The translations under genes were made by a program, and so were the position numbers. Below, one piece after another: positions 1-64,000 of a stretch of DNA of 64,000 nt. How positions within the stretch are numbered: position 1 is the stretch's first letter; every line of letters starts with the position of its first letter. The DNA comes from Syntrophales bacterium (lineage in GTDB: Bacteria > Desulfobacterota > Syntrophia > Syntrophales > UBA2251). The notes below the pieces were generated by a model, which saw only the letters and a program-made list of their open reading frames with translations, was not told where the DNA came from and ran no database searches. The stretch spans positions 7,724 to 71,723 of the forward strand of contig DAOPOS010000008.1 in assembly GCA_035358035.1 (NCBI GenBank), given 5' to 3'.

Positions 1-1312
1 GACCCGCGGAGACGGCCAGCGCCAGGGGGGCGATGAGATCCCCGGCCGCCTCGCCCGCGACCGCGGCGCCCGCGAGGGTCCCCCGGTGGAAGAGCAGTTT
101 GGCGAAACCCGTGGGGACGAGCTCCGCGCGGGCCATGATGTTTGCGGCGTAATCCGGCCGCACGATCTCGATCTCGAGCCCGCGGGCGGCGGCCTCCTGC
201 TCCGTGAGACCGACCCGGGCGATCGGAGGATGGGTGTAGATGACCACCGGCGCCGCCCGCTCGTCGCAGGAGATCGTGCCGGCGCCGAAGAGGCGATCGG
301 CCAGGGCGCGCCCCTGCTGCATCGCCCGATGGGCGAGCATCATCCCGCCGGTGACGTCCCCGACGGCCTGGATGCCCGGCACCGTCGTCTGCTGGCGGGC
401 GTCGACCCGGATGCCCTGGGGGCCGTAATCGATTCCCAGGCGCTGGAGGGCCTCTTCGTCCAGGCTGGGTCTGCGCCCCGCGGCGAGCAGGACGCAGTCC
501 CCCCGCCATTGAAGCGCCTGTCTTTCCCCGTCCCCGGCCGCAGACGGCCCTTCCGCCGGTGCGGCGGTCAGCGCCACCCCGTCTTCGCCCTCCTCGATTG
601 CCGTCATCCGGACGCCCGTGCGGATCTCGACGCCGAGACGCTTCAGCTCCTGCGCGAGAAATCCTCCCAGATCCGGATCCTCCGCCGGAATCAGGCGGTC
701 CAGGAGTTCCCAGAGCGTCACCCGGCTGCCCAGCTCGGCCAGGAGCGTCGCGAACTCCACCCCGATCACGCTGCCGCCGACGATGGCGATGCGCTCGGGC
801 ACATGCGTAAGGGCGAGGAGGCCGTCTGAGGTGAGGATGCGCGCCGAAGCGGCGAAACCGGCCGGGAGCAGGGGCGACGAACCCCAGGCGAGGCAGATGT
901 TTTTTGCATGCAGCGTTTCGCGGCGGCCGTCCGCCGCGACGCAGTCGACCTCGCCCGGGGCGCGCAGGCGTCCCTCGCCCTCCCTGAGCACCACGCCGGC
1001 GGCCTCGAGCGACTTGCGGACGCCCAGGGCGGAGATCCGGACCAGTTGCCCCTGGTGGCGCTTCATGGCGGCGAAGTCGAAGGAGGCCTCGCCGATCCCG
1101 ATCCCCAGGCGCCCGAGGCGCTTCAGTGCGGCGTAATGGCCGCTGCAGGCGAGCAGCGCCTTCGTCGGGATGCAGCCCCGGTGGGTGCAGGTCCCGCCCC
1201 ATCCGTCCCGCTCGATCGCGCAGACCCGCGCCCCGAGGCGCGCCGCCGTCTCAGCCGCGGCGTGGCCTCCGGGCCCCCCGCCGATCACGATCAGATCGAA
1301 CCGTTCCTCCAT
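1..1312 (-). CDS. lpdA: Dihydrolipoamide dehydrogenase (E3 / GCS L protein); 3' end cut by window start
   Basis: Manual translation from ATG at 1312: MEERFDLIVIGGGPGGHAAA...GGTCTHRGCIPTKALL (FAD GxGxxG plus redox CxxxxC), later IAIVGGSVIGVEFA and AVGDVTGGMMLAH. Frame stays open to the edge, which explains its absence from the ORF track. Confidence 0.88.
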   Translation of the reverse strand, partial: MEERFDLIVIGGGPGGHAAAETAARLGARVCAIERDGWGGTCTHRGCIPTKALLACSGHYAALKRLGRLGIGIGEASFDFAAMKRHQGQLVRISALGVRKSLEAAGVVLREGEGRLRAPGEVDCVAADGRRETLHAKNICLAWGSSPLLPAGFAASARILTSDGLLALTHVPERIAIVGGSVIGVEFATLLAELGSRVTLWELLDRLIPAEDPDLGGFLAQELKRLGVEIRTGVRMTAIEEGEDGVALTAAPAEGPSAAGDGERQALQWRGDCVLLAAGRRPSLDEEALQRLGIDYGPQGIRVDARQQTTVPGIQAVGDVTGGMMLAHRAMQQGRALADRLFGAGTISCDERAAPVVIYTHPPIARVGLTEQEAAARGLEIEIVRPDYAANIMARAELVPTGFAKLLFHRGTLAGAAVAGEAAGDLIAPLALAVSAG

Positions 1313-1383
1313 GCGACCCGTTCCCTGAGCGCGGCGGATGACCGAATGCCCGCCCGCGCGAAGATCCGGCCTGCCGGCGGATC

Positions 1384-1887
1384 CTACCCCGGCGCGCCGG
1401 GCTCCATTTCGCTGACGGTCACCCGCTCCATGCAGTCGCCCTGGCGGATGGCGTCCACGACCGTCTGTCCGCTTACGACCTTTCCGAACACGGTGTGCTT
1501 TCCGTCCAGGTGCGGCTGCGGGGAATGGGTGATGAAGAACTGGCTCCCGTTCGTGTCCGGTCCCGCGTTCGCCATCGAGATGACCTGGCTGTCGTGGCGG
1601 AGCGGGTTGCCCCGGCATTCGTCCTCGAAGCGGTATCCGGGTCCGCCCCGGCCCGTTCCCGTCGGATCGCCCCCCTGGATCACGAAATCCGCGATCACCC
1701 GGTGAAACGTCACGCCGTCGTAGAACCCCTCCCGGGCGAGAAAAACGAAGTTGTTGACGGTTTTGGGGGCATGCTCCGGGTAGAGCTCGAGCTCGATCGT
1801 GCCGCGACCCGTTTCCATCCGGATGCGATACCGCTTTTGGGGATCGATCAGCATCTCCGGTGGACGGTCCCACTGTTTTTCGGCCAT
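1384..1887 (-). CDS. Cyclophilin-type peptidyl-prolyl cis-trans isomerase
   Basis: C-terminal 167 aa of the 1384..4005 ORF: [49 protein letters not shown] at 1887 is preceded by AAGGAGG. Confidence 0.95.
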
Positions 1888-2487
1888 CTGGCGCCTCCTT
1901 CGCGTGTGGTTTGTGTGATGGATCCATCCGGGTTGTCCGGGCGGATAGACTCCCTTATCAAATGGGGGGCGGAATGCAAGGGGGAATTCACCCCGCCCGA
2001 GTGGGCGGGGGGATCGGAGGGACGGACGACAGTGCCCGCGAGGGGCATTCGCCCCGCGGGCGGGAAGGCGCCGCGAGCCGAATGCCGGGGGCGAGATCCT
2101 GGGCGGAATTCGTCCCACAGGCGGGGGCGCCGAAAGCCCTCCGGGGAAGGCCTGCGGGATCGCCGCCTTCGGATCAGGCGGGATCGGGGTTTGAAGGGGG
2201 TGGGAATCCAGTCTGTTTTCTGATAAAAGAGCTTTGGGAATCCGGCCCCTCAACATCAATCCCGACGAGCGCGTGCGGGACGGGGGCCGGACACGGAGCG
2301 TCAACCGCGGCACGGCAAAGGTCCGGTGCGCCTGTGGGGAGCGTCCCCTTTTCATGACCCTGCCTCCGATTTTTGCGTGCATCCCGCGCGCGGGATGGCA
2401 TCTCCGGGGGCGCAGGGGGTTTCGTCGGGACACCGGGATTTGTCCCGGTGATCGGGGGCACAGGATGAATTTTCCGGGGGGAGTGCG

Positions 2488-3999
2488 GTGAGTCGCGGGA
2501 AAGGGATCAGGGGGGCGATGCGGCTGCTGCTGGCGGTCGCCCTGCTGTTGGCGGCGGCCTCTCCCGCCTCCGCCCAGCGGCTGGAGGAGGCGGTCCGGGA
2601 GCACACGCTCGCGAACGGGATGAAGCTCCTGATGGTGGAGCGCCACGCCTCGCCGACGGTCTCGGCCTGGATCCGCTACCGCGTGGGAAGCGCGGACGAG
2701 CGCAGCGACGAACGGGGCGTTGCCCACCTCCTGGAGCACATGCTCTTCAAGGGGACGAAGACCCTGGGAACGAAGGACTACGCCGCGGAAAAGCCGCTCC
2801 TGGACCGGATCGAGGCGACGGCCCAAGAACTCGTCGCGGAAAGGGCCCGGCGCGCGAAGGGCGACCGGGAACGGATCGCCCGCCTGGAGGAGGAGCTGGC
2901 CGCGCTCGAAAAGGCGGCGGCGCAGTACGCGGTCCGGGAGGAATTCTTCGAGATCTACGCCCGGAACGGCGGCACGGACTACAACGCGTTCACGGGCAAG
3001 GACGGCACGACCTATCTGGTCAGCCTGCCCGCCAACAAGCTGGAACTGTGGGCCGCCATCGAATCGGACCGGATGATGAACCCGGTGCTCCGCGAGTTCT
3101 ACAGCGAGCGGGCCGTGGTCATGGAGGAGCGGCGCCGGTCCTACGACACCCAGCCGGAGGGACAGCTCTGGGAAAATTTCCTGGCCGCCGCCTTCGTCGC
3201 CCACCCCTACGGCCAGCCGATCATCGGCTGGATGTCCGACCTGGAGAACCTGACCCGGACGCGGGCGGAGGCGTTCCTGCACCGGTACTACGCCCCCAAC
3301 AACGCCGTGGTGGCCGTGGTCGGAGACATCGACCCGGAGCGGACGATCGCCCTCGTGGAACGTTACTTCGGCGCCATCCCCCCCGGCGTCGACGTGCCGC
3401 CCGTGGCCGTGGACGAACCCCCTCAGGCCGGCGAGAAGCGGATCGACCTTCGCCTGGACTCCGAGTCCCACCTGCTGATCGGGTTCCACAAGCCGGTCTA
3501 TCCGGACCCCGATGACGACGTGTTCGACGTCATCGAGATGATCCTGGCGGAAGGCAAGACCTCGCGGCTGCACCGACGGCTCGTGCAGGAGCTCGAACTG
3601 GCCACGGAGGTGTCCGCCTTCTCCGCCCCCGGCCACCGCTATCCCAACCTGTTCGTCGTGGCCGCGACGCCGCGCAGCCCGCACACGCCGGCCGAGGTCG
3701 AACAGGCCGTCGGGCGGGAACTCGAGCGCCTCATGACCGAGCCGGTCACGGAGCGGGAACTCCAGCAGGTCCTGAACCGCCTGGAATACGAGGAGGTCGT
3801 CCGGATGTTCTCCAACAGCGGCCTGGCCCACCTCCTGACCGAGTACGAGGCGGTGACGGGGAGCTGGCGCTGTCTGATCGAGCATCGCCGGCGGGTTGCC
3901 GCGGTCACGCCCGCGGACGTGATGCGTGTGGCGAAAGCCCGCTTCACGAGAGAAAACCGGACCGTGGGAACGATCGTGAGAAAGGGGGCGGCGCCGTGA
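2488..3999 (+). CDS. M16 family (insulinase/pitrilysin) zinc peptidase, catalytic subunit, exported
   Basis: Inverted zinc motif HLLEH ([14 protein letters not shown]), YNAFT, distal Glu in ERAVVMEE; signal-peptide-like [17 protein letters not shown]. True start may be ATG 2518. Confidence 0.92.
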
Positions 4000-5426
4000 A
4001 GACAAATCTCAGACGAGCCCTGGCGCTGGTCGTCGTCGGGATCCTGTTCGCCGCCGCGCCGCTTGGGGCCGCGCCGCCCGTCGATCCCCGGACCCTGACC
4101 TTTCCGCCCCTGACGTACGATATCCCGGTGCCGGAACGGTTTGTCCTGGACAACGGGATGACGGTCCTCCTCATGACGGACCGCGCGTTGCCGCTGATCC
4201 AGACCACCGCCTACGTCGGCGTCGGCGCCGTCTATGAGCCGGCCGACCGGTGCGGCCTGGCGGCGCTCACCGGCGCCATGATCCGGCGCGGCGGCTTCGC
4301 GGGAAAAACGCCCGAGGCGCTCGACGCCGAGCTGGAGTTCATGGCCTCCGCGGTGGAATCCGCCATCGGTGACGACCTGGGGACCGTTTCCCTGAGAACG
4401 CTGCGCAAGAACTTCGAGGCCACGCTGGGGCTCTTCGCCGGGGTGATAAGAAGCCCCGCCTTCGACGCCCGCCGTCTCGACCAGACCGTCAAGGAGGCCC
4501 TGGAGACGCTCCGCCGGCAGAACGACGATCCGCAGGAGCTGGCGGACCGGGAGCTTTTGCGGGCCATCTATCACGGCCATCCCCTCGGCCGCACCCCCAC
4601 CCCCGCCACCCTCCGGGCGATCGAACGGGAGGACCTCGTCGCGTTCCACCGGCGGTACTTCCGGCCCAACAACGTCCTGCTCGCGGTCTCCGGCGACATC
4701 GACCGCACGGAGCTGGAAGCCCGGCTGAAGTCCGCCTTCGAAGGCTGGGAGCCCGCGCCGGTCGACTTTCCGACCGTTCCGTGGCCGGACATGACCCTGC
4801 GGCCGGCCATGCTCTACGTGAAGAAGGACCTTGCCCAGTCGGTGATCCGCATGGGGCATCTCGGCGTCACGAAGGACAACCCGGACCTCTACGCCCTCCG
4901 GGTCATGGACTTCATCTTGGGCGGGGGCGGGCTCAACTCCCGGCTCATGGGAGAAATCCGCGCCAATCAGGGGCTGGCCTACAACGTCGCCGGCTACTTC
5001 GAGATCGGCCGGAGATTCCCCGGGCCGTTCCTCGCCGAGACCGAGACCAAGGCGGCATCCACCGGACGGGCCATCGCCCTGATGCTCGACATCATGGACG
5101 GCATCCGGAAGGCGCCGGTCACGGAGGCCGAGCTGACGCTTGCGAAGGAGTCCATCGTCAACGCCTTCATCTTCGGCTTCGCCAACGCCGAGCGCGTGGT
5201 CAACCAGCGGGCGCGCATCGTCTATTACGGGTATCCCGACCGGTATCTCGAGGACTACCGCGCGAACATCGCGAAGGTGACGCAGGCGGACGTCCTGAGG
5301 GTGGCCCGCCGGTATCTCCATCCGGAGAAGCTCATCAAGGTCGTGGTGGGGGACGCGGCCGGATTCGACCGGCCCCTTTCGGCTTTCGGGGCGGTCCGGG
5401 AGATCCGGCCGGAGGTGTGGAACTGA
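3996..5426 (+). CDS. M16 family peptidase partner subunit (no HxxEH), exported
   Basis: GTGA overlap with the upstream M16 gene; signal peptide; [28 protein letters not shown]; zinc motif absent, as in heterodimeric M16B pairs. Confidence 0.88.
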
Positions 5427-5442
5427 CGCGTTCTAACCGGGA

Positions 5443-6492
5443 TCAGAAAAATTTCGCCGCCAGGTCGGTGGAGGATTTCCGGCCGATTTCGTCGTAGTGG
5501 TTCGCGAGGAATTCCCCGGTCTTTTCCCGTCCGGTCTCGAACAGGTATTTCAGGAAATCCATGTCCAGGTTCATCTTGCTCGAGGCCGTCAGCTTGGACA
5601 TCTGTTCCTCGGCATCGATGGTGTGGATGAACGTGTGCTTGTATTTGGTCGCATCCAGCTCCCCCTTTTCGATCAGGGACGTCACGAAATGGATGGCCCT
5701 CATCTCGCGCATGAGGCTGGAGTTGAAGCTCAGGGTGTTGATCCGGTCGAAGATGGCGTTGGCGCTCCGGGGCACCTCGTGAATGTTGATTGGATTGATC
5801 TGGACGATCAGGACGTCCTGGCAGTTCGTGTTGTAGATCACGGGAAAGATGGGCGGATTGCCCATATACCCGCCGTCCCAGTAGTACTCCCCGTCGATTT
5901 CGGGCGCCTGGTACAGGTAGGGCAGGCAGGCGGAGGCCAGGATCATCTTCGGCGTGATCTCCCGGTTTTCGAAGACCTTCAGCCGCCCGGTCAGAACGTT
6001 GGTCGCGCAGATGAACAGCCGGACGGTGCGCGCCTTCTGCAGGACCGGAAAGTCGATCAGCTCCTCGAGGATGTCCCGGAAGACGTTCGTGTCGTTGGGA
6101 TTCCACTGATAAGGGGAGTACATGCGCGAGAGGATATCGAAGGTCTGCCACCAGGGGGAGAATTCCATCGATCCCTTGCTGCCGTAGAGCTTGTCGAAAA
6201 CGGTCGGTTGAAACGGGGAGGACTTCCCGTTTTTTGAATTAAATTCCCAAAAACGGCGCAGCAGCTCCCGCGCTTTCTTGCGTCCGCCCGCGACCAGCCC
6301 GTAGGCGAGAATGGAGGCGTTCACGGCGCCGGCGCTGGTGCCGACGATGCCTTCGATCTCGATGCGCTCGTCATCGAGCAGGCGGTCCAGAACGCCCCAG
6401 GTGAAGGCGCCGTGGGCGCCCCCGCCCTGCAGTGCGAGGTTGATCTTTTTCGTTTCGGCGTGAGCGGTCGTCCGTGCGGGGTTCTTCTTCAT
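5443..6492 (-). CDS. Patatin-like phospholipase/esterase; candidate PHA depolymerase
   Basis: LALQGGGAHGA oxyanion loop, GTSAG nucleophile elbow, DGGY catalytic Asp. The depolymerase role is inferred from context only. Confidence 0.88.
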   Translation of the reverse strand: MKKNPARTTAHAETKKINLALQGGGAHGAFTWGVLDRLLDDERIEIEGIVGTSAGAVNASILAYGLVAGGRKKARELLRRFWEFNSKNGKSSPFQPTVFDKLYGSKGSMEFSPWWQTFDILSRMYSPYQWNPNDTNVFRDILEELIDFPVLQKARTVRLFICATNVLTGRLKVFENREITPKMILASACLPYLYQAPEIDGEYYWDGGYMGNPPIFPVIYNTNCQDVLIVQINPINIHEVPRSANAIFDRINTLSFNSSLMREMRAIHFVTSLIEKGELDATKYKHTFIHTIDAEEQMSKLTASSKMNLDMDFLKYLFETGREKTGEFLANHYDEIGRKSSTDLAAKFF

Positions 6493-6524
6493 GGCGTTCG
6501 ATCCCGGGGTTGTTTTTGCCGCCC

Positions 6525-6553
6525 ACAGTAAGCGAAGGGCGTCGATTTGTCAA
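6525..6553 (-). promoter_or_regulatory. sigma70-type promoter of the patatin gene
   Basis: Minus strand TTGACA (6553-6548), 17 nt spacer, TACTGT (6530-6525), 32 nt upstream of the ATG. Confidence 0.7.
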
Positions 6554-6594
6554 GGATGAAGGCAGGATAACGGCCATCCGCCGATGCGCCGCCC

Positions 6595-8574
6595 CTACAC
6601 GTCGATCTCCTCGCGCGCCTCTTCCGGCGTTTCGTAGATGTGGGGCGACATGCCCCTTTCGTTCAGCTTGTCCCCCAGCTTCATGCGCAGGAAGGCCCCC
6701 GTGGAATAACGGCTGACCTTCTCGTAATACTTGCCGACGACGTAGCTGACCATTTCCGTGTAGTAGTCGACCAGCTCCGGGCTGAGATCGAAATTGTCGT
6801 AGTTCACGATGGTGCGGACCTTCTTGCCCAGGGGCTCCATGACGGCGGACACCGCCGCGCGGATCTCGTCGATCTGCTCCCGGCTCCGGATCGCCAGGCC
6901 CTCGAAATTGACGAAGAAGAGGTTGTCTTCCGGCTGGTAGCGCAGGCGGTTCACGATCGGGATGTCCAGGAGGTCCTTCTTGAGCTCCATGGGCACGGGC
7001 TTGAACAGGCGGCGGTCCATCAGGCGGGGGGCCTGGCGGATGACGGGCTTGAAGTCCATCTGCCCCACGATGTCCCGCTCCACATCGATGCCCGGCGCCA
7101 CCTCGATGAGCTCCAGGCCTTCGGGCGTCAGCCTGAAGACGCAGCGCTCCGTGACGTAGAGAACGTACTTTCGGTCCGCCGCGGCCACGGTGCCGGAGAA
7201 GGTGACTTCCTCCACCCGCTTGACGAACTTCCGCACCTTCCCCTCCTGGACGATCTTCAGCTCGCCGTCGCGGACGTCGATCTTCAGGCCGCCGGCGGTG
7301 AAGGTCCCCATGAAGACGACCTTCCGGGCGTTCTGGCTGATGTCGATAAAGCCCCCGCACCCGGCGATCCTGGGGCCGAAACGGCTGACGTTCAGGTTGC
7401 CCGCCTCGTCGGCCTCGGCCAGGCCCAGAAAGGCCACGTCCAGACCGCCACCGTCGTAGAAATCAAACTGGTGGCTCATGTTGATCAGGGCGTCCACGTT
7501 GACGGCGGCGCCGAAATCCCCGCCGCCGGCGGGCACGCCCCCGATAATGCCCGGTTCGGACGTCAGGGTCAGGTATTCCTGGATCCCCTCTTCCGCCGCC
7601 ACGCTGGAGATGGATTCCGGTACGCCGATGCCCAGGTTGACGATGCTGTTGGGCTTGAGCTCGAACGCGGCCCGGCGGGCGATGATCTTGCGCTCGTTCA
7701 GGGGAATGGGGGGCACCAGGGCCACGGGGATCCGGTATTGATGGGCGTAGGCCGGATTGTAGAGGGTGGCCGCCGTCTGGCGGTGGCGCTCCGCGTTCGT
7801 GACGACGGCGACGCAGTCCACGAGGGCACCGGGGATGATCACGCTGCGCATCGGCAGCGCGCCCCGCTCGGCAAGGCCCTCGACCTGAACCAGGACGAAA
7901 CCGCCGCAGTTCTTCGCCGCCGTGGCGAGGGAGAGGGCGTCCAGATACAGGGGCTCCTTCTCGAAGCCGATGTTGCCCTCGAGATCGGCGGTCGTTGCCT
8001 TGATGATGGCGATGTTGAGCCTGGGAGGTTTGTAGGCGAGATATTCCTGGCCGTCGAAGGCGATCACCTCCACGAGGTCCTCCCGCGTGATCGCGTTGAG
8101 CTTTCCTCCGCCGCACCGGGGATCCACGAAGGTTCCCAGCCCGACCTTGGTGATCGTCCGGGGGCGGCCGCCGGCGATGTCCCGGATCATGACCGAGAGG
8201 ACGCCCTGCGGCAGGTTGTAGCCTTCGATTTTCCCGTCCAGGGCCAGCTGGGTGAGCTTGGGGGTCTTGCCGAAATGACCGCCGATGACCTTTTTGACCA
8301 GGCCCTCGTGCGCAAGGTGCTGCAGGCCCATCTCCTTGCCGTCTCCCAGGGTGGAGGCGTAGAAGAACGTGAGGTCCCGGGGATGGCCCGTTTCGAGAAA
8401 CTTCTTCTCCAGGGCGCAGATGATCTCGTCGGGACAGCCGATCCCGATGATGCCGTTGAAGCCGATCACATCGTTGTCCTGAATGAGATCGACGGCCTCC
8501 TCGATGCTGACGATCTTGCCTCTCCGCATGCCCGCGGTGAGGTCCCGGTGCAGGGGGTGCTGAATGTCCGGCAT
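6595..8574 (-). CDS. Family I acyl-CoA:acetate/3-ketoacid CoA-transferase (fused alpha/beta, YdiF/Pct-like) with extra C-terminal domain
   Basis: YNLPQG, TKVGLGTFVDPR, VNLGIGVPE, catalytic Glu in TSEPG, FYDGGGLD, GCGGFIDISQNA, YVTERCVF; about 120 extra aa at the C-terminus; RBS AGGAGG. Confidence 0.9.
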   Translation of the reverse strand: MPDIQHPLHRDLTAGMRRGKIVSIEEAVDLIQDNDVIGFNGIIGIGCPDEIICALEKKFLETGHPRDLTFFYASTLGDGKEMGLQHLAHEGLVKKVIGGHFGKTPKLTQLALDGKIEGYNLPQGVLSVMIRDIAGGRPRTITKVGLGTFVDPRCGGGKLNAITREDLVEVIAFDGQEYLAYKPPRLNIAIIKATTADLEGNIGFEKEPLYLDALSLATAAKNCGGFVLVQVEGLAERGALPMRSVIIPGALVDCVAVVTNAERHRQTAATLYNPAYAHQYRIPVALVPPIPLNERKIIARRAAFELKPNSIVNLGIGVPESISSVAAEEGIQEYLTLTSEPGIIGGVPAGGGDFGAAVNVDALINMSHQFDFYDGGGLDVAFLGLAEADEAGNLNVSRFGPRIAGCGGFIDISQNARKVVFMGTFTAGGLKIDVRDGELKIVQEGKVRKFVKRVEEVTFSGTVAAADRKYVLYVTERCVFRLTPEGLELIEVAPGIDVERDIVGQMDFKPVIRQAPRLMDRRLFKPVPMELKKDLLDIPIVNRLRYQPEDNLFFVNFEGLAIRSREQIDEIRAAVSAVMEPLGKKVRTIVNYDNFDLSPELVDYYTEMVSYVVGKYYEKVSRYSTGAFLRMKLGDKLNERGMSPHIYETPEEAREEIDV

Positions 8575-8628
8575 GGCCTCCTCCTTGAGGGATCTCCTGA
8601 AGCGATTTCTTTTCCCGGTCGGTGAGGA

Positions 8629-8657
8629 ACTATAAAAAGGTCGGCGGGGCTTGTCAA
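8629..8657 (-). promoter_or_regulatory. sigma70-type promoter of the CoA-transferase gene
   Basis: Minus strand TTGACA (8657-8652), 17 nt, TATAGT (8634-8629). Confidence 0.78.
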
Positions 8658-8736
8658 TCGAATATCGGTGCCCGTCCGGGACGACCTCCGGCGCCGGGGC
8701 GGGATCGTCTCCGGATCGTTTCGCCCCGGGAGGGGT

Positions 8737-9204
8737 TCAGGCCTTCCCCTTGCCGGCGGGTTTGTCCGTGTCGTGAAAGAGGTCGAAAAAGGACTGGAAG
8801 GCCGGGAGCGCCGCGATCGACGTCTGGGTCATCTTGGAGAGGTCCATCCCGAGGCTGAGCCATTTCCGGAACTGTTCGTCCGCCGCCAGCTTGTAGGAGA
8901 GGTAGTTCTTCAGCGTCTGCTCGAGATAGTGGTCGAAGAATTCGACCAGGACGGTTTCACCGTACTGAATGATCAGGTGCAGCAGGGGAACCGGCAGCAG
9001 GCTGTTTTTTTTCCTGGATTCCTCCAGGATGATCTGGGTGAGCGTGAAGGCCGTGACGTCTTCGGCGGTTTTTGCATCGACGACTTCCACGCGACGCCCC
9101 TGCCGGATGACCTGCATGACGTCGTCCAGGGTCACGTAGGCACTTCTCTCCGTGTCGTAGAGGCGTCTGTTGGTATATTTCTTCAAGCGCAGTTTTTCGG
9201 CCAT
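8737..9204 (-). CDS. phaR: PHA synthesis repressor PhaR family
   Basis: N-terminal KKYTNRRLYDTERSAYVTL and EDVTAFTLTQIILEE match the PhaR DNA-binding domain; lies within the pha cluster. Confidence 0.9.
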   Translation of the reverse strand: MAEKLRLKKYTNRRLYDTERSAYVTLDDVMQVIRQGRRVEVVDAKTAEDVTAFTLTQIILEESRKKNSLLPVPLLHLIIQYGETVLVEFFDHYLEQTLKNYLSYKLAADEQFRKWLSLGMDLSKMTQTSIAALPAFQSFFDLFHDTDKPAGKGKA

Positions 9205-9248
9205 CGTCCTTTTCCTTTCTCTTGGCGTTCATAGCGGAGAATCGGTTA

Positions 9249-9402
9249 CAATGCAACAAAAAAATATCGTCGGGCGAGAAAATATTTTCTGTCTCCGGAA
9301 CGATCAACTCATTTATCAACTTGATAATATGATGGATATTAAATTGTGTTCCTCTCGAATCCCAAGAGGAGATGTGGGAAATATTGTTATTGCAATGCAA
9401 CA
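9249..9402. promoter_or_regulatory. Candidate operator elements in the phaR/phasin divergent intergenic region
   Basis: CAATGCAACA at 9249-9258 and 9393-9402; palindromes AGAAAATATTTTCT (9277-9290) and TTATCAA-C-TTGATAA (9313-9327) in an AT-rich island. Confidence 0.5.
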
Positions 9403-9410
9403 TTTTCCGC

Positions 9411-9438
9411 TTGACAAATCTTTCGGGTGCGCTATATT
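9411..9438 (+). promoter_or_regulatory. sigma70-type promoter of the phasin-like genes
   Basis: TTGACA (9411-9416), 16 nt, TATATT (9433-9438). Confidence 0.7.
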
Positions 9439-9490
9439 AGGGCCGACGTTGGGCAGGAATGAAAAAAACGCAAAAAAGGAGGAAACAACA

Positions 9491-9784
9491 ATGGAACAGG
9501 AAAAGATTGCGAAGCAGATGATCGAATTTCACAAAACCACGTTCGACAACACCTTCAGTGCCGTGGAGATTCTCCAGGAGCAGACGGAAAAGATGGTCGG
9601 CATGTTTTTGGACCAGTCGCCGTGGTTCCCGGCTGAGGGGAAGCAGGCGGTCAACGAGTGGTTGAAGACCTACAAGGAAGGACGAGAAACGTTCAAGGAC
9701 AGCGTCAACGAAAGCTACAAGAAGGTGGAAGAATATCTGGGCGCCATCGAGAAGAAGGCCCCCAGGGCGAAGGCGGGCAAATAA
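9491..9784 (+). CDS. Small helical protein, phasin-like (paralog 1)
   Basis: 97 aa from ATG 9491 after AAGGAGG; amphipathic helical pattern; divergent from phaR; 44/83 identities by eye to the next ORF. CDS is solid, function is inferred. Confidence 0.7.
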   Translation: MEQEKIAKQMIEFHKTTFDNTFSAVEILQEQTEKMVGMFLDQSPWFPAEGKQAVNEWLKTYKEGRETFKDSVNESYKKVEEYLGAIEKKAPRAKAGK

Positions 9785-9854
9785 GATCGCGTAACGAACC
9801 TCCGCCCGGGAAGCGATGGCCGGAGGGGGGCAAAAACGGTGAAAGGAGAATGAC

Positions 9855-10133
9855 ATGGAACCGAAACAGATGGCGAAGCAGATGATGCAGTTCAACAAGG
9901 CCGCTTTCGACAACACCTTTAACGCCATGACGGTGCTGCAGGATCAGGCGGAGAAGATGATGAACAGCGTGATCGAGCAGAGCGCCTGGATGCCCGCGGA
10001 AGGCAAGAAGGCCCTGTATGACTGGCTCAAGGCCTACAAGCGGGGACGCGAGGACTTCAAGGCCGCGGCGGACGACAATTACAAGAAGGTCGAAGCGTTC
10101 TTTGCCGGCCTGGAGAAGGGCAAGGGCGCCTAG
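9855..10133 (+). CDS. Small helical protein, phasin-like (paralog 2)
   Basis: 92 aa, RBS AAGGAG; shares AKQM..F.K..FDNTF and PAEGK.A...WLK.YK.GRE.FK with paralog 1. Confidence 0.7.
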   Translation: MEPKQMAKQMMQFNKAAFDNTFNAMTVLQDQAEKMMNSVIEQSAWMPAEGKKALYDWLKAYKRGREDFKAAADDNYKKVEAFFAGLEKGKGA

Positions 10134-10248
10134 GGTCGCCGGCGGCAACCCTGTCCCGACGGGGGGATGACGAGGGGCTTCCCCTGCATCGCGACGACGA
10201 CCGCCGTCGCACCGCCGGATGTCCGCTCTGCCGGAGGATGGAAACGTC

Positions 10249-10734
10249 ATGGACGCAAGATTCTATGAGTTCTGGGTCCGGTTTTTTTCGTCCCTGGCGC
10301 AGGGACGGAACCCCTGGGAAGATTGGATTCCCGGGCGGACCCCGGCGGCCGGCGGCGCCGCCGACTTCGCGGAATTCTTCCGCGGGATGGACGGATGGGG
10401 GCGCCGGGCGGAAGGCGACCTGCCGGGCGGGGAGCTGTGGCAGGCGTCGGCGGAGGCGTTTGAGAAATCGCTCAAGGACTTCCTCGCCCTCTTCGACGTG
10501 GTTTCCCGGGAGGATTATCGGGCCCTGCAGGACGAATGCGCGGCCCTGAAGGAAAAGGTCGCGAGTCAAGAAAAGACCATTGCGGGCCTGAAACGGCGGC
10601 GCGGAAGGAAAGCGGGCGCCTCCCCGGAGGAAACGGTGGAACAGCTCCGGGAGGTCATCCGCAAGCAGAATGAGGAATTCCAGTCGCTCATGAAGACCGC
10701 GTCCGATCTCTTTGAAGGGCCCCCGACATCCTGA
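10249..10734 (+). CDS. Hypothetical coiled-coil protein, possibly PHA granule-associated
   Basis: About 161 aa; FDVVSREDYRALQDECAALKEKV heptads; follows the phasin-like pair on the same strand. Start uncertain (10219 or 10249). Confidence 0.6.
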   Translation: MDARFYEFWVRFFSSLAQGRNPWEDWIPGRTPAAGGAADFAEFFRGMDGWGRRAEGDLPGGELWQASAEAFEKSLKDFLALFDVVSREDYRALQDECAALKEKVASQEKTIAGLKRRRGRKAGASPEETVEQLREVIRKQNEEFQSLMKTASDLFEGPPTS

Positions 10735-10791
10735 ACGGCGAACGTCCGGGCCTCGCGTCCTGCCGCTTCGGGGGTCTGCGGTCGGTTGGTC

Positions 10792-11217
10792 TTATGGCTT
10801 CGCCTTGGGCGGGCTGACCAGGGCCTCGCCGTCGAGAACGACGGTGCCGTCCTGGTTGGTGCAGGTGGTCTTCAGGCGGACACGGTTCTTCTCGGCCAGC
10901 ACCTCGATGACCTCCACCCGGGCTGTGACGGTGTCGCCGAAGCGGACCGGCGCCAGAAAGCTGAGCGACTGCTTCAGGTAGATCGTGCCGGGGCCGGGGA
11001 GCTGCATGCCCAGCAGGTTCGAAATGAAGCCGGCGGTGAACATGCCATGGGCGATCCGGGTTTTGAAGAAGGTGTTTTTGGCGTAGGCCTCGTTGATGTG
11101 GGCGGGATTCAGATCCCCCGTGATCCCGGCGTAGAGATAGATGTCCGTTTCCGTCACGGTCTTCGAAAATTCGGCGGCGTCGCCCACCTTGATCCGATCG
11201 ATCGACTTACCGTTCAT
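10792..11217 (-). CDS. phaJ: MaoC-family (R)-specific enoyl-CoA hydratase
   Basis: Hydratase 2 motif YAGITGDLNPAHINE (catalytic D and H), IAHGM, PGPGTIY, FLAPVRFGD. Confidence 0.88.
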   Translation of the reverse strand: MNGKSIDRIKVGDAAEFSKTVTETDIYLYAGITGDLNPAHINEAYAKNTFFKTRIAHGMFTAGFISNLLGMQLPGPGTIYLKQSLSFLAPVRFGDTVTARVEVIEVLAEKNRVRLKTTCTNQDGTVVLDGEALVSPPKAKP

Positions 11218-11246
11218 GTTCCCCTGTCCCCCTTTCCCGATCGCGC

Positions 11247-12293
11247 CTAAAACCAGCAGCGGTGACTCCAGATTTCATCCTTGAGTTCCTTCATGTCGCT
11301 CTTGAGCATCAGGTAGAGGCCGGCGTTCTGGATGGCCAGCCCCCCCTGGTAGGCCAGGGCGGTGACCAGCAGGATTTCATCCTCCGTAAACTCGCGGGCC
11401 ACGGCGCTGTACAGCCGGAGAACGCCGATCACCCGTTCCTTCGACTTGATGGGAACGCTCAGGATGGTGACGATGCCCTCCGCCTTTTTTTCCTTCTTGT
11501 ACTGGACGCCCTTGTCCGTCGAGGCGTTCCGGACGACCACCGGCTTTCCCTTCAGGGCCTCGGCGATGCTCTTTTCCGCGGAAATCGGCCCCTTGTTGAG
11601 GTATTTCTCGCTGAGCCCGCAGCTGGCGACGAGCTTCAGGGTGTTGCTCTCCTCGTCCAGTAGACGGATCGAGGCCGCCTTGACCCCGATCGCCTGGGAG
11701 ACCTCGTAGCTCAGGGTCTGGAGGATGTCCTTGATGTCGAGGCTGGAGTTGATGCTGGCGGCCAGATCGAGGAAGATCCGGGTGTTCTCCCGCAGCCTTT
11801 CGACCAGCCGCGCGGTTTCGACCGCCACCCCGCCCTGTTCGGCCAGAACCGTCAGGAATTCGATCTCCTCGGCGGAGAAATCCCTCACCTTGGCCGTATA
11901 CAGCGAGAGGGTGCCGATGAAACGGCCTTTGACCCGGACCGGAACCACCAGAATGGAGGCGATGCCTTCCGCCCTTTTCGTCTCCCGGTTTTCCACCCCG
12001 GGATCGGAAGCGGCGTCGCGGAAGTGGAGGTACCCCTTTTTCAGGAGGAGGGGGATTTCCTTCTTGACGTGCGCCAGTCCCGCATGGACATAATTTTTTG
12101 AAAGGCCCGTCTGGGCGACGGGGACGTAGGTTCCCTTCTCCTCATCCATCAGGAAAAGGCAGGCCGCCTTGCCCCCCATGGCCTCGAGGACGCCCTGAAC
12201 GATCAGCTGCAGGATCTTATCCCGTTCCAGGGTCGTTCCCAGGGCCCGGCCGATCTTGACGATGGTCCTGAAATAATTGTTTTGCTTGGTCAT
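11247..12293 (-). CDS. Stand-alone tandem GAF-domain protein
   Basis: Two internal repeats (SILVVPVRVKGRFIGTLSLYT...FSAEEIEFLTVLAEQGG / TILSVPIKSKERVIGVLRLYS...FTEDEILLVTALAYQGG); no output domain. Confidence 0.85.
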   Translation of the reverse strand: MTKQNNYFRTIVKIGRALGTTLERDKILQLIVQGVLEAMGGKAACLFLMDEEKGTYVPVAQTGLSKNYVHAGLAHVKKEIPLLLKKGYLHFRDAASDPGVENRETKRAEGIASILVVPVRVKGRFIGTLSLYTAKVRDFSAEEIEFLTVLAEQGGVAVETARLVERLRENTRIFLDLAASINSSLDIKDILQTLSYEVSQAIGVKAASIRLLDEESNTLKLVASCGLSEKYLNKGPISAEKSIAEALKGKPVVVRNASTDKGVQYKKEKKAEGIVTILSVPIKSKERVIGVLRLYSAVAREFTEDEILLVTALAYQGGLAIQNAGLYLMLKSDMKELKDEIWSHRCWF

Positions 12294-12357
12294 GGGATCT
12301 CTCCTGTCTCGTGTCTGCCATCCGTTGCGGGGGGAAGGCTTCCCTCTCAAGACCGCT

Positions 12358-13593
12358 TTATTTATTCACCGCCCGCTTTGCCGGCCGGAGTCTCTCACTC
12401 TGAAGCCTTTTTTTCTTCGGGGGACGCGCCGGGGCCGGCCGGCCCTTCCCCCGCGCCGCTTTCCCGGGGGTGAACTTGACGATCGCCGCCCCTTTCGATG
12501 CCGGCCGGACGTCCGGCTCGTCCCTTTCCATCAGCCAGCGCGCGATTTTGGGTGCAAATTCTCGCTGGCTCTTGGAACTGACATAGATCCCGATATGGCC
12601 GGTATCGAGATTGACGTCCTCCGTATCCCGGCTGCCGACGTGCCGGGTGAGCTGTTCGCAGGCCGCCGGCGGGACCAGGTGATCGTACATGCCGTAGAAG
12701 TTCAGAAGCGGCATCGTGATTTTCTTGAGATCGACCCGCTTGCCGCCCAGTTTCATCTTGCTCTGGATCAGGAGATTCTTCTTGTAGCAGTCGTTGATGA
12801 ACTGCCGGAAGGTCTCGCCGGGGACGTCGGGGCTGTCGAAGATCCACTTCTCCATGCGGACGAAGTTTTCCACGAAGGGCTTGTTGTCCGCGTTCTCCAG
12901 GAAACCGACGTATTTGTCGATCATGAGGCGGGCCGGGTTCAACAGCAGAAACCCCAGGTTCATCAGATCCGCCGGGATGTTGCCGAAGGTGTCGACGATC
13001 CGGTCGGCGTCGAGGGCCTTCATCCAGATGTGGAGCAGGCCGGTGTCGGTGTCGAAGTGGGTCGGCGTCACCGTCGTGATCAGGTTCTTGACCTTTTCCG
13101 CGTGGAGCGCGGCGTACATGACGCAGAACGAACCGCCCATGCAGATTCCCATGAGGTTGATCCGGGGCAGGTTGTGCTTCCTGCGGATGAAATCCACCGC
13201 ATGATCCAGATAGCCGTTGACGTGATCGTCGATGGTGAGAAACCGGTCCTTCCGGGAGGGATAGCCCCAATCGACCATGTAGAGATCGATGCCGTCCCGG
13301 AGGAAGTTCTTGACCACGCTCCGGTCCGGCTGGAGATCCAGCATGGTTTCGCGGTTGATCAGGGCGTAAACGACCAGGAGGGGGGTCTTGAGCCTGGCCT
13401 CGCCTTCGAGGCGGTAGTGCTTCAGCCTGACGCGGTCTTCCTCGTAGACGACGTCATAGGGCGTGGACGCGATCTCGGTCGACAGCTCGCTGAGCAGGAC
13501 CTCCGACACCTTGGTGACCCGCGCCTGCGCCTTTTCCGTGTCTTCGGCCAGGCTGGCCAGAATGAGATCGAGGGGAATCTTGGGCTGATCCAT
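12358..13593 (-). CDS. phaC: Class III PHA synthase subunit PhaC
   Basis: PLLVVYALINR, lipase-box Cys GICMGG, Asp in YGMYDHLVP, His in DTGHIG, MEKWIFDSPDVPGE; adjacent to phaE. Confidence 0.95.
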   Translation of the reverse strand: MDQPKIPLDLILASLAEDTEKAQARVTKVSEVLLSELSTEIASTPYDVVYEEDRVRLKHYRLEGEARLKTPLLVVYALINRETMLDLQPDRSVVKNFLRDGIDLYMVDWGYPSRKDRFLTIDDHVNGYLDHAVDFIRRKHNLPRINLMGICMGGSFCVMYAALHAEKVKNLITTVTPTHFDTDTGLLHIWMKALDADRIVDTFGNIPADLMNLGFLLLNPARLMIDKYVGFLENADNKPFVENFVRMEKWIFDSPDVPGETFRQFINDCYKKNLLIQSKMKLGGKRVDLKKITMPLLNFYGMYDHLVPPAACEQLTRHVGSRDTEDVNLDTGHIGIYVSSKSQREFAPKIARWLMERDEPDVRPASKGAAIVKFTPGKAARGKGRPAPARPPKKKRLQSERLRPAKRAVNK

Positions 13594-13626
13594 AAGCGTC
13601 TCTCCTCGCCGGGCGGCCGCGCACCC

Positions 13627-14520
13627 TCAATCCGTGTTCAATTGCCTCTCCAGCTCCCGCACCCGCTTTTTCAACTGGTGAAGATCCCGGTAGAGCGCGT
13701 CGACTTCCTTGTGGGTGGGCACGGGCAGGAGCTGCAGGATATCCTGAACAACCTCGTTTTTGGCGATAATGAATTCCGACAGCTGATTGAACATCTCGCC
13801 GAGTGCCTGGTTGTACTCCGGCGACTTGAAGAGCGTCATGAAATGGCCTTCAAGGATCTTGACCCACAGGTTGTAGTACTCCTTGGCCTGCTTCGGAACC
13901 TTCCCCTGCTGCGCCAGCTTTTCAACCTCCTGCTGCATCACCTTGGCGGTCTGCTCGAAGGGGAGGTTGAGCAGGGAAAAGAATTCCGCGCTCGTTGCCT
14001 TGAGCAAGGCGAGCTTGTCGAAGAGCAGGTTCATCCGCTCCTGATAGAATCGGGTCAGACCCAGCTGGGGGATGTAAAAGAACTGACGGATCTCTTTTTC
14101 GTAGATGTCCTTCAGCGTCTTGAAGAACTCCTGGTCCAGGTTCTCGAAGTGGTAGGCCTCGACCTTCCGGCCGATCTTGCCGGCCTTCTCGATGTTGACC
14201 TTCTGAATCTGAAAGCAGGTGTCCCAGGAGGCTTCGGCGACCTTGAGAAACAGGTCGGGGAGGGCGTCAAGACTCTTTGATGCGGCGCTCGCCGCGGCCG
14301 GATCGCTCATCGTGGTGGAAAGCGACTGCCACATCTTGAGGGCCGTTTCCATCGATTCGAGGGACCGGTTGCGCGGCGGTTTCTGGGTGGAGGGCCCCGC
14401 CGCGGTCCCCGTCGGGGGCGGCACCATTTTCAGGAGCGAGGTCCACAGATCCGCCCCCGCCTTGATCCAGTCGGGGGGAAAAAGCCCGTCCGGGGCTTGA
14501 CCCTGCTGCGTCTCGTCCAT
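13627..14520 (-). CDS. phaE: Class III PHA synthase subunit PhaE
   Basis: PQLGLTRFYQE, YYNLWVKILEGHF...SPEY, LPVPTHKEVDALYRDLHQLKKRVRELE; directly upstream of phaC. Confidence 0.9.
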   Translation of the reverse strand: MDETQQGQAPDGLFPPDWIKAGADLWTSLLKMVPPPTGTAAGPSTQKPPRNRSLESMETALKMWQSLSTTMSDPAAASAASKSLDALPDLFLKVAEASWDTCFQIQKVNIEKAGKIGRKVEAYHFENLDQEFFKTLKDIYEKEIRQFFYIPQLGLTRFYQERMNLLFDKLALLKATSAEFFSLLNLPFEQTAKVMQQEVEKLAQQGKVPKQAKEYYNLWVKILEGHFMTLFKSPEYNQALGEMFNQLSEFIIAKNEVVQDILQLLPVPTHKEVDALYRDLHQLKKRVRELERQLNTD

Positions 14521-14691
14521 CGCACACCTCATGAGCCGGCAATGCCGCCCGGGGGATGGCGCCTCCCCCGCGCCCTTCTCTGTCTGCACGCGAAAAAAGG
14601 CCCTGCACCGATCCCGTGACGCGGAAGGTCAGGCGGCAAGATTGAGCAGGAACGACCCTGAAACGACGATTGATGAATATATCCAAACGAT

Positions 14692-15564
14692 TCAACCGTC
14701 AAGGGAAAAGATGCCGGCATGGTAGGAACTGCGCACGAGCGGCCCCGCCTCGACATGCCGGAAGCCCAGTCCCAGGGCGATTTCCCTGAATTCGGCGAAC
14801 TCGGCGGGGGGGTAGTACCGGGTGACGGGCCAGTGACGGCGCGTCGGCTGCTGGTACTGGCCGATCGTGACGCGCTGGCAGCGGACGGTGGCCAGGTCGT
14901 GGAGCAGGGCGACGATGGCGTCCCGGGTCTCGCCCAGGCCGATCATGAAGCCGGACTTGCTGACGATGTCCCGGTGCGGGTGAAGGGCGGCCAGCAGCCT
15001 CAGGGAGCGTTTGTAGTCCCCCTGCGGGCGGAGGCCCGGAAACAGGGATCTGACGACCTCGATGTTGTGATTGATCACCTCCGGTCCGGCGTCGATGATC
15101 CGCTCCAGCGCCGCGCGGCTCCCCTGGAGATCCGGGATCAGGACCTCGATGCGGCAGTCCGGGAGGCGCGTGCGCAGCAGGTGGATGCAGTGGGCGAAAT
15201 GTCCCGCGCCCCCGTCGGGCAGGTCGTCCCGGGTGACGGAGGTGATGACGACGTAGCGGAGACCGAGGGCGCGGACGGCCTCCACGAGACGCTCCGGCTC
15301 GCCGGCATCCACCGGCGCGGGCGTCCCCTGGCGGATGTGACAGTAGCGGCAGCCGCGCGTGCAGGTGTCGCCCAGGATGAGAAACGTGGCCGTTCCCGCC
15401 CGGAAACACTCCCCCCGGTTGGGGCAGAGGGCCTCCTGGCAGACGCTGTGGAGGCTCAGTTCGGCGAGGGTGCGCGCGATCCGGTGGTCCTCCTCGCCGC
15501 CCGGCAGCCGGACCTTCAGCCAGGGGGGCTTCCGAAGCGGGGGGCGGGCCGTTTTTGCATTCAT
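14692..15564 (-). CDS. lipA: Lipoyl synthase
   Basis: RKPPWLKVRL, auxiliary cluster CQEALCPNRGEC, radical SAM CTRGCRYC, TIGQYQQP, C-terminal VRSSY. Confidence 0.96.
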   Translation of the reverse strand: MNAKTARPPLRKPPWLKVRLPGGEEDHRIARTLAELSLHSVCQEALCPNRGECFRAGTATFLILGDTCTRGCRYCHIRQGTPAPVDAGEPERLVEAVRALGLRYVVITSVTRDDLPDGGAGHFAHCIHLLRTRLPDCRIEVLIPDLQGSRAALERIIDAGPEVINHNIEVVRSLFPGLRPQGDYKRSLRLLAALHPHRDIVSKSGFMIGLGETRDAIVALLHDLATVRCQRVTIGQYQQPTRRHWPVTRYYPPAEFAEFREIALGLGFRHVEAGPLVRSSYHAGIFSLDG

Positions 15565-15575
15565 CGTCAGATCGC

Positions 15576-17411
15576 TCAGAAGTAGTACCAGATCGACTTG
15601 TAGTCGCTGATGTTTTCGCCGTCCGCGGCCAGCCGCTTCAGGTAGTCGTAGATGGAGACGTCCGTGTAGAGATAGTCGAAATTCGTCGTGATCCGCGCCT
15701 CCCAGGTGTAGAAGCGGTACACCCGGCGGCCGTCGGGCAGGATCATGATGATCTCGTGGTCCTGCCAGGCCCGCAGGTTCGACTTCCCCAGGCGGGGGAC
15801 GTTGAAGACCGGTTCGTCCGTCCGGACGACGCCGGGCAGGAGACGGGCCTCCTCCTTCCGCTCCTGCTCGATGCGGGCCATCGGGACCCGGAAGTCCGCC
15901 GTCTCCTCCTTTCCCATCGTGTTGAAGGTGTAGTAGGGATCGATTCCGGAGAGCTTCAGCATCCGCCGGAGCAGGCAGAGTTCGAAGCGGCGGCTGTTGT
16001 AGTACGTGAAGACGTGCTGATTGTAGACATTGACGCCCAGGGCCTTGATCCGCTTGACCGCATCGAGGGCCTCGGGCGTCAGCTCCGCGGCGTGCTCGAA
16101 ATGGGTGGAGATGCAGATCTCCCGGCGGCCCCATTCGTGGTATTTCCTCAGGATCTCGAGGAAGCCCTCATCGATCCGGAAGGGGAGGGTGACCGGAACG
16201 CGGGTGCTGATCCGGATGCGCTCGACGTGGGGGATGTGGGCCAGCTGCTCGACGATCCATTCCAGGCGGCGGTTGTCCAGGCACAGGGGGTCGCCGCCGG
16301 TCACCAGGACCTCGCTGATATGGTCGTTGTCGCGGATCCACGCGACGGCCTCGCGGAGCGCCTCCGGAGGCAGCATCGCGGGGTCGTCGATCTGCTTCAC
16401 CTCCCAGTTGCGCTGGCAATAGACGCAGATTTGCGGACAGGCGTTGAAGGGCTTCAGGATCACGACCTTCGGGTACCGGCGGGTGATCCCGTCGACGGGG
16501 CTCGTCGAGCGCTCCTGCATGAAGTCCATGTCGACGCCCTGCTCCCGGTTGGCCGCGACGCTGGCGCAGTACCGGACGGACGGCAGGACCTGGGCGCGGA
16601 TCTGACGGTCCTCGTCGGTGCGTCCCGAGGCGTTGAACAGGGACAGGTAATAGGGGGTGATCTCCACGGGGATGCCCTTTTGGGCCGCCATCGCGAGCCC
16701 CGCCGTCTCGTCGTCGTCGAGCCGGACGAGCCGGGCGATCGTGTCGAGATCCGTCAGGATGTGCTGCAGGTGCCACCGGGGGTCCCGCCAGTCGGCCTCC
16801 GAGGCCCCGAAGTGCGCGAGGATCTCCGCCTTGAGCTTCCGCCGCTGACGGATGAGGGCGGCGTCGAATCCGGTCCGGTAGCGCCGGCGGTAGCGCCGCA
16901 TGATGGCCGAGTAGGCGTCGAGCTGCCGCGAGCGGGCCGTCGCCGCGGTACGGTCCTGGGCGGCCGACCGGCCGTCCGCTCCCCTCAGGAGTTCCGGGAT
17001 TTTCGGCTGCTTGCCGGCCTTGCCGGTGATGCCCTTGAAGAAGGCGAGGTACTCGCACAGAAAGGCCTCGCTGACCTGCTCCAGCGCCCCCGGGCGGTTC
17101 TGGGCCAGGTCGTAGAGGACGGTGAGCGGCGAGGCGCCGGTCAGGTGCTCGTTTTCCGTCCGGATGGTGTTGGAGAAGACGCGGAGGCATTCCTTGGCGT
17201 TTCTCTTTTCGATGGAATTCATGGTCGCGTAGGGGGTGTCCGGCTTCATGTTGAACATCGAGCGGTTGAGCTGGTTGAAGTAGTCGAACAGGATGTGGCG
17301 TGCCTCCTCGACGTGCTTGGAGCCGGCGAGGATCCTCCGGATCTGCGGGTCGGCGGCCCACAGCTTCTCGACGAGTTCCTTCCTGCCCAGGGAGAGAATG
17401 TTCTTGGCCAT
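15576..17411 (-). CDS. KamA-family PLP-dependent radical SAM enzyme (aminomutase-like) with ~200-aa N-terminal extension; substrate unknown
   Basis: ITRRYP, CPQICVYCQR, VLVTGGDPL, RISTRVPV, THFEH, PYY and PRLGK (PLP-Lys position). ATG 17411 is preferred over TTG 17477. Confidence 0.85.
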   Translation of the reverse strand: MAKNILSLGRKELVEKLWAADPQIRRILAGSKHVEEARHILFDYFNQLNRSMFNMKPDTPYATMNSIEKRNAKECLRVFSNTIRTENEHLTGASPLTVLYDLAQNRPGALEQVSEAFLCEYLAFFKGITGKAGKQPKIPELLRGADGRSAAQDRTAATARSRQLDAYSAIMRRYRRRYRTGFDAALIRQRRKLKAEILAHFGASEADWRDPRWHLQHILTDLDTIARLVRLDDDETAGLAMAAQKGIPVEITPYYLSLFNASGRTDEDRQIRAQVLPSVRYCASVAANREQGVDMDFMQERSTSPVDGITRRYPKVVILKPFNACPQICVYCQRNWEVKQIDDPAMLPPEALREAVAWIRDNDHISEVLVTGGDPLCLDNRRLEWIVEQLAHIPHVERIRISTRVPVTLPFRIDEGFLEILRKYHEWGRREICISTHFEHAAELTPEALDAVKRIKALGVNVYNQHVFTYYNSRRFELCLLRRMLKLSGIDPYYTFNTMGKEETADFRVPMARIEQERKEEARLLPGVVRTDEPVFNVPRLGKSNLRAWQDHEIIMILPDGRRVYRFYTWEARITTNFDYLYTDVSIYDYLKRLAADGENISDYKSIWYYF

Positions 17412-17444
17412 GAGACGGGTCCCCGTGTGTCTTGGTCGAGGGAC

Positions 17445-17473
17445 ATTCTGGCCGAAGCCGCCCCCGACGTCAA
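17445..17473 (-). promoter_or_regulatory. Possible internal sigma70 promoter for kamA-like gene and lipA
   Basis: Minus strand TTGACG (17473-17468), 17 nt, CAGAAT (17450-17445). Confidence 0.5.
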
Positions 17474-17568
17474 TCATTTCCTGACAGGCGTGATCGCGCC
17501 CCTCCCGCGCCCCCTCCGGAGACCGGCTCGAAGGGTTCCGATGTCCCCGGCGCTTTCCCGGCCATGGG

Positions 17569-19083
17569 TCAATCGGGACCGGATGGGCCCTTCCAGCAGA
17601 CGTCCGGCCGGCGGGCGGCCCGGACCTCGTCGAGGCGCTTCACGGGGGTGGTGTGCGGGGCCGACTTCACGATCTCCGGGTCGTCCTTCGCCTCGGCGGC
17701 GATGGCGATCATCGCGTCGCAGAAGGCGTCGAGCGTCTCGAGGCTCTCCGTCTCGGTCGGTTCGATCATGATGGCCTCCGGGACGATCAGGGGGAAGTAG
17801 ATCGTCGGCGGGTGGACGCCGTAGTCGAGCAGGCGCTTGGCGATGTCGGTCGTGTGGACGCCGCTTTCCCGGACCTGCCGTCGTCCGGAAAAGACGCATT
17901 CGTGCATGCAGGGGCGGTCGTAGGCGAGGTCGTAGAAGGCCTTCAGGCGCGCCTGGACGTAGTTGGCGGCGAGGACGGCGTCTTCCGCCGTCTGGCGGAG
18001 GCCCGCCGCGCCGAGGCTGCGGAGGTAGGCGCAGACCCTGACCATCACGGCGACGTTTCCGTAAAAGGCCCGGACGCGCCCGATCGTGTCGGGATACGCC
18101 TCCGACCAGGCGTAGCCCGCGTCCGTCCGGACGATCCGGGGGACGGGGAGGAAGGGTTCGAGGGCGGCCCCGACGCCGACGGGGCCGCTCCCCGGGCCGC
18201 CGCACCCGTGGGGGGTGGAGAAGGTCTTGTGGAGGTTCAACTGGATGACGTCGAAGCCGATCTCGCCCGGCCGCACCTTTCCCAGGAAGGCGTTGGCGTT
18301 GGCGCCGTCGCCGTAGAGGAGGCCGCCCCGGTCATGGATGATCCGGGCCACCGCCGCGATGTTCCGCTCGAAGAGTCCCAGGGTGTTCGGGTTCGTCAGC
18401 ATGAGGCCGGCGGTGTTTTCCGTCGTGGCCGCGTCCAGGGCGTCGAGATCCACGCCGCCCGCGTCGTTGGACGGCACCTGCACGACCTCGTAGCCGCACA
18501 GGGCGCCCGAGGCGGGGTTCGTCCCATGGGCCGTGTCGGGGATCAGGATCTGCGTGCGTTTTTCTCCCCGCTTCTCGAAATACTTCCGGATCATCATGAC
18601 GCCCGTCAGCTCGCCGTGGGCGCCGGCCGCCGGCTGCAGGGTGAAGTCGGCCATGCCGAAGATCTCGCAGAGATCGCGGCGCAGGCCGTCCATCAGCTGC
18701 AGGCTGCCCTGGGCGAAGGCGGCCGGGACACCGGGGTGGAGATCGGCGAAACCGGGCAGCGCCGCCGCCGCGTCGTTCACCTTCGGGTTGTACTTCATCG
18801 TGCAGGAGCCGAGCGGGTAGAAGCCGAGGTCGACGCCGAAGTTGCGGCGGGACAGGGCGGTGTAGTGGCGGACGAGATCGACCTCCGCCACCTCGGGGAG
18901 GTCGACGTCGTTCCGGAGCAGGTGCGCTTCGATGCGCGGGCCGTCGGCCGTCTCCGGCACGTCGCACGGCGGGACCGCGCCGGCCCGCCGGCCCGGCCGG
19001 CTCTTTTCGAAAATCAGCGCAACGTCCGGATGGGGGGGATGCTTTTCCACGGTTTCTCGCTCCGTTCGTTCGATCCGGTTCAA
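17569..19083 (-). CDS. gcvPB: Glycine dehydrogenase (decarboxylating) subunit 2
   Basis: FYPLGSCTMKYNP, QPAAGAHGE, HGTNPAS, LNLHKTFSTPHG (PLP Lys), IEPTETES. Start uncertain (TTG 19083 or GTG 19050). Confidence 0.96.
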   Translation of the reverse strand: MNRIERTERETVEKHPPHPDVALIFEKSRPGRRAGAVPPCDVPETADGPRIEAHLLRNDVDLPEVAEVDLVRHYTALSRRNFGVDLGFYPLGSCTMKYNPKVNDAAAALPGFADLHPGVPAAFAQGSLQLMDGLRRDLCEIFGMADFTLQPAAGAHGELTGVMMIRKYFEKRGEKRTQILIPDTAHGTNPASGALCGYEVVQVPSNDAGGVDLDALDAATTENTAGLMLTNPNTLGLFERNIAAVARIIHDRGGLLYGDGANANAFLGKVRPGEIGFDVIQLNLHKTFSTPHGCGGPGSGPVGVGAALEPFLPVPRIVRTDAGYAWSEAYPDTIGRVRAFYGNVAVMVRVCAYLRSLGAAGLRQTAEDAVLAANYVQARLKAFYDLAYDRPCMHECVFSGRRQVRESGVHTTDIAKRLLDYGVHPPTIYFPLIVPEAIMIEPTETESLETLDAFCDAMIAIAAEAKDDPEIVKSAPHTTPVKRLDEVRAARRPDVCWKGPSGPD

Positions 19084-19190
19084 TGCTTCCGGAACATCAC
19101 CAGCCGCCTGCCTTCACTCGCACGCCGGAGGGAATGGCGCCCTTCAATCCCGGCCTGGAGTTCCGCCGGCGCGGGAACGACCGCCTTCAC
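19080..19190 (-). CDS. Possible 36-aa small ORF between gcvPA and gcvPB
   Basis: GAGGAGG 7 nt before GTG 19190; MKAVVPAPAELQAGIEGRHSLRRASEGRRLVMFRKH; its TGA overlaps the TTG of gcvPB. No homology evidence. Confidence 0.3.
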   Translation of the reverse strand: MKAVVPAPAELQAGIEGRHSLRRASEGRRLVMFRKH

Positions 19191-19264
19191 GGGGACGCCT
19201 CCTCATCCACGGCAACGGGACCGCGTCCGCTGCCGCCGGATCCTGTCCCGGGCACTCCAGGTCT

Positions 19265-20599
19265 TCAGGGGCGGAGGACGTCGACCGCCCGGTCCAGGTC
19301 CGCCCGCGTGAGCAGCTCCGTGGCGCACAGGAGCAGCGTGCCGGACAGCTCGGGATACTCCCCCGCGAGGCTGATCCCGCCGCTGATGCCGGCCTCCGCC
19401 CACCGGGCGTTCACGCCCTCCGGATCGGGACAGCGCAGGACGAACTCGTTGTAGACCGGCCCGGAGAAGGCGGGCGCCCAGCCGGGCAGGTCCAGCAGGC
19501 GCCGGCGCAAATACCCGGCCTTCGCGGCATTCAGCTCGGCCAGGGGCTTCAGGTTCTTCCCCAGGCAGGCGAGGTAGACGGCCGCGGCGAGGGCGCACAG
19601 GGCCTCGTTGGAGCAGATGTTCGAGGTCGCCTTCTCCCGCCGGATGTGCTGTTCGCGGGTCTGAAGCGTCAGGACGAAGGCGCGCCGGCCGTCCCGGTCC
19701 ACCGTGGCGCCCGCCAGGCGGCCCGGGATCTTCCGCAGGAACGGGTCCGTGGCGGCGAAGATGCCGAGATACGGCCCGCCGTAACTGACCGGATTGCCGA
19801 AGGCCTGGCCTTCCCCCGCGCAGAGGTCGGCGCCCAGCTCGCCGGCCGGCCTGAGCAGGCCCAGGGAGGTCGCTTCGGTGAAGCAATGAACGAGGTGCGC
19901 CCCGGCGGCATGGACGGGGGGCGCGGCGGCGGCGAGGTCCTCCACCACGCCGAAATAATTGGGGCTCTGCACGATGACGGCGGCGGTCGATTCCCGGACG
20001 GCGGCCGCGAGGGCCTTGGGGTCGAGCCGGCCGTCGCCCGTGAACGGCGCCTCCTCGACCGCCAGTCCGTTCGCCCAGGCGTAGGTCCGGAGAACCTGGC
20101 GGTACGCGGGGTGGACGGAGCGGGCGACGACGACCCCGGTCCGGCCGAGCGTCCTGGCGGACAGCACCGCCGCCTCCGCCGTCGCCGAGGCCCCGTCGTA
20201 CATCGAGGCGTTGGCCACCGGCATCCCCGTGAGGCGGGCGATCATGGTCTGGTATTCGTAGACGGCCTGCAGGATGCCCTGGCTGATCTCCGCCTGGTAG
20301 GGGGTGTAGGCCGTGGAGAACTCGGACCGTTGCGTCAGGTGTCCGACGACGGCGGGGATGTAGTGCCGGTATGCGCCGGCGCCGGTCAGGGTGATGTCGG
20401 GGAGGCGGTTGCGTTCGCTCAGCGCCTTCAGATGGGTGAAGGCCTCCTGCTCCGAGAGGGCGGGCGTCAGGTCCAGCAGGCGGCTCAGACGCCATCGCTC
20501 GGGGATGTCCCCGAACAGGGCTTCGATGGAGGCGATCCCGACCACGTCCATCATGGCCTTGCGGTCTTCCGCCGTGTGCGGACTGTAATCCATCGGCAT
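19265..20599 (-). CDS. gcvPA: Glycine dehydrogenase (decarboxylating) subunit 1
   Basis: TAYTPYQAEISQG, ANASMYDGASA, LTLQTREQHIRREKATSNICSN. Confidence 0.96.
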   Translation of the reverse strand: MPMDYSPHTAEDRKAMMDVVGIASIEALFGDIPERWRLSRLLDLTPALSEQEAFTHLKALSERNRLPDITLTGAGAYRHYIPAVVGHLTQRSEFSTAYTPYQAEISQGILQAVYEYQTMIARLTGMPVANASMYDGASATAEAAVLSARTLGRTGVVVARSVHPAYRQVLRTYAWANGLAVEEAPFTGDGRLDPKALAAAVRESTAAVIVQSPNYFGVVEDLAAAAPPVHAAGAHLVHCFTEATSLGLLRPAGELGADLCAGEGQAFGNPVSYGGPYLGIFAATDPFLRKIPGRLAGATVDRDGRRAFVLTLQTREQHIRREKATSNICSNEALCALAAAVYLACLGKNLKPLAELNAAKAGYLRRRLLDLPGWAPAFSGPVYNEFVLRCPDPEGVNARWAEAGISGGISLAGEYPELSGTLLLCATELLTRADLDRAVDVLRP

Positions 20600-20612
20600 C
20601 GTCCTTGCGGGA

Positions 20613-21011
20613 TCAGTGCGCCTCGTCCCGGATGAAGGCGTCGTAGGCGGCGGCGTCCATCAGGCCGTCGTATTCCTGCGGATCGGCCAGCTTCAGTTTC
20701 GCGATCCACCCCTCGCCGCAGGCGTCCTCGTTGATGAGCTCCGGCCGGTCCTCCAGGGCCCCGTTCACGGCGATGACCTCGCCGCTCAGGGGGGCGAAGA
20801 CGTCCGAGACGGACTTGACCGACTCCACGACGGCGACGGCCTCGCCCTGGCGGACCTGCCGGCCGGGCGCGGGGAGCTCGACGAAGACGATGTCGGTGAG
20901 CAGTTCCTGGGCGTGATCGGTGATGCCGATCGTCGCCGTGCCGTCGCCGTGCGGCAGGGCCCACTCGTGCTCCTGGGAATATTTCCGGTCGGTTGGATTG
21001 GGTTTGGACAT
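20613..21011 (-). CDS. gcvH: Glycine cleavage system H protein (copy 1)
   Basis: YSQEHEWA, GITDHAQ, lipoyl-Lys in VESVKSVSD. Confidence 0.96.
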   Translation of the reverse strand: MSKPNPTDRKYSQEHEWALPHGDGTATIGITDHAQELLTDIVFVELPAPGRQVRQGEAVAVVESVKSVSDVFAPLSGEVIAVNGALEDRPELINEDACGEGWIAKLKLADPQEYDGLMDAAAYDAFIRDEAH

Positions 21012-21044
21012 GGCCTGCTCCTGATCGATAAGGGGTTGTCGGGT

Positions 21045-22139
21045 TTACCGCGGACGCCTGTAAAAGGGCAGTTCGACCACCGCGGCCGGGACGAGGTTGT
21101 CGCGGATTTGAATGCCGATCTCCGTCCCCGGCGCCTGCGCCGCCGCGGACACCAGGGCCAGACCGATGGCCCGGGAAAGCGTCGGGGAAAAGGTTCCCGA
21201 GGTGACGGCGCCGATCGCCTCGCCGTTCCGCCAGACGGGGTGCCCCTCGCGGGCGATTCCCCGTCCGGTCATCGCGAAGCCGACGAGCTTCCGGTCCGCG
21301 CCCGCCGCCTTCCGGCGCCGGAGGGCGGCGCTCCCGATGAAGTCCTTCGCCGGATCGACGAGCCAGCCGTAGATCACCTCGTCGGGCGTGGTCGTTTCGT
21401 CCATGTCATGACCGTACAGGAGCATGCCCGCCTCCAGGCGGAGCGTGTCCCGCGCCCCGAGACCCACGGGCCTCAGGTTCCGGGCGGCGCCGTGTTCGAG
21501 CAGCGCATCCCAGATCGCGCCGATTGCGTCGCTCGCGGCGTAGATCTCGAAGCCGTCTTCGCCGGTGTAGCCGCTGCGGGAGACAAGGGTCGGCCGGCCG
21601 GCCACCCGCGTGCGCGTGAAGCGGTAGTACGCGAGCCCGTCCAGGGCGGCCGGCGTCAGGGGCTGCAGGATCGCCTGGGCCGCCGGGCCCTGGAGATCGA
21701 GTTTCCCGATTTCATCCGTCCGGTCGACGATCTCCACCTCCCGGAATCCCTCGGCCTCCTTGACGGTCCTGAGCCAGGCCACGTCCTTGAGCCGCGTTCC
21801 GGCGTTGGTGACGAGTCCGTAGCGGTCCGCCTCCAGACGATAGACCGTCAGGTCGTCCAGAATGCCGCCCGCTTCGCTCGTCAGGACGCTGAGCCTGAGC
21901 CGGCCCGTTTCCAGGTCGCCCAGATCCCGGCTCAGGCACCGCTGCAGAAGTGCCAGCGCGGCGGCGCCCCGAACCTCGATCTCGCCCATGTGACAGATGT
22001 CGAAGAGCCCGGCGCTCTTCCGCGTGGCGCGGTGCTCCTCGATGACGCCGGTGTACTGGACGGGCATCGCCCAGCCGCCGAAATCGATCATCCGGGCGCC
22101 GGCGCGAACGTGGCGGTCGTAAAGCGGCGTCTGGTTCAT
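21045..22139 (-). CDS. gcvT: Glycine cleavage system aminomethyltransferase T
   Basis: [55 protein letters not shown]. Confidence 0.96.
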
Positions 22140-22278
22140 GGGTCACTCCCGGGGCGGCCTTGAGGCCTGTCTTGCGGACCCGCCCGTGCCGGGGGCGGGA
22201 GGCGCCGGGGTTGCGGACAGGGCCGCCCGACCGGTCCCGTCAGGGCCCGCGGGCGATGGATGCGAAGGAACCCCGGAA

Positions 22279-22602
22279 CTAATAGTAACGGTAAAGCAGG
22301 GACAGCAGGATCAGGATAACGACCACCCCGAAAAAGATGTTGGATTTTCTCAGGGCCTTTCCGCCCACCACGACCCCGTCGCAGGACTGGCAGACCGTCA
22401 GGTGCGAGGCAATGGGCGCCCCGCAGCTGGGACATCGCAGCTCCCGCTCCCGCGAGGCCGTCTTGGCCTCGGCGCTTTTTTTGATCTGTTCGCCGACGTC
22501 GTAGGTCCAGCGGCAGTCATCGGTCGGGCACCGGCCCCGGATCGGCATCCGGTCCGTCCAGATGAAACTCCTCCCGCACTGGGGACATTGGATTTTGACC
22601 AT
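22279..22602 (-). CDS. Small multi-zinc-ribbon membrane protein, hypothetical
   Basis: 107 aa with CPQC, CPTDDC, CPSC, CQSC and a C-terminal hydrophobic helix (IFFGVVVILILLSLL). Confidence 0.75.
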   Translation of the reverse strand: MVKIQCPQCGRSFIWTDRMPIRGRCPTDDCRWTYDVGEQIKKSAEAKTASRERELRCPSCGAPIASHLTVCQSCDGVVVGGKALRKSNIFFGVVVILILLSLLYRYY

Positions 22603-22808
22603 CGCTTGTCTCTCCGGAAACGCTTCTCTGAATCGTTCGGTGCCGTCCTACGTACTATAAGGAGGGGGGGATTTCAAGGCAAAAGGTCCGCTCCCATTAT
22701 TTTATTGATTGTTTCCCGAAACTGGTATATGAAATTCCACCTTTTTGCAGCGCGGCCGAGCCGCTGCGCGGGAGGGGGCTCAACGTTCGAGTTTGCCGGG
22801 AGTGGCAC

Positions 22809-23543
22809 ATGATCAGGTTTCAGGGTGTGCACAAATGGTTCAAGAAACTTCATGTGTTGAATGACGTCAATCTCCATGTCAAGCAGGGCGAGGTCGTCGT
22901 CGTCTGCGGTCCCTCCGGATCGGGGAAATCCACCCTCATCCGGACGATCAACAAGCTCGAACCCATCCAGAAGGGCAGCCTGTTCGTCGACGGACAGGAC
23001 CTGTCCGACCGGAAAACCGACATCAACCGGCTGCGGGCGGAAATCGGGTTCGTCTTCCAGCAGTTCAATCTCTATCCTCACCTGAGCGTCATCAAAAACA
23101 TCACCCTGGCGCCCATCAAGATCCGCAAGCTCGCCCGCACGGAGGCGGAGGAGCAGGCCATGGCCCTGCTGGAGCGGGTCGGGCTCGCGGAGAAGCGGGA
23201 CGCCTACCCGGCGCAGCTCTCCGGAGGGCAGCAGCAGCGGGTGGCCATTGCCCGCGGGCTCGCCATGAAGCCGAAGATCATGCTCTTCGACGAGCCGACG
23301 TCGGCCCTCGACCCGGAGATGATCGGAGAGGTCCTGGAGGTCATGCAGGGCCTGGCCCACACGGGGATGACGCTGATCGTGGTGACCCATGAAATGGGAT
23401 TCGCCCGCGAGGTGGCGGACCGCGTCACCTTCATGGATTACGGCGTGATTCTCGAAGAGGCCACGCCGGACGAATTCTTCAAGAATCCCAAGCACGAGCG
23501 GGCGCAGTTGTTCCTCAAGGAGATCCTCTCTCCGATGCACTAG
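22809..23543 (+). CDS. Polar amino acid ABC transporter ATP-binding protein (GlnQ family)
   Basis: Walker [39 protein letters not shown]. Confidence 0.95.
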
Positions 23544-23640
23544 GAGAGATCAGGCGGCGGGCTAAAGGCACCGGGCCATGAGGATGGTCCTGAATTCAGC
23601 CTTCGATGGGAATTCATTCAGCGTTGAAAGGAGGACAAGC

Positions 23641-24465
23641 ATGATGAAGCGATTGGGGATGTGGGTATTGGCACTGGTGTTTGTGGGCGGCCTGGGGGGC
23701 ACGGCGCTGGCCGCGGATACCCTGGCGGACGTGAAGAGCAAGGGAGTAATGGTCTGCGGCGTGAAGGATTCCACGCCCGGGTTCGGCTACATCGATGAGC
23801 AGACCCGCGAGATCATGGGGTACGACGTGGACTTCTGCCGGGCCATTGCCAAGAAACTCGGCGTCAAACTGGAGCTGAAACCCGTGACCTCGGCGACCCG
23901 GATGCCCCAGCTCATCGCCGGCAACATCGATATCATCGCCGCGACGATGACCAAGAATGCCGAGCGGGCCAAACAGATCGATTTCAGCTACATGTACTTC
24001 TTCACCGGCCAGAAGTTCCTCGTGAAGAAGGGGACGGTCAAGAAGCTGGCCGACCTCGAGGGGAAGCGGATCGGCACGGCCAAGGGGTCCACCTCCGAGC
24101 AGAATGCGGCCAAGGCCCTGCCCAAGGCCACGATCCTGTCCTTCGACGATTACCCCCAGGCCTTCCTGGCCCTGGAGCAGGGCAAGGTGGTGGCCGTCAC
24201 CACCGACGAGTCGATCCTGGCGAACCTGCTGGCCAAGGCGCCCAACAAGAAGAACTACGAAATCCCCAACATCCAGATCTCCGACGAGCCCTACGGCCTC
24301 GGGATGCGCAAGGGCGACACGAATTTCGTGAACGCCGTCAACAAGGCCCTCCTGGACATGGAGAAGAAGGGCGAGGCGAAGAAACTCTACACGAAGTGGT
24401 TCGGCCCCAAGGGAAAATCGGGAATCGTCCTGAAGCGGACCTTCACGATTACGCCGGAACGATAA
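23641..24465 (+). CDS. Polar amino acid ABC transporter substrate-binding protein (Glu/Asp/Gln-like)
   Basis: Signal peptide, GYDVDFCRAIAK, ATMTKNAERAKQIDFS, EPYGLGMRKGD; RBS GGAGGA. Confidence 0.92.
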   Translation: MMKRLGMWVLALVFVGGLGGTALAADTLADVKSKGVMVCGVKDSTPGFGYIDEQTREIMGYDVDFCRAIAKKLGVKLELKPVTSATRMPQLIAGNIDIIAATMTKNAERAKQIDFSYMYFFTGQKFLVKKGTVKKLADLEGKRIGTAKGSTSEQNAAKALPKATILSFDDYPQAFLALEQGKVVAVTTDESILANLLAKAPNKKNYEIPNIQISDEPYGLGMRKGDTNFVNAVNKALLDMEKKGEAKKLYTKWFGPKGKSGIVLKRTFTITPER

Positions 24466-24483
24466 GAGGAGTTTCCTCCGAAC

Positions 24484-25191
24484 GTGTTCAACTATCAGTT
24501 CGACTGGGCAATCGTTACATCAGGGCAGTACTTTGAATGGATCCTGTCCGGCGTCAAGGTCACCATTCAGCTGTCCCTGGTGTCGATTGCCCTCGCTTTT
24601 ATCCTGGGGCTGCTCGTGGCGGTCATGCGGATGAGCCAGAACGCGCCCATCCGCTGGTTCGCCATGGGTTACCTCGAGTTCTTCCGCAACACCCCGCTCC
24701 TCGTTCAGATTTTCTTCTGGTATTTCGGCTCCGACAAGATCCTCCCGCAGGCCGCCCGGGACTGGCTGTACAGCATGAATTTCGAATTCGCCGCCGCGGT
24801 CATCGCGCTGACGATCTACACCTCGGCCTTCATCGCCGAGGACATCCGCTCCGGCGTCCGCTCCATCCCGAAGGAGCAGATGGAGGCGGCCCGCAGCTCC
24901 GGATTCTCCTACGTCCGGTCCATGCTGTACATCATCCTGCCGCAGGCCGTGCGGATCACGATCCCGCCGCTCATCAACCAGTTCCTCAACCTGGCGAAGA
25001 ACTCGTCGCTCGCCATGACCATCGGCGTGGCGGAACTGACGTATCAGGCCCGGCAGGTGGAAAGCTACACGTTCAAGGGGTTCGAGGCCTTTACGGCGGC
25101 GACCCTGGTCTATCTGGTGATCTCGCTCGTCATCACGGCGCTCGTCACCCTTTACAGCAAGAAGGTGCTGAGCCCCATCGGGATGCGATAA
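24484..25191 (+). CDS. Polar amino acid ABC transporter permease
   Basis: EFFRNTPLLVQ, EAA loop EQMEAARSSGFS, IILPQA, NLAKNSSL. Confidence 0.93.
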   Translation: MFNYQFDWAIVTSGQYFEWILSGVKVTIQLSLVSIALAFILGLLVAVMRMSQNAPIRWFAMGYLEFFRNTPLLVQIFFWYFGSDKILPQAARDWLYSMNFEFAAAVIALTIYTSAFIAEDIRSGVRSIPKEQMEAARSSGFSYVRSMLYIILPQAVRITIPPLINQFLNLAKNSSLAMTIGVAELTYQARQVESYTFKGFEAFTAATLVYLVISLVITALVTLYSKKVLSPIGMR

Positions 25192-25194
25192 CGT

Positions 25195-25896
25195 ATGGAA
25201 ACCGGACTCGACTTCACCGTCATCTGGACGAACATCACCCACTTCATGATCGGGCGCTACCCGAGCGGCCCCATGGGGGGGGTGCTGCTCACCCTGTACC
25301 TGGCGGCGGTCTCGCTCGTCCTGTCCTTCTTCGGCGGGCTCATCCTGGGGCTCATGTGCGTCTCGCGCAATCCGCTCGTCCGCTATCCCACCCTGGCGGT
25401 GGTGAACACGATCCGCGGCATCCCGCTCCTTCTGGTGATCTTCTGGATGTACTTCCTGCTGCCCACCTTCCTCGGCTACCGGACGCCGGAGAGCTGGACG
25501 GTCATCGCGGCGCTCACGATCTTCACCTCCGCTTACATGTCCCAGATCGTCCAGGCGGGGATCGAGGGCATCCCCAGCGGCCAGATGGAGGCGGCCCTCT
25601 CGACGGGGCTTCACCCGCGCCAGGCCATGCTGTTTATCGTCCTGCCGCAGGCCCTGCGCAACATGATCCCCTCCTTCGTGAACCAGTTCGTCTCCATGAT
25701 CAAGGACACGTCGCTGGCCTACATCGTCGGGGTTTCCGAACTGACGCACGTGGCGACCCAGATCAACAACCGGACGATGGTCTACCCCACGGAGATCTTC
25801 CTGTTCATCGCCGTGATCTACTTCATCATCTGCTTCGCCTTTACCAGCCTGTCCCGCTGGCTGGAGAAACGGCTGGCCTGGCGCAAGGCGATCTGA
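25195..25896 (+). CDS. Polar amino acid ABC transporter permease
   Basis: IRGIPLL, GQMEAALSTGL, IVLPQALRNMIPS, IKDTSL. Confidence 0.93.
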   Translation: METGLDFTVIWTNITHFMIGRYPSGPMGGVLLTLYLAAVSLVLSFFGGLILGLMCVSRNPLVRYPTLAVVNTIRGIPLLLVIFWMYFLLPTFLGYRTPESWTVIAALTIFTSAYMSQIVQAGIEGIPSGQMEAALSTGLHPRQAMLFIVLPQALRNMIPSFVNQFVSMIKDTSLAYIVGVSELTHVATQINNRTMVYPTEIFLFIAVIYFIICFAFTSLSRWLEKRLAWRKAI

Positions 25897-25945
25897 CCGG
25901 TTCCCGGCCGCAACCGCCCCGTTTTTTCCCGAAAATGAATGCGGA

Positions 25946-26509
25946 TTATTTTTTGGACAGGAGGCTCTCGAAGAAGGCCCGCTTCTTGCGCGGCACCAGC
26001 ACGGTGCCCTCGTGGTCCACGATCAGGATGCCCTCCAGGTGGTCCATCTCGTGCTGGACGATGCGCGCGCCAAAGTCGGTGTAGCGCTTGCTGATCTTGC
26101 GTCCCTCCCGGTCGCAGGCGCGCACCTTGATTTCCGGGTGGCGTTCGATCTCGACCTGGATCTCGGGACAGGACAGGCAGCCCTCCGCGCCCCGGACGGG
26201 CTCCCCCCGCGTCTGGGTGATGCGGGGGTTGACGAGCACGTCGTAGTCCTTGTCGCCGGCGGGCCGGCCCTTTTCATCGAAATGCTTGTTCTTGAAGATG
26301 ATGACCCGGCGGCCGATCCCGATTTGGGGGGCGGCCAGCCCCAGGGCGTCGTCGCGCTCCAGAAAGGCGTCCACCAGGGCGCGGATGTCCTCCCGGGCGG
26401 CCCTGTCCAGGGGGATGGGAATCTCCTCGCAGGGCTCCCGCAGGCGTTTCGACTCCGCTTCGTTCCAGTGTTCGTCCGACCAGAGGGTCAGGATCTTTCT
26501 TTCCGTCAT
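25946..26509 (-). CDS. def: Peptide deformylase
   Basis: Motifs GLAAPQIG, EGCLS, QHEMDHLEG. Confidence 0.93.
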   Translation of the reverse strand: MTERKILTLWSDEHWNEAESKRLREPCEEIPIPLDRAAREDIRALVDAFLERDDALGLAAPQIGIGRRVIIFKNKHFDEKGRPAGDKDYDVLVNPRITQTRGEPVRGAEGCLSCPEIQVEIERHPEIKVRACDREGRKISKRYTDFGARIVQHEMDHLEGILIVDHEGTVLVPRKKRAFFESLLSKK

Positions 26510-26763
26510 GGGGCTCTCCGTGTTTTGCATGCACCCGGCCGCCCTATATCACCCTTGGGGACGGAATTCAAGCGGGCCGGGAGGACGCGAATCCGCTTGA
26601 TCATCGGGAGGATGTCTGCTACGTACCGGAGGCGGCCTTGACCTCCCCTCCCCCCGGGGCCGGTATGGTCTTCGCCGCCGGGGACCCTTGCGGCCCCGCG
26701 TGAGCCCACAGCCTTCAGGCATCCGGAACGGGGGAGCGCCTTGTTCCGGAGAGCGGATCGATC

Positions 26764-28026
26764 ATGACCTTGCCGTTTGTCCCGTCCCTCATCACGGCCG
26801 TCGCCCGGCGGGAATTTTCCCGGGCCATGCACTTCGAAGCGGGCCGGCCGGTGAACCTCCCCCCTTCGGACCGGTCCGCCCCCCGGCTGCTGTACCTCCA
26901 CATCCCCTTCTGCGAGCAGCTCTGCCCCTACTGTTCCTTCAACCGGGTGGCGTTCGAACCGGACCTGTGCCGGGCGTATTTTCGCGCCCTGCGGCGGGAG
27001 ATCCGCCTCTATGCCGAGCGCGGCTACGACTTCGGCGGGGTCTACGTCGGCGGAGGGACGCCGACGGTCCTGCCGGACGAGCTGGGCGAAACGCTGGCCC
27101 TGGCCCGCGCGTCCTTTGGCATTCGTGAAATATCGGTCGAAACGAATCCGAACCACCTGACGGACGAGACCCTGGCGCTCCTGAAGCACGCCGGGGTGAA
27201 CCGCCTGTCCGTGGGGGTGCAGAGTTTTCAGGATCCGCTCCTGAGGCAGATGGAGCGCTACGCGAAGTACGGGAGCGGCGAGGCCATCGGCCGCCGCCTG
27301 GGTCAGATCGCGGGGCGTTTCGATACGCTCAACGCGGACATGATCTTCAACTTTCCCTCCCAGACGCCGGAGATGCTCGCCGCGGACCTCGCCGTGATCC
27401 GGTCGCTCGGGGTGGACCAGGTCACCTGGTACCCGCTGATGGTCTCCGATGCCACGCGCCGGAAGGTGAGCCGGACCCTGGGGCGGGTCCGCTACGGCCG
27501 GGAGAGGCGCTATTACGCTGAAATCGTGAAGGGGCTTCTGCCGATGTACCGCCTGTCTTCGGCCTGGTGTTTTTCCCGCCAGCCGTCCCTGATCGACGAG
27601 TACATCGTCGATTACGCGGAGTACGCCGGTCTGGGCAGCGGTTCCATCGGCTATCTGGACGGGACCTGCTACGCCAACACCTTCCGGATTCCCGACTACA
27701 TCGCGCAGGTCGAGCGGGGCGAGATCCCCCTGTTCGCCGCCCGGGCCTTTTCCCGGCGCGACCGGATCCGGTACGACTTTCTCATGCAGCTGTTCGGGAT
27801 GACCCTGGATCTCCGGGGGCTCAAGAAGAAATACGGACCGGCGATCTGGCGGCACCTCTGGTTCCCCCTGCTCGCCTTCGGCGCGGCCGGCGGGCTGCGG
27901 TACCGCGCCCCGATCGTCCGCCTGACGGAGGCCGGACGTTACCTGTGGGTGATCATGATGCGGGAGTTTTTCATCGCCGTGAACAACTTCCGCGACGACT
28001 GCCGGGACGGGGCCGGTCCGGTCTGA
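26764..28026 (+). CDS. HemN-like class C radical SAM protein, probably menaquinone methyltransferase of the MenK/MqnK family
   Basis: LYLHIPFCEQLCPYCSFN, YVGGGTPT, and QVTWYPLM, which fits the QxTxYPL signature recalled for MenK/MqnK/MenK2. The HemW HNxxYW motif is absent. Confidence 0.7.
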   Translation: MTLPFVPSLITAVARREFSRAMHFEAGRPVNLPPSDRSAPRLLYLHIPFCEQLCPYCSFNRVAFEPDLCRAYFRALRREIRLYAERGYDFGGVYVGGGTPTVLPDELGETLALARASFGIREISVETNPNHLTDETLALLKHAGVNRLSVGVQSFQDPLLRQMERYAKYGSGEAIGRRLGQIAGRFDTLNADMIFNFPSQTPEMLAADLAVIRSLGVDQVTWYPLMVSDATRRKVSRTLGRVRYGRERRYYAEIVKGLLPMYRLSSAWCFSRQPSLIDEYIVDYAEYAGLGSGSIGYLDGTCYANTFRIPDYIAQVERGEIPLFAARAFSRRDRIRYDFLMQLFGMTLDLRGLKKKYGPAIWRHLWFPLLAFGAAGGLRYRAPIVRLTEAGRYLWVIMMREFFIAVNNFRDDCRDGAGPV

Positions 28027-28147
28027 GGGGCCGGTCCGTGTTTTGTATCTTTGCGGGTGCCGGAGACCTTGTCCTCCGTGCGGCGGGCGGACAGGTTGAG
28101 GAACCTTCAGGAAGCCATGAGTTGGCGATTCCGGGGATGGTGGCGCA

Positions 28148-29620
28148 ATGGATGAACGGAAGAAGGCGTTGTTGCGGGAGCTGCCCAAGATCGATGCGCT
28201 GATGCTCCTGCTCGAAGCGAAGGGTGCGCCCGCGCTGGCCCCGCGGGAGCTGATCCTTGAGACGTGCCGGGCGGTGGTGGCCGATCTGCGGACCAGGATC
28301 GTGGATGTCGAAGGGCCGGGCAGGACGTCGTCCGGGAAGCGCGGCGGACCGGAGGCCCTGCGCCTGCCTGTGCCGGAGGAGGTGGCCGCCCGGGTCGTGG
28401 CGCGCCTCGAAGACCTCCACCGCTACCGCCTCCGGCGGGTGATCAACGCGACCGGCGTCATCCTCCACACGAACCTGGGGCGGGCGCCCCTGTGCCCCGA
28501 GGCCGTCGAACGGATCGTCGCGGTCAGCCGGGGCTACAGCAACCTGGAATTCGACCTGGAGAAGGGGGAGCGGGGGCTTCGCTACGATCATGTCCGGGAG
28601 CGACTGTGCGCCCTGACGGGGGCCGAGGACGCCCTCGTCGTCAACAACAACGCGGCGGCGGTCCTGCTGGTTCTGAACACCCTGGCCTTCGGCCGGGAGG
28701 CCATCGTCTCCCGCGGGGAGCTCATCGAGATCGGCGGGGAGTTCCGGATTCCCGACGTCATGGAGAAGAGCGGCGGCCGGCTCCGGGAGGTGGGCACGAC
28801 GAACCGCACCCGCCTGGCCGACTACGAGCGGGCCATCGGGCCGGAGACGGCCCTGATCCTCAAGGTCCACACGAGCAATTTCCGGATCGTCGGCTTCACG
28901 GAAGAGGCGGACCTGGGCGAACTCGTCGCCCTCGGCAAACGCTCCGGTCTGCCCGTTCTGGACGATCTCGGGAGCGGCTGCCTGATCGGGCTGGCGCGTT
29001 TCGGCCTGGCGCACGAGCCGACGGTCCAGGAGGTCCTCGCGACGGGCGTCGACGTCGTCACGTTCAGCGGGGACAAGCTGCTGGGAGGCCCGCAGGCGGG
29101 GATCATCCTCGGAGGACGGGAGATCCTGGGGCGAATCAGGAAGAACCCCCTGAACCGGGCGCTCCGGATCGACAAGCTGACCCTGGCGGCCCTGGAGGCA
29201 ACGCTCGTCCACTATCTCGATCCGGACACGGCCCGTGAGCGGCTGCAGGTCCTGAAGGCCCTGACGGAGCCCCTGCCGGACGTGAAGAAGCGGGCGCACC
29301 GCCTGCTCCGGCTCCTGCGCCGGACGGGGCTGGAGGGTCTCGACGTCTCCCTCGAGGCGGGGGTGTCCATGACGGGCGGCGGTTCGCTGCCGACCCAGGA
29401 GATCCCGACGGCGCTCGTCGCCCTGAGACCCCGCTCCCTGTCCGCCGCCCGCCTGGAGGAGGGGCTGAGGCGCCTGCCGACGCCGGTGATCGCCCGTATC
29501 GCCGAGGATGCGGTTCTCCTCGACGTGCGGACCCTGATGGAGGAGGAGCTGGGCTGGATCCGCGATGGATTGAGAAGCCTTTTCCCCGTTCGGCCGCGCG
29601 AGCCGGGCATGAACCCCTGA
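28148..29620 (+). CDS. selA: L-seryl-tRNA(Sec) selenium transferase
   Basis: VINATGVILHTNLGRAPL, YSNLE, VVNNNAAAV, EVGTTNRT, PLP-Lys FSGDKLLGGPQAG, RALRIDKLTLAALE. Confidence 0.96.
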   Translation: MDERKKALLRELPKIDALMLLLEAKGAPALAPRELILETCRAVVADLRTRIVDVEGPGRTSSGKRGGPEALRLPVPEEVAARVVARLEDLHRYRLRRVINATGVILHTNLGRAPLCPEAVERIVAVSRGYSNLEFDLEKGERGLRYDHVRERLCALTGAEDALVVNNNAAAVLLVLNTLAFGREAIVSRGELIEIGGEFRIPDVMEKSGGRLREVGTTNRTRLADYERAIGPETALILKVHTSNFRIVGFTEEADLGELVALGKRSGLPVLDDLGSGCLIGLARFGLAHEPTVQEVLATGVDVVTFSGDKLLGGPQAGIILGGREILGRIRKNPLNRALRIDKLTLAALEATLVHYLDPDTARERLQVLKALTEPLPDVKKRAHRLLRLLRRTGLEGLDVSLEAGVSMTGGGSLPTQEIPTALVALRPRSLSAARLEEGLRRLPTPVIARIAEDAVLLDVRTLMEEELGWIRDGLRSLFPVRPREPGMNP

Positions 29621-29686
29621 CGCGTCGCGGGCGCGGCCGCCGTCGAAGCCGCCCCGGAGGGGCGGCGGCCCGCCGGGACCCACGCC

Positions 29687-30700
29687 ATGGATAAAGCCAT
29701 CGAGACCTGGACCGTTCCCCCGTCCCTGGACGGCGCCCGCCTGGACCTGTTCCTGACGGAGGCGTCGTCGCTGTCCCGTTCCCAGGTCAAGCGCCTCGTC
29801 GAGGGGGGGCGGGTCTCGATCGATGGCGCCGCCGCCCCGAAGGTCAGCCGGAAGCTGAAGGCCGGCGAGACCGTCGTCCTGCTCCGGCCCCCCGTCGCCG
29901 CGGCGGAGGCCCTCCCGGAGGACATTCCCCTGTCCATTCTCTATGAAGATGCACACCTGCTGGTCCTGGACAAGCCGGCGGGACTCGTGGTCCACCCGGC
30001 GCCCGGGCACGCCGGGGGGACCCTCGTGAACGCCGTTCTCCACCACTGCCGGGACCTCTCGGGGATCGGCGGGGTCCTGCGCCCCGGAATCGTCCACCGC
30101 CTGGACAAGGACACGTCCGGGGTCCTCGTCGTCGCCAAGTCGGACACGGCCCACGCGGGGCTGGTCAACCGGTTCAAGCGGCGCGAGATCGGCAAGACCT
30201 ACCTCGCGCTGGTTTGGGGCGTGCCCCGGGAAAACGCGGGCCGCATCGACCTGCCCGTTGGCCGCCATCCGCGGGAGCGCCAGCGGATGTCCGTCCGGAG
30301 CCGGCGGGGCAAGACGGCGGTGACGCACTGGCGGGTCGTCCGACGGTACGGGGCCGTGAGCCTCCTCGAGGTGTCCCTCGAGACCGGCCGGACCCATCAG
30401 ATCCGGGTGCATCTGAACGCCATCGGCCATCCCGTCGTCGGGGACCCCGTCTACGGCGGGGCCGGAAGGGTCCGGGGCGTGGCCGATCCGGTCCTCCGGT
30501 CCCGGCTCGTCGCGATGAAGCGCCAGGCCCTCCATGCGGCCCGCCTGGATTTCGTCCACCCCGTGACCGGGGTGCCCCTGAGCGTGACCGCGCCGCTTCC
30601 GCCGGACATGGCGGAGCTGACGGCGTTTCTGGAAAAGGACGCCTCGGGCGCCGCGCCCGAGGCGGGCAGCGGCGCCCCGCATCCGGGGGTCGCGCGATGA
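29687..30700 (+). CDS. rluD: RluA/RluD family 23S rRNA pseudouridine synthase
   Basis: N-terminal S4-like domain, DKPAGLVVHP, IVHRLDKDTSG, GRTHQIRVH, RQALHA. Confidence 0.93.
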   Translation: MDKAIETWTVPPSLDGARLDLFLTEASSLSRSQVKRLVEGGRVSIDGAAAPKVSRKLKAGETVVLLRPPVAAAEALPEDIPLSILYEDAHLLVLDKPAGLVVHPAPGHAGGTLVNAVLHHCRDLSGIGGVLRPGIVHRLDKDTSGVLVVAKSDTAHAGLVNRFKRREIGKTYLALVWGVPRENAGRIDLPVGRHPRERQRMSVRSRRGKTAVTHWRVVRRYGAVSLLEVSLETGRTHQIRVHLNAIGHPVVGDPVYGGAGRVRGVADPVLRSRLVAMKRQALHAARLDFVHPVTGVPLSVTAPLPPDMAELTAFLEKDASGAAPEAGSGAPHPGVAR

Positions 30701-31635
30701 GCCCCGCGCGGCGGGCGGCGGGCCCGGGCGCACCCGGGGAAGGATTCCGGATCCGGCGCCGCGGCGGTCTGAGCGTGTTCGAAGCCAATCTCCTGGCGGG
30801 GATCCCGTCCCTCCGGCACGCCTTCTCCACCCGCCGGGGCGGGAGCAGCGGCGGGTGCTTCTCCGGCCTCAACTTCAGCTTCCACCAGGGGGACGAGGCG
30901 GAACACGTCCGGGCGAACTGGGCGGCCCTGTCCCGGGCCTTCGGGATCGCGCCGGAGCGCCTCCTGACCGTCCGCCAGGTGCACGGCAACCGGATCTGGA
31001 TGCTCGACGAGGCGGAACCGGTGCCGGTGTCCGGCGGCGGAGAGGCCGGGGAAGACGCGCCCCAATGTGATGCGATCGTCACCAGCCGGCCGGGGATCGC
31101 CATCGGCGTCAAGACGGCGGATTGCGTGCCGGTCCTGATCGCGGACCCGGTCCGGCGGGTGATCGCGGCCGTCCATGCCGGCTGGCAGGGGACGGCCCGG
31201 CGCATCGTGGAACAGGTCTGCGCCGCGCTCGAGGCGCGGTTTGCCTGCCGGAGGGAGGACCTCCTCGCCGCCATCGGTCCGGCCATCGGTCCGTGCTGCT
31301 ACGAGGTGGACGACCGCGTCCGGGAGGCGATGGCCGGTCTTCCCGGGTTTGAGCGGATCTTCTCCCCCGGGGAGACGCCGGGGCGCTGGCAGCTCGATCT
31401 CGCCCTGGCCAACCGGTTGCAGCTCTGGAGTGCGGGCGTGCCGGCGTCGCGGGTGGCGGCGGCGAACCTGTGCACCGCCTGCCGGCCGGACCTTTTCTTC
31501 TCGCACCGCGGCAGCGGCGGAAAAACCGGGCGGCACTTCAATTTTCTCCTGTTGGACGGGGAACCGGGCGAAGGGTCCGGATCCCCCGGCGGGGGGCCTT
31601 CCCGCGGAAACGGGAATCCGGCGGCGAAACGGTGA
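30697..31635 (+). CDS. pgeF: Peptidoglycan editing factor PgeF/YfiH (purine nucleoside phosphorylase-like)
   Basis: ATGA overlap with rluD; HAFSTRRGG, QVHG, TADCVPVL, HAGWQG, IGPAIGPCCYEV, FFSHR. Confidence 0.92.
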   Translation: MSPARRAAGPGAPGEGFRIRRRGGLSVFEANLLAGIPSLRHAFSTRRGGSSGGCFSGLNFSFHQGDEAEHVRANWAALSRAFGIAPERLLTVRQVHGNRIWMLDEAEPVPVSGGGEAGEDAPQCDAIVTSRPGIAIGVKTADCVPVLIADPVRRVIAAVHAGWQGTARRIVEQVCAALEARFACRREDLLAAIGPAIGPCCYEVDDRVREAMAGLPGFERIFSPGETPGRWQLDLALANRLQLWSAGVPASRVAAANLCTACRPDLFFSHRGSGGKTGRHFNFLLLDGEPGEGSGSPGGGPSRGNGNPAAKR

Positions 31636-31689
31636 ACGGGATGTCCGCCGGATCGGCCGGAGCGGACATGGGGCCGCCTGAAAAAAATC

Positions 31690-31718
31690 TTGACACGACC
31701 GGGGGCATGGGGTAAGGG
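31690..31718 (+). promoter_or_regulatory. Possible sigma70 promoter upstream of rho
   Basis: TTGACA (31690-31695) after an A-tract, 17 nt, weak -10 TAAGGG. Confidence 0.45.
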
Positions 31719-31940
31719 AAGCTCAACTTTGAACGGTTGGTGCGAAGTCCTTCCCTCATGGAATAATCCCAGAATTCGCGTTGGCAACCCGGTTCCATCC
31801 CAGATCTTCCATATGATTTCTTTGCATTGAGTATGATGGCCGCCGTGTCGCTGTGTTTCAGCGCGTGGGGCGGTGCCGGAAACAGCGGGGAAAGACCATC
31901 CTGACGGGAAGGGCAATTTGACAATGAAGAAGGAATCTGT

Positions 31941-33188
31941 ATGAACATCGATGAAATCAAGCGTTTGCCGATCAGCCAGTTGACCGACATGGCCAAGGAC
32001 TTCAACGTCCCCGGGGCCGGGGGGCTCAGGCGTCAGGACCTCATTTTCGCCATCCTCCAGGCCGAGGCGGAGAAGAACGGCGTCATCTACGGGGCGGGTG
32101 TCCTCGAGATCCTTCCCGACGGCTTCGGGTTTCTTAGGGCCGTGGATTACAATTATCTGCCGAGCCCCGACGACATCTACATCTCGCCCTCGCAGATCCG
32201 CCGCTTCAGCCTCCGCACGGGCGATACGATCTCCGGCGAGGTCCGGCCGCCCAAGGAGGGGGAGAAGTATTTCGCCCTCCTCAAGGTGGACACGGTCAAT
32301 TTCGAGAGCCCCGAGACCGCGCGCGACAAGATCCTGTTCGACAACCTGACGCCCCTCTACCCCCAGGAGAAGCTGAACCTGGAATCGAATCCGGAGAATT
32401 ACTCCACCCGCGTCATGGACCTGTTCACGCCGATCGGCAAGGGGCAGCGCGGCCTGATCGTTTCGCCCCCGCGGGCCGGCAAGACGGTGCTCCTGCAGGA
32501 CATCGCCCACAGCATCTCCGCCAACCACAAGGAAGTCACCCTGATGGTGCTCCTGATCGACGAGCGGCCCGAAGAGGTGACGGACATGCAACGCAGCGTC
32601 CAGGGGGAGGTCATCTCCTCCACCTTCGACGAGCCCGCCTCGCGCCACGTGCAGGTCGCCGAGATGGTCATCGAGAAGGCCAAGCGCCTGGTCGAGCACA
32701 AGAAAGACGTCGTGATCCTCCTGGACAGCATCACCCGGCTGGCCCGGGCCTACAACACCGTCGTTCCCCCCAGCGGCAAGGTCCTCTCCGGCGGCGTCGA
32801 CTCCAACGCCCTGCACAAACCGAAGCGCTTCTTCGGGGCGGCGCGCAACATCGAGAACGGCGGCAGCCTGACCATCATCTCCACGGCCCTGATCGATACG
32901 GGGAGCCGGATGGACGAGGTCATCTTCGAGGAGTTCAAGGGCACGGGCAACATGGAACTGCACCTGGACCGCCGGATTGCCGACCGGCGCGTGTTCCCGG
33001 CTTTCGACCTGATCCGTTCCGGAACGCGGAAGGAGGAGCTTCTGACCGCGAAGGCCAACCTGAACCGCGTCTGGATCCTGAGGCGCCTCCTCCAGGAGAT
33101 GAACCCCGTCGACGCGATCGAATTCATCGTGGACAAGGTCCGCAAGACCCAGTCGAACCAGGAGTTCCTGGATTCCATGAACCAGTAA
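31941..33188 (+). CDS. rho: Transcription termination factor Rho
   Basis: [69 protein letters not shown]. Confidence 0.98.
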
Positions 33189-33209
33189 GGGCCAAGACGA
33201 CAAAAAGAC

Positions 33210-33237
33210 TTGTATTTTTTTTCGAGATGGCTATAAT
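33210..33237 (+). promoter_or_regulatory. sigma70 promoter of rpmE
   Basis: TTGTAT (33210-33215), 16 nt, TATAAT (33232-33237). Confidence 0.7.
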
Positions 33238-33320
33238 GCGCCCCCTGTCAACGCACGGGGCGGCGAGACGTTCGGCCCCGGGGCGGGGACCATCGGGAAG
33301 AAGGAGGCTGGCAGACAGTC

Positions 33321-33533
33321 ATGAAGGAAGGGATTCATCCGGACTATCAGGCAACGACCATTACCTGCGTTTGCGGGAATGTCATCGAAACGCGGTCCAC
33401 GAAGAAGGACATCAAGATCGAAATTTGCTCCCAGTGCCATCCGTTCATGACGGGAAAGCAGAAGATCGTCGACACGGAAGGCCGCGTGGAGAGGTTCAAG
33501 AAGAAATACGCCGGCACGGGCGGGAAGAAATAA
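33321..33533 (+). CDS. rpmE: 50S ribosomal protein L31, zinc-binding type
   Basis: [13 protein letters not shown]...[23 protein letters not shown]. Confidence 0.97.
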
Positions 33534-33658
33534 TCCGCTGCCCCGTGCGGGGGCCGAAACGACCACCCGTTGCCCCCGATCGGAACGAATCTCAGGAAAG
33601 GCGCGGTGAAGGCGCATTGTTACGGCCCTATCCGGTGTGCACCCTTTCGACGGCACCC

Positions 33659-33696
33659 CCGCCCCGCCCGGACGATCCGGGCGGGCGGTTTCTCTT
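33659..33696 (+). terminator. Intrinsic terminator-like hairpin downstream of rpmE
   Basis: CCCGCCCGGA-CGA-TCCGGGCGGG 10-bp stem (33663-33685) followed by CGGTTTCTCTT. Confidence 0.55.
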
Positions 33697-33838
33697 GACC
33701 CCGGCGTTGCATTCCATCCCGACATCTTTTCTTCGGCGTGCCCGGAAGCGTCTGCGCTCCGGCCTTGCCGGATAGGGCGGGCGTTTGCGCGGGACCGGTT
33801 CCGACCGGTGCCGTCCGGATGCGCCGCAGGTTACGGTC

Positions 33839-34909
33839 ATGTTCAAACGGATCAAGGAGATTGAAAGCCGCTACGAGGAGCTTGAGCGTCTGCTGAGCGA
33901 TCCGGAGGTCATCGCGAAACAGGCCGCCTACCAGCGCTTCGCCAAGGAGCACGCGGATCTGCGCGAACTCGTGGAAACCTTCCGCCTCTATGAGAAAACG
34001 GAGGCCCAGATCCGTGAGGATCAGGAGCTTCTGAGGGGCCCGGATGAGGACATCCGCGAGATGGCGAAGGAGGAGCTCCCCGTCCTGAAGGAGGCCCTGG
34101 ACGGACTGGAGGAGCGCCTGAAGCGGCTCCTGCTGCCGAAGGACCCCAACGACGAGAGGAACGTTTTCCTCGAAATCCGGGCCGGGACCGGCGGCGACGA
34201 GGCGGGGCTTTTCGTCGGCGATCTCTTCCGGATGTACGCGCGGTTCGCCGAGCGCAACCGCTGGAGGATCGAGGTCGTCAGCAGCACGCCGGCCGGCGGC
34301 ATGGGCGGTTTCAAGGAGATCATCGCCCTCATCACGGGGGCGGGCGCCTACAGCCGGATGAAGTACGAGGGCGGGGTCCACCGGGTCCAGCGCGTGCCCG
34401 TCACCGAGGCCCAGGGGAGGATTCACACGTCGGCCGTCACCGTGGCCATCCTGCCGGAGGCGGAGGAGGTGGAGGTTCAGATCGATCCCAACGATCTGAG
34501 GATCGACGTGTACCATTCCAGCGGTCACGGCGGGCAGAGCGTCAACACCACGGATTCCGCCGTCCGGATCACCCACCTGCCGACGGGACTCGTCGTCACC
34601 TGCCAGGACGAGAAATCCCAGCTCAAGAACAAGGCCAAGGCGATGAAGGTGCTCCGCGCGCGGCTCCTGGACGGCATGGTGACCCGGCAAAACGCGGAGA
34701 TCTCCGAGGCCCGGAAGATCATGGTGGGCAGCGGGGACCGGAGCGAACGCATCCGGACCTACAATTACCCGCAGGGGCGGGTGTCGGATCACCGGATCGG
34801 CCTGACCCTCTACAACCTGGAGGGCTTTCTGGACGGGGACATCGAGGAGGTGCTCGAGGCCCTGAACACCCATTACCAGACGGAAGCCCTCAAACAGTCC
34901 GCAGGCTGA
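33839..34909 (+). CDS. prfA: Peptide chain release factor 1
   Basis: [14 protein letters not shown] anticodon-mimic (VPVTEAQG), GGQ motif, [12 protein letters not shown]. Confidence 0.97.
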
Positions 34910-34914
34910 CGAAC

Positions 34915-35757
34915 ATGAACATTCGCGGGCTCATCGACCGGACCGCCCGGACCTTCGCGCAGGAAGGCCTCCCGACGCCCCGCCTGGACGCCGAGGTGCT
35001 CCTTGCCGCCTGTCTGCAGACGGACCGGAGCGAATTTTACATTCATCCCGAGCGGGAGGTGCCGCCCGATCGCCGCCGCCGCTTTGACCGCTGGGTCGGC
35101 CGCCGCCGCCGGGGACAGCCGGTGGCCTACATCACGGGCGAGAAGGAGTTCTGGTCGCTGCCGCTGGCGGTGGGCCCGAAGGTCCTCGTGCCGCGGCCGG
35201 AGACGGAGATCCTGGTGGAAGAGGCGCTGCGCCTGGCCCCGTTCCTGCCGGCGGAACCGTGGATTCTGGAAGTCGGTGTCGGCAGCGGCGCCGTCAGCAT
35301 CGCCCTGGCGACGGAGCTGCCGCGCGCCCGGATCGCGGCCACGGACATTTCCCCGGCCGCCCTCGCCCTGGCGCGCATCAACGCCCGGCGCCACGGCGTC
35401 GAGGGCCGTATCTCCCTGATGGCGGGGGATCTGTTCGAACCGGTGCGGGGACCGTTCGACCTCGTCGTCTCCAATCCGCCCTATATCGCGGAGGGGGCGT
35501 ACGACGGCCTGCCGGTGGAGGTCCGCTGCGAACCGCGGCTCGCCCTGATCGCCGGGCCGGACGGGATGGACGTGCTCCGCCGCCTGATCGCGGACGGGGG
35601 GCGGTACCTGAGGGCGGGCGGCTGGCTCTGCCTGGAGATGGGCGAGGGACAGGGTGAACGTCTGACCGCCGCCTTGGAGAAGACGGGATACACGGACATC
35701 GTCCGGAGGAAGGACTACGGCGGGAGGGAACGGGTCATCCGGGCCCGATGGAGGTGA
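34915..35757 (+). CDS. prmC: Release factor glutamine methyltransferase
   Basis: [27 protein letters not shown]; follows prfA. Confidence 0.95.
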
Positions 35758-35761
35758 GGGG

Positions 35762-37012
35762 TTGGACAAGATCGTCATCGAAGGGGGCCGCCGGCTCGAA
35801 GGGGAGGTCCGGATCAGCGGGGCGAAGAACGCCGCCCTGCCCATCCTCATCTCCGCGCTCCTGACGGAAGGCCCGAACACCTTTCGCAACGTTCCGGATC
35901 TCGTGGACATCAAGACGGTCAAGAAATTGCTGGCGAGTTTCGGCGTGCGGATGGAGGGGGGAGAAACGCTTTCCCTCGACGCGACCCACCTCACCCGCTG
36001 CGAGGCCTCCTACGACCTGGTCCGGACCATGCGGGCGTCGATCCTCGTCCTGGGGCCGCTGGTTGCGCGGCTGGGCGAAGCCCGGGTGTCTCTGCCGGGC
36101 GGATGCGCCATCGGGGCCCGTCCGGTGAATCTGCACATCAAGGCGCTCCAGGAAATGGGCGCGGAGGTCGAGCTCCGGGACGGCTACGTGGAGGCCCGCT
36201 GCCCCCGCCTGAACGGGGCGGAGATCTACTTCGACATCTCCACGGTGACGGGAACGGAAAACATCCTGATGGCGGCCTGCCTGGCCCGGGGAACGACGGT
36301 TTTGAAAAACGCCGCCCGGGAGCCGGAGATCGTGAACCTGGCGCAGGTCCTGACGGGCATGGGCGCCCGGATCGACGGGGCGGGAACGGACGAGATCCGC
36401 ATCGAGGGGGTGGAGCGGCTCCATCCCGTCGAGGCGGCGGTGATCCCGGACCGGATCGAGGCGGGCACGTTCATGATCGCCGCCGGCATGACGGGGGGCA
36501 ACATCCGCCTGACCGGTTGCGACCCGACGCACCTGGATGCCCTGATCACGAAGCTCCGCGACACGGGCATGTCCATTGTGCCGCTGGCCGACGGACTTCA
36601 GGCGGTCGGCGCGGCCCGGATCCGGAGCGTCGACATCACGACCCTGCCGTACCCGGGATTTCCCACCGACCTGCAGGCGCAGATGATGGCCTACATGACG
36701 GCCGCCTCGGGACTCAGCGTCATCACGGAAACCGTTTTCGAAAACCGTTTCATGCACGTGAGCGAACTGCTCCGCATGGGGGCGGACATCCAGATCCAGG
36801 GCAACAGCGCGGTGGTCAAGGGGACGCCCGGCCTCCGGGGCGCCAAGGTGATGGCCACGGACCTGCGGGCCTCGGCCTCCCTGATCCTGGCCGGACTCAT
36901 GGCCGAGGGCCGGACGGAGCTCCTGCGGGTCTACCACATCGATCGCGGCTATCAGCAGATCGAAAAGAAATTCTCCGCGCTCGGGGCGGATATCAGGAGG
37001 GTGCGGGCTTGA
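35762..37012 (+). CDS. murA: UDP-N-acetylglucosamine 1-carboxyvinyltransferase
   Basis: [31 protein letters not shown] (active Cys), [23 protein letters not shown]. Confidence 0.97.
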
Positions 37013-37013
37013 C

Positions 37014-38318
37014 ATGAAGATCAGACGAACGTCCGACCGGGATTTTGACGCCTTCTTCCGCGATCTCAGGCTGCGGGGCCGTGTCTTCGACGAGGACCTG
37101 CTCGCGGACGTGAAGGGGATCGTGGCGGATGTGGCCGCCCGCGGGGATGACGCCCTGTTCGCCCTGACGGCGCGGTTCGACGGCTACACGCCGACGGCAC
37201 AGACCGTCCAGGCCGCGCCGGCGGAATGGTCGGCCGCCGCGGCGGAGGTGGCGGCGGCCGACCTCGAACTGATCGAGCTGGCGGCCCGCCGGATCGAACG
37301 GTTTCACCGGCAGCAGCGGATCGACAGCTACAGCGAGGAAGACGAGCCGGGGATCACCTGGGGACAGCGCATCCTGCCGCTGGAGCGGATCGGGATCTAC
37401 GCTCCCGGAGGGCTGGCCGCCTATCCCTCGACGGTCCTCATGGCGGCCATCCCGGCCCGGATCGCGGGCGTCAGGGAGATCCTCCTCGTGTCCCCCGCCC
37501 GGGAGGGGAGGCTCAACCCCCTGATCGCCGCCGCCGCGCGGGTGGCCGGCGTGACGCGCATCTTCAAGATCGGCGGCGCGCAGGCCGTCGCCGCCCTGGC
37601 CTACGGGACCGCCTCGGTTCCGGCGGTGGACAAGATCGTGGGGCCGGGCAACGCCTACGTGGCGGCGGCGAAAATGCTGGTGTTCGGCCAGTGCGCCATC
37701 GACATGATCGCGGGCCCCAGCGAAGTCCTCATCATCGCCGACGGGTCGCAGAGTCCCGCCGTCTGTGCCGCCGACCTGTTGTCTCAGGCGGAGCACGACC
37801 CGCTGGCCTCCGCGCTGCTCCTGACGCCGGACGACGCATACGCCCGGCGGGTGACGACGGAGGTCGAACGGCAGCTCCCGACCCTGTCGCGCCGCGAGAT
37901 CGCCGCCCGCTCCTGGTCGGATTACGGCGCGGCGGTCGTCACGAAAGACCTCGCGGAGGCCGTCGCCCTGGCGAACCGCTTCGCGCCGGAGCACCTGGAG
38001 CTGATGGTGGACGACCCGCAGGCGCTCCTGCCCGGGATCGTCAACGCCGGCGCCATTTTCCTGGGCGGCTGCACCCCCGAGGCCGTCGGCGACTACCTGG
38101 CCGGTCCGAACCACATCCTGCCGACGGGGGGGACGGCCCGCTTCGCGTCGCCCCTGGGGGTGTACGACTACGTCAAACGGACGAGCGTCCTGTCCTTCTC
38201 CCGGGAGGCCCTGCTGAAGTACGGCCGCCAGGCGGCCCGGCTGGCGGACCTCGAGGGGCTGGAGGCCCACGGAAGGTCTATCACCCGGCGGCTGGACGCG
38301 GATCCCGGGAAGCCTTGA
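37014..38318 (+). CDS. hisD: Histidinol dehydrogenase
   Basis: GIYAPGG, KIVGPGNAYV, DMIAGPSE, LLSQAEHD, APEHLEL, GDYLAGPNHILPT. Confidence 0.96.
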   Translation: MKIRRTSDRDFDAFFRDLRLRGRVFDEDLLADVKGIVADVAARGDDALFALTARFDGYTPTAQTVQAAPAEWSAAAAEVAAADLELIELAARRIERFHRQQRIDSYSEEDEPGITWGQRILPLERIGIYAPGGLAAYPSTVLMAAIPARIAGVREILLVSPAREGRLNPLIAAAARVAGVTRIFKIGGAQAVAALAYGTASVPAVDKIVGPGNAYVAAAKMLVFGQCAIDMIAGPSEVLIIADGSQSPAVCAADLLSQAEHDPLASALLLTPDDAYARRVTTEVERQLPTLSRREIAARSWSDYGAAVVTKDLAEAVALANRFAPEHLELMVDDPQALLPGIVNAGAIFLGGCTPEAVGDYLAGPNHILPTGGTARFASPLGVYDYVKRTSVLSFSREALLKYGRQAARLADLEGLEAHGRSITRRLDADPGKP

Positions 38319-38325
38319 GCCGACG

Positions 38326-39120
38326 ATGAAAACCGAACTCTACTATTACACGGGTACGGGCAACTCCCTCTGGACCGCCCGCCTGCTCGCGCAGGCGCTG
38401 GGATCGGCCGCGGTCCGGCCGATGTCCCGGACGGACGGTTCCACCGTGAAGGCCGGGATCGAGGCGGTCGGCCTCGTCTTCCCCGTGCACATCTGGGGGC
38501 CGCCGCGCCGGGTGATCGCCTTCGCGAACACCCTCAAAGCGGACCCGGCGACGTATTGCTTCGCGGTGGCGGTCAACGCCGGGCAGGTCGCCGCCACCCT
38601 CGTCCAGCTGAAAAAGATTCTGCATGCAAAAAACCTGGTCCTGGCCTCCGGGTTCGGAATTGTCATGCCTTCCAACTACATCCCCTGGGGCGGGCCCGGG
38701 CCGGAGGATGAACAGCGCCGGCGGATCGCCGCTGCCCGGGAGAAGATCGGCCGCATCGCCGCCCGGGTCGGGAACCGGGAATCGCGGCCCGTCGAGCGGG
38801 GCCCTTTTTGGCAGAACCTCGTACTGACCGCACTCAACCGGCTCGCCTTTCCCCGCGTCCCCGCGATGGACAGGGGTTTCCGGGTTGACGGGAAATGCAA
38901 CGGCTGCGGCGTCTGCAGGACCGTCTGCCCCTGCGGGAACATTGTCTGGGAGGCGGAACGGCCGGTCTGGCAGCACCGCTGCGAGCAGTGCCTGGCCTGC
39001 ATTCAGTGGTGCCCGCAGGAGTCGATCCAGTACGGCAGGAGAACGCCGGGGTATGCACGCTACCATCACCCGGAGATCAGGCTGCGCGACCTGACCCGGG
39101 AGGGGGATTTGCAGGGCTGA
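38326..39120 (+). CDS. EFR1-family protein (flavodoxin-like domain + 2x[4Fe-4S] ferredoxin)
   Basis: YYTGTGNS flavodoxin start; MPSNY; CNGCGVCRTVCP and CEQCLACIQWCP. Confidence 0.88.
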   Translation: MKTELYYYTGTGNSLWTARLLAQALGSAAVRPMSRTDGSTVKAGIEAVGLVFPVHIWGPPRRVIAFANTLKADPATYCFAVAVNAGQVAATLVQLKKILHAKNLVLASGFGIVMPSNYIPWGGPGPEDEQRRRIAAAREKIGRIAARVGNRESRPVERGPFWQNLVLTALNRLAFPRVPAMDRGFRVDGKCNGCGVCRTVCPCGNIVWEAERPVWQHRCEQCLACIQWCPQESIQYGRRTPGYARYHHPEIRLRDLTREGDLQG

Positions 39121-39140
39121 TGCCGATAGGGGGTGACGCG

Positions 39141-39875
39141 ATGAGAAAGACCGTCTTTGCGGGGCTGGGGGCGGTGTTGATGTGCGCGGCCGTCGCGGCG
39201 GCGGGTCCGCACTTCCGGACCGACGCGTTCCGAACCTCCGCCGGGGAACTCGTCATTACCGTCGTGGGTCACGCGACGCTGATGATGACCTGGGGCGGCA
39301 AGGTCCTGCACATCGACCCGGTGACCGGGCAGGCCGATTATGCGAAGCTGCCGAAGGCCGACCTGATCCTCGTCACCCACGAGCATGCCGATCATCTCGA
39401 CCCGGCGGCGATCGGCCCGATCCGCACGCGGGGGACCGCGGTTCTCGCCCCGGAGACGGCCGCCCGCAGGATCCCGGGGAGTATCGTCCTTGCGAACGGC
39501 GACGTCCGCACGGTCCAGGGGGTGCGGATCGAGGCCGTCCCGGCCTATAATCTCGTCCACATGCGCAAGCCCGGCGTGCCCTTCCATTCCCGGGGGGTCG
39601 GCAACGGGTACATCGTCACCTTCGGGGATACGCGCGTCTACATCGCGGGAGACACGGAAAACACCCCGGAGATGAAGTGGCTGAAGGGGATCGATATCGC
39701 CTTCCTGCCCATGAACCTGCCCTATACCATGACGCCCGAGATGGTCGCGGACGCCGCGAAGGCCTTCCGCCCGAAGATCCTCTACCCCTATCACACCGGC
39801 GGGACGGACACGGGGCGACTCGTCAACCTGCTCCGGGATGCGGACGGCATCGATGTCCGGACAAAAAACCCTTGA
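39141..39875 (+). CDS. Metallo-beta-lactamase-fold hydrolase with signal peptide
   Basis: GHAT, THEHADHLD (HxHxDH), YIAGDT, PYH; hydrophobic N-terminus. Confidence 0.85.
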   Translation: MRKTVFAGLGAVLMCAAVAAAGPHFRTDAFRTSAGELVITVVGHATLMMTWGGKVLHIDPVTGQADYAKLPKADLILVTHEHADHLDPAAIGPIRTRGTAVLAPETAARRIPGSIVLANGDVRTVQGVRIEAVPAYNLVHMRKPGVPFHSRGVGNGYIVTFGDTRVYIAGDTENTPEMKWLKGIDIAFLPMNLPYTMTPEMVADAAKAFRPKILYPYHTGGTDTGRLVNLLRDADGIDVRTKNP

Positions 39876-39924
39876 CAAAACATCCCGGGTGGTACATATG
39901 CCGTCCAGTCGCGGCAGACCCCGA

Positions 39925-40001
<77 letters not shown>

Positions 40002-40128
40002 TTCCCCTCCCGGCCCTCCGGTTTTTTTCTTGCAATCCCCATTTTTCTGTGTTAGGAACCCCCCCAGATCATCGGGTTTTTTGAGATGAGTGGGCGCGTG
40101 CCCACTTTTTTTTTCCCGAAAGAGGATC

Positions 40129-40662
40129 ATGACGGAGACATCAGGCAGCTACCGGGAAGAGATCGCGTCGCTCGCGGATGCCCTCCTGCGGGCCGAGGGC
40201 ATGGAGCTGGTCGACGTGGAGTGCCTCAGGATGAAGTCGCGCTGGCTGGTGCGAATCTTCATGGACAAGCCGGGTGGGGTGACCGTCGACGACTGTGCCT
40301 GGATCAGCGAACAGCTGGGGGATGTTCTCGATGTGCACGACCTGCCTCCCGGGGCCTATACCCTGGAGGTGTCGTCGCCCGGTCTGGACCGGCCCCTGGC
40401 CAGGACGGAGGATTTTCTCCGGTTCCGGGGCTCCCGGATCGACTGCCGTCTGAAGGAGAAGGTCGCGGGGAGTCGTCATCTGCGCGGGATCCTGCGCGAC
40501 TGCCTTTCGGGAGAGGGTCCGGGGATCGTGGTCATCGAGGTGGACGGCGAACGCCGGTCGATTCCCCGAGACTGGATCCTGAAGGCCCGCCTCGTCTACG
40601 AAGAGGAACCTCAGGAACAAGCGCATGCGCCGCATCGCCCCGCGGGGCGCCAGGGGAGATAA
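40129..40662 (+). CDS. rimP: Ribosome maturation factor RimP
   Basis: VRIFMDKPGGVTVDDC, YTLEVSSPGLDRPL; precedes nusA. Confidence 0.94.
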   Translation: MTETSGSYREEIASLADALLRAEGMELVDVECLRMKSRWLVRIFMDKPGGVTVDDCAWISEQLGDVLDVHDLPPGAYTLEVSSPGLDRPLARTEDFLRFRGSRIDCRLKEKVAGSRHLRGILRDCLSGEGPGIVVIEVDGERRSIPRDWILKARLVYEEEPQEQAHAPHRPAGRQGR

Positions 40663-40677
40663 AGGGAGGACAAGGAC

Positions 40678-41925
40678 ATGTTTCCAGAACTCAAACGTCT
40701 GATCGAGCAGATGGGCAAGGACCGGGGGATCGACAAGCAGATCATCGTCGAGGCCCTGGAAGTGGCGATGGAGACGGCGGCCCGGAAGAAGATGGGGCCG
40801 CGGGTGGAGATCGAAGCCCATTACAACGACGAGGCCGGCGAGATCGAGGTGTTTCAGTTCAAGACCGTCATGGAGAGGGTCCTGGATCCGGAGATCCAGA
40901 TTTCCGTCGAGGAGGCCCGGGCGAAGTGGGACGAAGGCGCCGAACCGGGCGACAGCCTCGGGATGAAGGTCGACGCCGGCACCTTCGGGCGGATTGCCGT
41001 CCAGACGGCGAAGCAGATCATCATCCAGCGCGTCAAGGACGCGGAGCGGGACAACATTTACGAGGAGTACAAGGATCGCAAGGGGGAACTGGTCAACGGG
41101 TTCGTGCAGCGTTTCGAGGGCGGGAGCATCATCGTGAACCTGGGGAGGGCCGAGGCCGTGGTGCCGGTGTCGGAGCAGATCTTTCGGGAGCAGTACAAGC
41201 GGGGCGAGCGGATCCGCGGGTATCTCTGCGACGTCAAGAAGATCTCCAAAGGGCCGCAGGTCATCCTCTCCAGGACCCATCCGGGGTTTCTGAAGGCCCT
41301 CTTCGATGTCGAGGTTCCGGAGATCTCCGAGGGGCTCATCGAGATCGTCAACGTTTCCCGCGAGCCGGGAAAGCGGGCCAAGATCTCCGTGAGGACGAAA
41401 GACAAGGACATCGATCCCGTCGGAGCCTGCGTCGGCATGCGGGGGTCCCGCGTCCAGAGCGTCGTGCAGGAATTGCGCGGCGAGAAGATCGACATCGTTC
41501 CCTACTCCGACGATCCGGCCAAGTACGTCTGCAGCGCCCTGTCTCCGGCGAAGGTGGACAAGGTGCTCATCGACGAGGACAATCGGGCCATGGAAGTCAT
41601 TGTCCCCGATGACCAGTTGTCCCTGGCCATCGGGAAAAACGGCCACAACGTCCGGCTGGCGGTTCGCCTGACCGGCTGGAAGATCGATGTCAAGAGCCAA
41701 TCCATGGCGACGGCCCAGGAGGAAGAGGGATTCAAGTCTCTCATGCAGATTCCGGGGGTCGGCGAGGCGACGGCGGAACGGCTGTTCAAGGAAGGCCTGA
41801 AGAGCGTCATGGCCATCGCCGCCTCCGACGTCGAGACCCTGTCGGCGATTCCGGGCGTCGGCGAGAAGTCGGCCCGGCAGTGGATCGAAGCCGCGGGGAA
41901 GATCCTCGATCAAGGGGTCGCGTAA
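40678..41925 (+). CDS. nusA: Transcription termination/antitermination factor NusA
   Basis: FGRIAVQTAKQII, S1/KH domains, REPGKRAKI, GACVGMRGSRV, LAIGKNGHNVRLA, C-terminal HhH. Confidence 0.97.
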   Translation: MFPELKRLIEQMGKDRGIDKQIIVEALEVAMETAARKKMGPRVEIEAHYNDEAGEIEVFQFKTVMERVLDPEIQISVEEARAKWDEGAEPGDSLGMKVDAGTFGRIAVQTAKQIIIQRVKDAERDNIYEEYKDRKGELVNGFVQRFEGGSIIVNLGRAEAVVPVSEQIFREQYKRGERIRGYLCDVKKISKGPQVILSRTHPGFLKALFDVEVPEISEGLIEIVNVSREPGKRAKISVRTKDKDIDPVGACVGMRGSRVQSVVQELRGEKIDIVPYSDDPAKYVCSALSPAKVDKVLIDEDNRAMEVIVPDDQLSLAIGKNGHNVRLAVRLTGWKIDVKSQSMATAQEEEGFKSLMQIPGVGEATAERLFKEGLKSVMAIAASDVETLSAIPGVGEKSARQWIEAAGKILDQGVA

Positions 41926-41949
41926 ACGGATAAGGCGGGGGAGTTGCGC

Positions 41950-44658
41950 ATGTCTAAAAAAAGGGTCCATGAATTAGCGAAGGAACTGGGCATCGAAAAC
42001 AAGGAGTTGATCGCCCGCCTGGAAAAAATCGGCATTGCGGTCAAATCCCACTCCAGCTCGCTGGAAGAAGGCGATGTGGAGCGTATTCTCAAGGAGCTCA
42101 AGTCCAGCGAACCGCGGGAGATAGTTGAGCAGAGGATCAAAACGGGGGTGATCCGGCGCCGCTCGGTGCGTCTGCCGGCGGAGGAGGCCGAGACGGCGCC
42201 CGCCGCGGAGGTGCCGGTGGAAGCCGTGAAGCCCGCCGAGGAGGCGCTTCCCAAAGAACCGGAGGAGCCGTCCGAAGCCCCGCCGCCGGTCCCTCCGGCG
42301 GAAGCCGTTCGGTCCAAAGCGGCCGCGCCGAAAAAGGAGCCCGTTTCGAAAGCCGTCCCTCCGGCTCCCCCCGAACCCGCGGCCCCTGAGCCCCCGGCTG
42401 CGGCGACGGAGACGCGGAAGGTCGGGGCGCCCGCTCCGACGGAGGCCGCGGTCGTTCCCGAACCGACGCCTAAAGAAAAGGAGGCGACGCCGAAACCGGC
42501 GCCGGCCGCCCGGGAGGCCGAGACGGCGCCCGCCGCGGAGGCGGTGCCTCCGGCCAAGGAGAAGGCCGTTCCGGCCCCGCCGGCCAGGACCGCCGAAAGG
42601 GAGGTCAGAAAGCCCGTTCCTCCCCGGCCGGACCTGATGATCACCCGGGATGTTGCCCCCCCGCGGCCGGAAGCGCCGTCGGCGCGGACGGAGGCCGACA
42701 AGACAAAGAAGCGCGGGAAGAAGCCGGTCGAAGTCCTGATGGAAGAATCGGCGCCGGCCAAGAAAAAGGTTTTCGTCAAGAAGCCGTTCGTTGACCGTAA
42801 GGCGCGACAGATTGAAGTCGATACGGAGGAACGGACGCCCAGGTGGCGGGAGGAGAAGCGTCCTGCCGTCGTCAGGATGAAGAAGACGGAAATCACGGTT
42901 CCCAAGGCCAGCAAGAGGAGGATCAAGGTGGGCGATGCCATTTCGGTGGGGGATCTGGCCAAAAAGATGGGCGTCAAGGCCAGCGAGGTCATCAACAAGC
43001 TCATGGGATTGGGGATGATGGCCACGATCAACCAGCCCATCGATTTCGAGGCGGCGAGCCTGATCGCCACGGAATTCGGTTACCAGGCGGAACTGATGGG
43101 CCAGGAGTTCGACGAGACCTTGCTGAAGGCGGAAGCGCCCGCGGAGAATCTCCGGCCGCGCGCACCGGTGGTCACCATCATGGGGCACGTGGATCACGGC
43201 AAGACGTCGCTGCTCGACGCCATTCGGGAAACCAACATCATCGACGGGGAGGCGGGTGGCATCACGCAGGCCATCGGTGCCTACCACGTCCATATCAAGA
43301 ACCGGGACATCGTGTTTCTCGATACGCCGGGCCACGAGGCATTCACGGCCATGCGCGCCCGCGGGGCCCAGGTGACGGACATCGTCGTTCTCGTGGTGGC
43401 GGCCGACGACGGGGTGATGGACCAGACGGTGGAGGCCATCAACCACTCCCGAGACGCCGGCGTTCCCATCGTGGTGGCCATCAACAAGATCGACAAGCCC
43501 GGGGCGGATTCCGGGCGGATCAAGCAGGCCCTGACGGAATACAACCTGGTCCCGGAGGAGTGGGGCGGAGAGACGATCTTCTCCGAGGTGTCGGCCAAGC
43601 AGAAGATCGGGATCGAGGAACTGCTGGAGCTTATCCTGCTGCAGGCCGATATCCTGGAACTCAAGGCGGATCCCGACCGGCCGGCCCGTGGTGTCATCAT
43701 CGAGGCCAAGCTGGACCGCGGACGCGGACCCGTGGCGACGGTCCTGATTCAGGAGGGGACCCTGCGGGAGGGCGACGCCTTCGTCTCGCGGACGGAATAC
43801 GGCCGGGTCCGGGCCATGATCGACGACAAGGGGCAGCGGATGCGGGAAGCGGGGCCGTCCACCCCCGTCGAGGTGATCGGCTTTTCCCGCGTGCCCCAGG
43901 CGAGCTCCGAATTCATCGGCGTCGAGGACGAAAAGAAGGCCCGCAGCATCGGCGAGTACTGGATCCGCAAGGAGCGGGAGCGGGAGCTTTCCGCCACGGC
44001 GAAAATCACCCTGGAGCAGCTCTATGCGAAAATGAAGGAGGGGGTGAAGGAGCTCAACGTCATCCTCAAGGCCGACGTGCAGGGCTCCGTCGAGGCCCTC
44101 GCGGACGCGCTCGGAAAACTGGGCGCGGCCGACATCAAGATCAAGATCATCCATTCCTCCACCGGCGCCATCACGGAGACCGACGTCATGCTGGCGTCGG
44201 CGTCCAATGCCGTCATCATCGGGTTCAACGTGCGTCCGGACGCCCGGGTCGCCGAGGTGGCCGAAACGGAGGGGGTGGAGATCAAGCTCTACGACATCAT
44301 CTACAACGTGATTGCCGACATGAAGGCGGCGATGGAGGGGCTCCTGGAGCCGGAGTACCGCGAGGTGAGCCAGGGCCGCGCCGAGGTGCGGGATATCTTT
44401 AAGGTGCCGAAGATCGGCACCATCGCCGGCTGCTATGTGACGGACGGAAAACTGGCCCGGTCCTCGGGCGTCAAGCTCGTCCGGGAGGGCGTCGTCGTGT
44501 ACGACGGTCGGATCGCGTCCCTCCGGCGCTTCAAGGACGACGTCAAGGAGGTCGCGACGGGGTTCGAGTGCGGCATCGGCATCGAGAACTATAACGACAT
44601 CCGCATCGGGGACGTCATCGAGGCTTATGTCCAGGAGGAGATCGAACGCAAGCTTTAA
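41950..44658 (+). CDS. infB: Translation initiation factor IF-2
   Basis: [11 protein letters not shown], Pro/Ala/Glu-rich linker, [32 protein letters not shown]. Confidence 0.98.
42183..42541 (+). repeat. 29-bp exact direct repeat inside the infB linker
   Basis: GGAGGCCGAGACGGCGCCCGCCGCGGAGG at 42183-42211 and 42513-42541, encoding EAETAPAAE twice. Confidence 0.9.
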
Positions 44659-44709
44659 CGGGCCGGCGGGCTTCGGGGACGCCCGCGGACCGGGGCGTGA
44701 GGGGGAACC

Positions 44710-45048
44710 ATGGTCATCGGCGTGGGACTGATCGACATCCTGATCCCGGGCTGCCATTCCCTCAAGGAGAAGCGGGGCGTTCTGCGGCGGATTCTCAAGC
44801 GCACGCAGAATGAATTCAATATCTCCATCGCCGAGGTGGGGCAGCACGACCTCTGGCAGACGGCCCGGATCGGATTCTGCGTGGTCGGGAACGACCGCGC
44901 CTACATCAACGGCAAGATGGATCACGTCTTTCGTTTTATCGACGAGATCGGCGTGGCGGAGCGGGTCCGCACGAAGATGGAAATCCTTTCTTTTGCGGAC
45001 ATCGAGGACGATCCGCGAATGGAACTGGAAAAGTATGGCGCAATATAA
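44710..45048 (+). CDS. DUF503 (YlxP) family protein
   Basis: CHSLKEKRGVLRRI, FNISIAEVGQHDLWQ; typical position between infB and rbfA. Confidence 0.88.
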   Translation: MVIGVGLIDILIPGCHSLKEKRGVLRRILKRTQNEFNISIAEVGQHDLWQTARIGFCVVGNDRAYINGKMDHVFRFIDEIGVAERVRTKMEILSFADIEDDPRMELEKYGAI

Positions 45049-45418
45049 ACGGGCGGAGCGCGTGGCGGACCTGATCCGCGCCGAACTCGCCGACATCCTG
45101 CGCAAGCGCATCCGCGATCCCAGGATCGGGCTTCTGACCCTGTCGGGCGTGACGTTGTCGGACGATCTCAGGGTGGCGAAGGTGTACTTCGTTGAAATGG
45201 GACAGGACCAGTGCCGCCCGGAGATCCGTGCGGGCCTGGACAGGGCCGCGGGTTTCATCCGCCGGGAACTGGGAAAGCGGATCGAGCTGCGCTACGTGCC
45301 GGAGCTCATCTTTCTCTACGACCCCTCCTTCGCCTACGGCAGCCGCATCGAGAAGCTGATTCAGGAAATCCACCATCAGGAAGAACCAGAGGAACCGGAT
45401 GCTCCAGAAGATCATTGA
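45035..45418 (+). CDS. rbfA: Ribosome-binding factor A
   Basis: RAERVADLIR, IRDPRIG, DLRVAKVY, LRYVPELIFLYD. Confidence 0.95.
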   Translation: MAQYKRAERVADLIRAELADILRKRIRDPRIGLLTLSGVTLSDDLRVAKVYFVEMGQDQCRPEIRAGLDRAAGFIRRELGKRIELRYVPELIFLYDPSFAYGSRIEKLIQEIHHQEEPEEPDAPEDH

Positions 45419-46370
45419 CATCATCCGCCGCGGCCGGACCTTTCTCGTGACGGCCCATGAACGGCTGGACGGGGACGCCCTCGGATCTGAGCTCGCCCTG
45501 TACGCGATGCTGACCGATCTGAGGAAGCAAGCGGTGGTCTACAACCAGGACGAGGTTCCCGGGAATTACCGCTTTCTTCCCGGGAGCGAAACCATCGTGT
45601 CGGCGCTGCCCCCGCCGGAGACGTTCGACGCGGCGTTCATCCTGGATTGCAGCGAGCTGGACCGGGTGGGCCGGGAGGCCCCTCGAATCGCGGACATCCG
45701 GCAACTCGTGAATATCGACCATCACGTCTCCAACGGCGGTTTCTGCGATACGGTCCTGCTCGATCCGAAGGCGAGTTCGACGGGGGAGATCCTGTGCCGG
45801 GTCATGACGGCCATGAACTGGGCGCCGACGCCGCCGGCGGCCACGTGTCTGTACACGGCGATCCTGACCGATACCGGCGGATTCCATTACGGCAACACGA
45901 CGCCGGAGGCGCTGACGGCGGCGGCCGGTCTCGTCGTGCGCGGGGCCGATCCGCAGTGGATTTCGGAAAACGTCTACGAGAGCAATCCCCTGGCCAAGAT
46001 CCGGCTTCTGGGCGCGGTCCTGGAAACCCTCGCCCTCGACGGGGACGACCGCGTGGGATCGCTCACCGTGACCCGCGAGGTCCTGGCGCGGACGGGCGCC
46101 GCGCCCGAGCATACGGACGGCCTCGTGGACCTGCCCCGGACCATCCGGGGGGTGGACGTATCGGTCCTCTTCAGCGAGATGGAGGACGGCCGCATCAAGG
46201 TCAGTCTGCGGTCGAAAGGACGCGTCAACGTAGAGCGCGTCGCCCGCGTCTTCGGCGGCGGCGGCCACGTTAATGCCGCCGCCTGTCGGGTCGAGGGGGA
46301 TGTGGACAGCGTGAAACGGAAGGTGATCGCGGCGGTCGTCTCCAGCCTGGAAGCGGAGGGACGCCGATGA
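45399..46370 (+). CDS. DHH/DHHA1 phosphoesterase (NrnA-like)
   Basis: HERLDGDALGS, NIDHH, ILTDTGGF, VSLRS, GGGGHVNAA. Confidence 0.92.
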   Translation: MLQKIIDIIRRGRTFLVTAHERLDGDALGSELALYAMLTDLRKQAVVYNQDEVPGNYRFLPGSETIVSALPPPETFDAAFILDCSELDRVGREAPRIADIRQLVNIDHHVSNGGFCDTVLLDPKASSTGEILCRVMTAMNWAPTPPAATCLYTAILTDTGGFHYGNTTPEALTAAAGLVVRGADPQWISENVYESNPLAKIRLLGAVLETLALDGDDRVGSLTVTREVLARTGAAPEHTDGLVDLPRTIRGVDVSVLFSEMEDGRIKVSLRSKGRVNVERVARVFGGGGHVNAAACRVEGDVDSVKRKVIAAVVSSLEAEGRR

Positions 46371-47299
46371 ACGGCGTGATCGTGATCGACAAGCCGGCGG
46401 GGAAGACCTCGTTTGACGTGGTGGACCAGGTTCGCCGTACGCTGGGCGTCCGAAAGGCCGGTCATACCGGCACGCTCGATCCCCTGGCCACGGGGGTGCT
46501 GCCGGTCTGTCTCAACGAGGCGACGAAGCTCGTGCCGTTCCTCATGGGAGGATGGAAGGTCTATCGGGCAACGCTGCTTCTGGGGGTTCGGACCGACACC
46601 CTGGACCGGGACGGACAGATCGAGCGGACCTGCGTCCCGTCCGTGACGCCGGAGGAGATCGCCGGCGCGCTTAAAAAGTGCGTCGGCAGGCGTCTGCAGC
46701 AGGCGCCCCGCTATTCGGCCCTCAAGTTCAAGGGCAAGGCCCTGTACCGCTGGGCCCGTCAGGGGGTCGCGATCGACCCGCCCTCCCGGATCGTGGAGAT
46801 CGACGAACTGACGATCGCGTCCATCGAGGGGCCCTATGCGACCTTCACCGTCCGCTGTTCGAAGGGGACCTACATCCGCTCCCTCTGCGCGGAGGTTGGG
46901 GAAAGCCTGGGCTGCGGGGCCTGCCTCTACGCCTTGAGGCGCCTGAAGACCGGTCCCTTCGACGAGACCCTGGCCGTTCGCCTGGACGATGAGGCGGGCG
47001 CGACAGGTCCGAAACGGCTGGCGCAGGGGCTGATTCCCCTGATCGACGCCCTGCCGGAGTTGACCGAAATCGAGGTCGATGCCTCGCTGGCGAAGCGGAT
47101 CCGCGCCGGTCATCAGCCGAAACGGGGCGATTGGGGTGAGGAGGATATTCCTTTCCTTGCCCCGGAAGATATGATAAAATTTACCCTCAATCGGCGTGCC
47201 TTGGTTGCCATTGGCAAGGTGGTTCCTCCCCCGCCGGCGTCGGGGGAAACGTCCGGCGATGCGCCGTTTACCAAGATCCTGAGGGTGTTCAATCCCTGA
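46367..47299 (+). CDS. truB: tRNA pseudouridine(55) synthase
   Basis: IDKPAGKTS, KAGHTGTLDPLATGVL, CSKGTYIRSL. Confidence 0.95.
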   Translation: MNGVIVIDKPAGKTSFDVVDQVRRTLGVRKAGHTGTLDPLATGVLPVCLNEATKLVPFLMGGWKVYRATLLLGVRTDTLDRDGQIERTCVPSVTPEEIAGALKKCVGRRLQQAPRYSALKFKGKALYRWARQGVAIDPPSRIVEIDELTIASIEGPYATFTVRCSKGTYIRSLCAEVGESLGCGACLYALRRLKTGPFDETLAVRLDDEAGATGPKRLAQGLIPLIDALPELTEIEVDASLAKRIRAGHQPKRGDWGEEDIPFLAPEDMIKFTLNRRALVAIGKVVPPPPASGETSGDAPFTKILRVFNP

Positions 47300-47412
47300 T
47301 GAGCCGCCGCGCCGCCTGAGAGGGCGCGGGGTTGCAGACGAATGCAAGTCAACCATGCGCCGCGTTGTGAGAATTCGGCAAGAGAACGACGTTCAAGGAA
47401 GGAGAAAAGGCA

Positions 47413-47679
47413 GTGTTAGATGCGGAGAAACGGAAGGGCATTATCGGGAAATATCAGATCCACGAGAACGACACGGGCTCCCCGGAGGTTCAGGTTGCCC
47501 TGCTGACGGCGCGCATCGAGTATTTGACGGAGCACTTCAAGGCGCACAAAAAAGACCATCATTCCCGGCGGGGACTCTTGAAACTGGTCGGCCAGCGGCG
47601 TCGTCTTCTCGATTACATGAAGAAAAAGGATGTGGAACGATACCGGAGCATCATCCAGCAGTTGGGGATCCGGAAGTAA
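47413..47679 (+). CDS. rpsO: 30S ribosomal protein S15
   Basis: [37 protein letters not shown]. Confidence 0.98.
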
Positions 47680-47765
47680 TCCTCCCGCGGGATGCATCGC
47701 TTGCAGGAAAACGGATTGGCCCGGGGCCTGAATCTATGCCCGGGCCTTTGGAGAAAGGAATGGGT

Positions 47766-49901
47766 ATGAGTAAGGACTTTCGTTGTGACTTTGCGGGCAG
47801 AGAGATCTGCCTGAAGACGGACTATGTGGCCGCACAGGCCGATGGCGCCGTGTTCGCGCAGTACGGGGATACCGTGGTGCTGGTGACGGCCGTATCCCTG
47901 AAGACGGCGCGGGAAGGGCTGGACTTCCTTCCCCTGACCGTGGATTACCAGGAAAAGACGTTCGCGGCCGGCAAGATTCCCGGCGGCTTCTTCAAGCGGG
48001 AAGGAAAACTGAACGAGCGGGAGATTCTCCTCTCCCGGATCATCGACCGTTCGATCCGCCCGCTCATCCAGAAAGGGTATTTCTTCGAGACCCAGATCGT
48101 CGCGACGGTGCTCTCGGTAGACGACGAGAACGACAGCGACGTTGTGGCCATGCTGGGGGCGTCGGCCGCCCTCACGCTGTCGAATATCCCCTTCCAGGGA
48201 CCCATCGCCGGCGTGCGTGTCGGTCGCCTGAACGGGGCCTTCGTCTGCAACCCCACCCATGCCAAGCAGTCCGAGAGCGATCTGGACCTCTTCCTGGTGG
48301 GCCGGAAGGTCCTGCCGGGGACGGAGGGGAGGCCCTACGACGTCAACCTCGTCATGCTTGAGGGGGAGGCCCGGGAGGTGGACGAGGATACCCTGGTCGA
48401 TGCGATCAACTTCGGCCTGGAGTCCCTGCGGCCCGTCATCGACCTTCAGGAGCAGATCCGTCAGGAGATCGGCCGGCCGAAACGCGTATTCGTGCCGCCG
48501 GCCATCGATCCGGACCTCGCCGCGCGCGTGGAAGCGGCGGCCCTGGCCGGCTTTACGGACGGCTATGCGACGGCCGGGAAGCTCGACCGCTACGCGAAGC
48601 TGGATGAGATCCGGGCGGCGGTGGTGAAGGAATTCACGGCCGAGGCGCCGGACCTGAAATCGCAGGTCCTGACCATCCTGGAGCATCTGGAGCGGAAGAT
48701 CCTGCGCGGGATGATTCTGCATGAGAAAAAGCGCAGTGATGGACGCTCCGCGACGGAAATCCGCCCGATCCATTGCGGCGTGGGGATCCTGCCCCGCGCG
48801 CACGGCTCCGGCCTCTTTACGCGGGGGGAGACGCAGGCCCTGGCCGCGCTGACGCTGGGGACGTCCTCCGACGAACAGCGCCTGGACTTCATCGGTGGCG
48901 AGGAGATGCGTTCGTTCATCCTTCACTACAACTTTCCGCCCTACAGCGTGGCGGAGGCGAAGAGCATCCGCGGCCCCGGACGGCGCGAGATCGGCCACGG
49001 CAACCTGGCCCGCCGGGCCCTCCTGCCTGTCCTGCCCGCGCCGGAGGTCTTTCCCTACACCGTCCGGATCGTCTCCGAGATCCTTGCCTCCAACGGGTCG
49101 TCGTCCATGGCGACGGTCTGTGCGGGGATCCTGTCGCTGATGGACGGCGGCGTGCCGGTCAAGGACGTCGTCGCGGGCATCGCGATGGGCCTCCTGAAGG
49201 AGGGGGACGAGGTGGTCATCCTGTCGGACATCCTCGGGGATGAAGACCACGCCGGAGACATGGACTTCAAGGTCTGCGGGACGAAGAAGGGCGTCACCGC
49301 GATGCAGATGGACATCAAGATCGACGGTCTGACGGGCGACATCCTGAGGGGCGCCCTGCGCCAGGCGCGGGACGGCCGCTGCTACATCATCGACCGGATC
49401 CGGGAGACGATGGCGGCGCCGCGCGCCGACATCTCCGTACACGCCCCCCGCATCACCACCGTCAAGGTCAAGCCGGAAAAGGTGCGGGACGTGATCGGAT
49501 CGGGCGGCAAGAACATCCGCCAGATCATCAGCGAGACCGGCGTGACGATCGATGTCGAGGATGACGGCACCGTCACGATCGCGTCCAGCGACGCGGACGC
49601 CGCCGCCCGGGCCATCGCCATGGTCAAGTGGCTGACGGAAGAGGCGGAGATCGGCAAGATCTATACCGGTACCGTGAAGAAGGTCGTCGATTTCGGGGCC
49701 TTCGTTGAAATCCTGCCGGGCACGGAAGGGCTCGTCCATATCTCCCATCTGGCGAAGGAGCGCGTCAACAAGGTGACCGACATCGTCCACGAGGGCGATG
49801 AGGTGATGGTCAAGGTCCTGGAGATCGACAAGCAGGGCAAGATCCGTCTGAGCAGAAAGGAAGCCCTGGATGCCCATGGTCCGGAACACCGTTCTCGATA
49901 A
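47766..49901 (+). CDS. pnp: Polyribonucleotide nucleotidyltransferase
   Basis: DFLPLTVDYQEK, IPGGFFKREG, FTRGETQ, GRREIGHG, SNGSSSMA, GDMDFKV, KH and S1 domains. Start 47760 or 47766. Confidence 0.97.
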   Translation: MSKDFRCDFAGREICLKTDYVAAQADGAVFAQYGDTVVLVTAVSLKTAREGLDFLPLTVDYQEKTFAAGKIPGGFFKREGKLNEREILLSRIIDRSIRPLIQKGYFFETQIVATVLSVDDENDSDVVAMLGASAALTLSNIPFQGPIAGVRVGRLNGAFVCNPTHAKQSESDLDLFLVGRKVLPGTEGRPYDVNLVMLEGEAREVDEDTLVDAINFGLESLRPVIDLQEQIRQEIGRPKRVFVPPAIDPDLAARVEAAALAGFTDGYATAGKLDRYAKLDEIRAAVVKEFTAEAPDLKSQVLTILEHLERKILRGMILHEKKRSDGRSATEIRPIHCGVGILPRAHGSGLFTRGETQALAALTLGTSSDEQRLDFIGGEEMRSFILHYNFPPYSVAEAKSIRGPGRREIGHGNLARRALLPVLPAPEVFPYTVRIVSEILASNGSSSMATVCAGILSLMDGGVPVKDVVAGIAMGLLKEGDEVVILSDILGDEDHAGDMDFKVCGTKKGVTAMQMDIKIDGLTGDILRGALRQARDGRCYIIDRIRETMAAPRADISVHAPRITTVKVKPEKVRDVIGSGGKNIRQIISETGVTIDVEDDGTVTIASSDADAAARAIAMVKWLTEEAEIGKIYTGTVKKVVDFGAFVEILPGTEGLVHISHLAKERVNKVTDIVHEGDEVMVKVLEIDKQGKIRLSRKEALDAHGPEHRSR

Positions 49902-51129
49902 CGGTCTGACCGTCGTTACCGAAGAAATCGACACGGTCCGGTCCATCTCCATCGGCGTTTGGGTGCGTTGCGGTTCCCGGTACGAATCGGCGGCCGACAA
50001 CGGCATGGCGCACTTCATCGAGCACATGCTCTTCAAGGGCACGGAGCGCCGCAGCGCCTTCGACATCGCCGCGGCCATCGATTCCGTGGGCGGGGTCATG
50101 AACGCCTTTACGGGCAAGGAGCTGACCTCGCTCTACATCAAGGTGCCCGATTACCATCTGCCCCTGGCGATGGATCTGCTGGCGGACATCCTGCGGCAGT
50201 CCCGGTTTGCCGCCGAGGAGATCGAGAAGGAAAAGGCCGTCGTCCGGCAGGAGATCCACATGCTGGAGGACTCCCCCGACGAGTACGTCCACGAGATCTT
50301 CGAGAAGGCCTTCTGGGGCGGGCATGCCCTGGGCCGGTCCATCCTTGGGACGAAGGAACAGGTCGCCGGCTTTACGCGGGAGGGGCTGAACGCGTTTTTC
50401 GACCGGATGTACCGGGGGCGCAACATGGTGCTGAGCGCCGCCGGTCACCTGGACCACGCGGCGTTTCTGAAGCAGGTAGAGACCGCGTTCGGCGCCCTGC
50501 CTGAGGGGCGGCGACAGGCGTTTTCGGATGCGCCGACGACCGAGGCCCGGCAGGTGGTGCAGGAGAAGGATCTCGAACAGGTCCACCTGGTCGTAGGGAC
50601 GGTGGCCCCTGCCGCCCGCAGTCCGGAGCGCTATGCCGGCTTTCTGCTCAACGCGGTTTTCGGGGGCAGCATGAGTTCCCGCCTGTTCCAGGAGGTGCGA
50701 GAGAAGCGGGGGCTCGCCTACGCCATCCAGTCGTACCTCGTGCCTTATCAGGATACGGGCATCCTCGGGGTGTACGCCGGCGCCGGCGCCGACCGGCTGG
50801 ACGAGGTGGCGACGCTGATCCGGGCGGAGATGAGCCGTCTCCGACGGACGCCGCTGACGGCGGATGAACTTCAGGCGGCCAAGGAGTTGATCAAGGGGAA
50901 TTTTCTCCTGAGCATGGAGAGCACGGATCACCGCATGACCCGGCTGGCGAAGAACGAGTTGTGTCTCGGCCGCCAGACGACCGCGGAGGATGTGCTGGCC
51001 GCCGTAGACGCCGTCACCAGCGAGGATGTCGTCCGCCTGGCTGGCGAGCTGTTCCGTTCGGAGACCCTGTCGGTGGCCGTCATGGGTCCTGTCCCTTCAA
51101 GGCAGGCCTTCGATTTTCGCATGACGTAG
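49870..51129 (+). CDS. Cytoplasmic M16 family zinc peptidase (pnp-linked)
   Basis: [35 protein letters not shown]; no signal peptide. Confidence 0.92.
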
Positions 51130-51139
51130 GAGGGGTGGC

Positions 51140-51610
51140 GTGAACGTCGACGCCCTTGGGGAGGAAGACATCGACATTCCCGTGCAGCGTCTGGCGGGGA
51201 CGGAAGACCTGCCCCTGCCCCGTTACATGACGGAACGGGCGGCCGGGATGGATGTCCATGCCGCCGTCGCGGAGGACACGGTGGTGCCGCCGGGCGGACG
51301 GCAACTGATCCCGACGGGGTTGAAGGTCGCGGTGCCGCCGGGCCATGAGGCCGAGATCCGTCCCCGGAGCGGCCTCGCCGTCCGGTACGGCGTGACCGTC
51401 CTGAACAGCCCCGGCACGATCGACGCGGACTACCGGGGGGAGATCGGCATTCTTCTGATCAACCACGGGACGGAGCCGTTCGTCGTAAAGCGGGGCGAAC
51501 GGATCGCCCAGATGGTGGTCCGCCGGGTCGGTCGGGTGCGATGGCGGGAGGCCCCGGCGCTGGACGAAACCGGACGCGGCGAGGGCGGATTCGGCCATAC
51601 CCGCCGCTGA
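51140..51610 (+). CDS. dut: dUTP diphosphatase
   Basis: [39 protein letters not shown]. Confidence 0.96.
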
Positions 51611-51636
51611 TGCGGCCGGACGGGCAGGGAAGCGCA

Positions 51637-52827
51637 ATGAAGAAGCTCAAGGTTCAGAAATCGTTCCGGGAGATCAACGAGCGAATCCGCCAGGGGAAGG
51701 CCGTGGTCGTCACGGCGGAGGAAATGATCGACATCGTCGAGCGGCACGGTTCCGTGGACGCGGCCCGGCGGATCGACGTGGTGACGACGGGGACCTTCAG
51801 CCCCATGTGTTCTTCCGGGGCCTTTCTCAATTTCGGCCATACGTCGCCGAAGATCCGGGCCTCGCGGATCTGGCTGAACGACGTTCCCGCCTACGGCGGG
51901 ATCGCCGCAGTGGACTGCTATTTAGGGGCCACGGAAGTGACGGAGGCCGATCCCCTGAACAGCGTCTATCCGGGCGAGTTCAACTACGGGGGCGGGCATG
52001 TCATCGAGGATCTCGTGGCGGGCAACCTCATCCGGCTGCGCGCGGAAGGCTATGGAACGGATTGTTACCCGGCCCGGCGCTTCGAGAAGACCATCACGAT
52101 TCACGATCTGCGCGACGCCATCCTGTTCAACCCGAGAAACGCCTACCAGAACTACAACTGCGCCGTCAACATGTCCGACAAGACCATCTACACCTACATG
52201 GGCATGCTGCGACCGAGGATGGGGAACGCCACCTACGCGACGTCGGGCCAGTTGAGCCCTCTGTTCAACGACCCCTACTATCAGACCATCGGCATCGGGA
52301 CACGAATCTTTCTCGGCGGTGCGCAGGGGTTTGTGGCCTGGCCCGGCACCCAGCACAACCCCCAGGCGCTGCGCGGGAAGAACGGCGTGCCCCGTGAGGG
52401 GGCGGGGACCATCGCGACCATCGGCAACCTGAAGGAGATGAAGCCTGAGTGGCTGTCCGGTGCCAGCATGCTGGGATACGGGGTTTCCCTGTACGTCGGG
52501 ATCGGTATTCCCATTCCGATTCTGGACGAGAGACTGGCCCGCTTCACCGCCGTCAAGGACGAGGATCTCTATGCGCAGGTCTACGATTACGGCATGGACT
52601 ACCCGAAAGGCGTAGCAAAGAGTCTGGGAGAGGTGAGCTACAAGGATCTGCGCAGCGGCGAGATCGTCCTGAACGGGAAGACCATTCCCACCGCGCCCCT
52701 CTCCAGTTATTACAAGGCACGGGAAATCGCCGCCCTGCTCAAGGAGTGGATCGAGAGGGGGGAGTTCCTGCTGGGTGAACCGCAGCAGCTCCTGCCGTCG
52801 ATCGGCGAGAAGGCCGACCCGTCCTGA
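51637..52827 (+). CDS. DUF39 homocysteine biosynthesis protein (aspartate-semialdehyde sulfurtransferase family)
   Basis: EINERIRQGKAVVVTAEE, DVVTTGTFSPMCSSG (conserved Cys), YGGGHVIEDLV, FNPRNAYQNY, LSPLFNDP, GTRIFLGG, GIGIPIP. Confidence 0.88.
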   Translation: MKKLKVQKSFREINERIRQGKAVVVTAEEMIDIVERHGSVDAARRIDVVTTGTFSPMCSSGAFLNFGHTSPKIRASRIWLNDVPAYGGIAAVDCYLGATEVTEADPLNSVYPGEFNYGGGHVIEDLVAGNLIRLRAEGYGTDCYPARRFEKTITIHDLRDAILFNPRNAYQNYNCAVNMSDKTIYTYMGMLRPRMGNATYATSGQLSPLFNDPYYQTIGIGTRIFLGGAQGFVAWPGTQHNPQALRGKNGVPREGAGTIATIGNLKEMKPEWLSGASMLGYGVSLYVGIGIPIPILDERLARFTAVKDEDLYAQVYDYGMDYPKGVAKSLGEVSYKDLRSGEIVLNGKTIPTAPLSSYYKAREIAALLKEWIERGEFLLGEPQQLLPSIGEKADPS

Positions 52828-52923
52828 GCGCGGGAGAATTTTTGTTGCGCCTCACCGCACGATAGGGTATGAGAAAAGTCATCGTTGCGGGAACTTCGGG
52901 ATCTCGGCACTCGGGGGGCATCC

Positions 52924-53190
52924 ATGAAGGTTGGGCGTTACCTGCTGTTGTTCGTCGTCTTCATGGCGTTGATCATTTCCTTCGGCAACCGGGGGCTGGT
53001 CGACAACTACAAGATGCGGGAGAAGCTGCAAACCCTCGAGAGAACGAACGAAAATATCAGCAATGCCAACGGGGAACTGAAGCGGACCATCATGCTGTTG
53101 CGCAGCGATCCGGCCACGATCGAACGGATCGCCAGGGATGAACTGGGGATGGTCAAGCCGGGAGATTTCGTCTACCGCTTCGGGAAATGA
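52924..53190 (+). CDS. ftsB: Septum formation initiator FtsB/DivIC family
   Basis: N-terminal TM helix, coiled coil, IERIARDELGMVKPGD. Confidence 0.85.
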   Translation: MKVGRYLLLFVVFMALIISFGNRGLVDNYKMREKLQTLERTNENISNANGELKRTIMLLRSDPATIERIARDELGMVKPGDFVYRFGK

Positions 53191-53210
53191 GATTGCTGCT
53201 AATTTTTTTC

Positions 53211-53239
53211 TTTACTTTTAGATATTTGCCTGTTAGAAT
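53211..53239 (+). promoter_or_regulatory. sigma70 promoter of pilMNOPQ
   Basis: TTTACT (53211-53216), 17 nt, extended -10 TGnTAGAAT (53231-53239), in an AT-rich tract. Confidence 0.65.
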
Positions 53240-53346
53240 TCCTACCCATCCAAAAGAACGCATGAAGGGTTTGAGCTTTTTGTGATACCGGGAATGATCG
53301 GGACAGTGTGAGTCATCGGCGGAGTCCGGCACTGCAGGGTGGATCC

Positions 53347-54426
53347 ATGGTGGATATCGTAGGGTTGTTTACCGGCGCCAAGAAGCTGGTCGGGCTCGAT
53401 GTCGGATCGAGCGCACTCAAGCTTGCCGAAGTCGTCCAGACGCCGAAAGGGTTCGTTCTCAACAACTTTCATCAAACGCCCCTCCCGCGGGGGGTGATCA
53501 CGGACGGCGCCGTCACCGCGCCGGACATTCTAACCCAGCACATCAAAGACCTCTACAAGAAAGCCGGCTGCAAACGCAAGGCCATCGTGACGTCCCTGTC
53601 CAGCCATGCCGCGATCGTGAAGAAGGTCAACCTCGCCCAGATGGAGGAAAACGAGCTTCGCGAACTGATTCACGACGAGGCCGGGAAGTATCTGCCTTTC
53701 GACAGCATGGACGACGTCCTGTTCGATTTTCAGATCCTGGGTGAAAACGAGTATAACCCGAATCAGATGGACGTGCTCATCGTGGCGGCCAAGAAGGACC
53801 TCGTCGAGGGATTCACCGGTGCCATCGAAAAGGCCGGGCTCCCCGTGGTGATCATGGACGTGGATTCCTTCGCCCTGGAACACATGTACGAGCAGAATTA
53901 CGACTTCGAGGAAACGGACGTCGCGGCCCTGATCAACATCGGGGCGAGTATCACCAACATCAACGTCGTCCTGAACGGCGGCTCCATCTTCACGCGGGAT
54001 TTCACCCTGGGCGGCAATGCCGTCACCGAGGCCCTTCAGGAAAAGCTCGGCGTCACCTTCGAAGAGGCGGAGAAGATCAAGCTCGAAGGCGTGCGCGGCG
54101 GCGAGATGGAAGAGCGGGAGTTCAACGACAGCCTGCTTCAGCTTGCCGACCCGATCTGTTCGGAGATCGAGCGGTCCCTCGATTACTTCCGCTCCACTTA
54201 CGGCGGCGGGGACATCCGCAAGGTTCTGCTGTGCGGAGGAAGCGCCAATATCCCCGGTATCGCACAGGAGCTTTCCCAGAGGCTTAACATCGAAACGGAG
54301 GTCGTCAATCCCTTTCAGAAGATCGGTTACAATAAAAAGGTGATCGACCCGGGGCAGATCCAGAGCATCGGCCCCGTGGCCGCGGTCGGAGTGGGACTGG
54401 CGCTCCGGAGGGTGGGTGAGAAATGA
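53347..54426 (+). CDS. pilM: Type IV pilus assembly protein PilM
   Basis: VGLDVGSSALK, EAGKYLPF, INIGASITN, EIERSLDYF, LCGGSA, VAAVGVGLALR. Confidence 0.93.
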   Translation: MVDIVGLFTGAKKLVGLDVGSSALKLAEVVQTPKGFVLNNFHQTPLPRGVITDGAVTAPDILTQHIKDLYKKAGCKRKAIVTSLSSHAAIVKKVNLAQMEENELRELIHDEAGKYLPFDSMDDVLFDFQILGENEYNPNQMDVLIVAAKKDLVEGFTGAIEKAGLPVVIMDVDSFALEHMYEQNYDFEETDVAALINIGASITNINVVLNGGSIFTRDFTLGGNAVTEALQEKLGVTFEEAEKIKLEGVRGGEMEEREFNDSLLQLADPICSEIERSLDYFRSTYGGGDIRKVLLCGGSANIPGIAQELSQRLNIETEVVNPFQKIGYNKKVIDPGQIQSIGPVAAVGVGLALRRVGEK

Positions 54427-54971
54427 TCAAGATCAATCTTCTTCCCTACCGGGAAAAAGCCGCGAAGGCCGGCATGGCGCGGCAGATCATCCTGACCGCC
54501 GGAATCTTGATCTTCCTCGTTCTGATCCTGGCCGGCACGCAGATCTATCTGTCCGCGAACAATGCGCGGATGGAAGGCGAGATCAAGGCCGCCGAAGAAA
54601 AACTCGTCGTCCTGGACAAGAAGGTCGGCGACGTGGAGAAGTTCAAGGAGAACAAGCGGGTCCTGGAGCGGAAGCTCTCCGTCATCAATGGCCTGGAGGA
54701 GAACCGCCTTGCGCCGGTCAAGATGCTGGATGAGCTCGTCCGCCTTGTGCCCACCCGCGATGTCTGGCTCGACAAGTTCACCCAGAAAGGCGCGGACCTC
54801 CAGATCGAGGGCGTGGCCCGCGACAATGCAGCCGTCTCGCGTCTCATGTGGAGTCTCGAACGCGCCAGCTTCATCAATGGCGTGGAGCTCGTCTCCACCA
54901 AGGAGAAGGAAGTCTCGAAAGTCAAGTTGCAGCAATTCATCCTGAACTGTCGTATGAAAAAGGGCGCCTGA
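54423..54971 (+). CDS. pilN: Type IV pilus assembly protein PilN
   Basis: Conserved INLLP N-terminus, TM helix, coiled coil, VWL...IEGVA. Confidence 0.92.
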   Translation: MIKINLLPYREKAAKAGMARQIILTAGILIFLVLILAGTQIYLSANNARMEGEIKAAEEKLVVLDKKVGDVEKFKENKRVLERKLSVINGLEENRLAPVKMLDELVRLVPTRDVWLDKFTQKGADLQIEGVARDNAAVSRLMWSLERASFINGVELVSTKEKEVSKVKLQQFILNCRMKKGA

Positions 54972-54973
54972 CC

Positions 54974-55693
54974 ATGCCGATCACCGTGGAAGACATCAAG
55001 AAGCTCCCCCCCAGGATCCAGGCCCTGATCCTTCTGGGCGTGGTGCTTCTCCTGGGCTACTTCTATTACTTCTTCTTCCTCCAGGCGACGCTGGAAAAGC
55101 GGGGACAGCTGCAGACCAAGCTCGCCGAACTGGAGCAGCAGGTGGCGGAGAAGGAGCGGGTCGCCGCCCAGCTTGGCAAGTACATGCGGGAGGTCGAGAC
55201 CCTGGAACAGCAGTTCAAACTGGCGCTGTCCAAGCTCCCCGACAAGAAGGAAATTCCCGGCCTGCTCAATTCCGTTGCCCTGGCCGGCAAGGGCGCGGGT
55301 GTCCGGTTTCTGCTTTTTGCGCCGAAGCCGCCCGCCAAGCCGGCCGAAAAGCCGGGGGTCAAGGACAATCTGAAGCCCTCCGACAAACGGGCGGAAGAGA
55401 AGGAAAAGGGCGACGGCGGTGCGGCCCCGTCGTCCAAGGCGGGAGGAGAGGCCTTCTATGACGAAATCCCCGTCGATGTTCAGATCGCGGGCGGTTACCA
55501 CAATATCGCCCTTTTCTTCGAGCGCGTGGCGATGCTTCCCCGGATCGTCAATATCGAAGACATCGTCATGGGGGATGCGACCGACGTCAAGGGACGGGGC
55601 CGCCTCCTGAAGACATCCTGCGTGATCAAGACATACATGTTTGTCGAGAGGCCTGATGCTGCAGTCAAAAAGACGGATCAAAAAGGCAAGTAA
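54974..55693 (+). CDS. pilO: Type IV pilus assembly protein PilO
   Basis: TM helix, LPDKKEIPGLL, FYDEIPV...GGYHNIALFF...LPRIVNI; carries a K/E/P-rich insertion. Confidence 0.92.
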   Translation: MPITVEDIKKLPPRIQALILLGVVLLLGYFYYFFFLQATLEKRGQLQTKLAELEQQVAEKERVAAQLGKYMREVETLEQQFKLALSKLPDKKEIPGLLNSVALAGKGAGVRFLLFAPKPPAKPAEKPGVKDNLKPSDKRAEEKEKGDGGAAPSSKAGGEAFYDEIPVDVQIAGGYHNIALFFERVAMLPRIVNIEDIVMGDATDVKGRGRLLKTSCVIKTYMFVERPDAAVKKTDQKGK

Positions 55694-56213
55694 TCCCGTC
55701 ACGGTGATCGGGATCGGCCTGATGTTCTGCGGGCTCTGTCTGGGCGCCGGCCCCGCTGCGGCCGCCGATCCGGTCAAGCCCCGACCGGCCGTTCCTGTCC
55801 CGGTCGTGACGCCCAAGGCCGTAAAGGCGCCGGCGGTTCATTACCGCTACAGTCCGGCCGGCAAGGCGGATCCGTTCCGTCCCTTCATCGAGCGGGATGA
55901 GATCGCCCGCAAGAAGGCGTTCAAGCCCAAGCCCGTTCCTTTATCGCCGCTCCAGCGTGCCGGAATCGAACAGTTCAGGCTCGTCGGGGTCGCGGGCAGC
56001 GTCGAACGGCGCATCGCGGTTGTCGAGGACGCCGCGGGCAAGTTCTATACCGTCAAGCCGGGGACCGTCATCGGTCAGAGCGGCGGCCGGGTCGCCGAGA
56101 TCCATGAAGACCGGGTCATCATCGAGCAGCGATCGGTGGATCAGAAAAAACAGACCAAAGTCAACCGCGTGGTCATCCAGCTTCGCAAAGACGAATACGA
56201 GGGAAGATTATGA
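55656..56213 (+). CDS. pilP: Type IV pilus assembly protein PilP
   Basis: GKADPFRPF, SPLQ...FRLVGV, VEDAAGKFYTVKPGTVIG; position between pilO and pilQ. Start uncertain. Confidence 0.85.
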   Translation: MLQSKRRIKKASNPVTVIGIGLMFCGLCLGAGPAAAADPVKPRPAVPVPVVTPKAVKAPAVHYRYSPAGKADPFRPFIERDEIARKKAFKPKPVPLSPLQRAGIEQFRLVGVAGSVERRIAVVEDAAGKFYTVKPGTVIGQSGGRVAEIHEDRVIIEQRSVDQKKQTKVNRVVIQLRKDEYEGRL

Positions 56214-57940
56214 AACCAAAAAGGCCATGGCTATGGACCGCCTTGCTGGCGGCGTCTCTGCTTTTGGCCGGGGCGGTGTCCGTCGCCCTTGCCCAGCCGG
56301 AGGTTTCCGTCGGCTACGTGGAGGAGATTACCGCCGGTCCGCTGCCGGGGAAGGAGCGCGTCACCGTGGTCCTGTCCCGGATCACGGCGCCGACGGTCGA
56401 GGCCGCGCCGGGCGGCGGTGTGCTGATCAAGGTGCCGGACATGTTCATCCCCGAGGGGTTGCGAAATCCGCTAGGCGAGGGCGCCCTGAGCAACATCCTT
56501 CGCATCGTTCCGGAGCAGCGGACGGAGGGGGGGCGTCAGTGGGCGTATGTCCGCGTCGATCTGAAACAGCCGGTTGCTTACGGCGTTCGTCAGGAAGGGC
56601 CCTCGGTCGTCGTGGACTTCAATGTCGCGGGTTTGAATCCGCCTTCCCCGGCGCCGGAACGGGCGTCCGCGCCTGCACCGGCAGCGGCCCCCGCCGTGTC
56701 GCCTGTCCCGCTTGCGAAGGAAGCACCGTTGGCCGCGGCCAAACCCGCCGCCCCGGATACGCTTCAGGGGAGCGATGATAAGGCGTATACCGGCAAGCGG
56801 ATCTCGCTCGACTTCCAGGACGCGAACATCAAAAGTGTCCTGAGGCTGCTGTCGGAAGTGAGCGGCATGAGCCTCGTATCCGGAGATGACGTGAAGGGGA
56901 ATGTCACGGTCCACATGAACAACGTTCCGTGGGACCAAGCCCTCGACGTCATCCTCGATATCAAGGGGCTCACGAAAAAACAGATGGGCGACGTGATCAG
57001 CATCATCACGCTCGAAAGGGCCAAGCAGGACGAGGCCAACCGCCAGGCGGCCCTGGAAAGTCAGAAGAAAGCGGAAGAGGCGAAACAAGCGGGAGAACAA
57101 AAGAAATTACAGGAAAAGGGAAAGATCCGCCAGGTCTTGATCGAGGCGAAGATCGTGGAGGCGGAGGAAGGATTCTCCCGGGATTTGGGAATCCAGTGGG
57201 GCGTTGGGAAAAAGAGCAGCTTCGGGTCGCACTACGATTATGCCGCCGTTGCCCAGGCGACCAATGCCACGATGTCGGACACCGTTGTCGGGCTGGCGGG
57301 TTCTACGGGAACGGCCCTGACGACGGGCAACCTCGCCGTCAACTTCCCCTTGGCTGCGGCCGCCCCCGCCCTGGGTTTCGTGATCAGCGGCAGCCACTGG
57401 ATCCTGGACGCCGAACTGATGGCCCAGGAACAGCAGAATCGGGTGCGGATCATTTCCACGCCCAAGGTCACCACGCTGGAAAAAGTCAAGGCCACCATCA
57501 AACAGGGTGAGGACGTTCCCTTTGTAACCCCGGCGACGACGTCCGATCCCGCGAGCGTGAGCTTCAAGGAAGCCGTCCTGAAGCTCGAGGTCGAACCGAC
57601 CATCACACCGGACGGGAAAATCTCGATGAAGATCAAGGCGACCAACGATTCGCCGAACTACGCCCGGGCCGCGCTCCTGCAAGGGAATCCCCCGATCAAC
57701 AAGAGCGAGGTCGAATCTACCGTTATCGTCAATGACGGGGACACGGCGGTGATCGGAGGCGTTGTCAAGACAACCGAATCGAACAGCGGTGACGGGGTCC
57801 CCTGGATCTCCAGGGTTCCCATCCTGGGATGGCTCTTCAAATATGAGAATAAAGAAACCAACAAACGTGAATTGCTGATTTTCGTGACCCCGAGGATCGT
57901 CAAGGACGATACCCTCACCGCGGCGGTGAAGCCGATGTGA
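56210..57940 (+). CDS. pilQ: Type IV pilus secretin PilQ
   Basis: Signal peptide, AMIN-like region, N0 (RISLDFQDANI...VPWDQAL), secretin core QVLIEAKIVE, PKVTTL, VIGG, VPWISRVPILGWLFK, ELLIFVTPRIV. Confidence 0.93.
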   Translation: MKPKRPWLWTALLAASLLLAGAVSVALAQPEVSVGYVEEITAGPLPGKERVTVVLSRITAPTVEAAPGGGVLIKVPDMFIPEGLRNPLGEGALSNILRIVPEQRTEGGRQWAYVRVDLKQPVAYGVRQEGPSVVVDFNVAGLNPPSPAPERASAPAPAAAPAVSPVPLAKEAPLAAAKPAAPDTLQGSDDKAYTGKRISLDFQDANIKSVLRLLSEVSGMSLVSGDDVKGNVTVHMNNVPWDQALDVILDIKGLTKKQMGDVISIITLERAKQDEANRQAALESQKKAEEAKQAGEQKKLQEKGKIRQVLIEAKIVEAEEGFSRDLGIQWGVGKKSSFGSHYDYAAVAQATNATMSDTVVGLAGSTGTALTTGNLAVNFPLAAAAPALGFVISGSHWILDAELMAQEQQNRVRIISTPKVTTLEKVKATIKQGEDVPFVTPATTSDPASVSFKEAVLKLEVEPTITPDGKISMKIKATNDSPNYARAALLQGNPPINKSEVESTVIVNDGDTAVIGGVVKTTESNSGDGVPWISRVPILGWLFKYENKETNKRELLIFVTPRIVKDDTLTAAVKPM

Positions 57941-58004
57941 GCGATGTGACGCACCGGAGTCATCGATGACGGGGCGTGATGCCGTCATTCGCAAGCCCGC
58001 GAGG

Positions 58005-58038
58005 GAGACCGCCTTCAACAAGGCGGTCTCTTTTTTTT
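58005..58038 (+). terminator. Intrinsic terminator after pilQ
   Basis: GAGACCGCCTT-CAAC-AAGGCGGTCTC perfect 11-bp stem followed by T8. Confidence 0.9.
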
Positions 58039-58045
58039 AGGGGAG

Positions 58046-58561
58046 TCAGTCCCGCTTCAATTCCGGAACGGGATTTTTCTTCGAGGTCAGGATCTCTCGG
58101 AAGCCGTGGGCGCCAGGATCCGGGCAGCGGATCTCCGGATTCGGTCCCGGGGTGATCACGTAGGGCTTGCCGCTCGCCGGACAGACGATGGGTTGACCGA
58201 CACCCGTTCCGCCCTGCTGGAAATCGTGGGCAAGCCTCCAGAGGTTCTTCAGGCACTGATCGGTGGCGGCGTCGGTTGCATAGCTTCCCGTTCGCACCGG
58301 CTTCAGCGTCTTGAAGGCCGTCAGCGTGCGCGGGGTTTGATAGACGACCGTGGCTGCGCAGGCGAGGACGATCAGGCCCATGACGATCTTTCCGCCCGAC
58401 GTATCGCGCCACGGCTTGAATTTGGGCGTCTCGACCGCCGTGTCACGGATATGCGATTCCGCCTGATCGATCAGGCATTGGCGGCAGTAGGCCTTCCCCT
58501 CGCCGGCCATGGGATTGCCGCATCGCTGGCAGAATGTCTCCGGCTTATTCGGGTCGGTCAT
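58046..58561 (-). CDS. Hypothetical membrane protein: zinc ribbon + TM helix + pilin-like Cys/His domain
   Basis: CQRC...CRQC, TM IVMGLIVLACAATVVY, C-terminal CLKN...CPASGKPY...CPDPGAH. Confidence 0.75.
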   Translation of the reverse strand: MTDPNKPETFCQRCGNPMAGEGKAYCRQCLIDQAESHIRDTAVETPKFKPWRDTSGGKIVMGLIVLACAATVVYQTPRTLTAFKTLKPVRTGSYATDAATDQCLKNLWRLAHDFQQGGTGVGQPIVCPASGKPYVITPGPNPEIRCPDPGAHGFREILTSKKNPVPELKRD

Positions 58562-58574
58562 TCCCCTGTCCTTT

Positions 58575-59450
58575 TCACTTCTGCACGACGCTCAGGTTGT
58601 CGAAATTCACCGCCGCCTGGCCCCAGGTCCGGAACCCTCCGGAACCGGATGAAAAGCTGCCGTCCTTGAAATCCAGAACGGTTTCTCCATCGACCTTGAT
58701 GGTCGTGCGATCACCCGCCACGGCGATGCCGATGTCGTGAGACTGGTTGTAGATGCTGAATCCCGCCGGCATGGAAACGGATTGGAAGGGGGACTGCTCG
58801 GCGCCGCTGACGACCTTGCGGACCACGAACCGGTTACCCAGGCCGGGATCGTACTGAAACACATAGCCGGTGATGTTCGGGTTCGCGTCCGCGCGATAAT
58901 AGATGCCGTAGCCCTGCCCCTGGGTCAGGACGGCGCTGACCTTGATCTCGTAATCCGTCCAGGCCTGATCGCCGAAGGCGATGCGGTTCTCCTGGCCGGG
59001 TTTGTTGTTCAGGGTGCCGTGACCGACGTTCCAGTTCCCCATGAGCTTCTTGAAGCCGCTCTGATCGTTGAAGAGACTGGCGAAGAGGATTTTTGCCGTT
59101 TCCGCGACCGGGACCGTGCCGTAATGGAGGGAGCAACCGAGGATCGGAGCCGGTGTCCGCTGTATCCAGACGTAGGTTCCGCCGCTGGGGCAGACGGGTT
59201 CCTCGTGTATGAGGCCGGAGCCGACGAGATCGGCGAAGCCGGCGCTCGGTGTATTCTTCTCGATCAGGTAGGTCACTTCCGCCTTTTCCGTGTAGTAGCG
59301 GTTGCCCAGGCAGGCGGCGGCGCGCGCCCGCTCCACATACGCCACCATCAACGGGACGGCGATCGACGTCAGGACCAGGATGAGCCCGATGACCACGAGC
59401 AGTTCGATGAGTGTGAAGCCGCGGGAATCCCTCTCGATCCTTTTTTGCAC
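58575..59450 (-). CDS. Type IV pilin-like protein (class III signal peptide) fused to a DUF1080/concanavalin-like beta-sandwich
   Basis: SRG|FTLIELLVVIG with Glu at +5; CLGN...CPSGGTY...CSLH; C-terminal WTDYEIKV, GYGIYYR, GYVFQY, IKVDGETVLDFKD, GGFRTWG...FDNLSV. GTG 59450 follows GAGAGG. Confidence 0.85.
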   Translation of the reverse strand: MQKRIERDSRGFTLIELLVVIGLILVLTSIAVPLMVAYVERARAAACLGNRYYTEKAEVTYLIEKNTPSAGFADLVGSGLIHEEPVCPSGGTYVWIQRTPAPILGCSLHYGTVPVAETAKILFASLFNDQSGFKKLMGNWNVGHGTLNNKPGQENRIAFGDQAWTDYEIKVSAVLTQGQGYGIYYRADANPNITGYVFQYDPGLGNRFVVRKVVSGAEQSPFQSVSMPAGFSIYNQSHDIGIAVAGDRTTIKVDGETVLDFKDGSFSSGSGGFRTWGQAAVNFDNLSVVQK

Positions 59451-59544
59451 GCGTCCTCTCCACGGACAGGCTGCCGCGGGGGGAACCCCCCGATAGACTG
59501 ACGGATTTCGATGGTGCCGCTCAAATCCAGCCCGAGATGGGCGA

Positions 59545-59573
59545 AGTATACGGCGCTCCCGGGGGGGTGTCAA
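59545..59573 (-). promoter_or_regulatory. sigma70 promoter of the pilin-like pair
   Basis: Minus strand TTGACA (59573-59568), 17 nt, TATACT (59550-59545). Confidence 0.82.
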
Positions 59574-59608
59574 TGGAATTCTGGCCGGGAGACGGCTTGA
59601 CTTCCGCC

Positions 59609-59637
59609 TTGACAGGCCCGGGCGCCTTTGTTAGCGT
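59609..59637 (+). promoter_or_regulatory. sigma70 promoter of the TPR-peptidase operon
   Basis: TTGACA (59609-59614), 17 nt, extended -10 TGnTAGCGT (59629-59637); back-to-back with the minus-strand promoter. Confidence 0.7.
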
Positions 59638-59743
59638 CGACCGTGATCCGTGCGGACGCCATGCGAGGGCCGGGTCGACGCAACGCATCAGGCGGCTGGG
59701 CCGGGGAAAAGCGGGGGTTCAGCCAGCCCGGAAGGTTCGATGG

Positions 59744-60451
59744 ATGGATGATGCAGAACAGCTCCAGGCCGGAGAGCCGGAGCGCACCAAACGGGACCTT
59801 TTCCTCGATCAGGCGCGCGTCCGTCTGGAACAGAACCAGGCGCGGCTCGCCATGGAGATGGCCGAGGCGCGCCTGCGGCGCCTTCCGGATGACATCGATG
59901 CCCGGACCATCCTCTGCCATGCCCTGATCCGGATGGGCCGTCCGGACGAGGCGCGGGAAATGCTGCGGCGGGTCGAGGGGACGCTGCTGGACTTTGTGAG
60001 CCTTTATGCGGTTTTGGGGGATTGCCGCCTCAAGGAAGGGTTTCCGAAGGATGCGGCGGCGTACTACCGGAAGTTTCTCGCTCTCAATCCGCCGGATGCG
60101 GCGGCGGTCCGGCAGGTGTCCGGGAAGCTGGACGCGCTGACGGGGGAAGGCGATGCCGGACGGCAGGAAGACGAGCGCCCCCTGCAGGTCGGGGACATCG
60201 CCCCCGATTTCTACACCGTCACCCTGGCCGATCTGTATCTGCGCCAGGGTCATCCGGAGATGGCCGTCGACGTCCTTGCCCGGATCCTGGAGCAGAACCC
60301 GGAAGACGCCAAGGCCCGGTCGCGCCTCCGGGAGATTCAGGCCGTCCCGGAGCCCCGCCCGGTCCGGCGGCCGGGACGGCACGCGCGCACGATCGGGACG
60401 CTTTCCCGGTGGCTGGTGAAGCTCGATGCATCGAGGGCGCATGCCTCCTGA
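59744..60451 (+). CDS. Tetratricopeptide-repeat protein
   Basis: Helical TPR patterns (ALIRMGRPDEA, AAAYYRKFLALNP, TLADLYLRQGHPEMAVDVLARILEQNP). Confidence 0.82.
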   Translation: MDDAEQLQAGEPERTKRDLFLDQARVRLEQNQARLAMEMAEARLRRLPDDIDARTILCHALIRMGRPDEAREMLRRVEGTLLDFVSLYAVLGDCRLKEGFPKDAAAYYRKFLALNPPDAAAVRQVSGKLDALTGEGDAGRQEDERPLQVGDIAPDFYTVTLADLYLRQGHPEMAVDVLARILEQNPEDAKARSRLREIQAVPEPRPVRRPGRHARTIGTLSRWLVKLDASRAHAS

Positions 60452-61532
60452 AGCGACGCCTTACGCCCGAAGGCGGTCGCGCCTGGTCGATCGCCTGTCC
60501 GACTGGGGCCTTGACGCCCTGCTTCTCACCGGAGAAGCCAACCTCCGCTACCTGACCGGCTTTGCCGGAACGGACGCGGCCCTTCTCCTAACGGAAGGCC
60601 GCGCGTCGCTGCTCGTGGATGGCCGCTTCCTGACGGAGGCCCGCGAGACGGTTCCGGAGCTGGAGATCGTCGAGATCCGGGACCTGATCGAGGGAATCGC
60701 GGCGGCGCTGGCCGACGGCGCCCCCGCCCGCGTCGGGTTCGAATCCGGCGTACTGACCGTCCACGTCCACCAGCGCCTGCTCGCCGCACTCGGAGCGGGG
60801 GTGTCGCTGCGGCCGCTCTTTAACGAACTGTCGTTGCTGAGGGCCGTCAAGGACGAAGAAGAAGTCCACTGCATGCAAAAGGCGGCGGAGATCGCCTCCT
60901 CGGCCCTGCAGGCGATCCTGCCGGATCTCCGGCCCGGAATCGCGGAGCGGGACATCGCCCTGGAGCTTGATTTCCGCATGCGGCGTCAGGGGGCGGAGGG
61001 AAGCTCCTTCCCGACGATCGTGGCGTCCGGGCCGCAGTCCGCCCTTCCCCACGCCACCCCCGGCGCCCGGAAGATCCAGCCCGGCGACGGGGTCGTAATC
61101 GACTACGGGGCCGTCTTTCAAGGCTACCGGTCCGACGAGACCTGCACGGTGTTCGTCGGCGATCCGGATTGCGAGGCACTCGCCGCCTACGCACAGGTCC
61201 TCGAGGCCCAGAAACTCGCCATTGCCGCCCTGCGGGCGGGTGTCGTCTGCCGCGACGTGGACCGCATCGCCCGGGATGCCCTCCGCCGGGGCGGGTGGGA
61301 GCGCTTCTTCTCCCACGGCACCGGCCACGGCGTCGGTCTCGACGTCCATGAAGCCCCGCGGCTCAACGCCCGCTCGGAGAGCATCCTCGAAGCGGGCATG
61401 GTCGTCACGGTGGAGCCCGGGGTTTACCTCCCGGGCCGCTGGGGGATCCGCATCGAAGACATGGTGCTCATCCGCGCGGACGGCTTCGAGATCCTGAGCC
61501 GGGCGCCCAAGACGCTGACCCTCCTGAAGTGA
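60441..61532 (+). CDS. Xaa-Pro aminopeptidase/dipeptidase (M24B)
   Basis: NLRYLTGF, SALPHA, IDYG...YRSDETCT, HGTGHGVGLDVHE, EPGVY, GIRIED. Confidence 0.93.
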   Translation: MPPEATPYARRRSRLVDRLSDWGLDALLLTGEANLRYLTGFAGTDAALLLTEGRASLLVDGRFLTEARETVPELEIVEIRDLIEGIAAALADGAPARVGFESGVLTVHVHQRLLAALGAGVSLRPLFNELSLLRAVKDEEEVHCMQKAAEIASSALQAILPDLRPGIAERDIALELDFRMRRQGAEGSSFPTIVASGPQSALPHATPGARKIQPGDGVVIDYGAVFQGYRSDETCTVFVGDPDCEALAAYAQVLEAQKLAIAALRAGVVCRDVDRIARDALRRGGWERFFSHGTGHGVGLDVHEAPRLNARSESILEAGMVVTVEPGVYLPGRWGIRIEDMVLIRADGFEILSRAPKTLTLLK

Positions 61533-61646
61533 CGAGAAAAAAATAAGGTTCTCTATTGACATTCGTCCGGAATTCTTTTACTGGCAGGAAAACCTGTCGT
61601 TCGCCACAGGCGCTTCAAGTAAACTATCCGCAGAGGGTGGGGGGCA

Positions 61647-62042
61647 ATGAAGGTATTTCCTGAAGACTACTTGTACAGCCGGGAGCACTTGTGGGTCAGG
61701 GTGGACGGCGACCTGGCGACCATCGGGATCACCGATTATGCCCAGGAAAAACTGGGCGAAGTCCTCTCGATCGAACTGCCGGAGATCGACACCGAGATCG
61801 AGCGGGACGAATCCTTCGGATCGCTCGAGTCCGCCAAGGCGGTGATCGAACTCATCGCTCCCGTGGGTGGGCAGGTGGTCAATGTCAACGACGATCTTCT
61901 GGACGACGTGGGCATCATCAACAGCGACCCCCACGATACCGGGTGGCTCATCGTCATCGAAATGAGCGACCTTGATGAAATCGATGACCTTCTCGACACC
62001 CGCGGTTACAACGATTTCATCCTGGAAAGCGAGGAGGACTGA
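61647..62042 (+). CDS. gcvH: Glycine cleavage H-family lipoyl carrier protein (copy 2)
   Basis: YSREHLWV, GITDYAQEKLG, lipoyl-Lys in LESAKAV, NSDPHDTGW. Confidence 0.92.
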   Translation: MKVFPEDYLYSREHLWVRVDGDLATIGITDYAQEKLGEVLSIELPEIDTEIERDESFGSLESAKAVIELIAPVGGQVVNVNDDLLDDVGIINSDPHDTGWLIVIEMSDLDEIDDLLDTRGYNDFILESEED

Positions 62043-62048
62043 TCCGGT

Positions 62049-62894
62049 GTGTCCGTCTGGAGACTGATCCCCTTTCGTGCCTCAGATGCCTTCGAGAACA
62101 TGGCCGCCGACGAGGCCATTTTCCGCCTGATGCCCCTGGGGCATACGCCGCCGACCCTCCGCTTCTACGGATGGCGTCCGGCCGCCGTTTCGCTCGGTTA
62201 TTTTCAAAACACGAGGCAAGCCTGCAACCTCGCGGTCTGCCGGCGTGAGGGGATCGACGTCGTGCGTCGTCCGACGGGGGGCCGGGCCGTGCTCCATGAC
62301 GGCGATCTGACGTACGCCCTGTGCGCCCGGGTGGGCGAGCCGCCCTTTCCTCGCGGGATCGCCGGCGCCTACCGCGTGATCGGCCGGTGTCTTCAGGAGG
62401 GCCTGCGCCGTTTGGGAATCGACGCGGCGCCCGCGGTTGCGACCCCGGAGCCATCGGGGGTGCGCGACGGCACCGTCGCCTGCTTTGCCAGGCCGGCCAG
62501 GGATGAACTGCTCGTCCAGGGCCGGAAGATCTGCGGGTCGGCCCAGGCCAGGTCGCGCGGCGCCTTCCTCCAGCACGGATCGCTCCTGGTCCGGTTCGAT
62601 GCGGCACGCGCGGCCCGGTGTCTTGTCGCCGAAGCACAAGAGCGGGAGCGGACCCGCCGGATGCTGGCGCGGGCCGTGACCGCGGTCGACGCCTGCCTGG
62701 CGCCGCCGCCGGAGACGGGCGAGATCGTCCGCGCCCTGGCGGAGGGGTTTGCCGCGGTCCTGCACGCGGATCTGCGACCGGGCGCCCTGACCGACGCGGA
62801 GGAGGCCCTGAAGGCGCGACTGAAGCGGGAAAAATATCGGCCCGAGGCCTCGAGCGGCGAAGGAGATCCGGATGAAACGGCTGCACCTCATTAG
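62049..62894 (+). CDS. Lipoate-protein ligase/octanoyltransferase (LipM-like, no C-terminal LplA domain)
   Basis: NMAADEA, TLRFYGW...SLGYFQ, VVRRPTGGRAVLH, KICGSAQ, LQHGSL; 281 aa. Confidence 0.88.
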   Translation: MSVWRLIPFRASDAFENMAADEAIFRLMPLGHTPPTLRFYGWRPAAVSLGYFQNTRQACNLAVCRREGIDVVRRPTGGRAVLHDGDLTYALCARVGEPPFPRGIAGAYRVIGRCLQEGLRRLGIDAAPAVATPEPSGVRDGTVACFARPARDELLVQGRKICGSAQARSRGAFLQHGSLLVRFDAARAARCLVAEAQERERTRRMLARAVTAVDACLAPPPETGEIVRALAEGFAAVLHADLRPGALTDAEEALKARLKREKYRPEASSGEGDPDETAAPH

Positions 62895-63939
62895 GGAAGA
62901 GATCCGGCGGCAGCGGGCCTATCCCGCGGACGCCATCCCCTGCCAAATCAAACTGGATGCGAACGAGAATCCCTTCCCCCTGCCGGAGGACCTGACCGGT
63001 CTGTTCTTTTCGGCCGTGACGCGGGAGGTGGCCCTGAACCGCTACCCGGAGGCGGGTTCCCCCGTCCTGAGGCGCCGCTTTGCCGCCCGCTTCGGAGTCG
63101 CGCCCGACCAGGTCCTGCTCGGCAACGGGTCCGACGAATTGATCCTGGCCCTGCTCATCGCCTGCGGCGGCCCCGGCAAAAGCGTGCTGATTCCGGCCCC
63201 GACCTTCGTGATGTACCGGATCTGCGGCTTGAACCTGGGGTGCCGCATCTGCGAGGTGCCTCTCGCGGCGGGCGGAGACCTGGACCTGCCCGCGATGCTC
63301 GCGGCGCTCGAACGGGAACGGCCGGTTCTGACCTTCCTGAGCTATCCCAACAATCCGACGGGCGGGTGTTTCGACGACGACAAGATCGCCGCCATCATCG
63401 AACAGGCGCCGGGACTGGTCGTCGTCGACGAGGCCTACGGCCCGTTTTCCGGCCGTTCCTTTCTCCCCCGCCTGAGGGCCTGCGACAATCTCCTGATCCT
63501 GAGGACGCTCTCCAAGGTCGGACTGGCGGCGATGCGCATCGGCTTCCTCGTCGGTCCTTCCGAAATCGTGGCCGAGATCGACAAGGTTCGTCTGCCCTAC
63601 AACCTGAACAGCGTCTCGCAGATGGCGGCCGGATTCTATCTCGATCACGAGGCGCGGTTCATCGCCCAGACGGAGGAGATCGTCCGGGAACGGGACGGGC
63701 TGTGGGATGCTTTACAAAAAACCGCGGGGGTGCATCCCTGGCCGACGGATGCAAATTTTATTTTTTTTACTTGCGATCGCGATATAAATCAGGTATATGC
63801 TGCACTTGTCAAAAGGGGTGTCCTCGTCAAGAAATTCGACGCCTCGGGAAACGGGCCGCCGGCGATGCGGGTCACGGTCGGCCGCCGCGAGGAAAACGAG
63901 GCGTTTCTCAAAGCACTCCGGGCAGGGTTACAACGTTAG
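62872..63939 (+). CDS. hisC: Histidinol-phosphate aminotransferase
   Basis: KLDANENP, NRYP, LGNGSDE, PNNPTG, VDEAY, RTLSKVGLAAMRIG, ANFIF, MRVTVG. Confidence 0.93.
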   Translation: MKRLHLIREEIRRQRAYPADAIPCQIKLDANENPFPLPEDLTGLFFSAVTREVALNRYPEAGSPVLRRRFAARFGVAPDQVLLGNGSDELILALLIACGGPGKSVLIPAPTFVMYRICGLNLGCRICEVPLAAGGDLDLPAMLAALERERPVLTFLSYPNNPTGGCFDDDKIAAIIEQAPGLVVVDEAYGPFSGRSFLPRLRACDNLLILRTLSKVGLAAMRIGFLVGPSEIVAEIDKVRLPYNLNSVSQMAAGFYLDHEARFIAQTEEIVRERDGLWDALQKTAGVHPWPTDANFIFFTCDRDINQVYAALVKRGVLVKKFDASGNGPPAMRVTVGRREENEAFLKALRAGLQR

Positions 63940-64000
63940 GGGCGTGATTTAATCTCCAGGCAAAACAAAGGGTAGTTGGCGACACGGCGGAAAGAGAAGG

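Follow-up and report, generated by a model that had tools for sequence, protein, structure and literature searches.

In Haloferax mediterranei, class III polyhydroxyalkanoate (PHA) synthase genes form a phaJ1-phaR-phaP-phaE-phaC cluster, a patatin-type depolymerase has been described, and PhaJ1 is bound to granules and ties PHA to beta-oxidation (PMC4823750). In Aeromonas caviae, PhaJ encoded by the phaP-phaC-phaJ operon feeds C4-C6 (R)-3-hydroxyacyl-CoA from beta-oxidation (summarized in PMC4823750). Syntrophomonas wolfei is a syntrophic fatty-acid oxidizer in which PHA turnover is considered physiologically important; its Swol_1241 (synthase), Swol_1242 (acyl-CoA dehydratase), and Swol_1244 (PhaR) are clustered and more abundant in syntrophic growth (PMC4324140). 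Regulation is documented in Sinorhizobium meliloti, where PhaR (AniA) recognizes an experimentally supported palindrome, YGCRNYGCR with AT-rich arms, located beside the -35 element in phasin promoters; a weaker PhaR site lies close to phaR itself (PMC12542648).

We analyzed a 64-kb stretch of DNA (the window) from a Syntrophales bacterium, an uncultured anaerobe that may, going by its taxonomic label only, be syntrophic; ten genes of a PHA locus had been predicted at positions 5443-14520. All ten reading frames were present with the identities originally assigned to them: a patatin, a CoA-transferase, phaR, two small phasin-like paralogues, a coiled-coil protein, phaJ, a tandem-GAF protein, phaC, and phaE. 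They had been described as one contiguous array; the genes are all there, but both strands are used, and there are about four transcription units. The minus-strand unit phaE-phaC-GAF-phaJ is tightly spaced (gaps of 33, 64, and 29 nt), and phaR is divergent from the two small paralogues and the coiled-coil gene. The locus is probably a class III PHA (carbonosome) module in the form it takes in Desulfobacterota, working by the mechanism proposed below and with the patatin and CoA-transferase genes lying outside it.

As in the Haloferax cluster, class III PhaEC is encoded together with a MaoC-type (R)-hydratase, a regulator, and a phasin, and the cluster itself lacks phaAB. The genes stand in another order, though, and no GAF gene has been described for Haloferax. 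To our knowledge, haloarchaeal PhaR (AbrB-type) and PhaP have no sequence kinship to bacterial PhaR (PF07879) or to the small proteins found here. The locus shares with A. caviae a PhaJ encoded together with synthase and phasin, and the catalytic Asp/His and chain-length-limiting residues are conserved in the window PhaJ. As far as the summary describes it, the A. caviae system differs in belonging to an aerobe, in its class I single-subunit synthase, and in an operon without PhaE, PhaR, or GAF. The likeness to S. wolfei, in which synthase, dehydratase, and PhaR genes are also clustered, is one of gene description; that organism is a Firmicute, no GAF partner is reported for it, and it also uses an acetoacetyl-CoA reductase. 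Closer by descent, Desulfococcus multivorans reportedly has a class III PhaEC, and sulfate reducers reportedly store PHA (Hai et al. 2004, AEM 70:4440, as cited in PMC4326521). This organism belongs to the same phylum and has the same synthase class; by that report, PHA is indeed accumulated by Desulfobacterota that carry phaEC. Class III loci tied to PhaJ and free of phaAB are already known in kind (Haloferax, A. caviae, S. wolfei), and the suggestion of an undescribed PHA architecture was overstated in view of the precedents in H. mediterranei (PMC4823750) and S. wolfei (PMC4324140). Three elements do appear undescribed: the obligatory GAF partner with its invariant WSHRxWF C terminus, the family of small proteins, and, in relatives, a PhaC-like protein of divergent sequence.

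We compared the locus with 80 related genomic loci from Syntrophales, Smithella, and Desulfobacterales MAGs (PhaC 68-99% identical; denominators vary by gene). The conserved core order was phaE-phaC-tandem GAF-phaJ. phaE was upstream of phaC in 72/72 loci, and the tandem-GAF gene was directly 3' of phaC in 71/74 (median gap 86 nt). phaJ was present in 47 of 63 loci and missing in the other 16, phaR was found in 45/52, and small phasin-like genes divergent from phaR in 44/52, with one to five copies per locus. The coiled-coil gene was present in 32 of 52 loci. Starting from the GAF gene, the same gene set was also located in cultured Desulfonema magnum and in one further genome. Synteny with phaEC had been expected of the accessory genes; it held for the tandem-GAF and coiled-coil genes but not for the CoA-transferase (2/44 loci with enough flank) or the patatin (1/44), which are in effect confined to the same species. 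Judged from this comparison, eight of the ten genes are a module common to many related bacteria, a predicted cluster for PHA synthesis and management.

The synthase subunits were assigned from family matches. phaE (13627..14520, minus strand; 297 aa) matches PF09712 with 90.6 bits (cut-off 25.7), the match being confined to residues 150-313, and scores 73.7 bits with TIGR01834, under the curated cut-off of 154.95. phaC (12358..13593, minus strand; 411 aa) encodes the class III catalytic subunit (TIGR01836, 436 bits; cut-off 365); GICMGG with Cys151, Asp304, and His333 are invariant among 14 homologues. Its C-terminal tail of 54 aa is Lys/Arg/Pro/Ala-rich, with 17 K+R versus 4 D+E. phaJ (10792..11217, minus strand; 141 aa; PF01575, 87.6 bits) encodes a MaoC-type (R)-specific enoyl-CoA hydratase, with matches to PDB 5cpg, an (R)-specific enoyl-CoA hydratase (E 2e-35), and to A. 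caviae PhaJ, 1iq6 (E 2e-27). Asp35 and His40 (GDLNPAH) fall on the catalytic Asp/His pair in the alignment, and Leu68/Leu69 and Leu133/Val134 are kept at the A. caviae positions reported to restrict substrates to C4-C6 (PMC4823750). The presence of class III PhaEC and a bona fide (R)-hydratase-type PhaJ with no phaAB nearby is supported, and the arrangement is kept in Syntrophales/Smithella relatives.

The lack of phaA and phaB noted for the locus extends to the whole 64-kb window, in which no thiolase or SDR was found by tblastn with E. coli AtoB and FabG (E<=1e-3) or by Pfam annotation of the remaining genes. PhaJ would reversibly interconvert crotonyl-CoA or other short enoyl-CoAs and (R)-3-hydroxyacyl-CoA, and therefore PhaEC could polymerize monomers straight from beta-oxidation or crotonyl-CoA metabolism, bypassing thiolase and reductase; mobilized monomers would return to these pathways through PhaJ too. 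It is conceivable, though doubtful, that PhaJ serves mainly in mobilization, passing (R)-3-hydroxyacyl-CoA via enoyl-CoA to beta-oxidation as in Haloferax, and that synthesis is fed by an unlinked thiolase and acetoacetyl-CoA reductase. Indeed, the clustered, granule-bound PhaJ1 of Haloferax mediates mobilization with a small share in synthesis (PMC4823750), an acetoacetyl-CoA reductase is also expressed by S. wolfei (PMC4324140), and thiolase+SDR pairs are present in some Desulfobacterales-type loci and occur alongside phaJ in the related loci L033, L052, and L069. However, phaJ of the window is co-oriented with and closely behind phaE-phaC-GAF, the 64 kb carry neither thiolase nor SDR, and no adjacent thiolase+SDR pair was found in Syntrophales- or Smithella-labelled loci, whose sole thiolase-like match (L012; 37% identical) lies ~9 kb upstream of phaE. 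Since the PhaJ reaction is reversible, the two roles are not mutually exclusive. The absence of PhaJ from 16 of 63 loci, together with the thiolase+SDR pairs of some, implies that supply by PhaJ only is not universal in the clade. In the window organism, phaAB elsewhere in the genome may supply the monomers, as may an NADPH-dependent reductase that draws on the beta-oxidation thiolases in which such organisms abound.

phaR (8737..9204, minus strand; 155 aa) encodes a PHA-responsive repressor whose DNA-binding domain matches PF07879 above cut-off (93.3 bits); TIGR01848 scored 97.7 bits, slightly under its cut-off of 109.45, and PF05233 was not matched. By sequence, the C-terminal half of the protein is divergent. 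Upstream of the small genes we found a candidate PhaR operator, TTGCAATGCAA (9390-9400), followed by a near-consensus sigma-70-type promoter with 11/12 matches (TTGACA at 9411-9416, 16 nt, TATATT at 9433-9438; the whole element spans 9390..9438, plus strand). The operator fits the S. meliloti PhaR motif YGCRNYGCR (PMC12542648), and the palindrome occurs as one exact copy within the window. In 45/45 related phaR/small-gene intergenic regions, YGCRNYGCR precedes TTGACA by 18-21 nt, and operator and promoter are kept while the surrounding sequence diverges. A second, degenerate box, TTACAATGCAA (9246..9256, plus strand; one mismatch), precedes the phaR start by 42 nt, and many related loci, though not every one, have an equivalent at a similar position; upstream of phaE and of the CoA-transferase gene no PhaR box was found. 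The PhaR DNA-binding domain, the motif beside the -35 element, and the weaker site near phaR thus parallel S. meliloti; in contrast, each promoter here has a single strong site versus two there, the controlled genes lie outside known phasin families, and the C-terminal half of PhaR differs. In the proposed circuit, PhaR would hold down transcription from the small-protein promoter, and probably from its own, until nascent polymer sequesters the repressor.

The first gene behind this promoter encodes small paralogue A (9491..9784, plus strand; 97 aa), with AAGGAGG 9 nt upstream of the ATG; paralogue B (9855..10133, plus strand; 92 aa) is 50% identical to it. The coiled-coil gene follows (10219..10734, plus strand), encoding 171 aa from the first ATG but probably 161 aa from 10249; its orthologues begin MDxxFxEFWG. 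Its product is a candidate granule-associated protein: a central segment aligns with the PhaE C-terminal motif (hhalign E 6.7e-5, probability 64%), and there is a weak match to TIGR01837, PHA granule-associated protein (E 0.002). The small-protein family comprises 906 representative clusters at E<=1e-3, and two D. magnum relatives of paralogue A carry the UniRef name "Phasin domain-containing protein." Of the prediction of phasin-like paralogues, the paralogy and the PhaR-box context stand, but neither the paralogues nor the coiled-coil protein matched a curated phasin family (Pfam, NCBIfam), so that the term phasin-like and the proposed granule binding come from context alone. Because the conserved palindrome and promoter match the published PhaR operator, the small genes would behave as PhaR-controlled phasins; we propose that the small and coiled-coil proteins coat the granule once PhaR is titrated off. 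In most relatives, a gene for a PhaC-like protein, X, separates the small genes from the coiled-coil gene; the window lineage is without it.

The patatin-like serine hydrolase (5443..6492, minus strand; 349 aa; PF01734, 90.5 bits) has GGGAHG, Ser53 (GTSAG), and Asp206 (DGG) all intact. The CoA-transferase (6595..8574, minus strand; 659 aa; PF01144) is of the fused family-I acyl-CoA:acetate type (YdiF/propionate-CoA-transferase) and matches E. coli YdiF (2ahu) with E 6e-138 over residues 19-527; its Glu340 (SEPG) coincides with the catalytic-Glu motif of YdiF, and its ~130-aa C-terminal extension matched no family. These two had been put forward as the PHA mobilization pair of the locus. If all ten genes were one system, the patatin would act as an intracellular depolymerase yielding 3-hydroxybutyrate and the CoA-transferase would re-make the CoA ester, buffering carbon and CoA. 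The intact Ser-Asp dyad and catalytic Glu motif are compatible with this, as is the position of the pair directly beside phaR; more speculatively, in a lineage without protein X the pair could stand in for a thiolytic depolymerase, with the same product, 3HB-CoA. A patatin-like protein is also, by the Haloferax account, a proven PHA depolymerase, but its knockout left mobilization in vivo unaffected (PMC4823750). We nevertheless consider a ten-gene system unlikely, given the rarity of both genes in related loci. A patatin-like protein is connected to PHA both there and here, but in our case the linkage to the cluster is not conserved: the patatin orthologues (82, 63, and 61% identity) lie in unrelated neighborhoods without pha genes or CoA-transferase, and the family extends at 58-62% identity across Alphaproteobacteria and others, which suggests a general function. 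Moreover, a sigma-70-like promoter in the gap that separates phaR from the CoA-transferase gene (8629..8657, minus strand; TTGACA, 17 nt, TATAGT; 11/12 matches) suggests that the pair, which has no PhaR box, is a transcription unit of its own. The eight-gene module is therefore preferred, the patatin and CoA-transferase being, on this comparison, lineage-specific neighbors outside it; a role in PHA hydrolysis and 3-hydroxybutyrate re-activation is possible, without comparative support.

The stand-alone tandem-GAF protein (11247..12293, minus strand; 348 aa) has two GAF domains (Pfam), no enzymatic or DNA-binding output domain, and a tail ending ...EIWSHRCWF, in which W342, H344, W347, and F348 are invariant. 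It could be a general signaling protein that merely sits in the phaC operon, e.g., a redox sensor or a binder of cyclic nucleotides whose targets lie elsewhere than in PHA metabolism: sensing by GAF domains is generic, homologues go by different database names ("diguanylate cyclase," "PtsP/GAF," "GAF domain-containing protein"), and the nearest structures (PtsP GAF, PDE5, phytochromes) assign no ligand. This strikes us as quite improbable, as the gene lies directly 3' of phaC in 71/74 loci across orders and in both look-ups from the GAF side (D. magnum and another genome), the protein is without an output domain, and the tail is constant in proteins with either 2 or 3 GAF domains. Such a combination of variable GAF number and invariant tail would fit a dedicated protein-protein contact. 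We favor a metabolite-sensing partner that would act on PhaEC or the granule surface by way of the invariant helix at its C terminus and the WSHRxWF tail. The AlphaFold model (pLDDT 84) is that of a PDE5/PDE2-like tandem GAF.

The original prediction had placed a ten-gene PHA locus at positions 5443-14520, and both its coordinates and its gene list proved correct: all ten reading frames were found, each accepted by the codon-position GC signature of real genes (the window has a GC content of ~65%). The ten genes are not all read in one direction, being organized in successive minus-, plus-, and minus-strand blocks. The first contains genes for a patatin (5443-6492), a CoA-transferase (6595-8574), and PhaR (8737-9204). 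It is followed by a 286-bp AT-rich intergenic region (9205-9490), from which two small paralogous genes, A (9491-9784) and B (9855-10133), and a gene for a coiled-coil protein (10219-10734, the start probably being 10249 as judged from orthologues and one gene call) are read on the plus strand. The last block, on the minus strand, comprises phaJ (10792-11217), a tandem-GAF gene (11247-12293), phaC (12358-13593), and phaE (13627-14520). Since the gaps within phaE-phaC-GAF-phaJ are short (33, 64, and 29 nt), these four genes very probably constitute a single operon. Directly upstream of phaE, on the same strand, lies a block (14692-22200) encoding lipoyl synthase, a 611-633-aa radical-SAM protein, and gcvPB, gcvPA, gcvH, and gcvT, with no evident link to PHA. 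No promoter was detected in the lipA-phaE spacer, so phaE may be transcribed by read-through from lipA; a search for sigma-54 or sigma-70 promoters upstream of phaE in the window and in 71 relatives was likewise negative. All remaining genes of the window are housekeeping ones (M16 peptidases, lipoyl synthase, the radical-SAM protein, the glycine cleavage system, an ABC transporter, rho, prfA, nusA, infB, and type IV pilus genes). Two further contigs encode an identical PhaC product: one of 110 kb from a JGI metagenome (3300009675, Ga0116149_1000095) and one from ENA. The nearest genome record by PhaC is the MAG "Syntrophaceae bacterium UBA2251" (99% identical), and near-identical proteins carry the database names "Syntrophales bacterium" and "Syntrophus sp."

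When one genome per species was scanned with a PhaC alignment, 80 loci were recovered (PhaC 68-99% identical), nearly all of them from MAGs that carry the label Syntrophales, Syntrophaceae, Smithella, Desulfobacterales, or "delta proteobacterium". The ten window proteins were then counted by tblastn, only at loci with enough flanking sequence. PhaE was present at 72/72 loci, and the tandem-GAF gene directly followed phaC, with a median gap of 86 nt, at 71 of 74. PhaJ (47/63), PhaR (45/52), one or more small paralogues divergent from phaR (44/52), and the coiled-coil protein (32/52) were also frequent. The patatin was found at 1 of 44 loci and the CoA-transferase at 2 of 44; the only locus with the patatin is also one of the two with the CoA-transferase and comes from the species of the window itself, and the other CoA-transferase match lies 8 kb away on the opposite side of phaE. 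Thus, neither gene is part of the conserved system. The expectation that the accessory genes are syntenic with phaEC was therefore borne out for the GAF and coiled-coil genes and failed for the patatin and CoA-transferase genes. On comparative grounds, we regard the core of the locus as real and conserved and the patatin/CoA-transferase part as not; what is left is a compact module common to a large group of Desulfobacterota that includes Syntrophales, Smithella, and Desulfobacterales.

A search from the GAF side led to the cultured Desulfonema magnum (CP061800), where the order is phaR-phaE-phaC-GAFx3-maoC, and where four small paralogues and genes for a 520-aa and a 212-aa protein diverge from that block. 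In a second genome reached in the same way, the GAF gene again immediately follows phaE-phaC. Just downstream of D. magnum maoC lie two genes for PilZ-domain proteins (c-di-GMP receptors; L086:12276-12767 and 15492-15953), which may be a coincidence.

The patatin itself appears intact (PF01734, 90.5 bits), with an unbroken oxyanion loop, Ser53 in GTSAG, and Asp206 in DGG. Its orthologues from Smithellaceae (82% identity) and Syntrophales (63%) and a third one (61%) have unrelated genes around them, neither pha nor CoA-transferase genes occurring within 7 kb, and even alphaproteobacterial members of the family show 58-62% identity. Near the 63%-identical orthologue there is a gene for a 600-aa protein with weak alpha/beta-hydrolase matches (L089:3405-5207, plus strand). 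The CoA-transferase matches YdiF (2ahu) with an E value of 6e-138 over residues 19-527, Glu340 in its SEPG sequence aligning with the YdiF Glu motif, and scores 428 bits with the FadX model, under the cut-off of 750; it belongs to the fused family-I enzymes of YdiF/propionate-CoA-transferase type. Residues 528-659 (window 6595-6990) form a C-terminal extension of ~130 residues that YdiF lacks and for which Pfam has no matching family; the length of 659 aa is common to most members of the 90% cluster of this protein. A patatin, PhaZh1, is a PHA depolymerase precedent in Haloferax, where its knockout had no effect in vivo (PMC4823750). The lineage of the window also lacks the PhaC-like protein of its relatives that is described below. 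The proposed assignment of the patatin and CoA-transferase to PHA mobilization was not upheld, given the lack of synteny and the three patatin orthologue contexts devoid of pha genes. The two genes are best described as a neighbouring unit for which a PHA role is possible but without comparative support, and the comparison takes them out of the proposed system.

PhaC scored 436 bits with the class III model TIGR01836 (cut-off 365.3) and far below the respective cut-offs with the class I and class II models. Cys151, in GICMGG, Asp304, and His333 do not vary among 14 homologues and correspond to the catalytic triad of the A. vinosum enzyme. PhaC is thus a class III PHA synthase subunit and is predicted to polymerize short-chain (R)-3-hydroxyacyl-CoA. 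PhaE matched PF09712 (90.6 bits, cut-off 25.7) through its C-terminal half only (residues 150-313); its N-terminal half is divergent, and the TIGR01834 score, 73.7 bits, is under the cut-off of 154.95. PHA accumulation and class III PhaEC were reportedly described in sulfate reducers (D. multivorans) by Hai et al. in 2004. PhaC also carries a 54-residue Lys/Arg/Pro/Ala-rich C-terminal tail (residues 358-411, window 12358-12522; 17 K+R and 4 D+E) that starts beyond the end of the TIGR01836 model; tails of 33-82 aa, little conserved in sequence, are present in 14/14 homologues. Such tails are similar to those with which PhaM and PhaF bind DNA and may serve to attach granules to the nucleoid.

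PhaJ (PF01575, 87.6 bits) matched the (R)-specific enoyl-CoA hydratase 5cpg (E 2e-35) and the A. caviae PhaJ 1iq6 (E 2e-27). In the alignment, the catalytic dyad of the A. caviae enzyme corresponds to Asp35 and His40 of its GDLNPAH sequence, and the positions that limit the A. caviae enzyme to C4-C6 substrates are occupied by Leu/Leu and Leu/Val (dyad and limiting residues as in PMC4823750). The protein is predicted to be an (R)-specific enoyl-CoA hydratase of MaoC fold, its stereospecificity being part of that prediction. As had been claimed, there is no phaA or phaB at the locus: when E. coli AtoB and FabG (NC_000913.3) were used as tblastn queries against the 64-kb window, no match at E ≤ 1e-3 was obtained. 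With the synthase coupled to PhaJ and not to phaAB, the locus would provide a redox-neutral shunt between enoyl-CoA and polymer: PhaJ would equilibrate C4-C6 enoyl-CoA with (R)-3-hydroxyacyl-CoA, PhaEC would store intermediates of beta-oxidation or crotonyl-CoA without a redox step, and mobilized monomers would go back through PhaJ to enoyl-CoA. These steps are proposed; gene content, catalytic residues, operon structure, operator/promoter, and synteny are what the analysis shows directly.

Some relatives of Desulfobacterales type (L033, L034, L044, L052, L069, and L070 among the loci) have an adjacent pair of thiolase and SDR genes near the phaEC cluster, the thiolases being 48-58% identical to AtoB (for example, L052:16978-19070). 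Hence, the monomer-supply module varies within the clade. The three loci without a GAF gene (L033, L059, and L070) all belong to this group.

The PhaR protein contains the PHB_acc_N DNA-binding domain (PF07879, 93.3 bits, cut-off 25); its C-terminal half is divergent, and the equivalog model TIGR01848 gave 97.7 bits, just under the cut-off of 109.45. The length of the intergenic region between phaR and the small genes, ~240-285 bp, is kept in 46 related loci. Within it, a promoter matching 11/12 consensus positions (TTGACA, 16 nt, TATATT; 9411-9438) precedes the small genes. Eleven bases upstream of this promoter is the palindrome TTGCAATGCAA (9390-9400), which fits YGCRNYGCR and has no other exact copy in the window. 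YGCRNYGCR with AT-rich arms is the EMSA-validated PhaR motif of S. meliloti, where it flanks the -35 elements of phasin promoters (PMC12542648). In 45/45 related intergenic regions YGCRNYGCR lies 18-21 nt upstream of TTGACA, with TATAAT ~17 nt further on, and the flanks are not conserved. By count alone the box is not significant in the window (3 matches at ≤1 mismatch versus 4.8 expected), so the weight of the evidence rests on its position and its conservation across loci. We predict TTGCAATGCAA to be the PhaR operator at the phasin-like promoter. A degenerate second copy (9246-9256) is found 42 nt upstream of phaR; the region upstream of phaE has no box, either here or in 71 relatives, and neither has that of the CoA-transferase gene, whose spacer to phaR contains its own promoter-like site (8657-8629, 11/12). 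We infer the classical circuit, in which PhaR would keep the small genes repressed until it is titrated by polymer.

The small proteins (85-100 aa, preceded by strong SD sequences) are 50% identical to each other. They gave no match below E 0.01 in Pfam or NCBIfam, where the phasin families PF09361, PF05597, PF09602, PF09650, TIGR01841, and TIGR01837 were tested. Membership in a known phasin family was rejected, as the Pfam and NCBIfam scans of 20 family members produced a single phasin match (PhaP_Bmeg, E 0.012), and these scans and a PDB profile search otherwise returned spurious weak matches (such as Gag_p10 and designed helical bundles). The strongest available argument that these proteins are phasins is their predicted PhaR-controlled promoter; encoded at the pha locus, they would bind granules, as their context suggests. 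The family is large (906 representative clusters at E ≤ 1e-3 and 329 at E ≤ 1e-10), and its members are named "hypothetical protein" by the sources, two D. magnum copies being "Phasin domain-containing" in UniRef. Several proteins of 160-190 aa carry two copies of the domain. One protein of the representative library, P0411, has 34 stretches of it in 7875 residues (E 2e-27); this is a giant repeat protein unless assembly or gene calling has produced an artefact.

The coiled-coil protein belongs to no curated family, its only match being to the PHA granule-associated model TIGR01837 (E 0.002). It shares a motif of ~56 residues with the C terminus of PhaE (hhalign E 6.7e-5, probability 64%), and this region accounts for weak TIGR01837 matches in both proteins. 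The possibility that it is a truncated PhaE was rejected, since the two proteins share this motif only.

In more than 30 related PHA loci, the small phasin-like genes are separated from the coiled-coil gene by a further conserved gene, which the lineage of the window lacks (for example, L007:13380-15083 on the minus strand, L017:6491-8221, L038:16688-18451, and L086:3260-4822, D. magnum QTA88715). Its product of ~520-590 aa, named "metal transporter" by NCBI, is a remote homologue of PhaC (TIGR01836, E 1e-6, model positions 44-343). Invariant LNGFCQGG (Cys331), DD505/506, and GH531 align with the Cys-Asp-His of PhaC, and the protein may act as a second synthase or, alternatively, as a thiolytic depolymerase.

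According to Pfam, the product of the tandem-GAF gene consists of two GAF domains and nothing else. Its homologues have two or three GAF domains and share the C-terminal tail YLMLxxDMKxLKEEIWSHRxWF-COOH, in which W342, H344, W347, and F348 are invariant. In the AlphaFold model (pLDDT 84), two GAF folds are joined by a long helix and followed by a long C-terminal helix. The model superposes on the tandem GAFs of PDE5, PDE2, CyaB2, and phytochromes, and the nearest solved domain by sequence is the GAF domain of PtsP (3ci6, E 8e-17); neither comparison points to a particular ligand. Because the protein has no output domain, an invariant tail, and a fixed place by phaC, the most economical inference is that it is a sensor that acts on PhaEC or the granule by contacting other proteins. 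It would tune the storage system to a metabolite. We consider it possible, if on balance somewhat doubtful, that the protein is a dedicated third, ligand-gated component of PhaEC or the carbonosome, docked via the C-terminal helix and the WSHRxWF tail and switching between storage and mobilization in response to a metabolite. Candidate signals would then be acyl-CoA, a C/N signal, or a redox signal, and PHA synthesis would be under post-translational control, a mode not known in model organisms. Together with the unannotated phasin family (~900 clusters) and the divergent PhaC-like paralogue, such a protein would set the Desulfobacterota carbonosome apart as a distinct one.

PHA turnover is believed to aid the survival of syntrophic and sulfate-reducing anaerobes living on very narrow energy margins. 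To our knowledge, carbonosome proteins and how they are regulated have been studied almost entirely in aerobic Proteobacteria and haloarchaea. A cluster of similar kind is described for Haloferax mediterranei, in which genes for a hydratase of the MaoC type, a regulator, and a phasin accompany a class III synthase and phaAB is missing; its PhaJ1 is granule-bound and ties PHA to beta-oxidation, chiefly in mobilization, and monomer supply by PhaJ is classically exemplified by the A. caviae operon phaP-phaC-phaJ (PMC4823750). In Syntrophomonas wolfei, where PHA turnover is regarded as important, the synthase Swol_1241, dehydratase Swol_1242, and PhaR Swol_1244 were more abundant in coculture (PMC4324140); a review of SPOB (PMC8892533) offered nothing of relevance to PHA in Smithella. 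Given the Haloferax, A. caviae, and S. wolfei precedents, the central idea, a PhaJ-linked class III locus without phaAB, is known in kind, and to that extent the suggestion of an undescribed architecture was overstated. In the accessible literature and family databases, three elements appear new: the obligatory GAF partner (no paper combining "GAF domain" with phaE/phaC was found in the accessible literature), a phasin-like family that lacks annotation and has a conserved PhaR-box promoter, and the divergent PhaC-like protein of relatives. The module comes with a predicted, recognizable PhaR operator and a putative sensor that is nearly always part of it, and the GAF partner, the new phasin family, and the second PhaC-like protein are testable candidates for which D. 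magnum offers a cultured host. Typical phaE-phaC-GAF clusters of the Desulfobacterota type were also seen in two MAGs labelled "Candidatus Krumholzibacteriia" and "Flavobacteriaceae" (L034 and L075), which points to binning error or horizontal transfer.

Follow-up and report, generated by a model that had tools for sequence, protein, structure and literature searches.

A tandem-GAF protein encoded directly behind phaE-phaC as a probable PHA accessory protein and candidate ligand-sensing regulator in syntrophic and sulfate-reducing Thermodesulfobacteriota

The window analyzed here, a 64,000-nucleotide stretch of DNA from a Syntrophales bacterium, carries a PHA locus whose minus strand encodes the class III synthase subunit PhaE (13627..14589; PF09712, 1.5e-25), a class III PhaC downstream of it (12358..13593; 436 bits with TIGR01836, whose cut-off is 365.3), a protein made of two GAF domains (11247..12293) and a PhaJ-like, MaoC-type (R)-specific enoyl-CoA hydratase of 141 residues (10792..11217; PF01575, 6e-25). 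The tandem-GAF gene runs from an ATG at 12293 to a stop at 11247 and specifies 348 amino acids (MTKQNNYF...DEIWSHRCWF); a GGAG lies 8-11 nt before the ATG, and the homologs share the same start methionine. The original prediction, made from the letters of the sequence, had described a 348-residue protein composed of two GAF repeats and a tail ending in WSHRCWF, an architecture that the open reading frame and Pfam confirm throughout. Its coordinates were likewise right (the strand, which it did not give, is minus), and the gaps are exactly 64 nt to phaC on the upstream side and 29 nt to phaJ on the downstream side. Because a consensus scan of the minus strand between phaC, the tandem-GAF gene and phaJ found no promoter-like or terminator-like site, co-transcription of the three genes is plausible.

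Beyond phaJ, two phasin-like paralogs and a 171-residue coiled-coil protein are encoded on the plus strand (9491..10734), convergent with the synthase operon, and a PhaR-like regulator, read solely from its N-terminal sequence MAEKLRLKKYTNRRLYDTE..., is encoded on the minus strand (8737..9204). The homolog of that regulator at the Desulfonema magnum locus carries PF07879 (PHB_acc_N), and such homologs recur at related loci; homologs of the phasin-like and coiled-coil genes are found within a few kb at most of them. Genes for a CoA-transferase and a patatin-like esterase are also present at the window’s PHA locus. The window’s PhaC is 411 residues long, with a basic tail (12358-12522) that continues past the approximately 350 positions of the TIGR01836 core.

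Two stretches of the tandem-GAF protein match the GAF superfamily models of Pfam (PF01590/PF13185/PF13492), with values well above the respective cut-offs (GAF_2, 6.2e-33 and 114 bits against 28.6; GAF, 5.2e-32 and 112 bits against 22.4; GAF_3, 2.1e-23), and no domain other than GAF was matched in Pfam or NCBIfam. Aligned over 164 residues, one half of the protein shows 38% identity to the other. As delimited by the Pfam GAF and GAF_2 matches and by predicted secondary structure, GAF-A occupies approximately residues 24-158 (11820..12224, minus strand, as for all segments of the protein), and GAF-B, the better conserved of the two, approximately residues 185-322 (11328..11741). In an AlphaFold2 model built from a 22-sequence alignment (mean pLDDT 82.7, pTM 0.63), the domains are joined by a 42-residue connecting helix (residues 141-182; 11748..11873), and GAF-B is followed by a C-terminal helix (residues 304-347). 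The extension past the GAF-B core (residues 323-348; 11250..11327), a heptad-patterned helix with a WF-COOH end, is presumed to be the output element; the confidence of the model is low over the last ten residues, and the tail has a pLDDT of about 58.

The predicted structure has a GAF fold (Foldseek probability of 1.00 to many GAF structures), and its best Foldseek matches are the tandem-GAF segments of PDE5A, PDE2A, PDE6 and CyaB2 and the GAF-PHY segment of phytochrome, with E-values of 1e-15 to 1e-17 and sequence identities of 14-19%; the best profile match is PDE5A, at 6e-17. The arrangement of the PDE and CyaB2 modules (GAF-A, a connecting helix, GAF-B and then a C-terminal signaling helix) is found in the window protein as well. 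In the PDE and CyaB2 proteins, however, a catalytic domain follows the module, which is a receptor for cGMP or cAMP, whereas the window protein lacks an output domain and stops about 25 residues past GAF-B in its conserved WF tail, with a coiled-coil stub at the place of the catalytic domain.

By sequence, the nearest solved domains are the GAFs of PtsP (EI-Ntr; 3ci6 and 3trc) and a Geobacter GAF (3e0y), and the closest curated relatives are the GAFs of PtsP/EI-Ntr and of NifA, a similarity that is generic. In both cases the GAF part alone matches, at scores far below those demanded for the full-length families (60.5 bits against 583 for PtsP, NF008283; 59.7 bits against 528.85 for NifA and other sigma-54 activators, TIGR01817). 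PtsP and NifA also differ from the window protein in having phosphotransferase or AAA+/HTH outputs, in acting at the level of the PTS or of transcription, and in being encoded outside synthase operons. The window’s own genome has no PtsP-type EI-Ntr above the cut-off: its best match to the PtsP model (G000:C35:9306-11027, outside the window; positions 169-738, 409 bits against 583) comprises the EI part only, so that a canonical GAF-bearing EI-Ntr was not detected in it.

The closest functional analog is probably to be sought among stand-alone GAF sensors such as NreA of Staphylococcus. NreA is a single-GAF sensor encoded in nreABC, which binds nitrate and acts on the histidine kinase NreB. 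The likeness, which is one of analogy, would lie in an output-less GAF protein that is encoded beside its target, binds a ligand and exerts its effect through contact with another protein; NreA contains one GAF domain rather than two, and the searches that were run detected no specific sequence relationship between the two proteins.

Among 77 orthologs, conservation peaks in GAF-B, above all in the block GLSEKYLNKGPISAEKSIAEAL and in the motifs VQY and EGI, which were assigned to lid and pocket elements from the secondary-structure string and not from coordinates. The pocket motif GLSxxYLxKGP is common to paralogs in unrelated contexts and to giant multi-GAF proteins, and, being shared with generic GAF repeats, it does not reveal the identity of a ligand. 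Residues N233-K234 and F302-x2-D305-E306 of GAF-B can be picked out by eye, at a spacing unlike that of the N-K-Xn-F-X3-D-E motif. No cysteine is invariant or nearly invariant in the family alignment and no histidine is invariant in the GAF cores, the sole invariant histidine lying in the tail; this pattern argues against catalysis of the free methionine-R-sulfoxide reductase (fRMsr) type and against covalent attachment of a chromophore, and both assignments were rejected.

In a search across 5.8 billion proteins, the many close homologs proved to be of two kinds: some have two GAF domains and about 348 residues (57-99% identity; Syntrophales, Smithella and Syntrophus), others three GAF domains and about 512 residues (510-514; approximately 50% identity; D. 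magnum and Desulfococcaceae). The additional domain of the three-GAF kind, inserted after GAF-A and before GAF-B, has the look of a second copy of GAF-B. In the databases these proteins are labeled only as ‘GAF domain-containing protein’ or, wrongly, as ‘diguanylate cyclase’ or ‘PtsP/GAF’.

The C terminus carries the signature of the family. All of 80 orthologs end in WF, within a tail consensus of [W/Y]-x-[H/Y/F]-[R/K]-x-W-F-COOH, and the strict pattern is present in 120 of the 121 closest proteins (the remaining one reads FSHRSWF). About three heptads precede the tail, with hydrophobic residues at -22, -19, -15, -12, -8, -5 and -1 (an a/d-type spacing), and an aspartate at -16 is nearly invariant in the orthologs. 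Generic GAF proteins are without this tail: among the best 150 representatives drawn from 1.84 billion clusters at 50% identity, only 13 have it, and the others are giant multi-GAF proteins or generic ones. Even those members with the tail that have diverged furthest (44-52% identity) are encoded beside phaC (L103, L108, L109 and L110) or beside a phasin-phasin-phaJ array (L106), whereas a two-GAF paralog that lacks the tail adjoins hydrogenase genes; the tail thus marks the PHA-linked clade.

Gene order was compared at 80 species-representative loci that had been chosen through the tandem-GAF gene. Upstream DNA is available for 75 of these loci, and at each of the 75 the gene immediately before the GAF gene, on the same strand, is phaC; phaE-phaC is present at all 69 that have at least 2.3 kb of upstream sequence. 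The distance from the phaC stop to the GAF start has a median of 14 nt and is 100 nt or less in 75 of 76 cases, with several overlaps (including those at L046 and L077). Most loci also have genes for PhaR (at 1-6 kb), for phasins and for the coiled-coil protein no more than a few kb away. This linkage with phaE-phaC extends across Syntrophales, Smithellaceae, Desulfobacterales, Desulfomonilia, Syntrophorhabdus and Desulfatiglandaceae. Orthologs unlinked to pha genes, which the original prediction had named as evidence that would speak against it, were looked for, and the outcome is clearly the opposite, gene-neighborhood linkage being essentially invariant.

The three-GAF genes occupy the same slot behind phaE-phaC and encode the same WF tail (L081 10001-11539, D. 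magnum CP061800; L111 5001-6533; L112 5001-6545). L111 is a bare phaE-phaC-GAF operon, with no pha gene after the GAF gene, and at another three-GAF locus the phaC stop and the GAF start overlap. At the D. magnum locus, phaJ is closely followed by two genes for PilZ-domain proteins. The only case seen of a family gene that is not directly behind phaC is at L106 (1418-3873; P0168, 44% identity), where two phasin-like genes are followed by phaJ and then by the GAF gene, and where the 4.9-kb contig contains neither phaE nor phaC. A further candidate exception, P0127 (L103), was rejected after tblastn showed the C terminus of a PhaC directly upstream on the plus strand; the 50-residue minus-strand gene called there (L103 2-151) is a gene-calling artifact at the end of the contig.

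Two alternative functions can be weighed against this gene order. One is control of monomer supply through PhaJ, by which the tandem-GAF protein would gate the conversion of enoyl-CoA, from beta-oxidation or from the benzoate pathway, into (R)-3-hydroxyacyl-CoA. It draws on the finding that phaJ is the gene directly after the GAF gene at 57 of 72 loci (mostly with gaps of 10-130 nt) and on L106, where the gene stays with phaJ and the phasins and phaEC is not adjacent; however, phaJ is not adjacent at the other 15 of the 72, operons consisting of phaE-phaC-GAF only exist, and the distribution of the gene follows a PhaC subclade (see below), all of which makes such a role quite improbable. The other is an indirect control of transcription, with the ligand-bound GAF protein sequestering PhaR or another regulator and thereby serving as an anti-repressor of phasin or pha expression. 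The proximity of phaR at most loci is compatible with this, and stand-alone sensors that act upon a regulator are known, as in the case of NreA and NreB; nevertheless, it is phaC and not phaR to which the gene is linked, in many cases so closely that stop and start codons overlap, the minimal operon at L111 carries no pha gene after it, and the protein has no DNA-binding domain. We regard an anti-repressor, too, as decidedly unlikely.

Because the loci described above were picked through the GAF gene, unbiased counts were taken from a sample of 401 genomes of the phylum, in which full-length orthologs score above 320 bits and other GAF proteins at 210 bits or less. An ortholog is present in 24 of the 401, and in 23 of these 24 a class III PhaC that scores above the cut-off is encoded as well, without exception next to the ortholog and on one contig with it (Fisher exact p = 7e-25 for the association across the 401 genomes); the remaining genome is 79% complete, and its copy of the gene is truncated and has an internal stop. 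In genomes that lack PhaC, the gene is essentially missing. One genome (G386; C56 and C68; L098 and L099) has two complete phaE-phaC-GAF sets. In another (G264 C1; L096 and L097), a second phaC paralog is located far from the main cluster, and no phaE or GAF gene was detected with it.

Synteny and phylogenetic profile together led us to reject a chance placement in the operon. They also bear on the reading that the protein has some unrelated housekeeping role, or is an enzyme of GAF fold (for example, fRMsr), and merely sits there: the noncommittal database annotation would agree with such a protein, and single-domain GAF enzymes do exist, but an adjacency that is invariant over deep divergence, the near-complete restriction of the gene to genomes with PhaC and the lack of a conserved cysteine render the idea barely credible.

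In a PhaC tree obtained by a quick IQ-TREE search, all GAF-linked PhaCs fall into one clade (SH-aLRT 100), and none of the PhaCs in the other class III clade is accompanied by the GAF gene. Seven PhaCs within the GAF-linked subclade lack it: those of six genomes, in which no ortholog was found anywhere in the genome, and the second PhaC copy of G264. The existence of these subclade members indicates that the tandem-GAF protein is not needed for synthase function, and that it is an accessory rather than a core component. Judged from the tree, the gene was acquired close to the base of the GAF-linked PhaC lineage and has been lost occasionally. The PhaCs across the subclade are mostly 380-450 residues long, and since the GAF-less ones are extended as well, the PhaC tail does not track the GAF gene; an informal look at ORF lengths and matched ranges of GAF-plus and GAF-minus PhaCs within the subclade showed no clear difference between them. 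One open frame around a PhaC match (G346:C62:995-2032) is 638 residues long, about 250 more than usual, and could be a PhaE-PhaC fusion or merely an open upstream frame in GC-rich DNA.

From this body of evidence, we conclude that the tandem-GAF protein is very probably a dedicated accessory protein of the PHA system. That it is furthermore a ligand-sensing, post-translational regulator that acts by protein contact is the functional reading toward which we lean, by a modest degree. Most likely, by analogy with other tandem-GAF modules, the protein would form a dimer; a small metabolite or nucleotide would occupy the GAF pockets, of which that of GAF-B is the best conserved; and the resulting change would be relayed by the coiled-coil stub at the C terminus to the aromatic and basic tail, which is invariant (W-x-H-R-x-W-F-COOH). 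That tail would constitute a minimal output, touching a partner for which PhaEC is the strongest candidate and PhaJ, PhaR or the granule surface are weaker ones, and polymer synthesis would thereby be tuned post-translationally to the metabolic state of the cell. PhaEC is favored over PhaJ because phaE-phaC-GAF forms the constant unit, while phaJ is not adjacent at 15 of 72 loci. This mechanism goes beyond the architecture, the tail, the gene linkage and the dispensability in some lineages that the analysis shows: we infer that the protein dimerizes and binds a ligand, and likewise which partner it has, what the tail does and in which direction synthesis would be regulated. Counted against this reading are the pocket motifs common to generic GAF repeats, the GAF-less PhaCs of the subclade, the absence of phaEC near the gene at L106 and the low pLDDT of the tail; in addition, in work by Hai et al. 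from 2004, the PhaEC of Desulfococcus multivorans alone reportedly gave PHA in heterologous hosts, in only small amounts.

Some of the same features could be accommodated by a granule scaffold or adaptor, in which the GAF domains would serve as a dimeric body and the aromatic tail as an anchor to the PHA surface or to PhaC, and which would organize the number, size or localization of granules in the manner of PhaM or the phasins, without any response to a ligand. The invariant aromatic C terminus, the amphipathic helix, the constant company of genes for granule proteins (phasins, PhaR and the coiled-coil protein) and a ligand pocket that is indistinguishable from those of generic GAF repeats would all suit such a protein. 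Yet conservation is strongest in the lid and pocket segment of GAF-B and not just in the tail, the protein matched none of the phasin or PhaM models, and GAF domains with pockets conserved in this way usually bind ligands; we rate a scaffold as unlikely.

A bolder form of the preferred reading, that of a ligand-sensing regulator acting by protein contact, is put forward tentatively, as a possibility that we do not favor: the protein could be the ligand-gated third subunit of a distinct class III subclass, PhaE-PhaC-GAF, docking on PhaEC through W-x-H-R-x-W-F and serving as an allosteric on-off switch of polymerization that answers to a central metabolite (2-oxoglutarate or glutamine, for instance, or else an acyl-CoA, CoA or a nucleotide). 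Were this the case, it would represent the first direct small-molecule allosteric control module to be described for any PHA synthase.

As to the signal, 2-oxoglutarate or glutamine may serve at most as a lead, by analogy with the PtsP and NifA GAF relatives and with the classic control of PHA by carbon and nitrogen status: the GAF domain of PtsP senses glutamine and 2-oxoglutarate, and the PTS-Ntr system controls PHB synthesis in Azotobacter (PMC7204398). PtsP is also the sole connection between a GAF domain and PHA that was found in the literature (PMC7204398). Within the library searched, no paper linked a GAF-only protein to the PHA synthase genes phaC or phaE, and among the curated models of Pfam and NCBIfam none names the tandem-GAF/WF-tail family; on both counts, the family libraries and the literature agree with the statement in the original prediction that no GAF-only protein is found among the described PHA genes.

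The accessory proteins PhaR, PhaP phasins, PhaM, PhaF, PhaD and PhaQ resemble the tandem-GAF protein in being encoded in or near pha clusters, and they modulate synthase activity, granule formation or expression. The protein nevertheless has no match to the PHB_acc_N, phasin, PhaM or related models of Pfam and NCBIfam, and we know of no PHA accessory protein that is a small-molecule-sensor domain protein of the tandem-GAF type. Known control of PHA operates on transcription (PhaR, PhaD, PTS-Ntr and sigma factors), through granule proteins (phasins and PhaM) and on substrate supply; to our knowledge, no dedicated small-molecule sensor encoded inside a synthase operon has been described. We therefore consider the proteins analyzed here a new and well-delimited family, in which the logic of a stand-alone sensor would be applied to PHA synthesis, and suggest the name ‘PHA-linked tandem GAF’ for it.

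The family has been kept together with phaEC among Thermodesulfobacteriota that are syntrophic or reduce sulfate, organisms that live near the thermodynamic limit and in which the storage of carbon and reducing equivalents needs tight gating. If its members are indeed ligand-controlled regulators of the synthase, they would offer a testable handle on when these anaerobes store PHA, a recognizable class III subclass for the purposes of annotation, and a portable switch for engineered bioplastic production.

Relatives outside the family have features of their own. The output-less two-GAF paralog P0255 (L104 8001-9095; L105 4038-5132) ends in a different aromatic tail, MWKWYEWGRHLP, and is encoded divergently from hydrogenase and NADH-dehydrogenase-type genes (NiFeSe_Hases, Fe_hyd_lg_C and Complex1_51K), and further short GAF-only families also have helix ends rich in W, Y and F; there are hints here of a general design, a GAF module plus a miniature aromatic output, that recurs in other gene contexts. 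Many of the top-scoring non-family relatives are giant proteins of 1,000-5,700 residues (for example, P0124, with 3792, and P0241, with 5699), in which up to 16 stretches match the two-GAF query and which probably consist of many repeats of the same GAF subtype.

What the first reader, a model, noticed from the sequence alone, without database searches (positions are those of the whole stretch)
15576..17411. Long KamA-family radical SAM/PLP enzyme lacking both lysine-binding aspartates: possible new aminomutase beside lipA and gcv
Seen: the catalytic framework is intact (CxxxCxxC-x-R, GGDPL, HFEH, PRLGK). Aligning by eye to Clostridium subterminale lysine 2,3-aminomutase, YIYQCD293 corresponds to YTFNTM and FVVD330AP to PVFNVP, so D293 is Met and D330 is Asn. 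Established (from memory): D293/D330 bind the lysine epsilon-amine, and glutamate 2,3-aminomutase has Lys/Asn there. Met/Asn fits neither, suggesting a neutral or otherwise different substrate. There is also a ~200-aa helical N-terminal extension and no C-terminal Zn-Cys cluster. The gene is 11 bp from lipA and downstream of gcvTHP, near an amino-acid ABC transporter. Caveat: a plausible internal promoter (17445-17473) means the link to gcv may be positional only.
Basis: partly seen in the sequence, partly recalled or inferred. Interest (0 to 1): 0.8.

Follow-up and report, generated by a model that had tools for sequence, protein, structure and literature searches.

The report
Uncharacterised long-form KamA-family aminomutase
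This gene encodes a member of a large, never-characterised "long" branch of the radical-SAM/PLP amino-acid 2,3-aminomutases, closest to glutamate 2,3-aminomutase; its odd methionine is a lineage-specific change, because most relatives carry the lysine/asparagine pair typical of the glutamate enzyme.

Summary
Window 15576-17411 (minus strand) encodes a 611-aa KamA-family protein with an intact CxxxCxxC-x-R, GGDPL, HFEH and PRLGK framework. It has Met499 and Asn537 where lysine 2,3-aminomutase has Asp293 and Asp330. It also has a ~200-aa helical N-terminal extension and no C-terminal Cys cluster. It lies between gcvPB and lipA.

The protein belongs to a widespread ~600-aa family in anaerobic bacteria and archaea: 575+ species-level hits, 44-94% identical. 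In 192 orthologs, position 499 is Lys in 144, Met in 27, Gln in 20 and Leu in 1. Asn537 is present in 190 of 192. The ancestral pair is therefore Lys/Asn, the glutamate 2,3-aminomutase signature, and that enzyme is the closest characterised relative (31% identity). All other gcv-linked orthologs have Lys.

The gcvTHPAPB-KamA-lipA order is conserved in about 20 Syntrophales lineages, with gaps as small as 3-6 bp, but not elsewhere. In other phyla the gene often sits beside MscS, NhaD, Na+/H+ exchanger, TrkH or ablAB genes, or beside a TRAP transporter and an Ord-like dehydrogenase. My best reading is a β-amino-acid-forming aminomutase, most likely glutamate-type. The substrate of this Met variant is unresolved. 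No published characterisation was found.

The parts
15576..17411 (-). Long-form KamA-family radical-SAM/PLP aminomutase gene (611 aa)
   Evidence: Translation. TIGR00238 296.5 bits vs cut-off 199. 2A5H E 2e-43. More than 100 full-length orthologs.
17007..17411 (-). Residues 1-135: orphan all-helical N-terminal domain. Family-invariant residues include W18, A37, R38, C75, R77, N81, R84 and E86-N87-E88.
   Evidence: Alignments A1 and A4. AF2 pLDDT about 90. No PDB fold match, best E 0.63. No Pfam or NCBIfam hit.
16794..16973 (-). Residues 147-206: long helix before the core. It aligns with the N-terminal ~55 residues of glutamate 2,3-aminomutase.
   Evidence: BLASTP against P0192 starts at query 147. 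The TIGR04368 match starts at residue 153.
16410..16439 (-). C325xxxC329xxC332-x-R334: the [4Fe-4S]/SAM cluster motif plus the Arg equivalent to LAM Arg134 (alpha-carboxylate binder)
   Evidence: The Cys positions are invariant or nearly so in 192 orthologs.
15915..15917 (-). Met499 codon, equivalent to LAM Asp293 and Glu-AM Lys
   Evidence: Family distribution K144/M27/Q20/L1.
15801..15803 (-). Asn537 codon, equivalent to LAM Asp330 and Glu-AM Asn
   Evidence: Asn in 190 of 192 orthologs.
15783..15785 (-). Lys543 codon, the presumed PLP Schiff-base lysine (equivalent to LAM Lys337)
   Evidence: Invariant across the long family, Glu-AM and LAM in A3 and in all 192 orthologs.
17445..17473 (-). 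Promoter-like TTGACG-17-CAGAAT in the 157-bp gcvPB-KamA spacer
   Evidence: Consensus scan. It is kept as TTGACG-17-CAAAAT in the sister locus L085, but the whole spacer is 86% identical, so this is not specific evidence.
17569..19083 (-). gcvPB
   Evidence: NF003346 724 bits.
19265..20599 (-). gcvPA
   Evidence: NF001696 555 bits.
20613..21011 (-). gcvH
   Evidence: NF002270 174 bits.
21045..22139 (-). gcvT
   Evidence: NF001567 425 bits.
14692..15564 (-). lipA (lipoyl synthase), 11 bp downstream of the aminomutase stop codon
   Evidence: NF004019 372 bits.
22809..25896 (+). Divergently transcribed polar-amino-acid ABC transporter: ATPase, binding protein and two permeases. Specificity is not resolved.
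   Evidence: No equivalog cut-off was passed.

Best explanation
The gene encodes a PLP- and radical-SAM-dependent amino-acid 2,3-aminomutase. It belongs to a distinct, uncharacterised long-form branch of the KamA family. The architecture is an orphan helical N-domain, a Glu-AM-like helix, the rSAM/PLP barrel, and a Cys-free C-terminal domain that ends in an invariant WYYF.

The mechanism is inferred from the family. The C325/C329/C332 [4Fe-4S] cluster cleaves SAM to a 5'-deoxyadenosyl radical. That radical abstracts H from C3 of an alpha-amino acid held as an external aldimine on PLP, which in the resting state is bound to Lys543. Arg334 holds the alpha-carboxylate. The amino group then migrates from C2 to C3 and yields a beta-amino acid.

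The branch's ancestral specificity pair is Lys/Asn, as in glutamate 2,3-aminomutase, its nearest characterised relative. The most likely substrate class is therefore L-glutamate, or a close acidic analogue, giving beta-glutamate. In many lineages the gene context points to compatible-solute synthesis. In others it points to beta-amino-acid catabolism.

In this Syntrophales genome, and in about 20 related ones, the gene is part of the gcvT-gcvH-gcvPA-gcvPB-[aminomutase]-lipA operon. Here, and in its closest relative P0001 (94% identical), the Lys is replaced by Met. Whether this relaxes or changes specificity is not shown.
For: Family and cofactor framework:
- TIGR00238 scores above its cut-off.
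- 2A5H is the only strong sequence and fold match.
- The residues equivalent to the LAM cluster, SAM and PLP ligands are invariant or nearly so in 192 orthologs: C325/329/332, R334, R312-Y313, GGD, R400/R404, H437, N464-Q465, Y493-Y494 and K543.

Nearest characterised family is Glu-AM:
- It is the best equivalog-level HMM: TIGR04368 231.7 bits vs LAM 198, Arg-AM 162 and EpmB 134.
- The best short representatives are Glu-AM types, and P0192 passes the TIGR04368 cut-off.
- Identity to P0192 is 31% over residues 147-588, E 8e-58.
- They share the N-A/V-P-K/R-x-LGK motif.

Lys/Asn is the family norm.

Osmotic-stress context in unrelated phyla:
- MscS lies immediately downstream in L044, L047 and L056.
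- L040 (Methanoperedens) has MscS-ablA-GNAT-KamA. A published Methanoperedens operon with the same ynaI-kamA-ablB arrangement is salt-induced (PMC11337218).
- NhaD is present in L027, L034 and L041.
- A Na+/H+ exchanger is present in L030 and L056.
- TrkH is present in Methanocella L001, and OsmC in L057.

Catabolic context:
- A TAXI-TRAP transporter plus an Ord-like dehydrogenase accompany the Gln499 clade.
- Aminotransferases are adjacent in L034, L041 and L051.

Operon membership with gcv/lipA: the gene order is conserved in about 20 loci, and the gcvPB-KamA gap is 3-6 bp or an overlap in 8 of them.
Against: - No member of the branch has been assayed, and no paper was found.
- The protein scores far below the Glu-AM equivalog cut-off (231.7 vs 650) and lacks the Lys that defines the Glu-AM signature.
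- Position 499 toggles between K, M, Q and L within Syntrophales, so it may not be the key determinant in this branch. An invariant extra Lys501, absent from Glu-AM, may take that role.
- The AF2 model is unreliable (pLDDT below 50) exactly at residues 495-512 and 526-551, so the pocket could not be inspected.
- A 2005 review reports early NMR labelling that argued against an aminomutase route to beta-glutamate in methanococci (PMC1224877).
- The neighbourhoods are heterogeneous, and the enrichment of osmotic-stress genes was not tested against a background.
- Nothing explains mechanistically why the gene sits inside a glycine-cleavage/lipoyl-synthase operon.
Confidence: 0.5

Rival explanations
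1. The Met499/Asn537 form, and the Gln499 forms, are neofunctionalised 2,3-aminomutases for a neutral or otherwise different amino acid, not glutamate or lysine. They feed a beta-amino-acid pathway linked to glycine cleavage.
For: - Lys at this position is kept in every Glu-AM-type representative and in nearly all long-family representatives. M, Q and L occur only within this family and almost only in Syntrophales-type sequences.
- The Gln499 clade has its own distinct operon: TAXI-TRAP transporter, Ord-like dehydrogenase, aminomutase. That fits a different, catabolic role.
- No compensating cationic residue was found to co-vary with loss of Lys499.
Against: - All other orthologs in the same gcv-lipA operon position carry Lys. 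The same context therefore tolerates both states.
- In a neighbour-joining tree, K/M changes happened at least two or three times while every other pocket-motif residue stayed fixed.
- Lys501 is invariant and could bind a distal carboxylate.
- K, M, Q and L are all long and flexible, so the role of this position may be steric.
Confidence: 0.3
2. It is an accessory factor of the glycine cleavage/lipoylation machinery. It would act on a protein-bound substrate such as GcvH or its lipoyl-lysine, or otherwise support GcvH/LipA function, rather than on a free amino acid.
For: - The gene is embedded between gcvPB and lipA (followed by lpd in 9 loci) across about 20 diverged genomes, with translational-coupling-scale gaps.
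- A large, conserved extra N-terminal domain of unknown function could bind a protein partner.
- Conservation across domains of life is unusually high, about 55% identity between bacteria and archaea.
Against: - The linkage is absent from about 60 loci in other lineages, including DPANN archaea and methanogens, and there the gene is often solitary.
- The alpha-carboxylate Arg and the full free-amino-acid/PLP framework are conserved.
- There is no precedent for such chemistry.
Confidence: 0.07
3. It is an ordinary lysine 2,3-aminomutase (KamA/AblA) or an EpmB-type enzyme, as several automated annotations say.
For: JGI names many orthologs 'lysine 2,3-aminomutase'. In one Woesearchaeota locus the gene sits next to a B12-dependent 5,6-aminomutase-like pair (L051).
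Against: - Both epsilon-amine-binding aspartates are replaced.
- TIGR03820 scores 198 bits vs cut-off 525, and EpmB scores 134 vs 369.
- There is no LAM_C domain and no Zn-Cys site.
- A canonical AblA co-occurs next to the gene in L040.
Confidence: 0.03
4. It uses the KamA radical-SAM/PLP scaffold for chemistry other than a simple 2,3-amino shift, for example net deamination of a beta-hydroxy amino acid through an unstable 3-amino-3-hydroxy product.
For: The C-terminal domain and the substrate loops diverge strongly from LAM and Glu-AM. The N-domain has no known fold relative. Divergent sublineages of the long clade carry other residue pairs at the two specificity positions.
Against: To my knowledge (not checked in the literature here), every characterised KamA-family enzyme is a 2,3-aminomutase. 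The catalytic framework is fully conserved.
Confidence: 0.1

Closest known systems
Glutamate 2,3-aminomutase (Eam; NCBIfam TIGR04368; Clostridioides difficile type, Ruzicka & Frey 2007, cited from memory)
   Same: - The radical-SAM/PLP barrel, CxxxCxxC-x-R motif and PLP lysine are shared.
- It has Asn at the LAM Asp330 position within a similar N-x-P-K/R-x-LGK motif.
- It has Lys at the Asp293 position, as do 75% of the long family.
- It has no Zn-Cys site.
- The helix that precedes the core is shared.
- It is the best equivalog-level HMM and the best short-form hit.
   Different: - Identity is only 31%, and the score is 231.7 bits against a cut-off of 650.
- The long family has about 135 extra N-terminal residues that form an orphan helical domain.
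- Its C-terminal domain differs and ends in WYYF.
- It has an extra invariant Lys501.
- This particular protein has Met in place of the signature Lys.
Lysine 2,3-aminomutase (KamA/AblA; PDB 2A5H; TIGR03820)
   Same: Same fold (Foldseek E 7e-18 over about 295 columns). The cluster, SAM and PLP ligands and the alpha-carboxylate Arg are the same.
   Different: Asp293 becomes Met and Asp330 becomes Asn. There is no LAM_C domain, no Cys268/375/377/380 Zn site, and there is a 190-aa N-terminal extension. The score is 198 bits against a cut-off of 525.
EpmB (YjeK), the EF-P beta-lysylation aminomutase (TIGR03821), and arginine 2,3-aminomutase (TIGR04468)
   Same: They are members of the same KamA superfamily.
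   Different: These are the weakest HMM matches, 134 bits vs cut-off 369 and 162 bits vs cut-off 600. The D/D-type pocket is not shared.

Membership tests
KamA family radical SAM/PLP proteins (TIGR00238) | HMM score above the curated cut-off | tested here: met
   296.5 bits against a cut-off of 199.2.
KamA family radical SAM/PLP proteins (TIGR00238) | CxxxCxxC cluster motif followed by the alpha-carboxylate Arg | tested here: met
   C325, C329, C332 and R334 are present, and they are invariant or nearly so in 192 orthologs.
KamA family radical SAM/PLP proteins (TIGR00238) | PLP Schiff-base lysine (LAM Lys337) and PLP/SAM-contact residues | tested here: met
   K543 aligns with Lys337 and is invariant. 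R312-Y313, R400, R404, Y493-Y494, H437 and N464-Q465 are conserved. The correspondence rests on sequence only. The roles assigned to the LAM residues are recalled from the 2A5H literature.
KamA family radical SAM/PLP proteins (TIGR00238) | LAM-like three-dimensional fold | tested here: met
   Foldseek top hit is 2A5H, E 7e-18, 293 columns, rmsd 2.9. The substrate loops are modelled at low confidence.
Glutamate 2,3-aminomutase (TIGR04368) | Equivalog HMM score of at least 650 | tested here: not met
   231.7 bits. The control P0192 scores 693.
Glutamate 2,3-aminomutase (TIGR04368) | Lys at the position of LAM Asp293 | tested here: not met
   It is Met499 in this protein. It is Lys in 144 of 192 orthologs and in all other gcv-linked ones.
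Glutamate 2,3-aminomutase (TIGR04368) | Asn at the position of LAM Asp330 | tested here: met
   N537 aligns with the Asn of P0192 and with Asp330 of LAM. Asn is present in 190 of 192 orthologs.
Glutamate 2,3-aminomutase (TIGR04368) | Conversion of L-glutamate to beta-glutamate | not testable with these tools
   This needs anaerobic reconstitution and an assay.
Lysine 2,3-aminomutase (TIGR03820 / PF12544 LAM_C) | Asp293 and Asp330, which bind the lysine epsilon-amine | tested here: not met
   They are Met499 and Asn537.
Lysine 2,3-aminomutase (TIGR03820 / PF12544 LAM_C) | HMM cut-off, LAM_C domain and Zn-Cys site | tested here: not met
   198 bits against a cut-off of 525. Pfam detects only Radical_SAM. 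There is no Cys after residue 479.
EpmB (TIGR03821) | HMM cut-off | tested here: not met
   134 bits against a cut-off of 369.
EpmB (TIGR03821) | Genomic association with epmA/efp | not tested
   The neighbours annotated so far include no EpmA-like ligase, but no search specific for epmA or efp was run.

The most novel reading that the evidence does not exclude
There are two parts.
1. The ~600-aa long-form KamA clade is an unrecognised, widely distributed beta-amino-acid synthase of anaerobic archaea and bacteria. The product is most plausibly beta-glutamate, made as an osmoprotectant, which would supply an aminomutase route that has not been assigned in these organisms.
2. Within Syntrophales, the Met499 and Gln499 variants have been recruited into catabolic operons (glycine cleavage/lipA here, TRAP transporter plus Ord-like dehydrogenase elsewhere) as 2,3-aminomutases with a new, non-acidic substrate. 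That would define a new beta-amino-acid degradation route.
Probability: 0.25. Interest if true: 0.75.

Novelty: new variant of a known kind. Interest (0 to 1): 0.55.

Why it matters
As far as I know, only three substrate specificities (Lys, Glu, Arg) have been shown for radical-SAM/PLP 2,3-aminomutases. This finding exposes a large, deeply conserved branch with no characterised member. It has hundreds of species-level representatives across Syntrophales, Bacteroidales, Fibrobacterota, Lentisphaerota, Methanocella, Methanoperedens/ANME-2, Thermoplasmata and DPANN archaea. It carries an extra orphan domain and generic annotation only.

If it makes beta-glutamate, it would give a gene handle on an osmolyte whose biosynthesis in archaea has been debated (PMC1224877). 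It would also give a marker for salt adaptation in methanogenic and methanotrophic communities.

The natural K/M/Q variation at a known specificity position, found in defined operon contexts, is a ready-made experiment on how these enzymes choose substrates. That bears on beta-amino-acid biocatalysis.

The unexplained embedding in a glycine-cleavage/lipoyl-synthase operon is a concrete, testable puzzle.

Tried and rejected
- **Structure-based check of the pocket.** The AF2 model from 30 orthologs has mean pLDDT 75 but falls below 50 at residues 495-512 and 526-551.
- **N-domain function by fold.** A separate model (pLDDT 80) gave no PDB match, best E 0.63. Pfam and NCBIfam see nothing there.
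- **Riboswitch or other RNA control of the operon.** There is no Rfam hit at E up to 1 in 10-27 kb, and in particular no glycine riboswitch. The whole window yields only a tRNA.
- **Compensating cationic residue in Met/Gln variants.** None was found. The co-varying columns look phylogenetic.
- **Universal conserved neighbour.** Clustering 1166 neighbour ORFs from 82 loci found none outside clade-specific synteny.
- **Deoxyhypusine-synthase association.** It is seen within 10 kb in L001, L016, L043, L050 and L083 but is never adjacent. I judged it too weak to build on.
- **Fusion proteins.** TetR_N-KamA (P0130) and DnaJ...KamA...M54 (P0137) are uninformative and may be gene-call artefacts.
- **Bootstrap test of 'long family + Glu-AM' monophyly.** It returned 0/100 because my predefined groups did not match the clades: the long clade contains divergent sublineages with other residue pairs. 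Only the neighbour-joining topology is reported, without support.
- **Literature.** Five full-text searches found no paper on this family.
Full report
**What is there**

The minus strand of window 15576-17411 carries a 611-codon ORF, MAKNIL...SIWYYF. An in-frame ATG at 17477 would add 22 residues, but ortholog N-termini align to the 17411 start.

The protein passes only the subfamily-level KamA model, TIGR00238, at 296.5 bits against a cut-off of 199. It fails every equivalog model:
- glutamate 2,3-aminomutase: 231.7 vs 650
- lysine 2,3-aminomutase: 198 vs 525
- arginine 2,3-aminomutase: 162 vs 600
- EpmB: 134 vs 369

Pfam sees only the generic Radical_SAM domain and no LAM_C. The only solved relative is Clostridium subterminale lysine 2,3-aminomutase, 2A5H. 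It matches by sequence at E 2e-43 and by fold at Foldseek E 7e-18 over about 295 columns.

**The two residue correspondences**

HMMER aligns PYYTFNTM with PYYIYQCD for the single sequence and for a 30-sequence family profile. Met499 therefore sits at the Asp293 position. Those alignments stop before Asp330, so I recovered the 2A5H C-terminal sequence through a canonical AblA found in a related locus. I then built an alignment that contains a bona fide LAM (P0206, 638 bits vs 525) and a bona fide glutamate 2,3-aminomutase (P0192, 693 bits vs 650).

In that alignment, LAM VVD330APGGGGK337, Glu-AM IVNAPKGLGK and the query VFN537VPR-LGK543 line up. BLASTP of the query against P0192 gives the same register.

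The other structural claims also hold:
- LAM residue 12 aligns to query residue 203, and residues 1-200 are predicted all-helical.
- The protein has no cysteine after residue 479, so the LAM Zn site (Cys268/375/377/380) is absent.

**It is a member of a big, unnamed family**

A search of 5.8 billion proteins returned more than 100 full-length (~604 aa) orthologs at 55-94% identity. They come from Syntrophales and other Thermodesulfobacteriota, Methanocella, Thermoplasmata, DPANN archaea and Omnitrophota. All are named only 'KamA family radical SAM protein' or, by JGI, 'lysine 2,3-aminomutase'.

A scan of one genome per GTDB species found at least 575 relatives. The best 80 also include Bacteroidales, Fibrobacterota, Lentisphaerota, Gemmatimonadales, Ignavibacteria, Spirochaetes, Marinimicrobia, Methanoperedens, ANME-2 and Vulcanimicrobiota. 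At 50% clustering the family forms about 25-30 full-length clusters, reaching down to about 34% identity.

The N-terminal extension and the C-terminal tail are family hallmarks, not peculiarities of this gene. Invariant residues include W18, C75, R77, N81, R84, E86-N87-E88 and the terminal Y-Y-F. Residues 147-206 align with the N-terminus of Glu-AM. The truly extra part is therefore about residues 1-135. It has no Pfam or NCBIfam match and no PDB fold match (best E 0.63).

**The Met is a minority state**

In 192 orthologs, position 499 is Lys in 144, Met in 27, Gln in 20 and Leu in 1. Asn537 is in 190 of 192. Lys501, Lys543 and the cluster cysteines are invariant or nearly so. Across 50%-identity representatives of the wider superfamily, the pair at these two positions is K/N (31) or D/D (24). 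M/N, Q/N and L/N occur only inside the long family.

The family's ancestral signature is therefore Lys/Asn.

The Met and Gln forms are nearly all Syntrophales-type sequences. In a neighbour-joining tree, the query and its 94%-identical relative P0001 branch at the base of the gcv-linked clade, whose other members all have Lys. The sister clade is Met/Gln/Leu and is not gcv-linked (no support values). I found no compensating cationic residue that tracks loss of Lys499.

**Genomic context**

In the window the order on the minus strand is gcvT, gcvH, gcvPA, gcvPB, then 157 bp, the aminomutase, 11 bp, lipA, and then class III PHA synthase genes phaE and phaC. A polar-amino-acid ABC transporter is transcribed divergently upstream.

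The gcvT-H-PA-PB-aminomutase-lipA order recurs in about 20 species-level Syntrophales/Syntrophaceae loci plus the sister locus L085. It is often followed by lpd. In 8 of these loci the gcvPB stop and the aminomutase start are 3-6 bp apart or overlap. In that clade the gene is therefore an operon member.

The promoter-like TTGACG-17-CAGAAT at 17473-17445 exists and is retained in L085. The whole spacer is 86% identical, however, so that is weak evidence. No riboswitch or other Rfam element was found.

**Context elsewhere**

About 60 loci outside that clade lack gcv and lipA entirely, and no universal neighbour exists. Two themes recur in unrelated phyla.

1. Ion and osmotic homeostasis:
   - MscS lies directly downstream in two Bacteroidota loci and one Micrarchaeota locus.
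   - A Methanoperedens locus reads MscS-ablA-GNAT-aminomutase.
   - NhaD antiporters are present in three loci, Na+/H+ exchangers in two, TrkH in Methanocella and OsmC in one.
   - A published study shows that a Methanoperedens ynaI(MscS)-kamA-ablB operon of the same arrangement is salt-induced, and it notes downstream 'genes of unknown function' (PMC11337218).
   - Na+ riboswitches are reported upstream of ablA and eam as osmoprotectant genes (PMC9337991).
2. Amino-acid and beta-amino-acid metabolism:
   - The Gln499 Syntrophales clade has TAXI-TRAP binding protein, DUF1850, fused DctQM, an Ord-like dehydrogenase (2,4-diaminopentanoate dehydrogenase model, 271 bits vs cut-off 400), then the aminomutase.
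   - Aspartate-aminotransferase-like genes lie directly downstream in two loci.
   - A Woesearchaeota locus combines a B12-dependent 5,6-aminomutase-like pair with the aminomutase and an ornithine aminotransferase.

**Interpretation**

*Shown:* a KamA-fold radical-SAM/PLP enzyme with every cofactor ligand conserved. It belongs to a distinct long-form clade, and its nearest characterised relative is glutamate 2,3-aminomutase. Its ancestral specificity pair matches that enzyme. In this lineage it is an operon member with the glycine cleavage system and lipA.

*Inferred:* it performs a 2,3-amino shift on a free alpha-amino acid. For the Lys-type majority, the substrate is most likely L-glutamate, giving beta-glutamate as a compatible solute or catabolic intermediate.

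*Open:* whether the Met499 form keeps that substrate. Lys501 is invariant and unique to this clade, and it may supply the charge. Residue 499 toggles among long, flexible side chains even within one operon context. The alternative is that the Met form has shifted to a neutral substrate.

*Also open:* why the gene lies inside a gcv-lipA operon. I have no mechanism for that. Co-regulation within an amino-acid catabolic module is the conservative reading, and a direct role in GcvH or lipoyl biology is a low-probability rival.

*Caveats:*
- An early labelling study argued against an aminomutase route to beta-glutamate in methanococci (PMC1224877).
- The enrichment of osmotic-stress genes was not tested statistically.
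- The structural model is unreliable in the substrate loops.
- I found no publication on this family.

**Verdict**

The gene is best filed as a new variant within a known kind: an uncharacterised long-form, Glu-AM-like KamA aminomutase. It is not a one-off enzyme defined by Met/Asn. The interest is moderate to high and comes from three things:
- the size and conservation of the uncharacterised clade
- its recurrent osmotic-stress context
- the natural K/M/Q variation at a specificity position
- the unexplained gcv/lipA embedding

Noticed in passing
window 10792-14589 (-): Directly downstream of lipA lies a class III PHA synthase pair: a PhaE-like gene at 13627-14589 and PhaC at 12358-13593. 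A double-GAF regulator (11247-12350) and a MaoC/PhaJ-type dehydratase (10792-11217) follow. Further on there is a fused 3-oxoacid CoA-transferase (6595-8736). The sister locus L085 has the same set plus a PHB_acc_N protein.
   Followed up: partly
L040 6680-11815: In a Candidatus Methanoperedens MAG the long KamA gene follows MscS(ynaI)-ablA-GNAT(ablB-like) on the same strand, 16 bp after the acetyltransferase. A published salt-induced ynaI-kamA-ablB operon in another Methanoperedens strain is described as followed by 'genes of unknown function' (PMC11337218).
   Followed up: partly
L017, L018, L021, L025 (about 4600-11800 in each): The Gln499 Syntrophales clade has a conserved five-gene unit: TAXI-TRAP binding protein, DUF1850, a 908-aa fused DctQM, an Ord-like (2,4-diaminopentanoate dehydrogenase family) dehydrogenase, and the long KamA. 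This looks like an uptake-plus-catabolism operon for an unknown amino acid.
   Followed up: partly
L079 745-7873; L082 3-7186: Two Vulcanimicrobiota MAGs carry two long-KamA paralogs that flank a ~1040-aa hybrid sensor histidine kinase (Cache-HAMP-PAS-HisKA-HATPase-receiver).
   Followed up: no
L051 6123-13073: A Woesearchaeota locus has, on one strand, a MutS-V-domain protein, D-lysine 5,6-aminomutase alpha-like and B12-binding beta-like subunits, the long KamA, and an ornithine--oxo-acid transaminase (534 bits vs cut-off 378). This is a lysine/ornithine-fermentation-like cluster in a DPANN archaeon.
   Followed up: no
L078 10001-11554: In a Syntrophus aciditrophicus MAG the gcv-linked long KamA aligns only to residue ~490 and then hits a stop. 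It is either a pseudogene or an assembly or frameshift error.
   Followed up: no
window 22279-22602 (-) and promoter-like site 22654-22682 (-): A 107-aa ORF with no family match in the window sits between a promoter-like TTGCCT-17-TATAGT and gcvT. The matching ORF in L085 has a faint Zn_ribbon_3 hit and lies at the same place. No glycine riboswitch precedes gcvT.
   Followed up: partly
window 15579-15590 (-), protein residues 608-611: The protein ends in W-Y-Y-F directly before the stop codon. The last three residues are invariant in the 30-sequence alignment, which suggests the free C-terminus has a structural or catalytic role.
   Followed up: no
window 26704-29620 (+); 39925-39999 (+): Other genes nearby: a HemN-like radical SAM protein (NF006385, 472 bits), selA (L-seryl-tRNA(Sec) selenium transferase, 595 bits), peptide deformylase (25946-26530, minus strand), and a single tRNA-Gly(CCC).
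   Followed up: no
P0130, P0137, P0142, P0143 (protein representatives): Some long-KamA representatives are fused to extra regions: TetR_N at the N-terminus (P0130, 822 aa), a DnaJ domain upstream and a peptidase M54 domain downstream (P0137, 1357 aa), and ~310-aa N-terminal extensions with no Pfam match (P0142, P0143). A DnaJ-domain protein also lies two genes downstream in the Thermoplasmatales locus L049.
   Followed up: partly

Follow-up and report, generated by a model that had tools for sequence, protein, structure and literature searches.

Two adjacent genes of the analyzed window, a 64,000-nucleotide stretch of a Syntrophales genome, encode a modular type IV prepilin (gene 1) and a bitopic membrane partner protein (gene 2). 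We give an even chance to the reading that this pair is a conserved cassette of a signal-controlled type IV pilus module, in which a lectin-bearing modular pilin would be served by a bitopic adaptor or regulator. Both proteins have a conserved anatomy, their genes adjoin each other in several taxonomic groups, and the pair is linked to a locus encoding an Hpt protein and a PilB-type ATPase with receiver domains.

Gene 1 comprises the following features, with positions given for the window.
58575..59450, minus strand: gene 1, modular type IV prepilin of 291 aa, GTG start, stop codon included
59418..59450, minus strand: class III leader, residues 1-11, ending in Gly-1 before the mature start FTLIE, from the sequence, PF07963 and TIGR02532
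59115..59417, minus strand: short pilin moiety, residues 12-112, with the alpha1 helix, a beta-hairpin and C47/C87/C106/H109, from the model secondary structure and family conservation
58578..59090, minus strand: C-terminal CBM66/DUF1080 (PF06439) beta-sandwich, residues 121-291, from Pfam, Foldseek and the sequence profile

A class III signal of type IV pilins consists of a short charged leader that ends in Gly and is followed by Phe or Met (position +1), Glu (position +5) and then some 20 hydrophobic residues of alpha1N. All of these elements are found in gene 1, where the leader VQKRIERDSRG is followed by FTLIELLVV and cleavage would fall between ...DSRG and FTLIELLVVIGLILVLTSIAVP. The class III prepilin signal reported in the initial annotation is therefore present, with PF07963 (29.8 bits, cut-off 21.2) and TIGR02532 (25.8 bits, cut-off 16.3) both above their cut-offs. 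One prepilin peptidase gene (Peptidase_A24) is carried by the genome. The AF2 model of gene 1 (mean pLDDT 91) divides the mature protein into a head (residues 14-106), a low-pLDDT linker (113-117) and a beta-sandwich (121-290). As modeled, this is the composition of a modular pilin, with a separately folded C-terminal domain joined through a linker to the pilin moiety. The predicted head is very short and contains two strands. In relatives of gene 1, the same head bears different modules, for example LamG-like domains, as well as Pro-rich linkers.

The C-terminal module is predicted to be carbohydrate-binding, of the CBM66/PF06439 type and with a ConA-like beta-sandwich fold. PF06439 (3-keto-disaccharide hydrolase, DUF1080) matches with 39 bits at a cut-off of 26.8, and the sequence profile of the module matches a levanase CBM with an E-value of 6.5e-10. 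The best structural match is the CBM66 of Bacillus subtilis (Foldseek against 4b1m/4azz, E 4.7e-12, TM 0.85, rmsd 2.1 A, 20% identity), in agreement with the lectin-like beta-sandwich that had been proposed from the sequence. The fold is shared with the CBM66 of the B. subtilis levanase SacC (PDB 4azz, 4b1l, 4b1m), with the likeness lying at the level of fold and profile; the SacC domain sits on a glycoside hydrolase, whereas the module of gene 1 is grafted onto a pilin. Attachment to a syntrophic partner by this lectin pilin is possible but speculative, and the two-gene module is also found in Acidobacteriota, Elusimicrobium and metagenome-assembled genomes of Desulfobacteraceae.

The partner protein, gene 2, comprises the following features.
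58046..58561, minus strand: gene 2, bitopic membrane partner protein of 171 aa, stop codon included
58475..58531, minus strand: cytoplasmic CxxC-x11-CxxC zinc-ribbon-like segment, residues 11-29, Cys invariant in the close family
58334..58396, minus strand: transmembrane helix, residues ~56-76 (model helix 55-84), without a prepilin cleavage motif before the helix
58049..58300, minus strand: periplasmic domain, residues 88-171, with C103/C127/C146/H152 and a conserved C-terminal PVPE, from family conservation

The CxxC-CxxC segment, the uncleaved transmembrane helix, the lack of a prepilin leader and the motif shared with gene 1, all of which had been described before, were recovered at these positions. 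The ribbon cysteines (C11xxC14...C26xxC29) are all invariant among close relatives, whereas roughly a third of the representatives that were read, all of them distant members, have no ribbon. Pfam zinc-ribbon families matched gene 2 only below their cut-offs, the best being DZR_2 with 16.3 against 27. About 55 residues precede the transmembrane helix, and the prepilin motif G[FYWML]xxxE occurs neither in gene 2 nor in any of the 148 family representatives read. Judged by the class III signal, gene 2 is not a pilin. An N-in topology is inferred because relatives carry N-terminal Hpt and REC fusions. The AF2 model of gene 2 has a mean pLDDT of 76. The family comprises 261 representatives at 50% identity, and neither Pfam nor PDB sequences yielded a match to the periplasmic domain. 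A Pfam scan of all 138 gene 2 members returned sub-threshold zinc-ribbon families only, and a PDB sequence profile search gave a weak match confined to the ribbon region. By these searches, the gene 2 family is an undescribed one, without a Pfam family. A reading as an anti-sigma factor of the ZAS type was rejected, as the HxxxCxxC motif is absent from gene 2 and neither the gene tables nor the Pfam scans show a sigma factor gene at any of the loci examined.

The co-occurrence of the two genes, on which the initial annotation depended, is tight and extends across phyla. Gene 2 adjoins a pilin with a Cys3His head in Syntrophales, Desulfobacteraceae, Acidobacteriota, Syntrophorhabdaceae and Elusimicrobium. 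In the sample of the order, gene 2 was found in 14 of 201 genomes, and 12 of these 14 also carry the pilin (E <= 1e-20); in the two remaining genomes, gene 2 lies at a contig end or beside a different pilin. Adjacency of gene 2 and a motif-bearing pilin was observed in 17 of 20 loci from at least five taxonomic groups. Either of the two genes may come first, and the stop codon of one often overlaps the start codon of the other. In one genome (G037) the pilin beside gene 2 does not carry the motif, and one locus (L072) has a pilin with a Cys3His head and no gene 2 nearby. The pilin is therefore not strictly dependent on its partner, and the assumption that every Cys3His pilin has gene 2 as a neighbor was rejected on the basis of this counterexample.

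The usual context of the pair is an Hpt gene, in some cases preceded by a hybrid kinase gene, followed by a PilB-type ATPase gene with one or more receiver domains and then by the pilin and gene 2. A recurrent form of this locus is Hpt - MshEN/T2SSE/REC ATPase - pilin - gene 2 - truA, and in other phyla a hybrid histidine kinase is encoded upstream. An ortholog of the ATPase is present in 12 of the 14 gene 2-positive genomes compared with 5 of the 187 gene 2-negative genomes. The MshEN and T2SSE domains of this ATPase are shared with extension ATPases of the MshE/PilB type, from which it differs by one or two receiver domains, by a preceding Hpt gene and by a locus that itself contains no genes for platform, secretin or alignment proteins. 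Some relatives of gene 2 are fused to an N-terminal Hpt-like domain, and one record shows a fusion to a REC-containing product. The phospho-accepting His, searched for in the H-x-x-K-G motif, is absent from all five of the fused domains, where L, N, N, K or T is found, and is kept in all four of the stand-alone Hpt proteins encoded at these loci. By this sequence test, the fused domain is classified as a pseudo-Hpt. The earlier suggestion that gene 2 could sense or regulate pilus assembly fits both the constant position of its gene next to those for Hpt and a PilB-type ATPase with receiver domains and the pseudo-Hpt fusions.

For the cassette, a course of events can be envisaged in which we infer that metal is bound, which proteins touch each other and in which direction control runs. 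Gene 1 would be a minor pilin whose class III leader can be cleaved off and whose minimal head is kept in shape by its Cys3His site. From this head a flexible linker would lead to the CBM66-type module displayed on the pilus, probably at the tip. Gene 2 would be an N-in/C-out bitopic protein of the inner membrane with a periplasmic Cys3His hairpin like that of its partner pilin. The periplasmic domain may first bind the membrane-embedded pilin, and the cytoplasmic end, which is the zinc ribbon or, in some lineages, the His-less pseudo-Hpt, may then dock onto the receiver-domain PilB-type ATPase and Hpt relay encoded at the other locus. Incorporation of the lectin pilin would in this way be coupled to the phosphorelay, with gene 2 acting as either an assembly-priming adaptor or a feedback regulator.

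The closest known counterpart of such a pair is found in Streptococcus sanguinis. Its modular pilin PilC has a class III signal, a short pilin moiety and a C-terminal module from the superfamily of concanavalin-A-like lectins/glucanases, is stabilized by the minor pilin PilA, a small partner encoded nearby, and is expected at the pilus tip (PMC9934059). The class III signal, short moiety, lectin module, small neighboring partner and proposed tip position are all common to the pair described here. Unlike PilA, gene 2 is a non-pilin without a class III signal and has a cytoplasmic ribbon and an uncleaved transmembrane helix. Unlike PilC, gene 1 has a Cys3His motif in its head and a lectin module of the CBM66/DUF1080 type without an Ig-like spacer. 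Furthermore, the host is a diderm anaerobe, and the module is linked to an ATPase under phosphorelay control.

This precedent of a lectin-bearing modular pilin whose stability depends on a partner (PMC9934059) also suggests a simpler role for gene 2, as a stabilizer or chaperone that would act on the short pilin moiety at the periplasmic face without any signaling, with the ribbon as a mere anchor or folding element. The tight adjacency and translational coupling of the pair, the shortness of the two-strand head of gene 1 and the fact that about one third of the family dispenses with the ribbon are all consistent with this role. However, it would not account for the fixed position of gene 2 beside the REC-ATPase and Hpt genes across phyla, and the fusions to pseudo-Hpt domains, together with the one REC-containing fusion, indicate a cytoplasmic partner. 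We consider a purely stabilizing function to be unlikely.

Alternatively, gene 2 may sense how much pilin is present in the membrane and feed this back to the relay, without taking part in assembly as an adaptor. In Pseudomonas, PilS reportedly senses PilA, a result attributed to Kilmury and Burrows in 2016, and both cases have in common the idea that a membrane protein monitors unassembled pilin and regulates the pilus system. PilS, however, is a histidine kinase with a polytopic membrane part and acts on transcription, whereas gene 2 encodes a bitopic protein of 171 aa without a catalytic domain. A sensor role would agree with the succession of periplasmic domain, transmembrane helix and cytoplasmic domain, with the shared locus of hybrid kinase, Hpt and REC-ATPase, and with the pseudo-Hpt fusions, which might rival the true Hpt in binding receiver domains. 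However, kinase, phosphatase and DNA-binding domains are all missing from gene 2, and no transcription factor is seen in the module. On this analysis the sensor reading is unlikely, although sequence data alone do not separate it from the adaptor model.

The motif that links the two proteins is CLGN (C47), CPSGGTY (C87) and CSLH (C106, H109) in gene 1 and CLKN (C103), CPASGKPY (C127) and CPDPGAH (C146, H152) in gene 2. In the whole 2.75-Mb genome, translated in six frames, 2 of the 21,153 ORFs with 60 aa or more matched a relaxed regular expression of this motif, namely genes 1 and 2. The initial claim of a C..N / CPxxG..Y / C..H motif common to both genes was therefore confirmed and can be extended, since the motif is unique to the pair in this genome and its four residues are conserved in both families. 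The complete CCCH set is kept in 77 of 107 relatives of gene 1 on an all-or-none basis, the other 30 being without the set, and in 119 of 138 relatives of gene 2. Among the other states of the gene 2 family, C[E/D]CH with Cys1 kept occurs eight times, CCDH twice and joint loss of Cys3 and His eight times. Acidic substitutions at ligand positions are confined to the gene 2 family, with none in that of gene 1.

The replacement of Cys by Glu or Asp and the joint loss of Cys3 and His favor a metal site, so the behavior of the residues agrees with the metal site that had been considered possible at the outset. It is probable from these patterns that the Cys3His set binds metal, most likely Zn2+ in the head of gene 1. 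In a different interpretation, the cysteines would form disulfides, Cys1-Cys2 as in ComGC, and the likeness of the two proteins would be a coincidence between small Cys-rich domains. Bacillus ComGC contains a Cys1-Cys2 disulfide, and competence pilins of this type (NF040999) resemble gene 1 in their small head and in a Cys within alpha1 that is followed by a CPxG hairpin. The head of gene 1 aligns weakly to positions 2-81 of the 84 in the ComGC profile. However, the score of 26.2 bits is far from the cut-off of 75, gene 1 differs from ComGC by an additional Cys, a His and the lectin module, and no competence genes are located around it. A disulfide would also leave unexplained why three Cys occur with a co-varying His, why Cys2 changes to Glu or Asp while Cys1 is kept (eight relatives) and why Cys3 changes to Asp while His is kept (two relatives). 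The other pilin-like ORFs of the genome contain no or one Cys. The absence of Dsb machinery was dropped as an argument for metal binding, as the genome encodes a weak DsbA/VKOR pair. Since this pair is present, a Cys1-Cys2 disulfide retains some probability, and we regard it as quite improbable.

Both proteins carry the same four ligands at similar spacing and acidic substitutions of these are confined to the gene 2 family, as might be expected if gene 2 were a membrane-tethered metallochaperone loading the periplasmic Cys3His site of the pilin (copper chaperones likewise resemble their targets in both fold and motif), but Cys3His sites are typically tight structural sites and not transfer sites, a motif-bearing pilin exists without gene 2 at L072 and the Hpt/REC-ATPase link would have no explanation, which makes this function highly improbable.

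Whether the two Cys3His domains are related beyond their motif was assessed at the profile level. BLASTP of the two proteins gave an E-value of 0.13 over 21 residues only, so that pairwise homology is not demonstrable and profiles were used instead. The hhalign comparisons of the two domains resulted in weak matches (P 0.0008-0.011, probability 4-24%) with C-C-C-H in register. A match over 26 columns has a P of ~0.0014-0.003 and a probability of 10-18%, compared with P 0.23 for the reversed control. A Foldseek search of the PDB with the model of gene 2 returned nothing with an E-value below 2, the best being 2.4, and the weak, non-significant matches include several pilins, among them TTHA1221 with a TMt of 0.49. 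Gene 2 had been proposed as a membrane-retained pilin mimic. It is predicted to be a membrane-anchored non-pilin, and the mimicry is weakly supported by the profile match (P ~1e-3) and not by the structural search, where the matches are non-significant. The similarity of the two domains could also be a convergence on a small metal knuckle.

Taking the adaptor model further, we tentatively suggest that the gene 2 family may constitute a class of its own among the accessory proteins of type IV pili, and a new one, an extension that is possible but doubtful. Its members would be non-pilin bitopic look-alikes of a pilin head with a periplasmic Zn(Cys3His) domain, pairing specifically with modular pilins that have a Zn(Cys3His) head and tethering these to a dedicated phosphorelay-gated PilB-type ATPase, so that a sensory kinase would time the lectin-tipped pilus. 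This would be the first family of pilin heads stabilized by metal and not by disulfides, suited to anaerobes. To our knowledge, earlier work on modular pilins with a lectin module concerns a single Gram-positive pathogen. The family described here is a large one in anaerobic diderms, has the Cys3His mini-head in common, and is adjoined by an obligate-looking partner protein without a Pfam family. If the adaptor model is true, it provides a testable case of signal-dependent pilin choice on a shared pilus machine, and of pilin heads that are stabilized without disulfides.

In the genome studied here, the surroundings of the pair differ from the usual context.
53308..57940, plus strand: pilM, pilN, pilO, pilP and pilQ operon converging on the pair, from Pfam matches
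58003..58038, plus strand: pilQ hairpin and T8 terminator with a 9-bp stem and an 8-nt loop, read from the sequence and not listed by the consensus scan
59545..59573, minus strand: promoter-like TTGACA-17 nt-TATACT upstream of gene 1, with 11/12 consensus matches

The 13-bp gap between the two genes was confirmed. A near-consensus promoter-like site before gene 1 is likewise present; the one such site in the region compares with 0.6 expected in shuffled sequences. The pair was also described as converging on the pil terminator. The hairpin exists and lies 8 nt beyond the stop codon of gene 2 on the opposite strand, but the T-run is found on the pilQ strand only and the hairpin is therefore the terminator of pilQ, not clearly a shared one. 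Similarly, the pair does face pilMNOPQ in this genome, but as a conserved neighbor the operon was rejected, since the loci of relatives show the Hpt/ATPase-REC context instead and the arrangement is peculiar to this genome. Here, the Hpt-ATPase-truA locus is located on another contig without the pair, which stands behind pilQ instead, and the genome encodes four PilB/GspE-like ATPases for three platform proteins.

A lectin-type modular pilin (gene 1) and its bitopic membrane partner (gene 2) form a cassette that is conserved across phyla and is genomically linked to an extension ATPase equipped with a phosphorelay. The features at the locus are the following, in window coordinates:

58575-59450, minus strand: gene 1, coding sequence of 291 aa with a GTG start
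58046-58561, minus strand: gene 2, coding sequence of 171 aa, 13 bases downstream of gene 1
59573-59545, minus strand: promoter-like TTGACA-17-TATACT upstream of gene 1
53308-57940, plus strand: pilMNOPQ, converging on the gene pair
58003-58038: hairpin (9-bp stem, 8-nt loop) followed by T8, after pilQ

The initial annotation described the two genes as converging on the pil terminator. The convergence of pilMNOPQ with the pair and a hairpin after pilQ were found, but the T-run is present on the pilQ strand only. This strong hairpin, on the strand opposite to gene 2, lies just 8 nt past the stop codon of that gene and is absent from the output of a consensus terminator scan.

Gene 1 starts with a charged leader of 11 residues, the last of them Gly, before FTLIELLVV, and both PF07963 and TIGR02532 exceeded their cut-offs in a profile scan. 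In the AF2 model, computed from 107 relatives (mean pLDDT 91), C47 lies in a long alpha1 helix (residues 14-65). A short helix comes next, and then a hairpin of two strands (93-97 and 103-106) that has C87 and C106 on either side and H109 immediately after. A low-confidence linker (113-117) leads to a beta-sandwich (121-290), to which PF06439 was assigned with 39 bits against a cut-off of 26.8. CBM66 from the levanase of Bacillus subtilis is the top structural match of this domain (E 4.7e-12, TM 0.85, rmsd 2.1 A), and the gene 1 family profile also recovered it by sequence (E 6.5e-10). By sequence, profile and fold, gene 1 qualifies as a type IV pilin, a modular pilin and PF06439/CBM66; an assignment as ComGC was rejected because its score was under the family cut-off. 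Relatives with identical architecture comprise at least 244 clusters, and the labels on gene 1 relatives are Syntrophales, Syntrophus, Syntrophorhabdus, Thermodesulfobacteriota and one Bacillota MAG. Gene 1 is a lectin-type modular pilin, of a kind already known. Among characterised systems, the modular pilin PilC of Streptococcus sanguinis comes closest; it combines a short unstable pilin moiety with a ConA-like lectin module and is stabilised by PilA, a small pilin encoded nearby (PMC9934059).

Gene 2 is a bitopic non-pilin having the Cys3His motif of gene 1. It carries N-terminal cysteines (C11xxC14...C26xxC29), a membrane-spanning helix (55-84 in the model) and a C-terminal domain modelled as a single helix (98-115) holding C103, followed by short strands. 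C127 is located within CPASGKPY, C146 and H152 within CPDPGAH, and a C-terminal PVPE is conserved. There are 16 close clusters. When 1.84 billion representatives were searched with a profile, 261 proteins reached E <= 0.001, and the stricter limit of E <= 1e-10 left 173. Among the family sequences read, about two thirds carry a putative zinc ribbon or two of them, whereas the N-terminus of about one third is charged and ribbon-less. The prepilin motif was found in none of the 148 family sequences read. The pilin test failed for gene 2 and no described family matched; for its periplasmic domain, Pfam holds no model and the PDB no sequence relative. A literature search found nothing on this partner family or on Cys3His pilins.

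The initial observation, including the motif common to both genes, was confirmed, and its interpretation is supported in part. A relaxed regular expression matched only 2 of the 21,153 six-frame ORFs of the 2.75-Mb genome (G+C 63.9%), namely the adjoining genes 1 and 2. All four residues are conserved in both families, and the other pilin-like ORFs of the genome have 0-1 cysteines each. Pairwise BLASTP between the two proteins was weak (E 0.13). When the profile of the gene 2 periplasmic domain was compared with that of the gene 1 head, one run (P 0.011) brought C, C, C and H into register, and other runs aligned the CPxxG-hairpin-C core (P 0.0008-0.003, probability 4-24%), compared to P 0.23 for a reversed-profile control. 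Foldseek returned no significant match for the gene 2 model, with several pilins among the weak ones. On these results, a common fold or ancestry of the two domains is suggested, but not proven. The proposed membrane-retained pilin mimic is weakly supported, its likeness to pilins giving profile P values of 0.0008-0.011 and no significant Foldseek match.

The two genes also co-occur. Of 201 genomes sampled from the same order, 14 have gene 2; the gene 1 family (E <= 1e-20) was detected in 12 of these 14 but not in any genome negative for gene 2. The exceptions are G186, in which gene 2 is at a contig end, and G037, in which it stands beside a motif-less GspH-like pilin. A motif-bearing pilin lies directly beside gene 2 on the same strand in 17 of 20 loci taken from named genome records, the others being on short contigs or at contig ends. 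These 17 loci cover Syntrophales, Syntrophobacterales, Desulfobacteraceae, Desulfonema, other Thermodesulfobacteriota, Acidobacteriota, Syntrophorhabdaceae, Elusimicrobium and one unclassified bacterium. The pilin precedes gene 2 in Syntrophales-type loci, whereas elsewhere gene 2 precedes the pilin, often with overlapping stop and start. In a phylum-level sample, gene 2 occurred in 17 of 401 genomes, clustered in a few families. The dependence is one-sided, since one locus (L072) has a Cys3His pilin without gene 2 within 6 kb; two motif-less pilins likewise lack it.

What is constant in the pilin at gene 2-adjacent loci is the Cys3His head; its C-terminal module varies and may be DUF1080, LamG-like, Pro-rich or absent. 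L013:479-1543 (G141:C19) and L055:8456-10223 each carry two pilins with a Cys3His head around or after gene 2, and the C-terminal modules of the two differ; one two-pilin locus combines DUF1080 with a LamG-like module. This suggests that adhesin heads are interchangeable on one scaffold. At L048:7124-7990, the Gly-1/Phe+1 cleavage motif has been lost from a paralogous DUF1080 pilin, which lies beside a second copy of gene 2 and retains the Cys3His head; it may be an uncleaved, membrane-retained variant.

The initial annotation had the pair facing pilMNOPQ, but the constant neighbour in relatives is a different one, with the order Hpt, ATPase (MshEN, T2SSE, receiver), pilin, gene 2 and truA. 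Other phyla have, in addition, a kinase gene upstream of the Hpt gene, encoding a hybrid histidine kinase with PAS or dCache, HisKA, HATPase_c and 2-3 receivers. Within the order sample, an ATPase orthologue (E <= 1e-240) was found in 12 of 14 gene 2-positive genomes versus 5 of 187 gene 2-negative ones, and completeness is 78% and 84% in the two positive genomes without it. At the N-terminus, some gene 2 relatives have a domain that is Hpt-like and belongs to the same Hpt subfamily. The phospho-accepting His is replaced in all five of these fused domains and kept in all four stand-alone Hpt proteins, and both forms coexist in Syntrophorhabdaceae-type loci. Two such MAGs (L058:7551-8474 and L061:7437-8279) encode the His-less fusion with a normal Hpt two genes downstream. 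The fusions indicate a cytoplasmic position for the N-terminus of gene 2, close to receiver domains, and the pseudo-Hpt may be a receiver-docking module.

In this genome, a separate contig (C19:32470-35326; L071:6471-9327) encodes an Hpt protein that keeps its His, together with an 846-aa REC-MshEN-T2SSE-REC ATPase. There, truA, Fe-ADH and AFOR start 44 bp after the ATPase, which is the synteny of the relatives without the pair, indicating that the pair was relocated as a unit to behind pilQ. The genome has a single prepilin peptidase (C3), four PilB/GspE-like ATPases (C19, C15, C5, C2) and three T2SSF platform proteins (C15, C34, C5), so that at least one ATPase must share a platform; no platform gene adjoins the receiver-domain ATPase. 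No literature was found on Hpt-linked receiver-domain PilB ATPases having a dedicated pilin.

In the proposed mechanism, gene 2 would bind the pilin head in the periplasm and touch the ATPase/Hpt relay with its cytoplasmic end, which would couple loading of the lectin pilin to a signal. Because of its bulk, this pilin is probably a tip subunit. Gene 2 could act either as a recruiter (adaptor) or as a reporter (feedback sensor), and its sequence fits both. A role of gene 2 as a pure chaperone is considered unlikely. An alternative we regard as improbable is that the cysteines form disulfides and the resemblance of the two genes is coincidental. A weak DsbA/VKOR pair encoded in the genome speaks for disulfides, but the substitution pattern does not. 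In the gene 1 family the Cys3His set is all-or-none, complete in 77 of 107 sequences and absent in the other 30. The gene 2 family has the complete set in 119 of 138 sequences; Cys2 is replaced by Glu/Asp in 8 with the remaining three residues intact, Cys3 by Asp with His intact in 2, and Cys3 and His are lost jointly in 8 with Cys1 and Cys2 intact. Such acidic swaps and coupled losses are predicted for a metal site and not for a Cys1-Cys2 disulfide. The metal binding initially proposed is therefore the favoured reading, with a Zn(Cys3His)-type site rather probable on this pattern, although the DsbA/VKOR pair leaves room for disulfides. That gene 2 is a metallochaperone is very improbable.

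The weak DsbA (26.8 bits) and VKOR (28.7 bits) matches are adjacent at C2:205292-205812 and may be a pair that forms disulfides in the periplasm of a strict anaerobe. An extra N_methyl match on C7 falls outside the pilin-like ORFs scanned for cysteines. With 0-1 cysteine in each canonical pilin-like ORF on C3, C5 and C15, the usual disulfide-bonded C-terminal loop is not used by the pilins of this organism.
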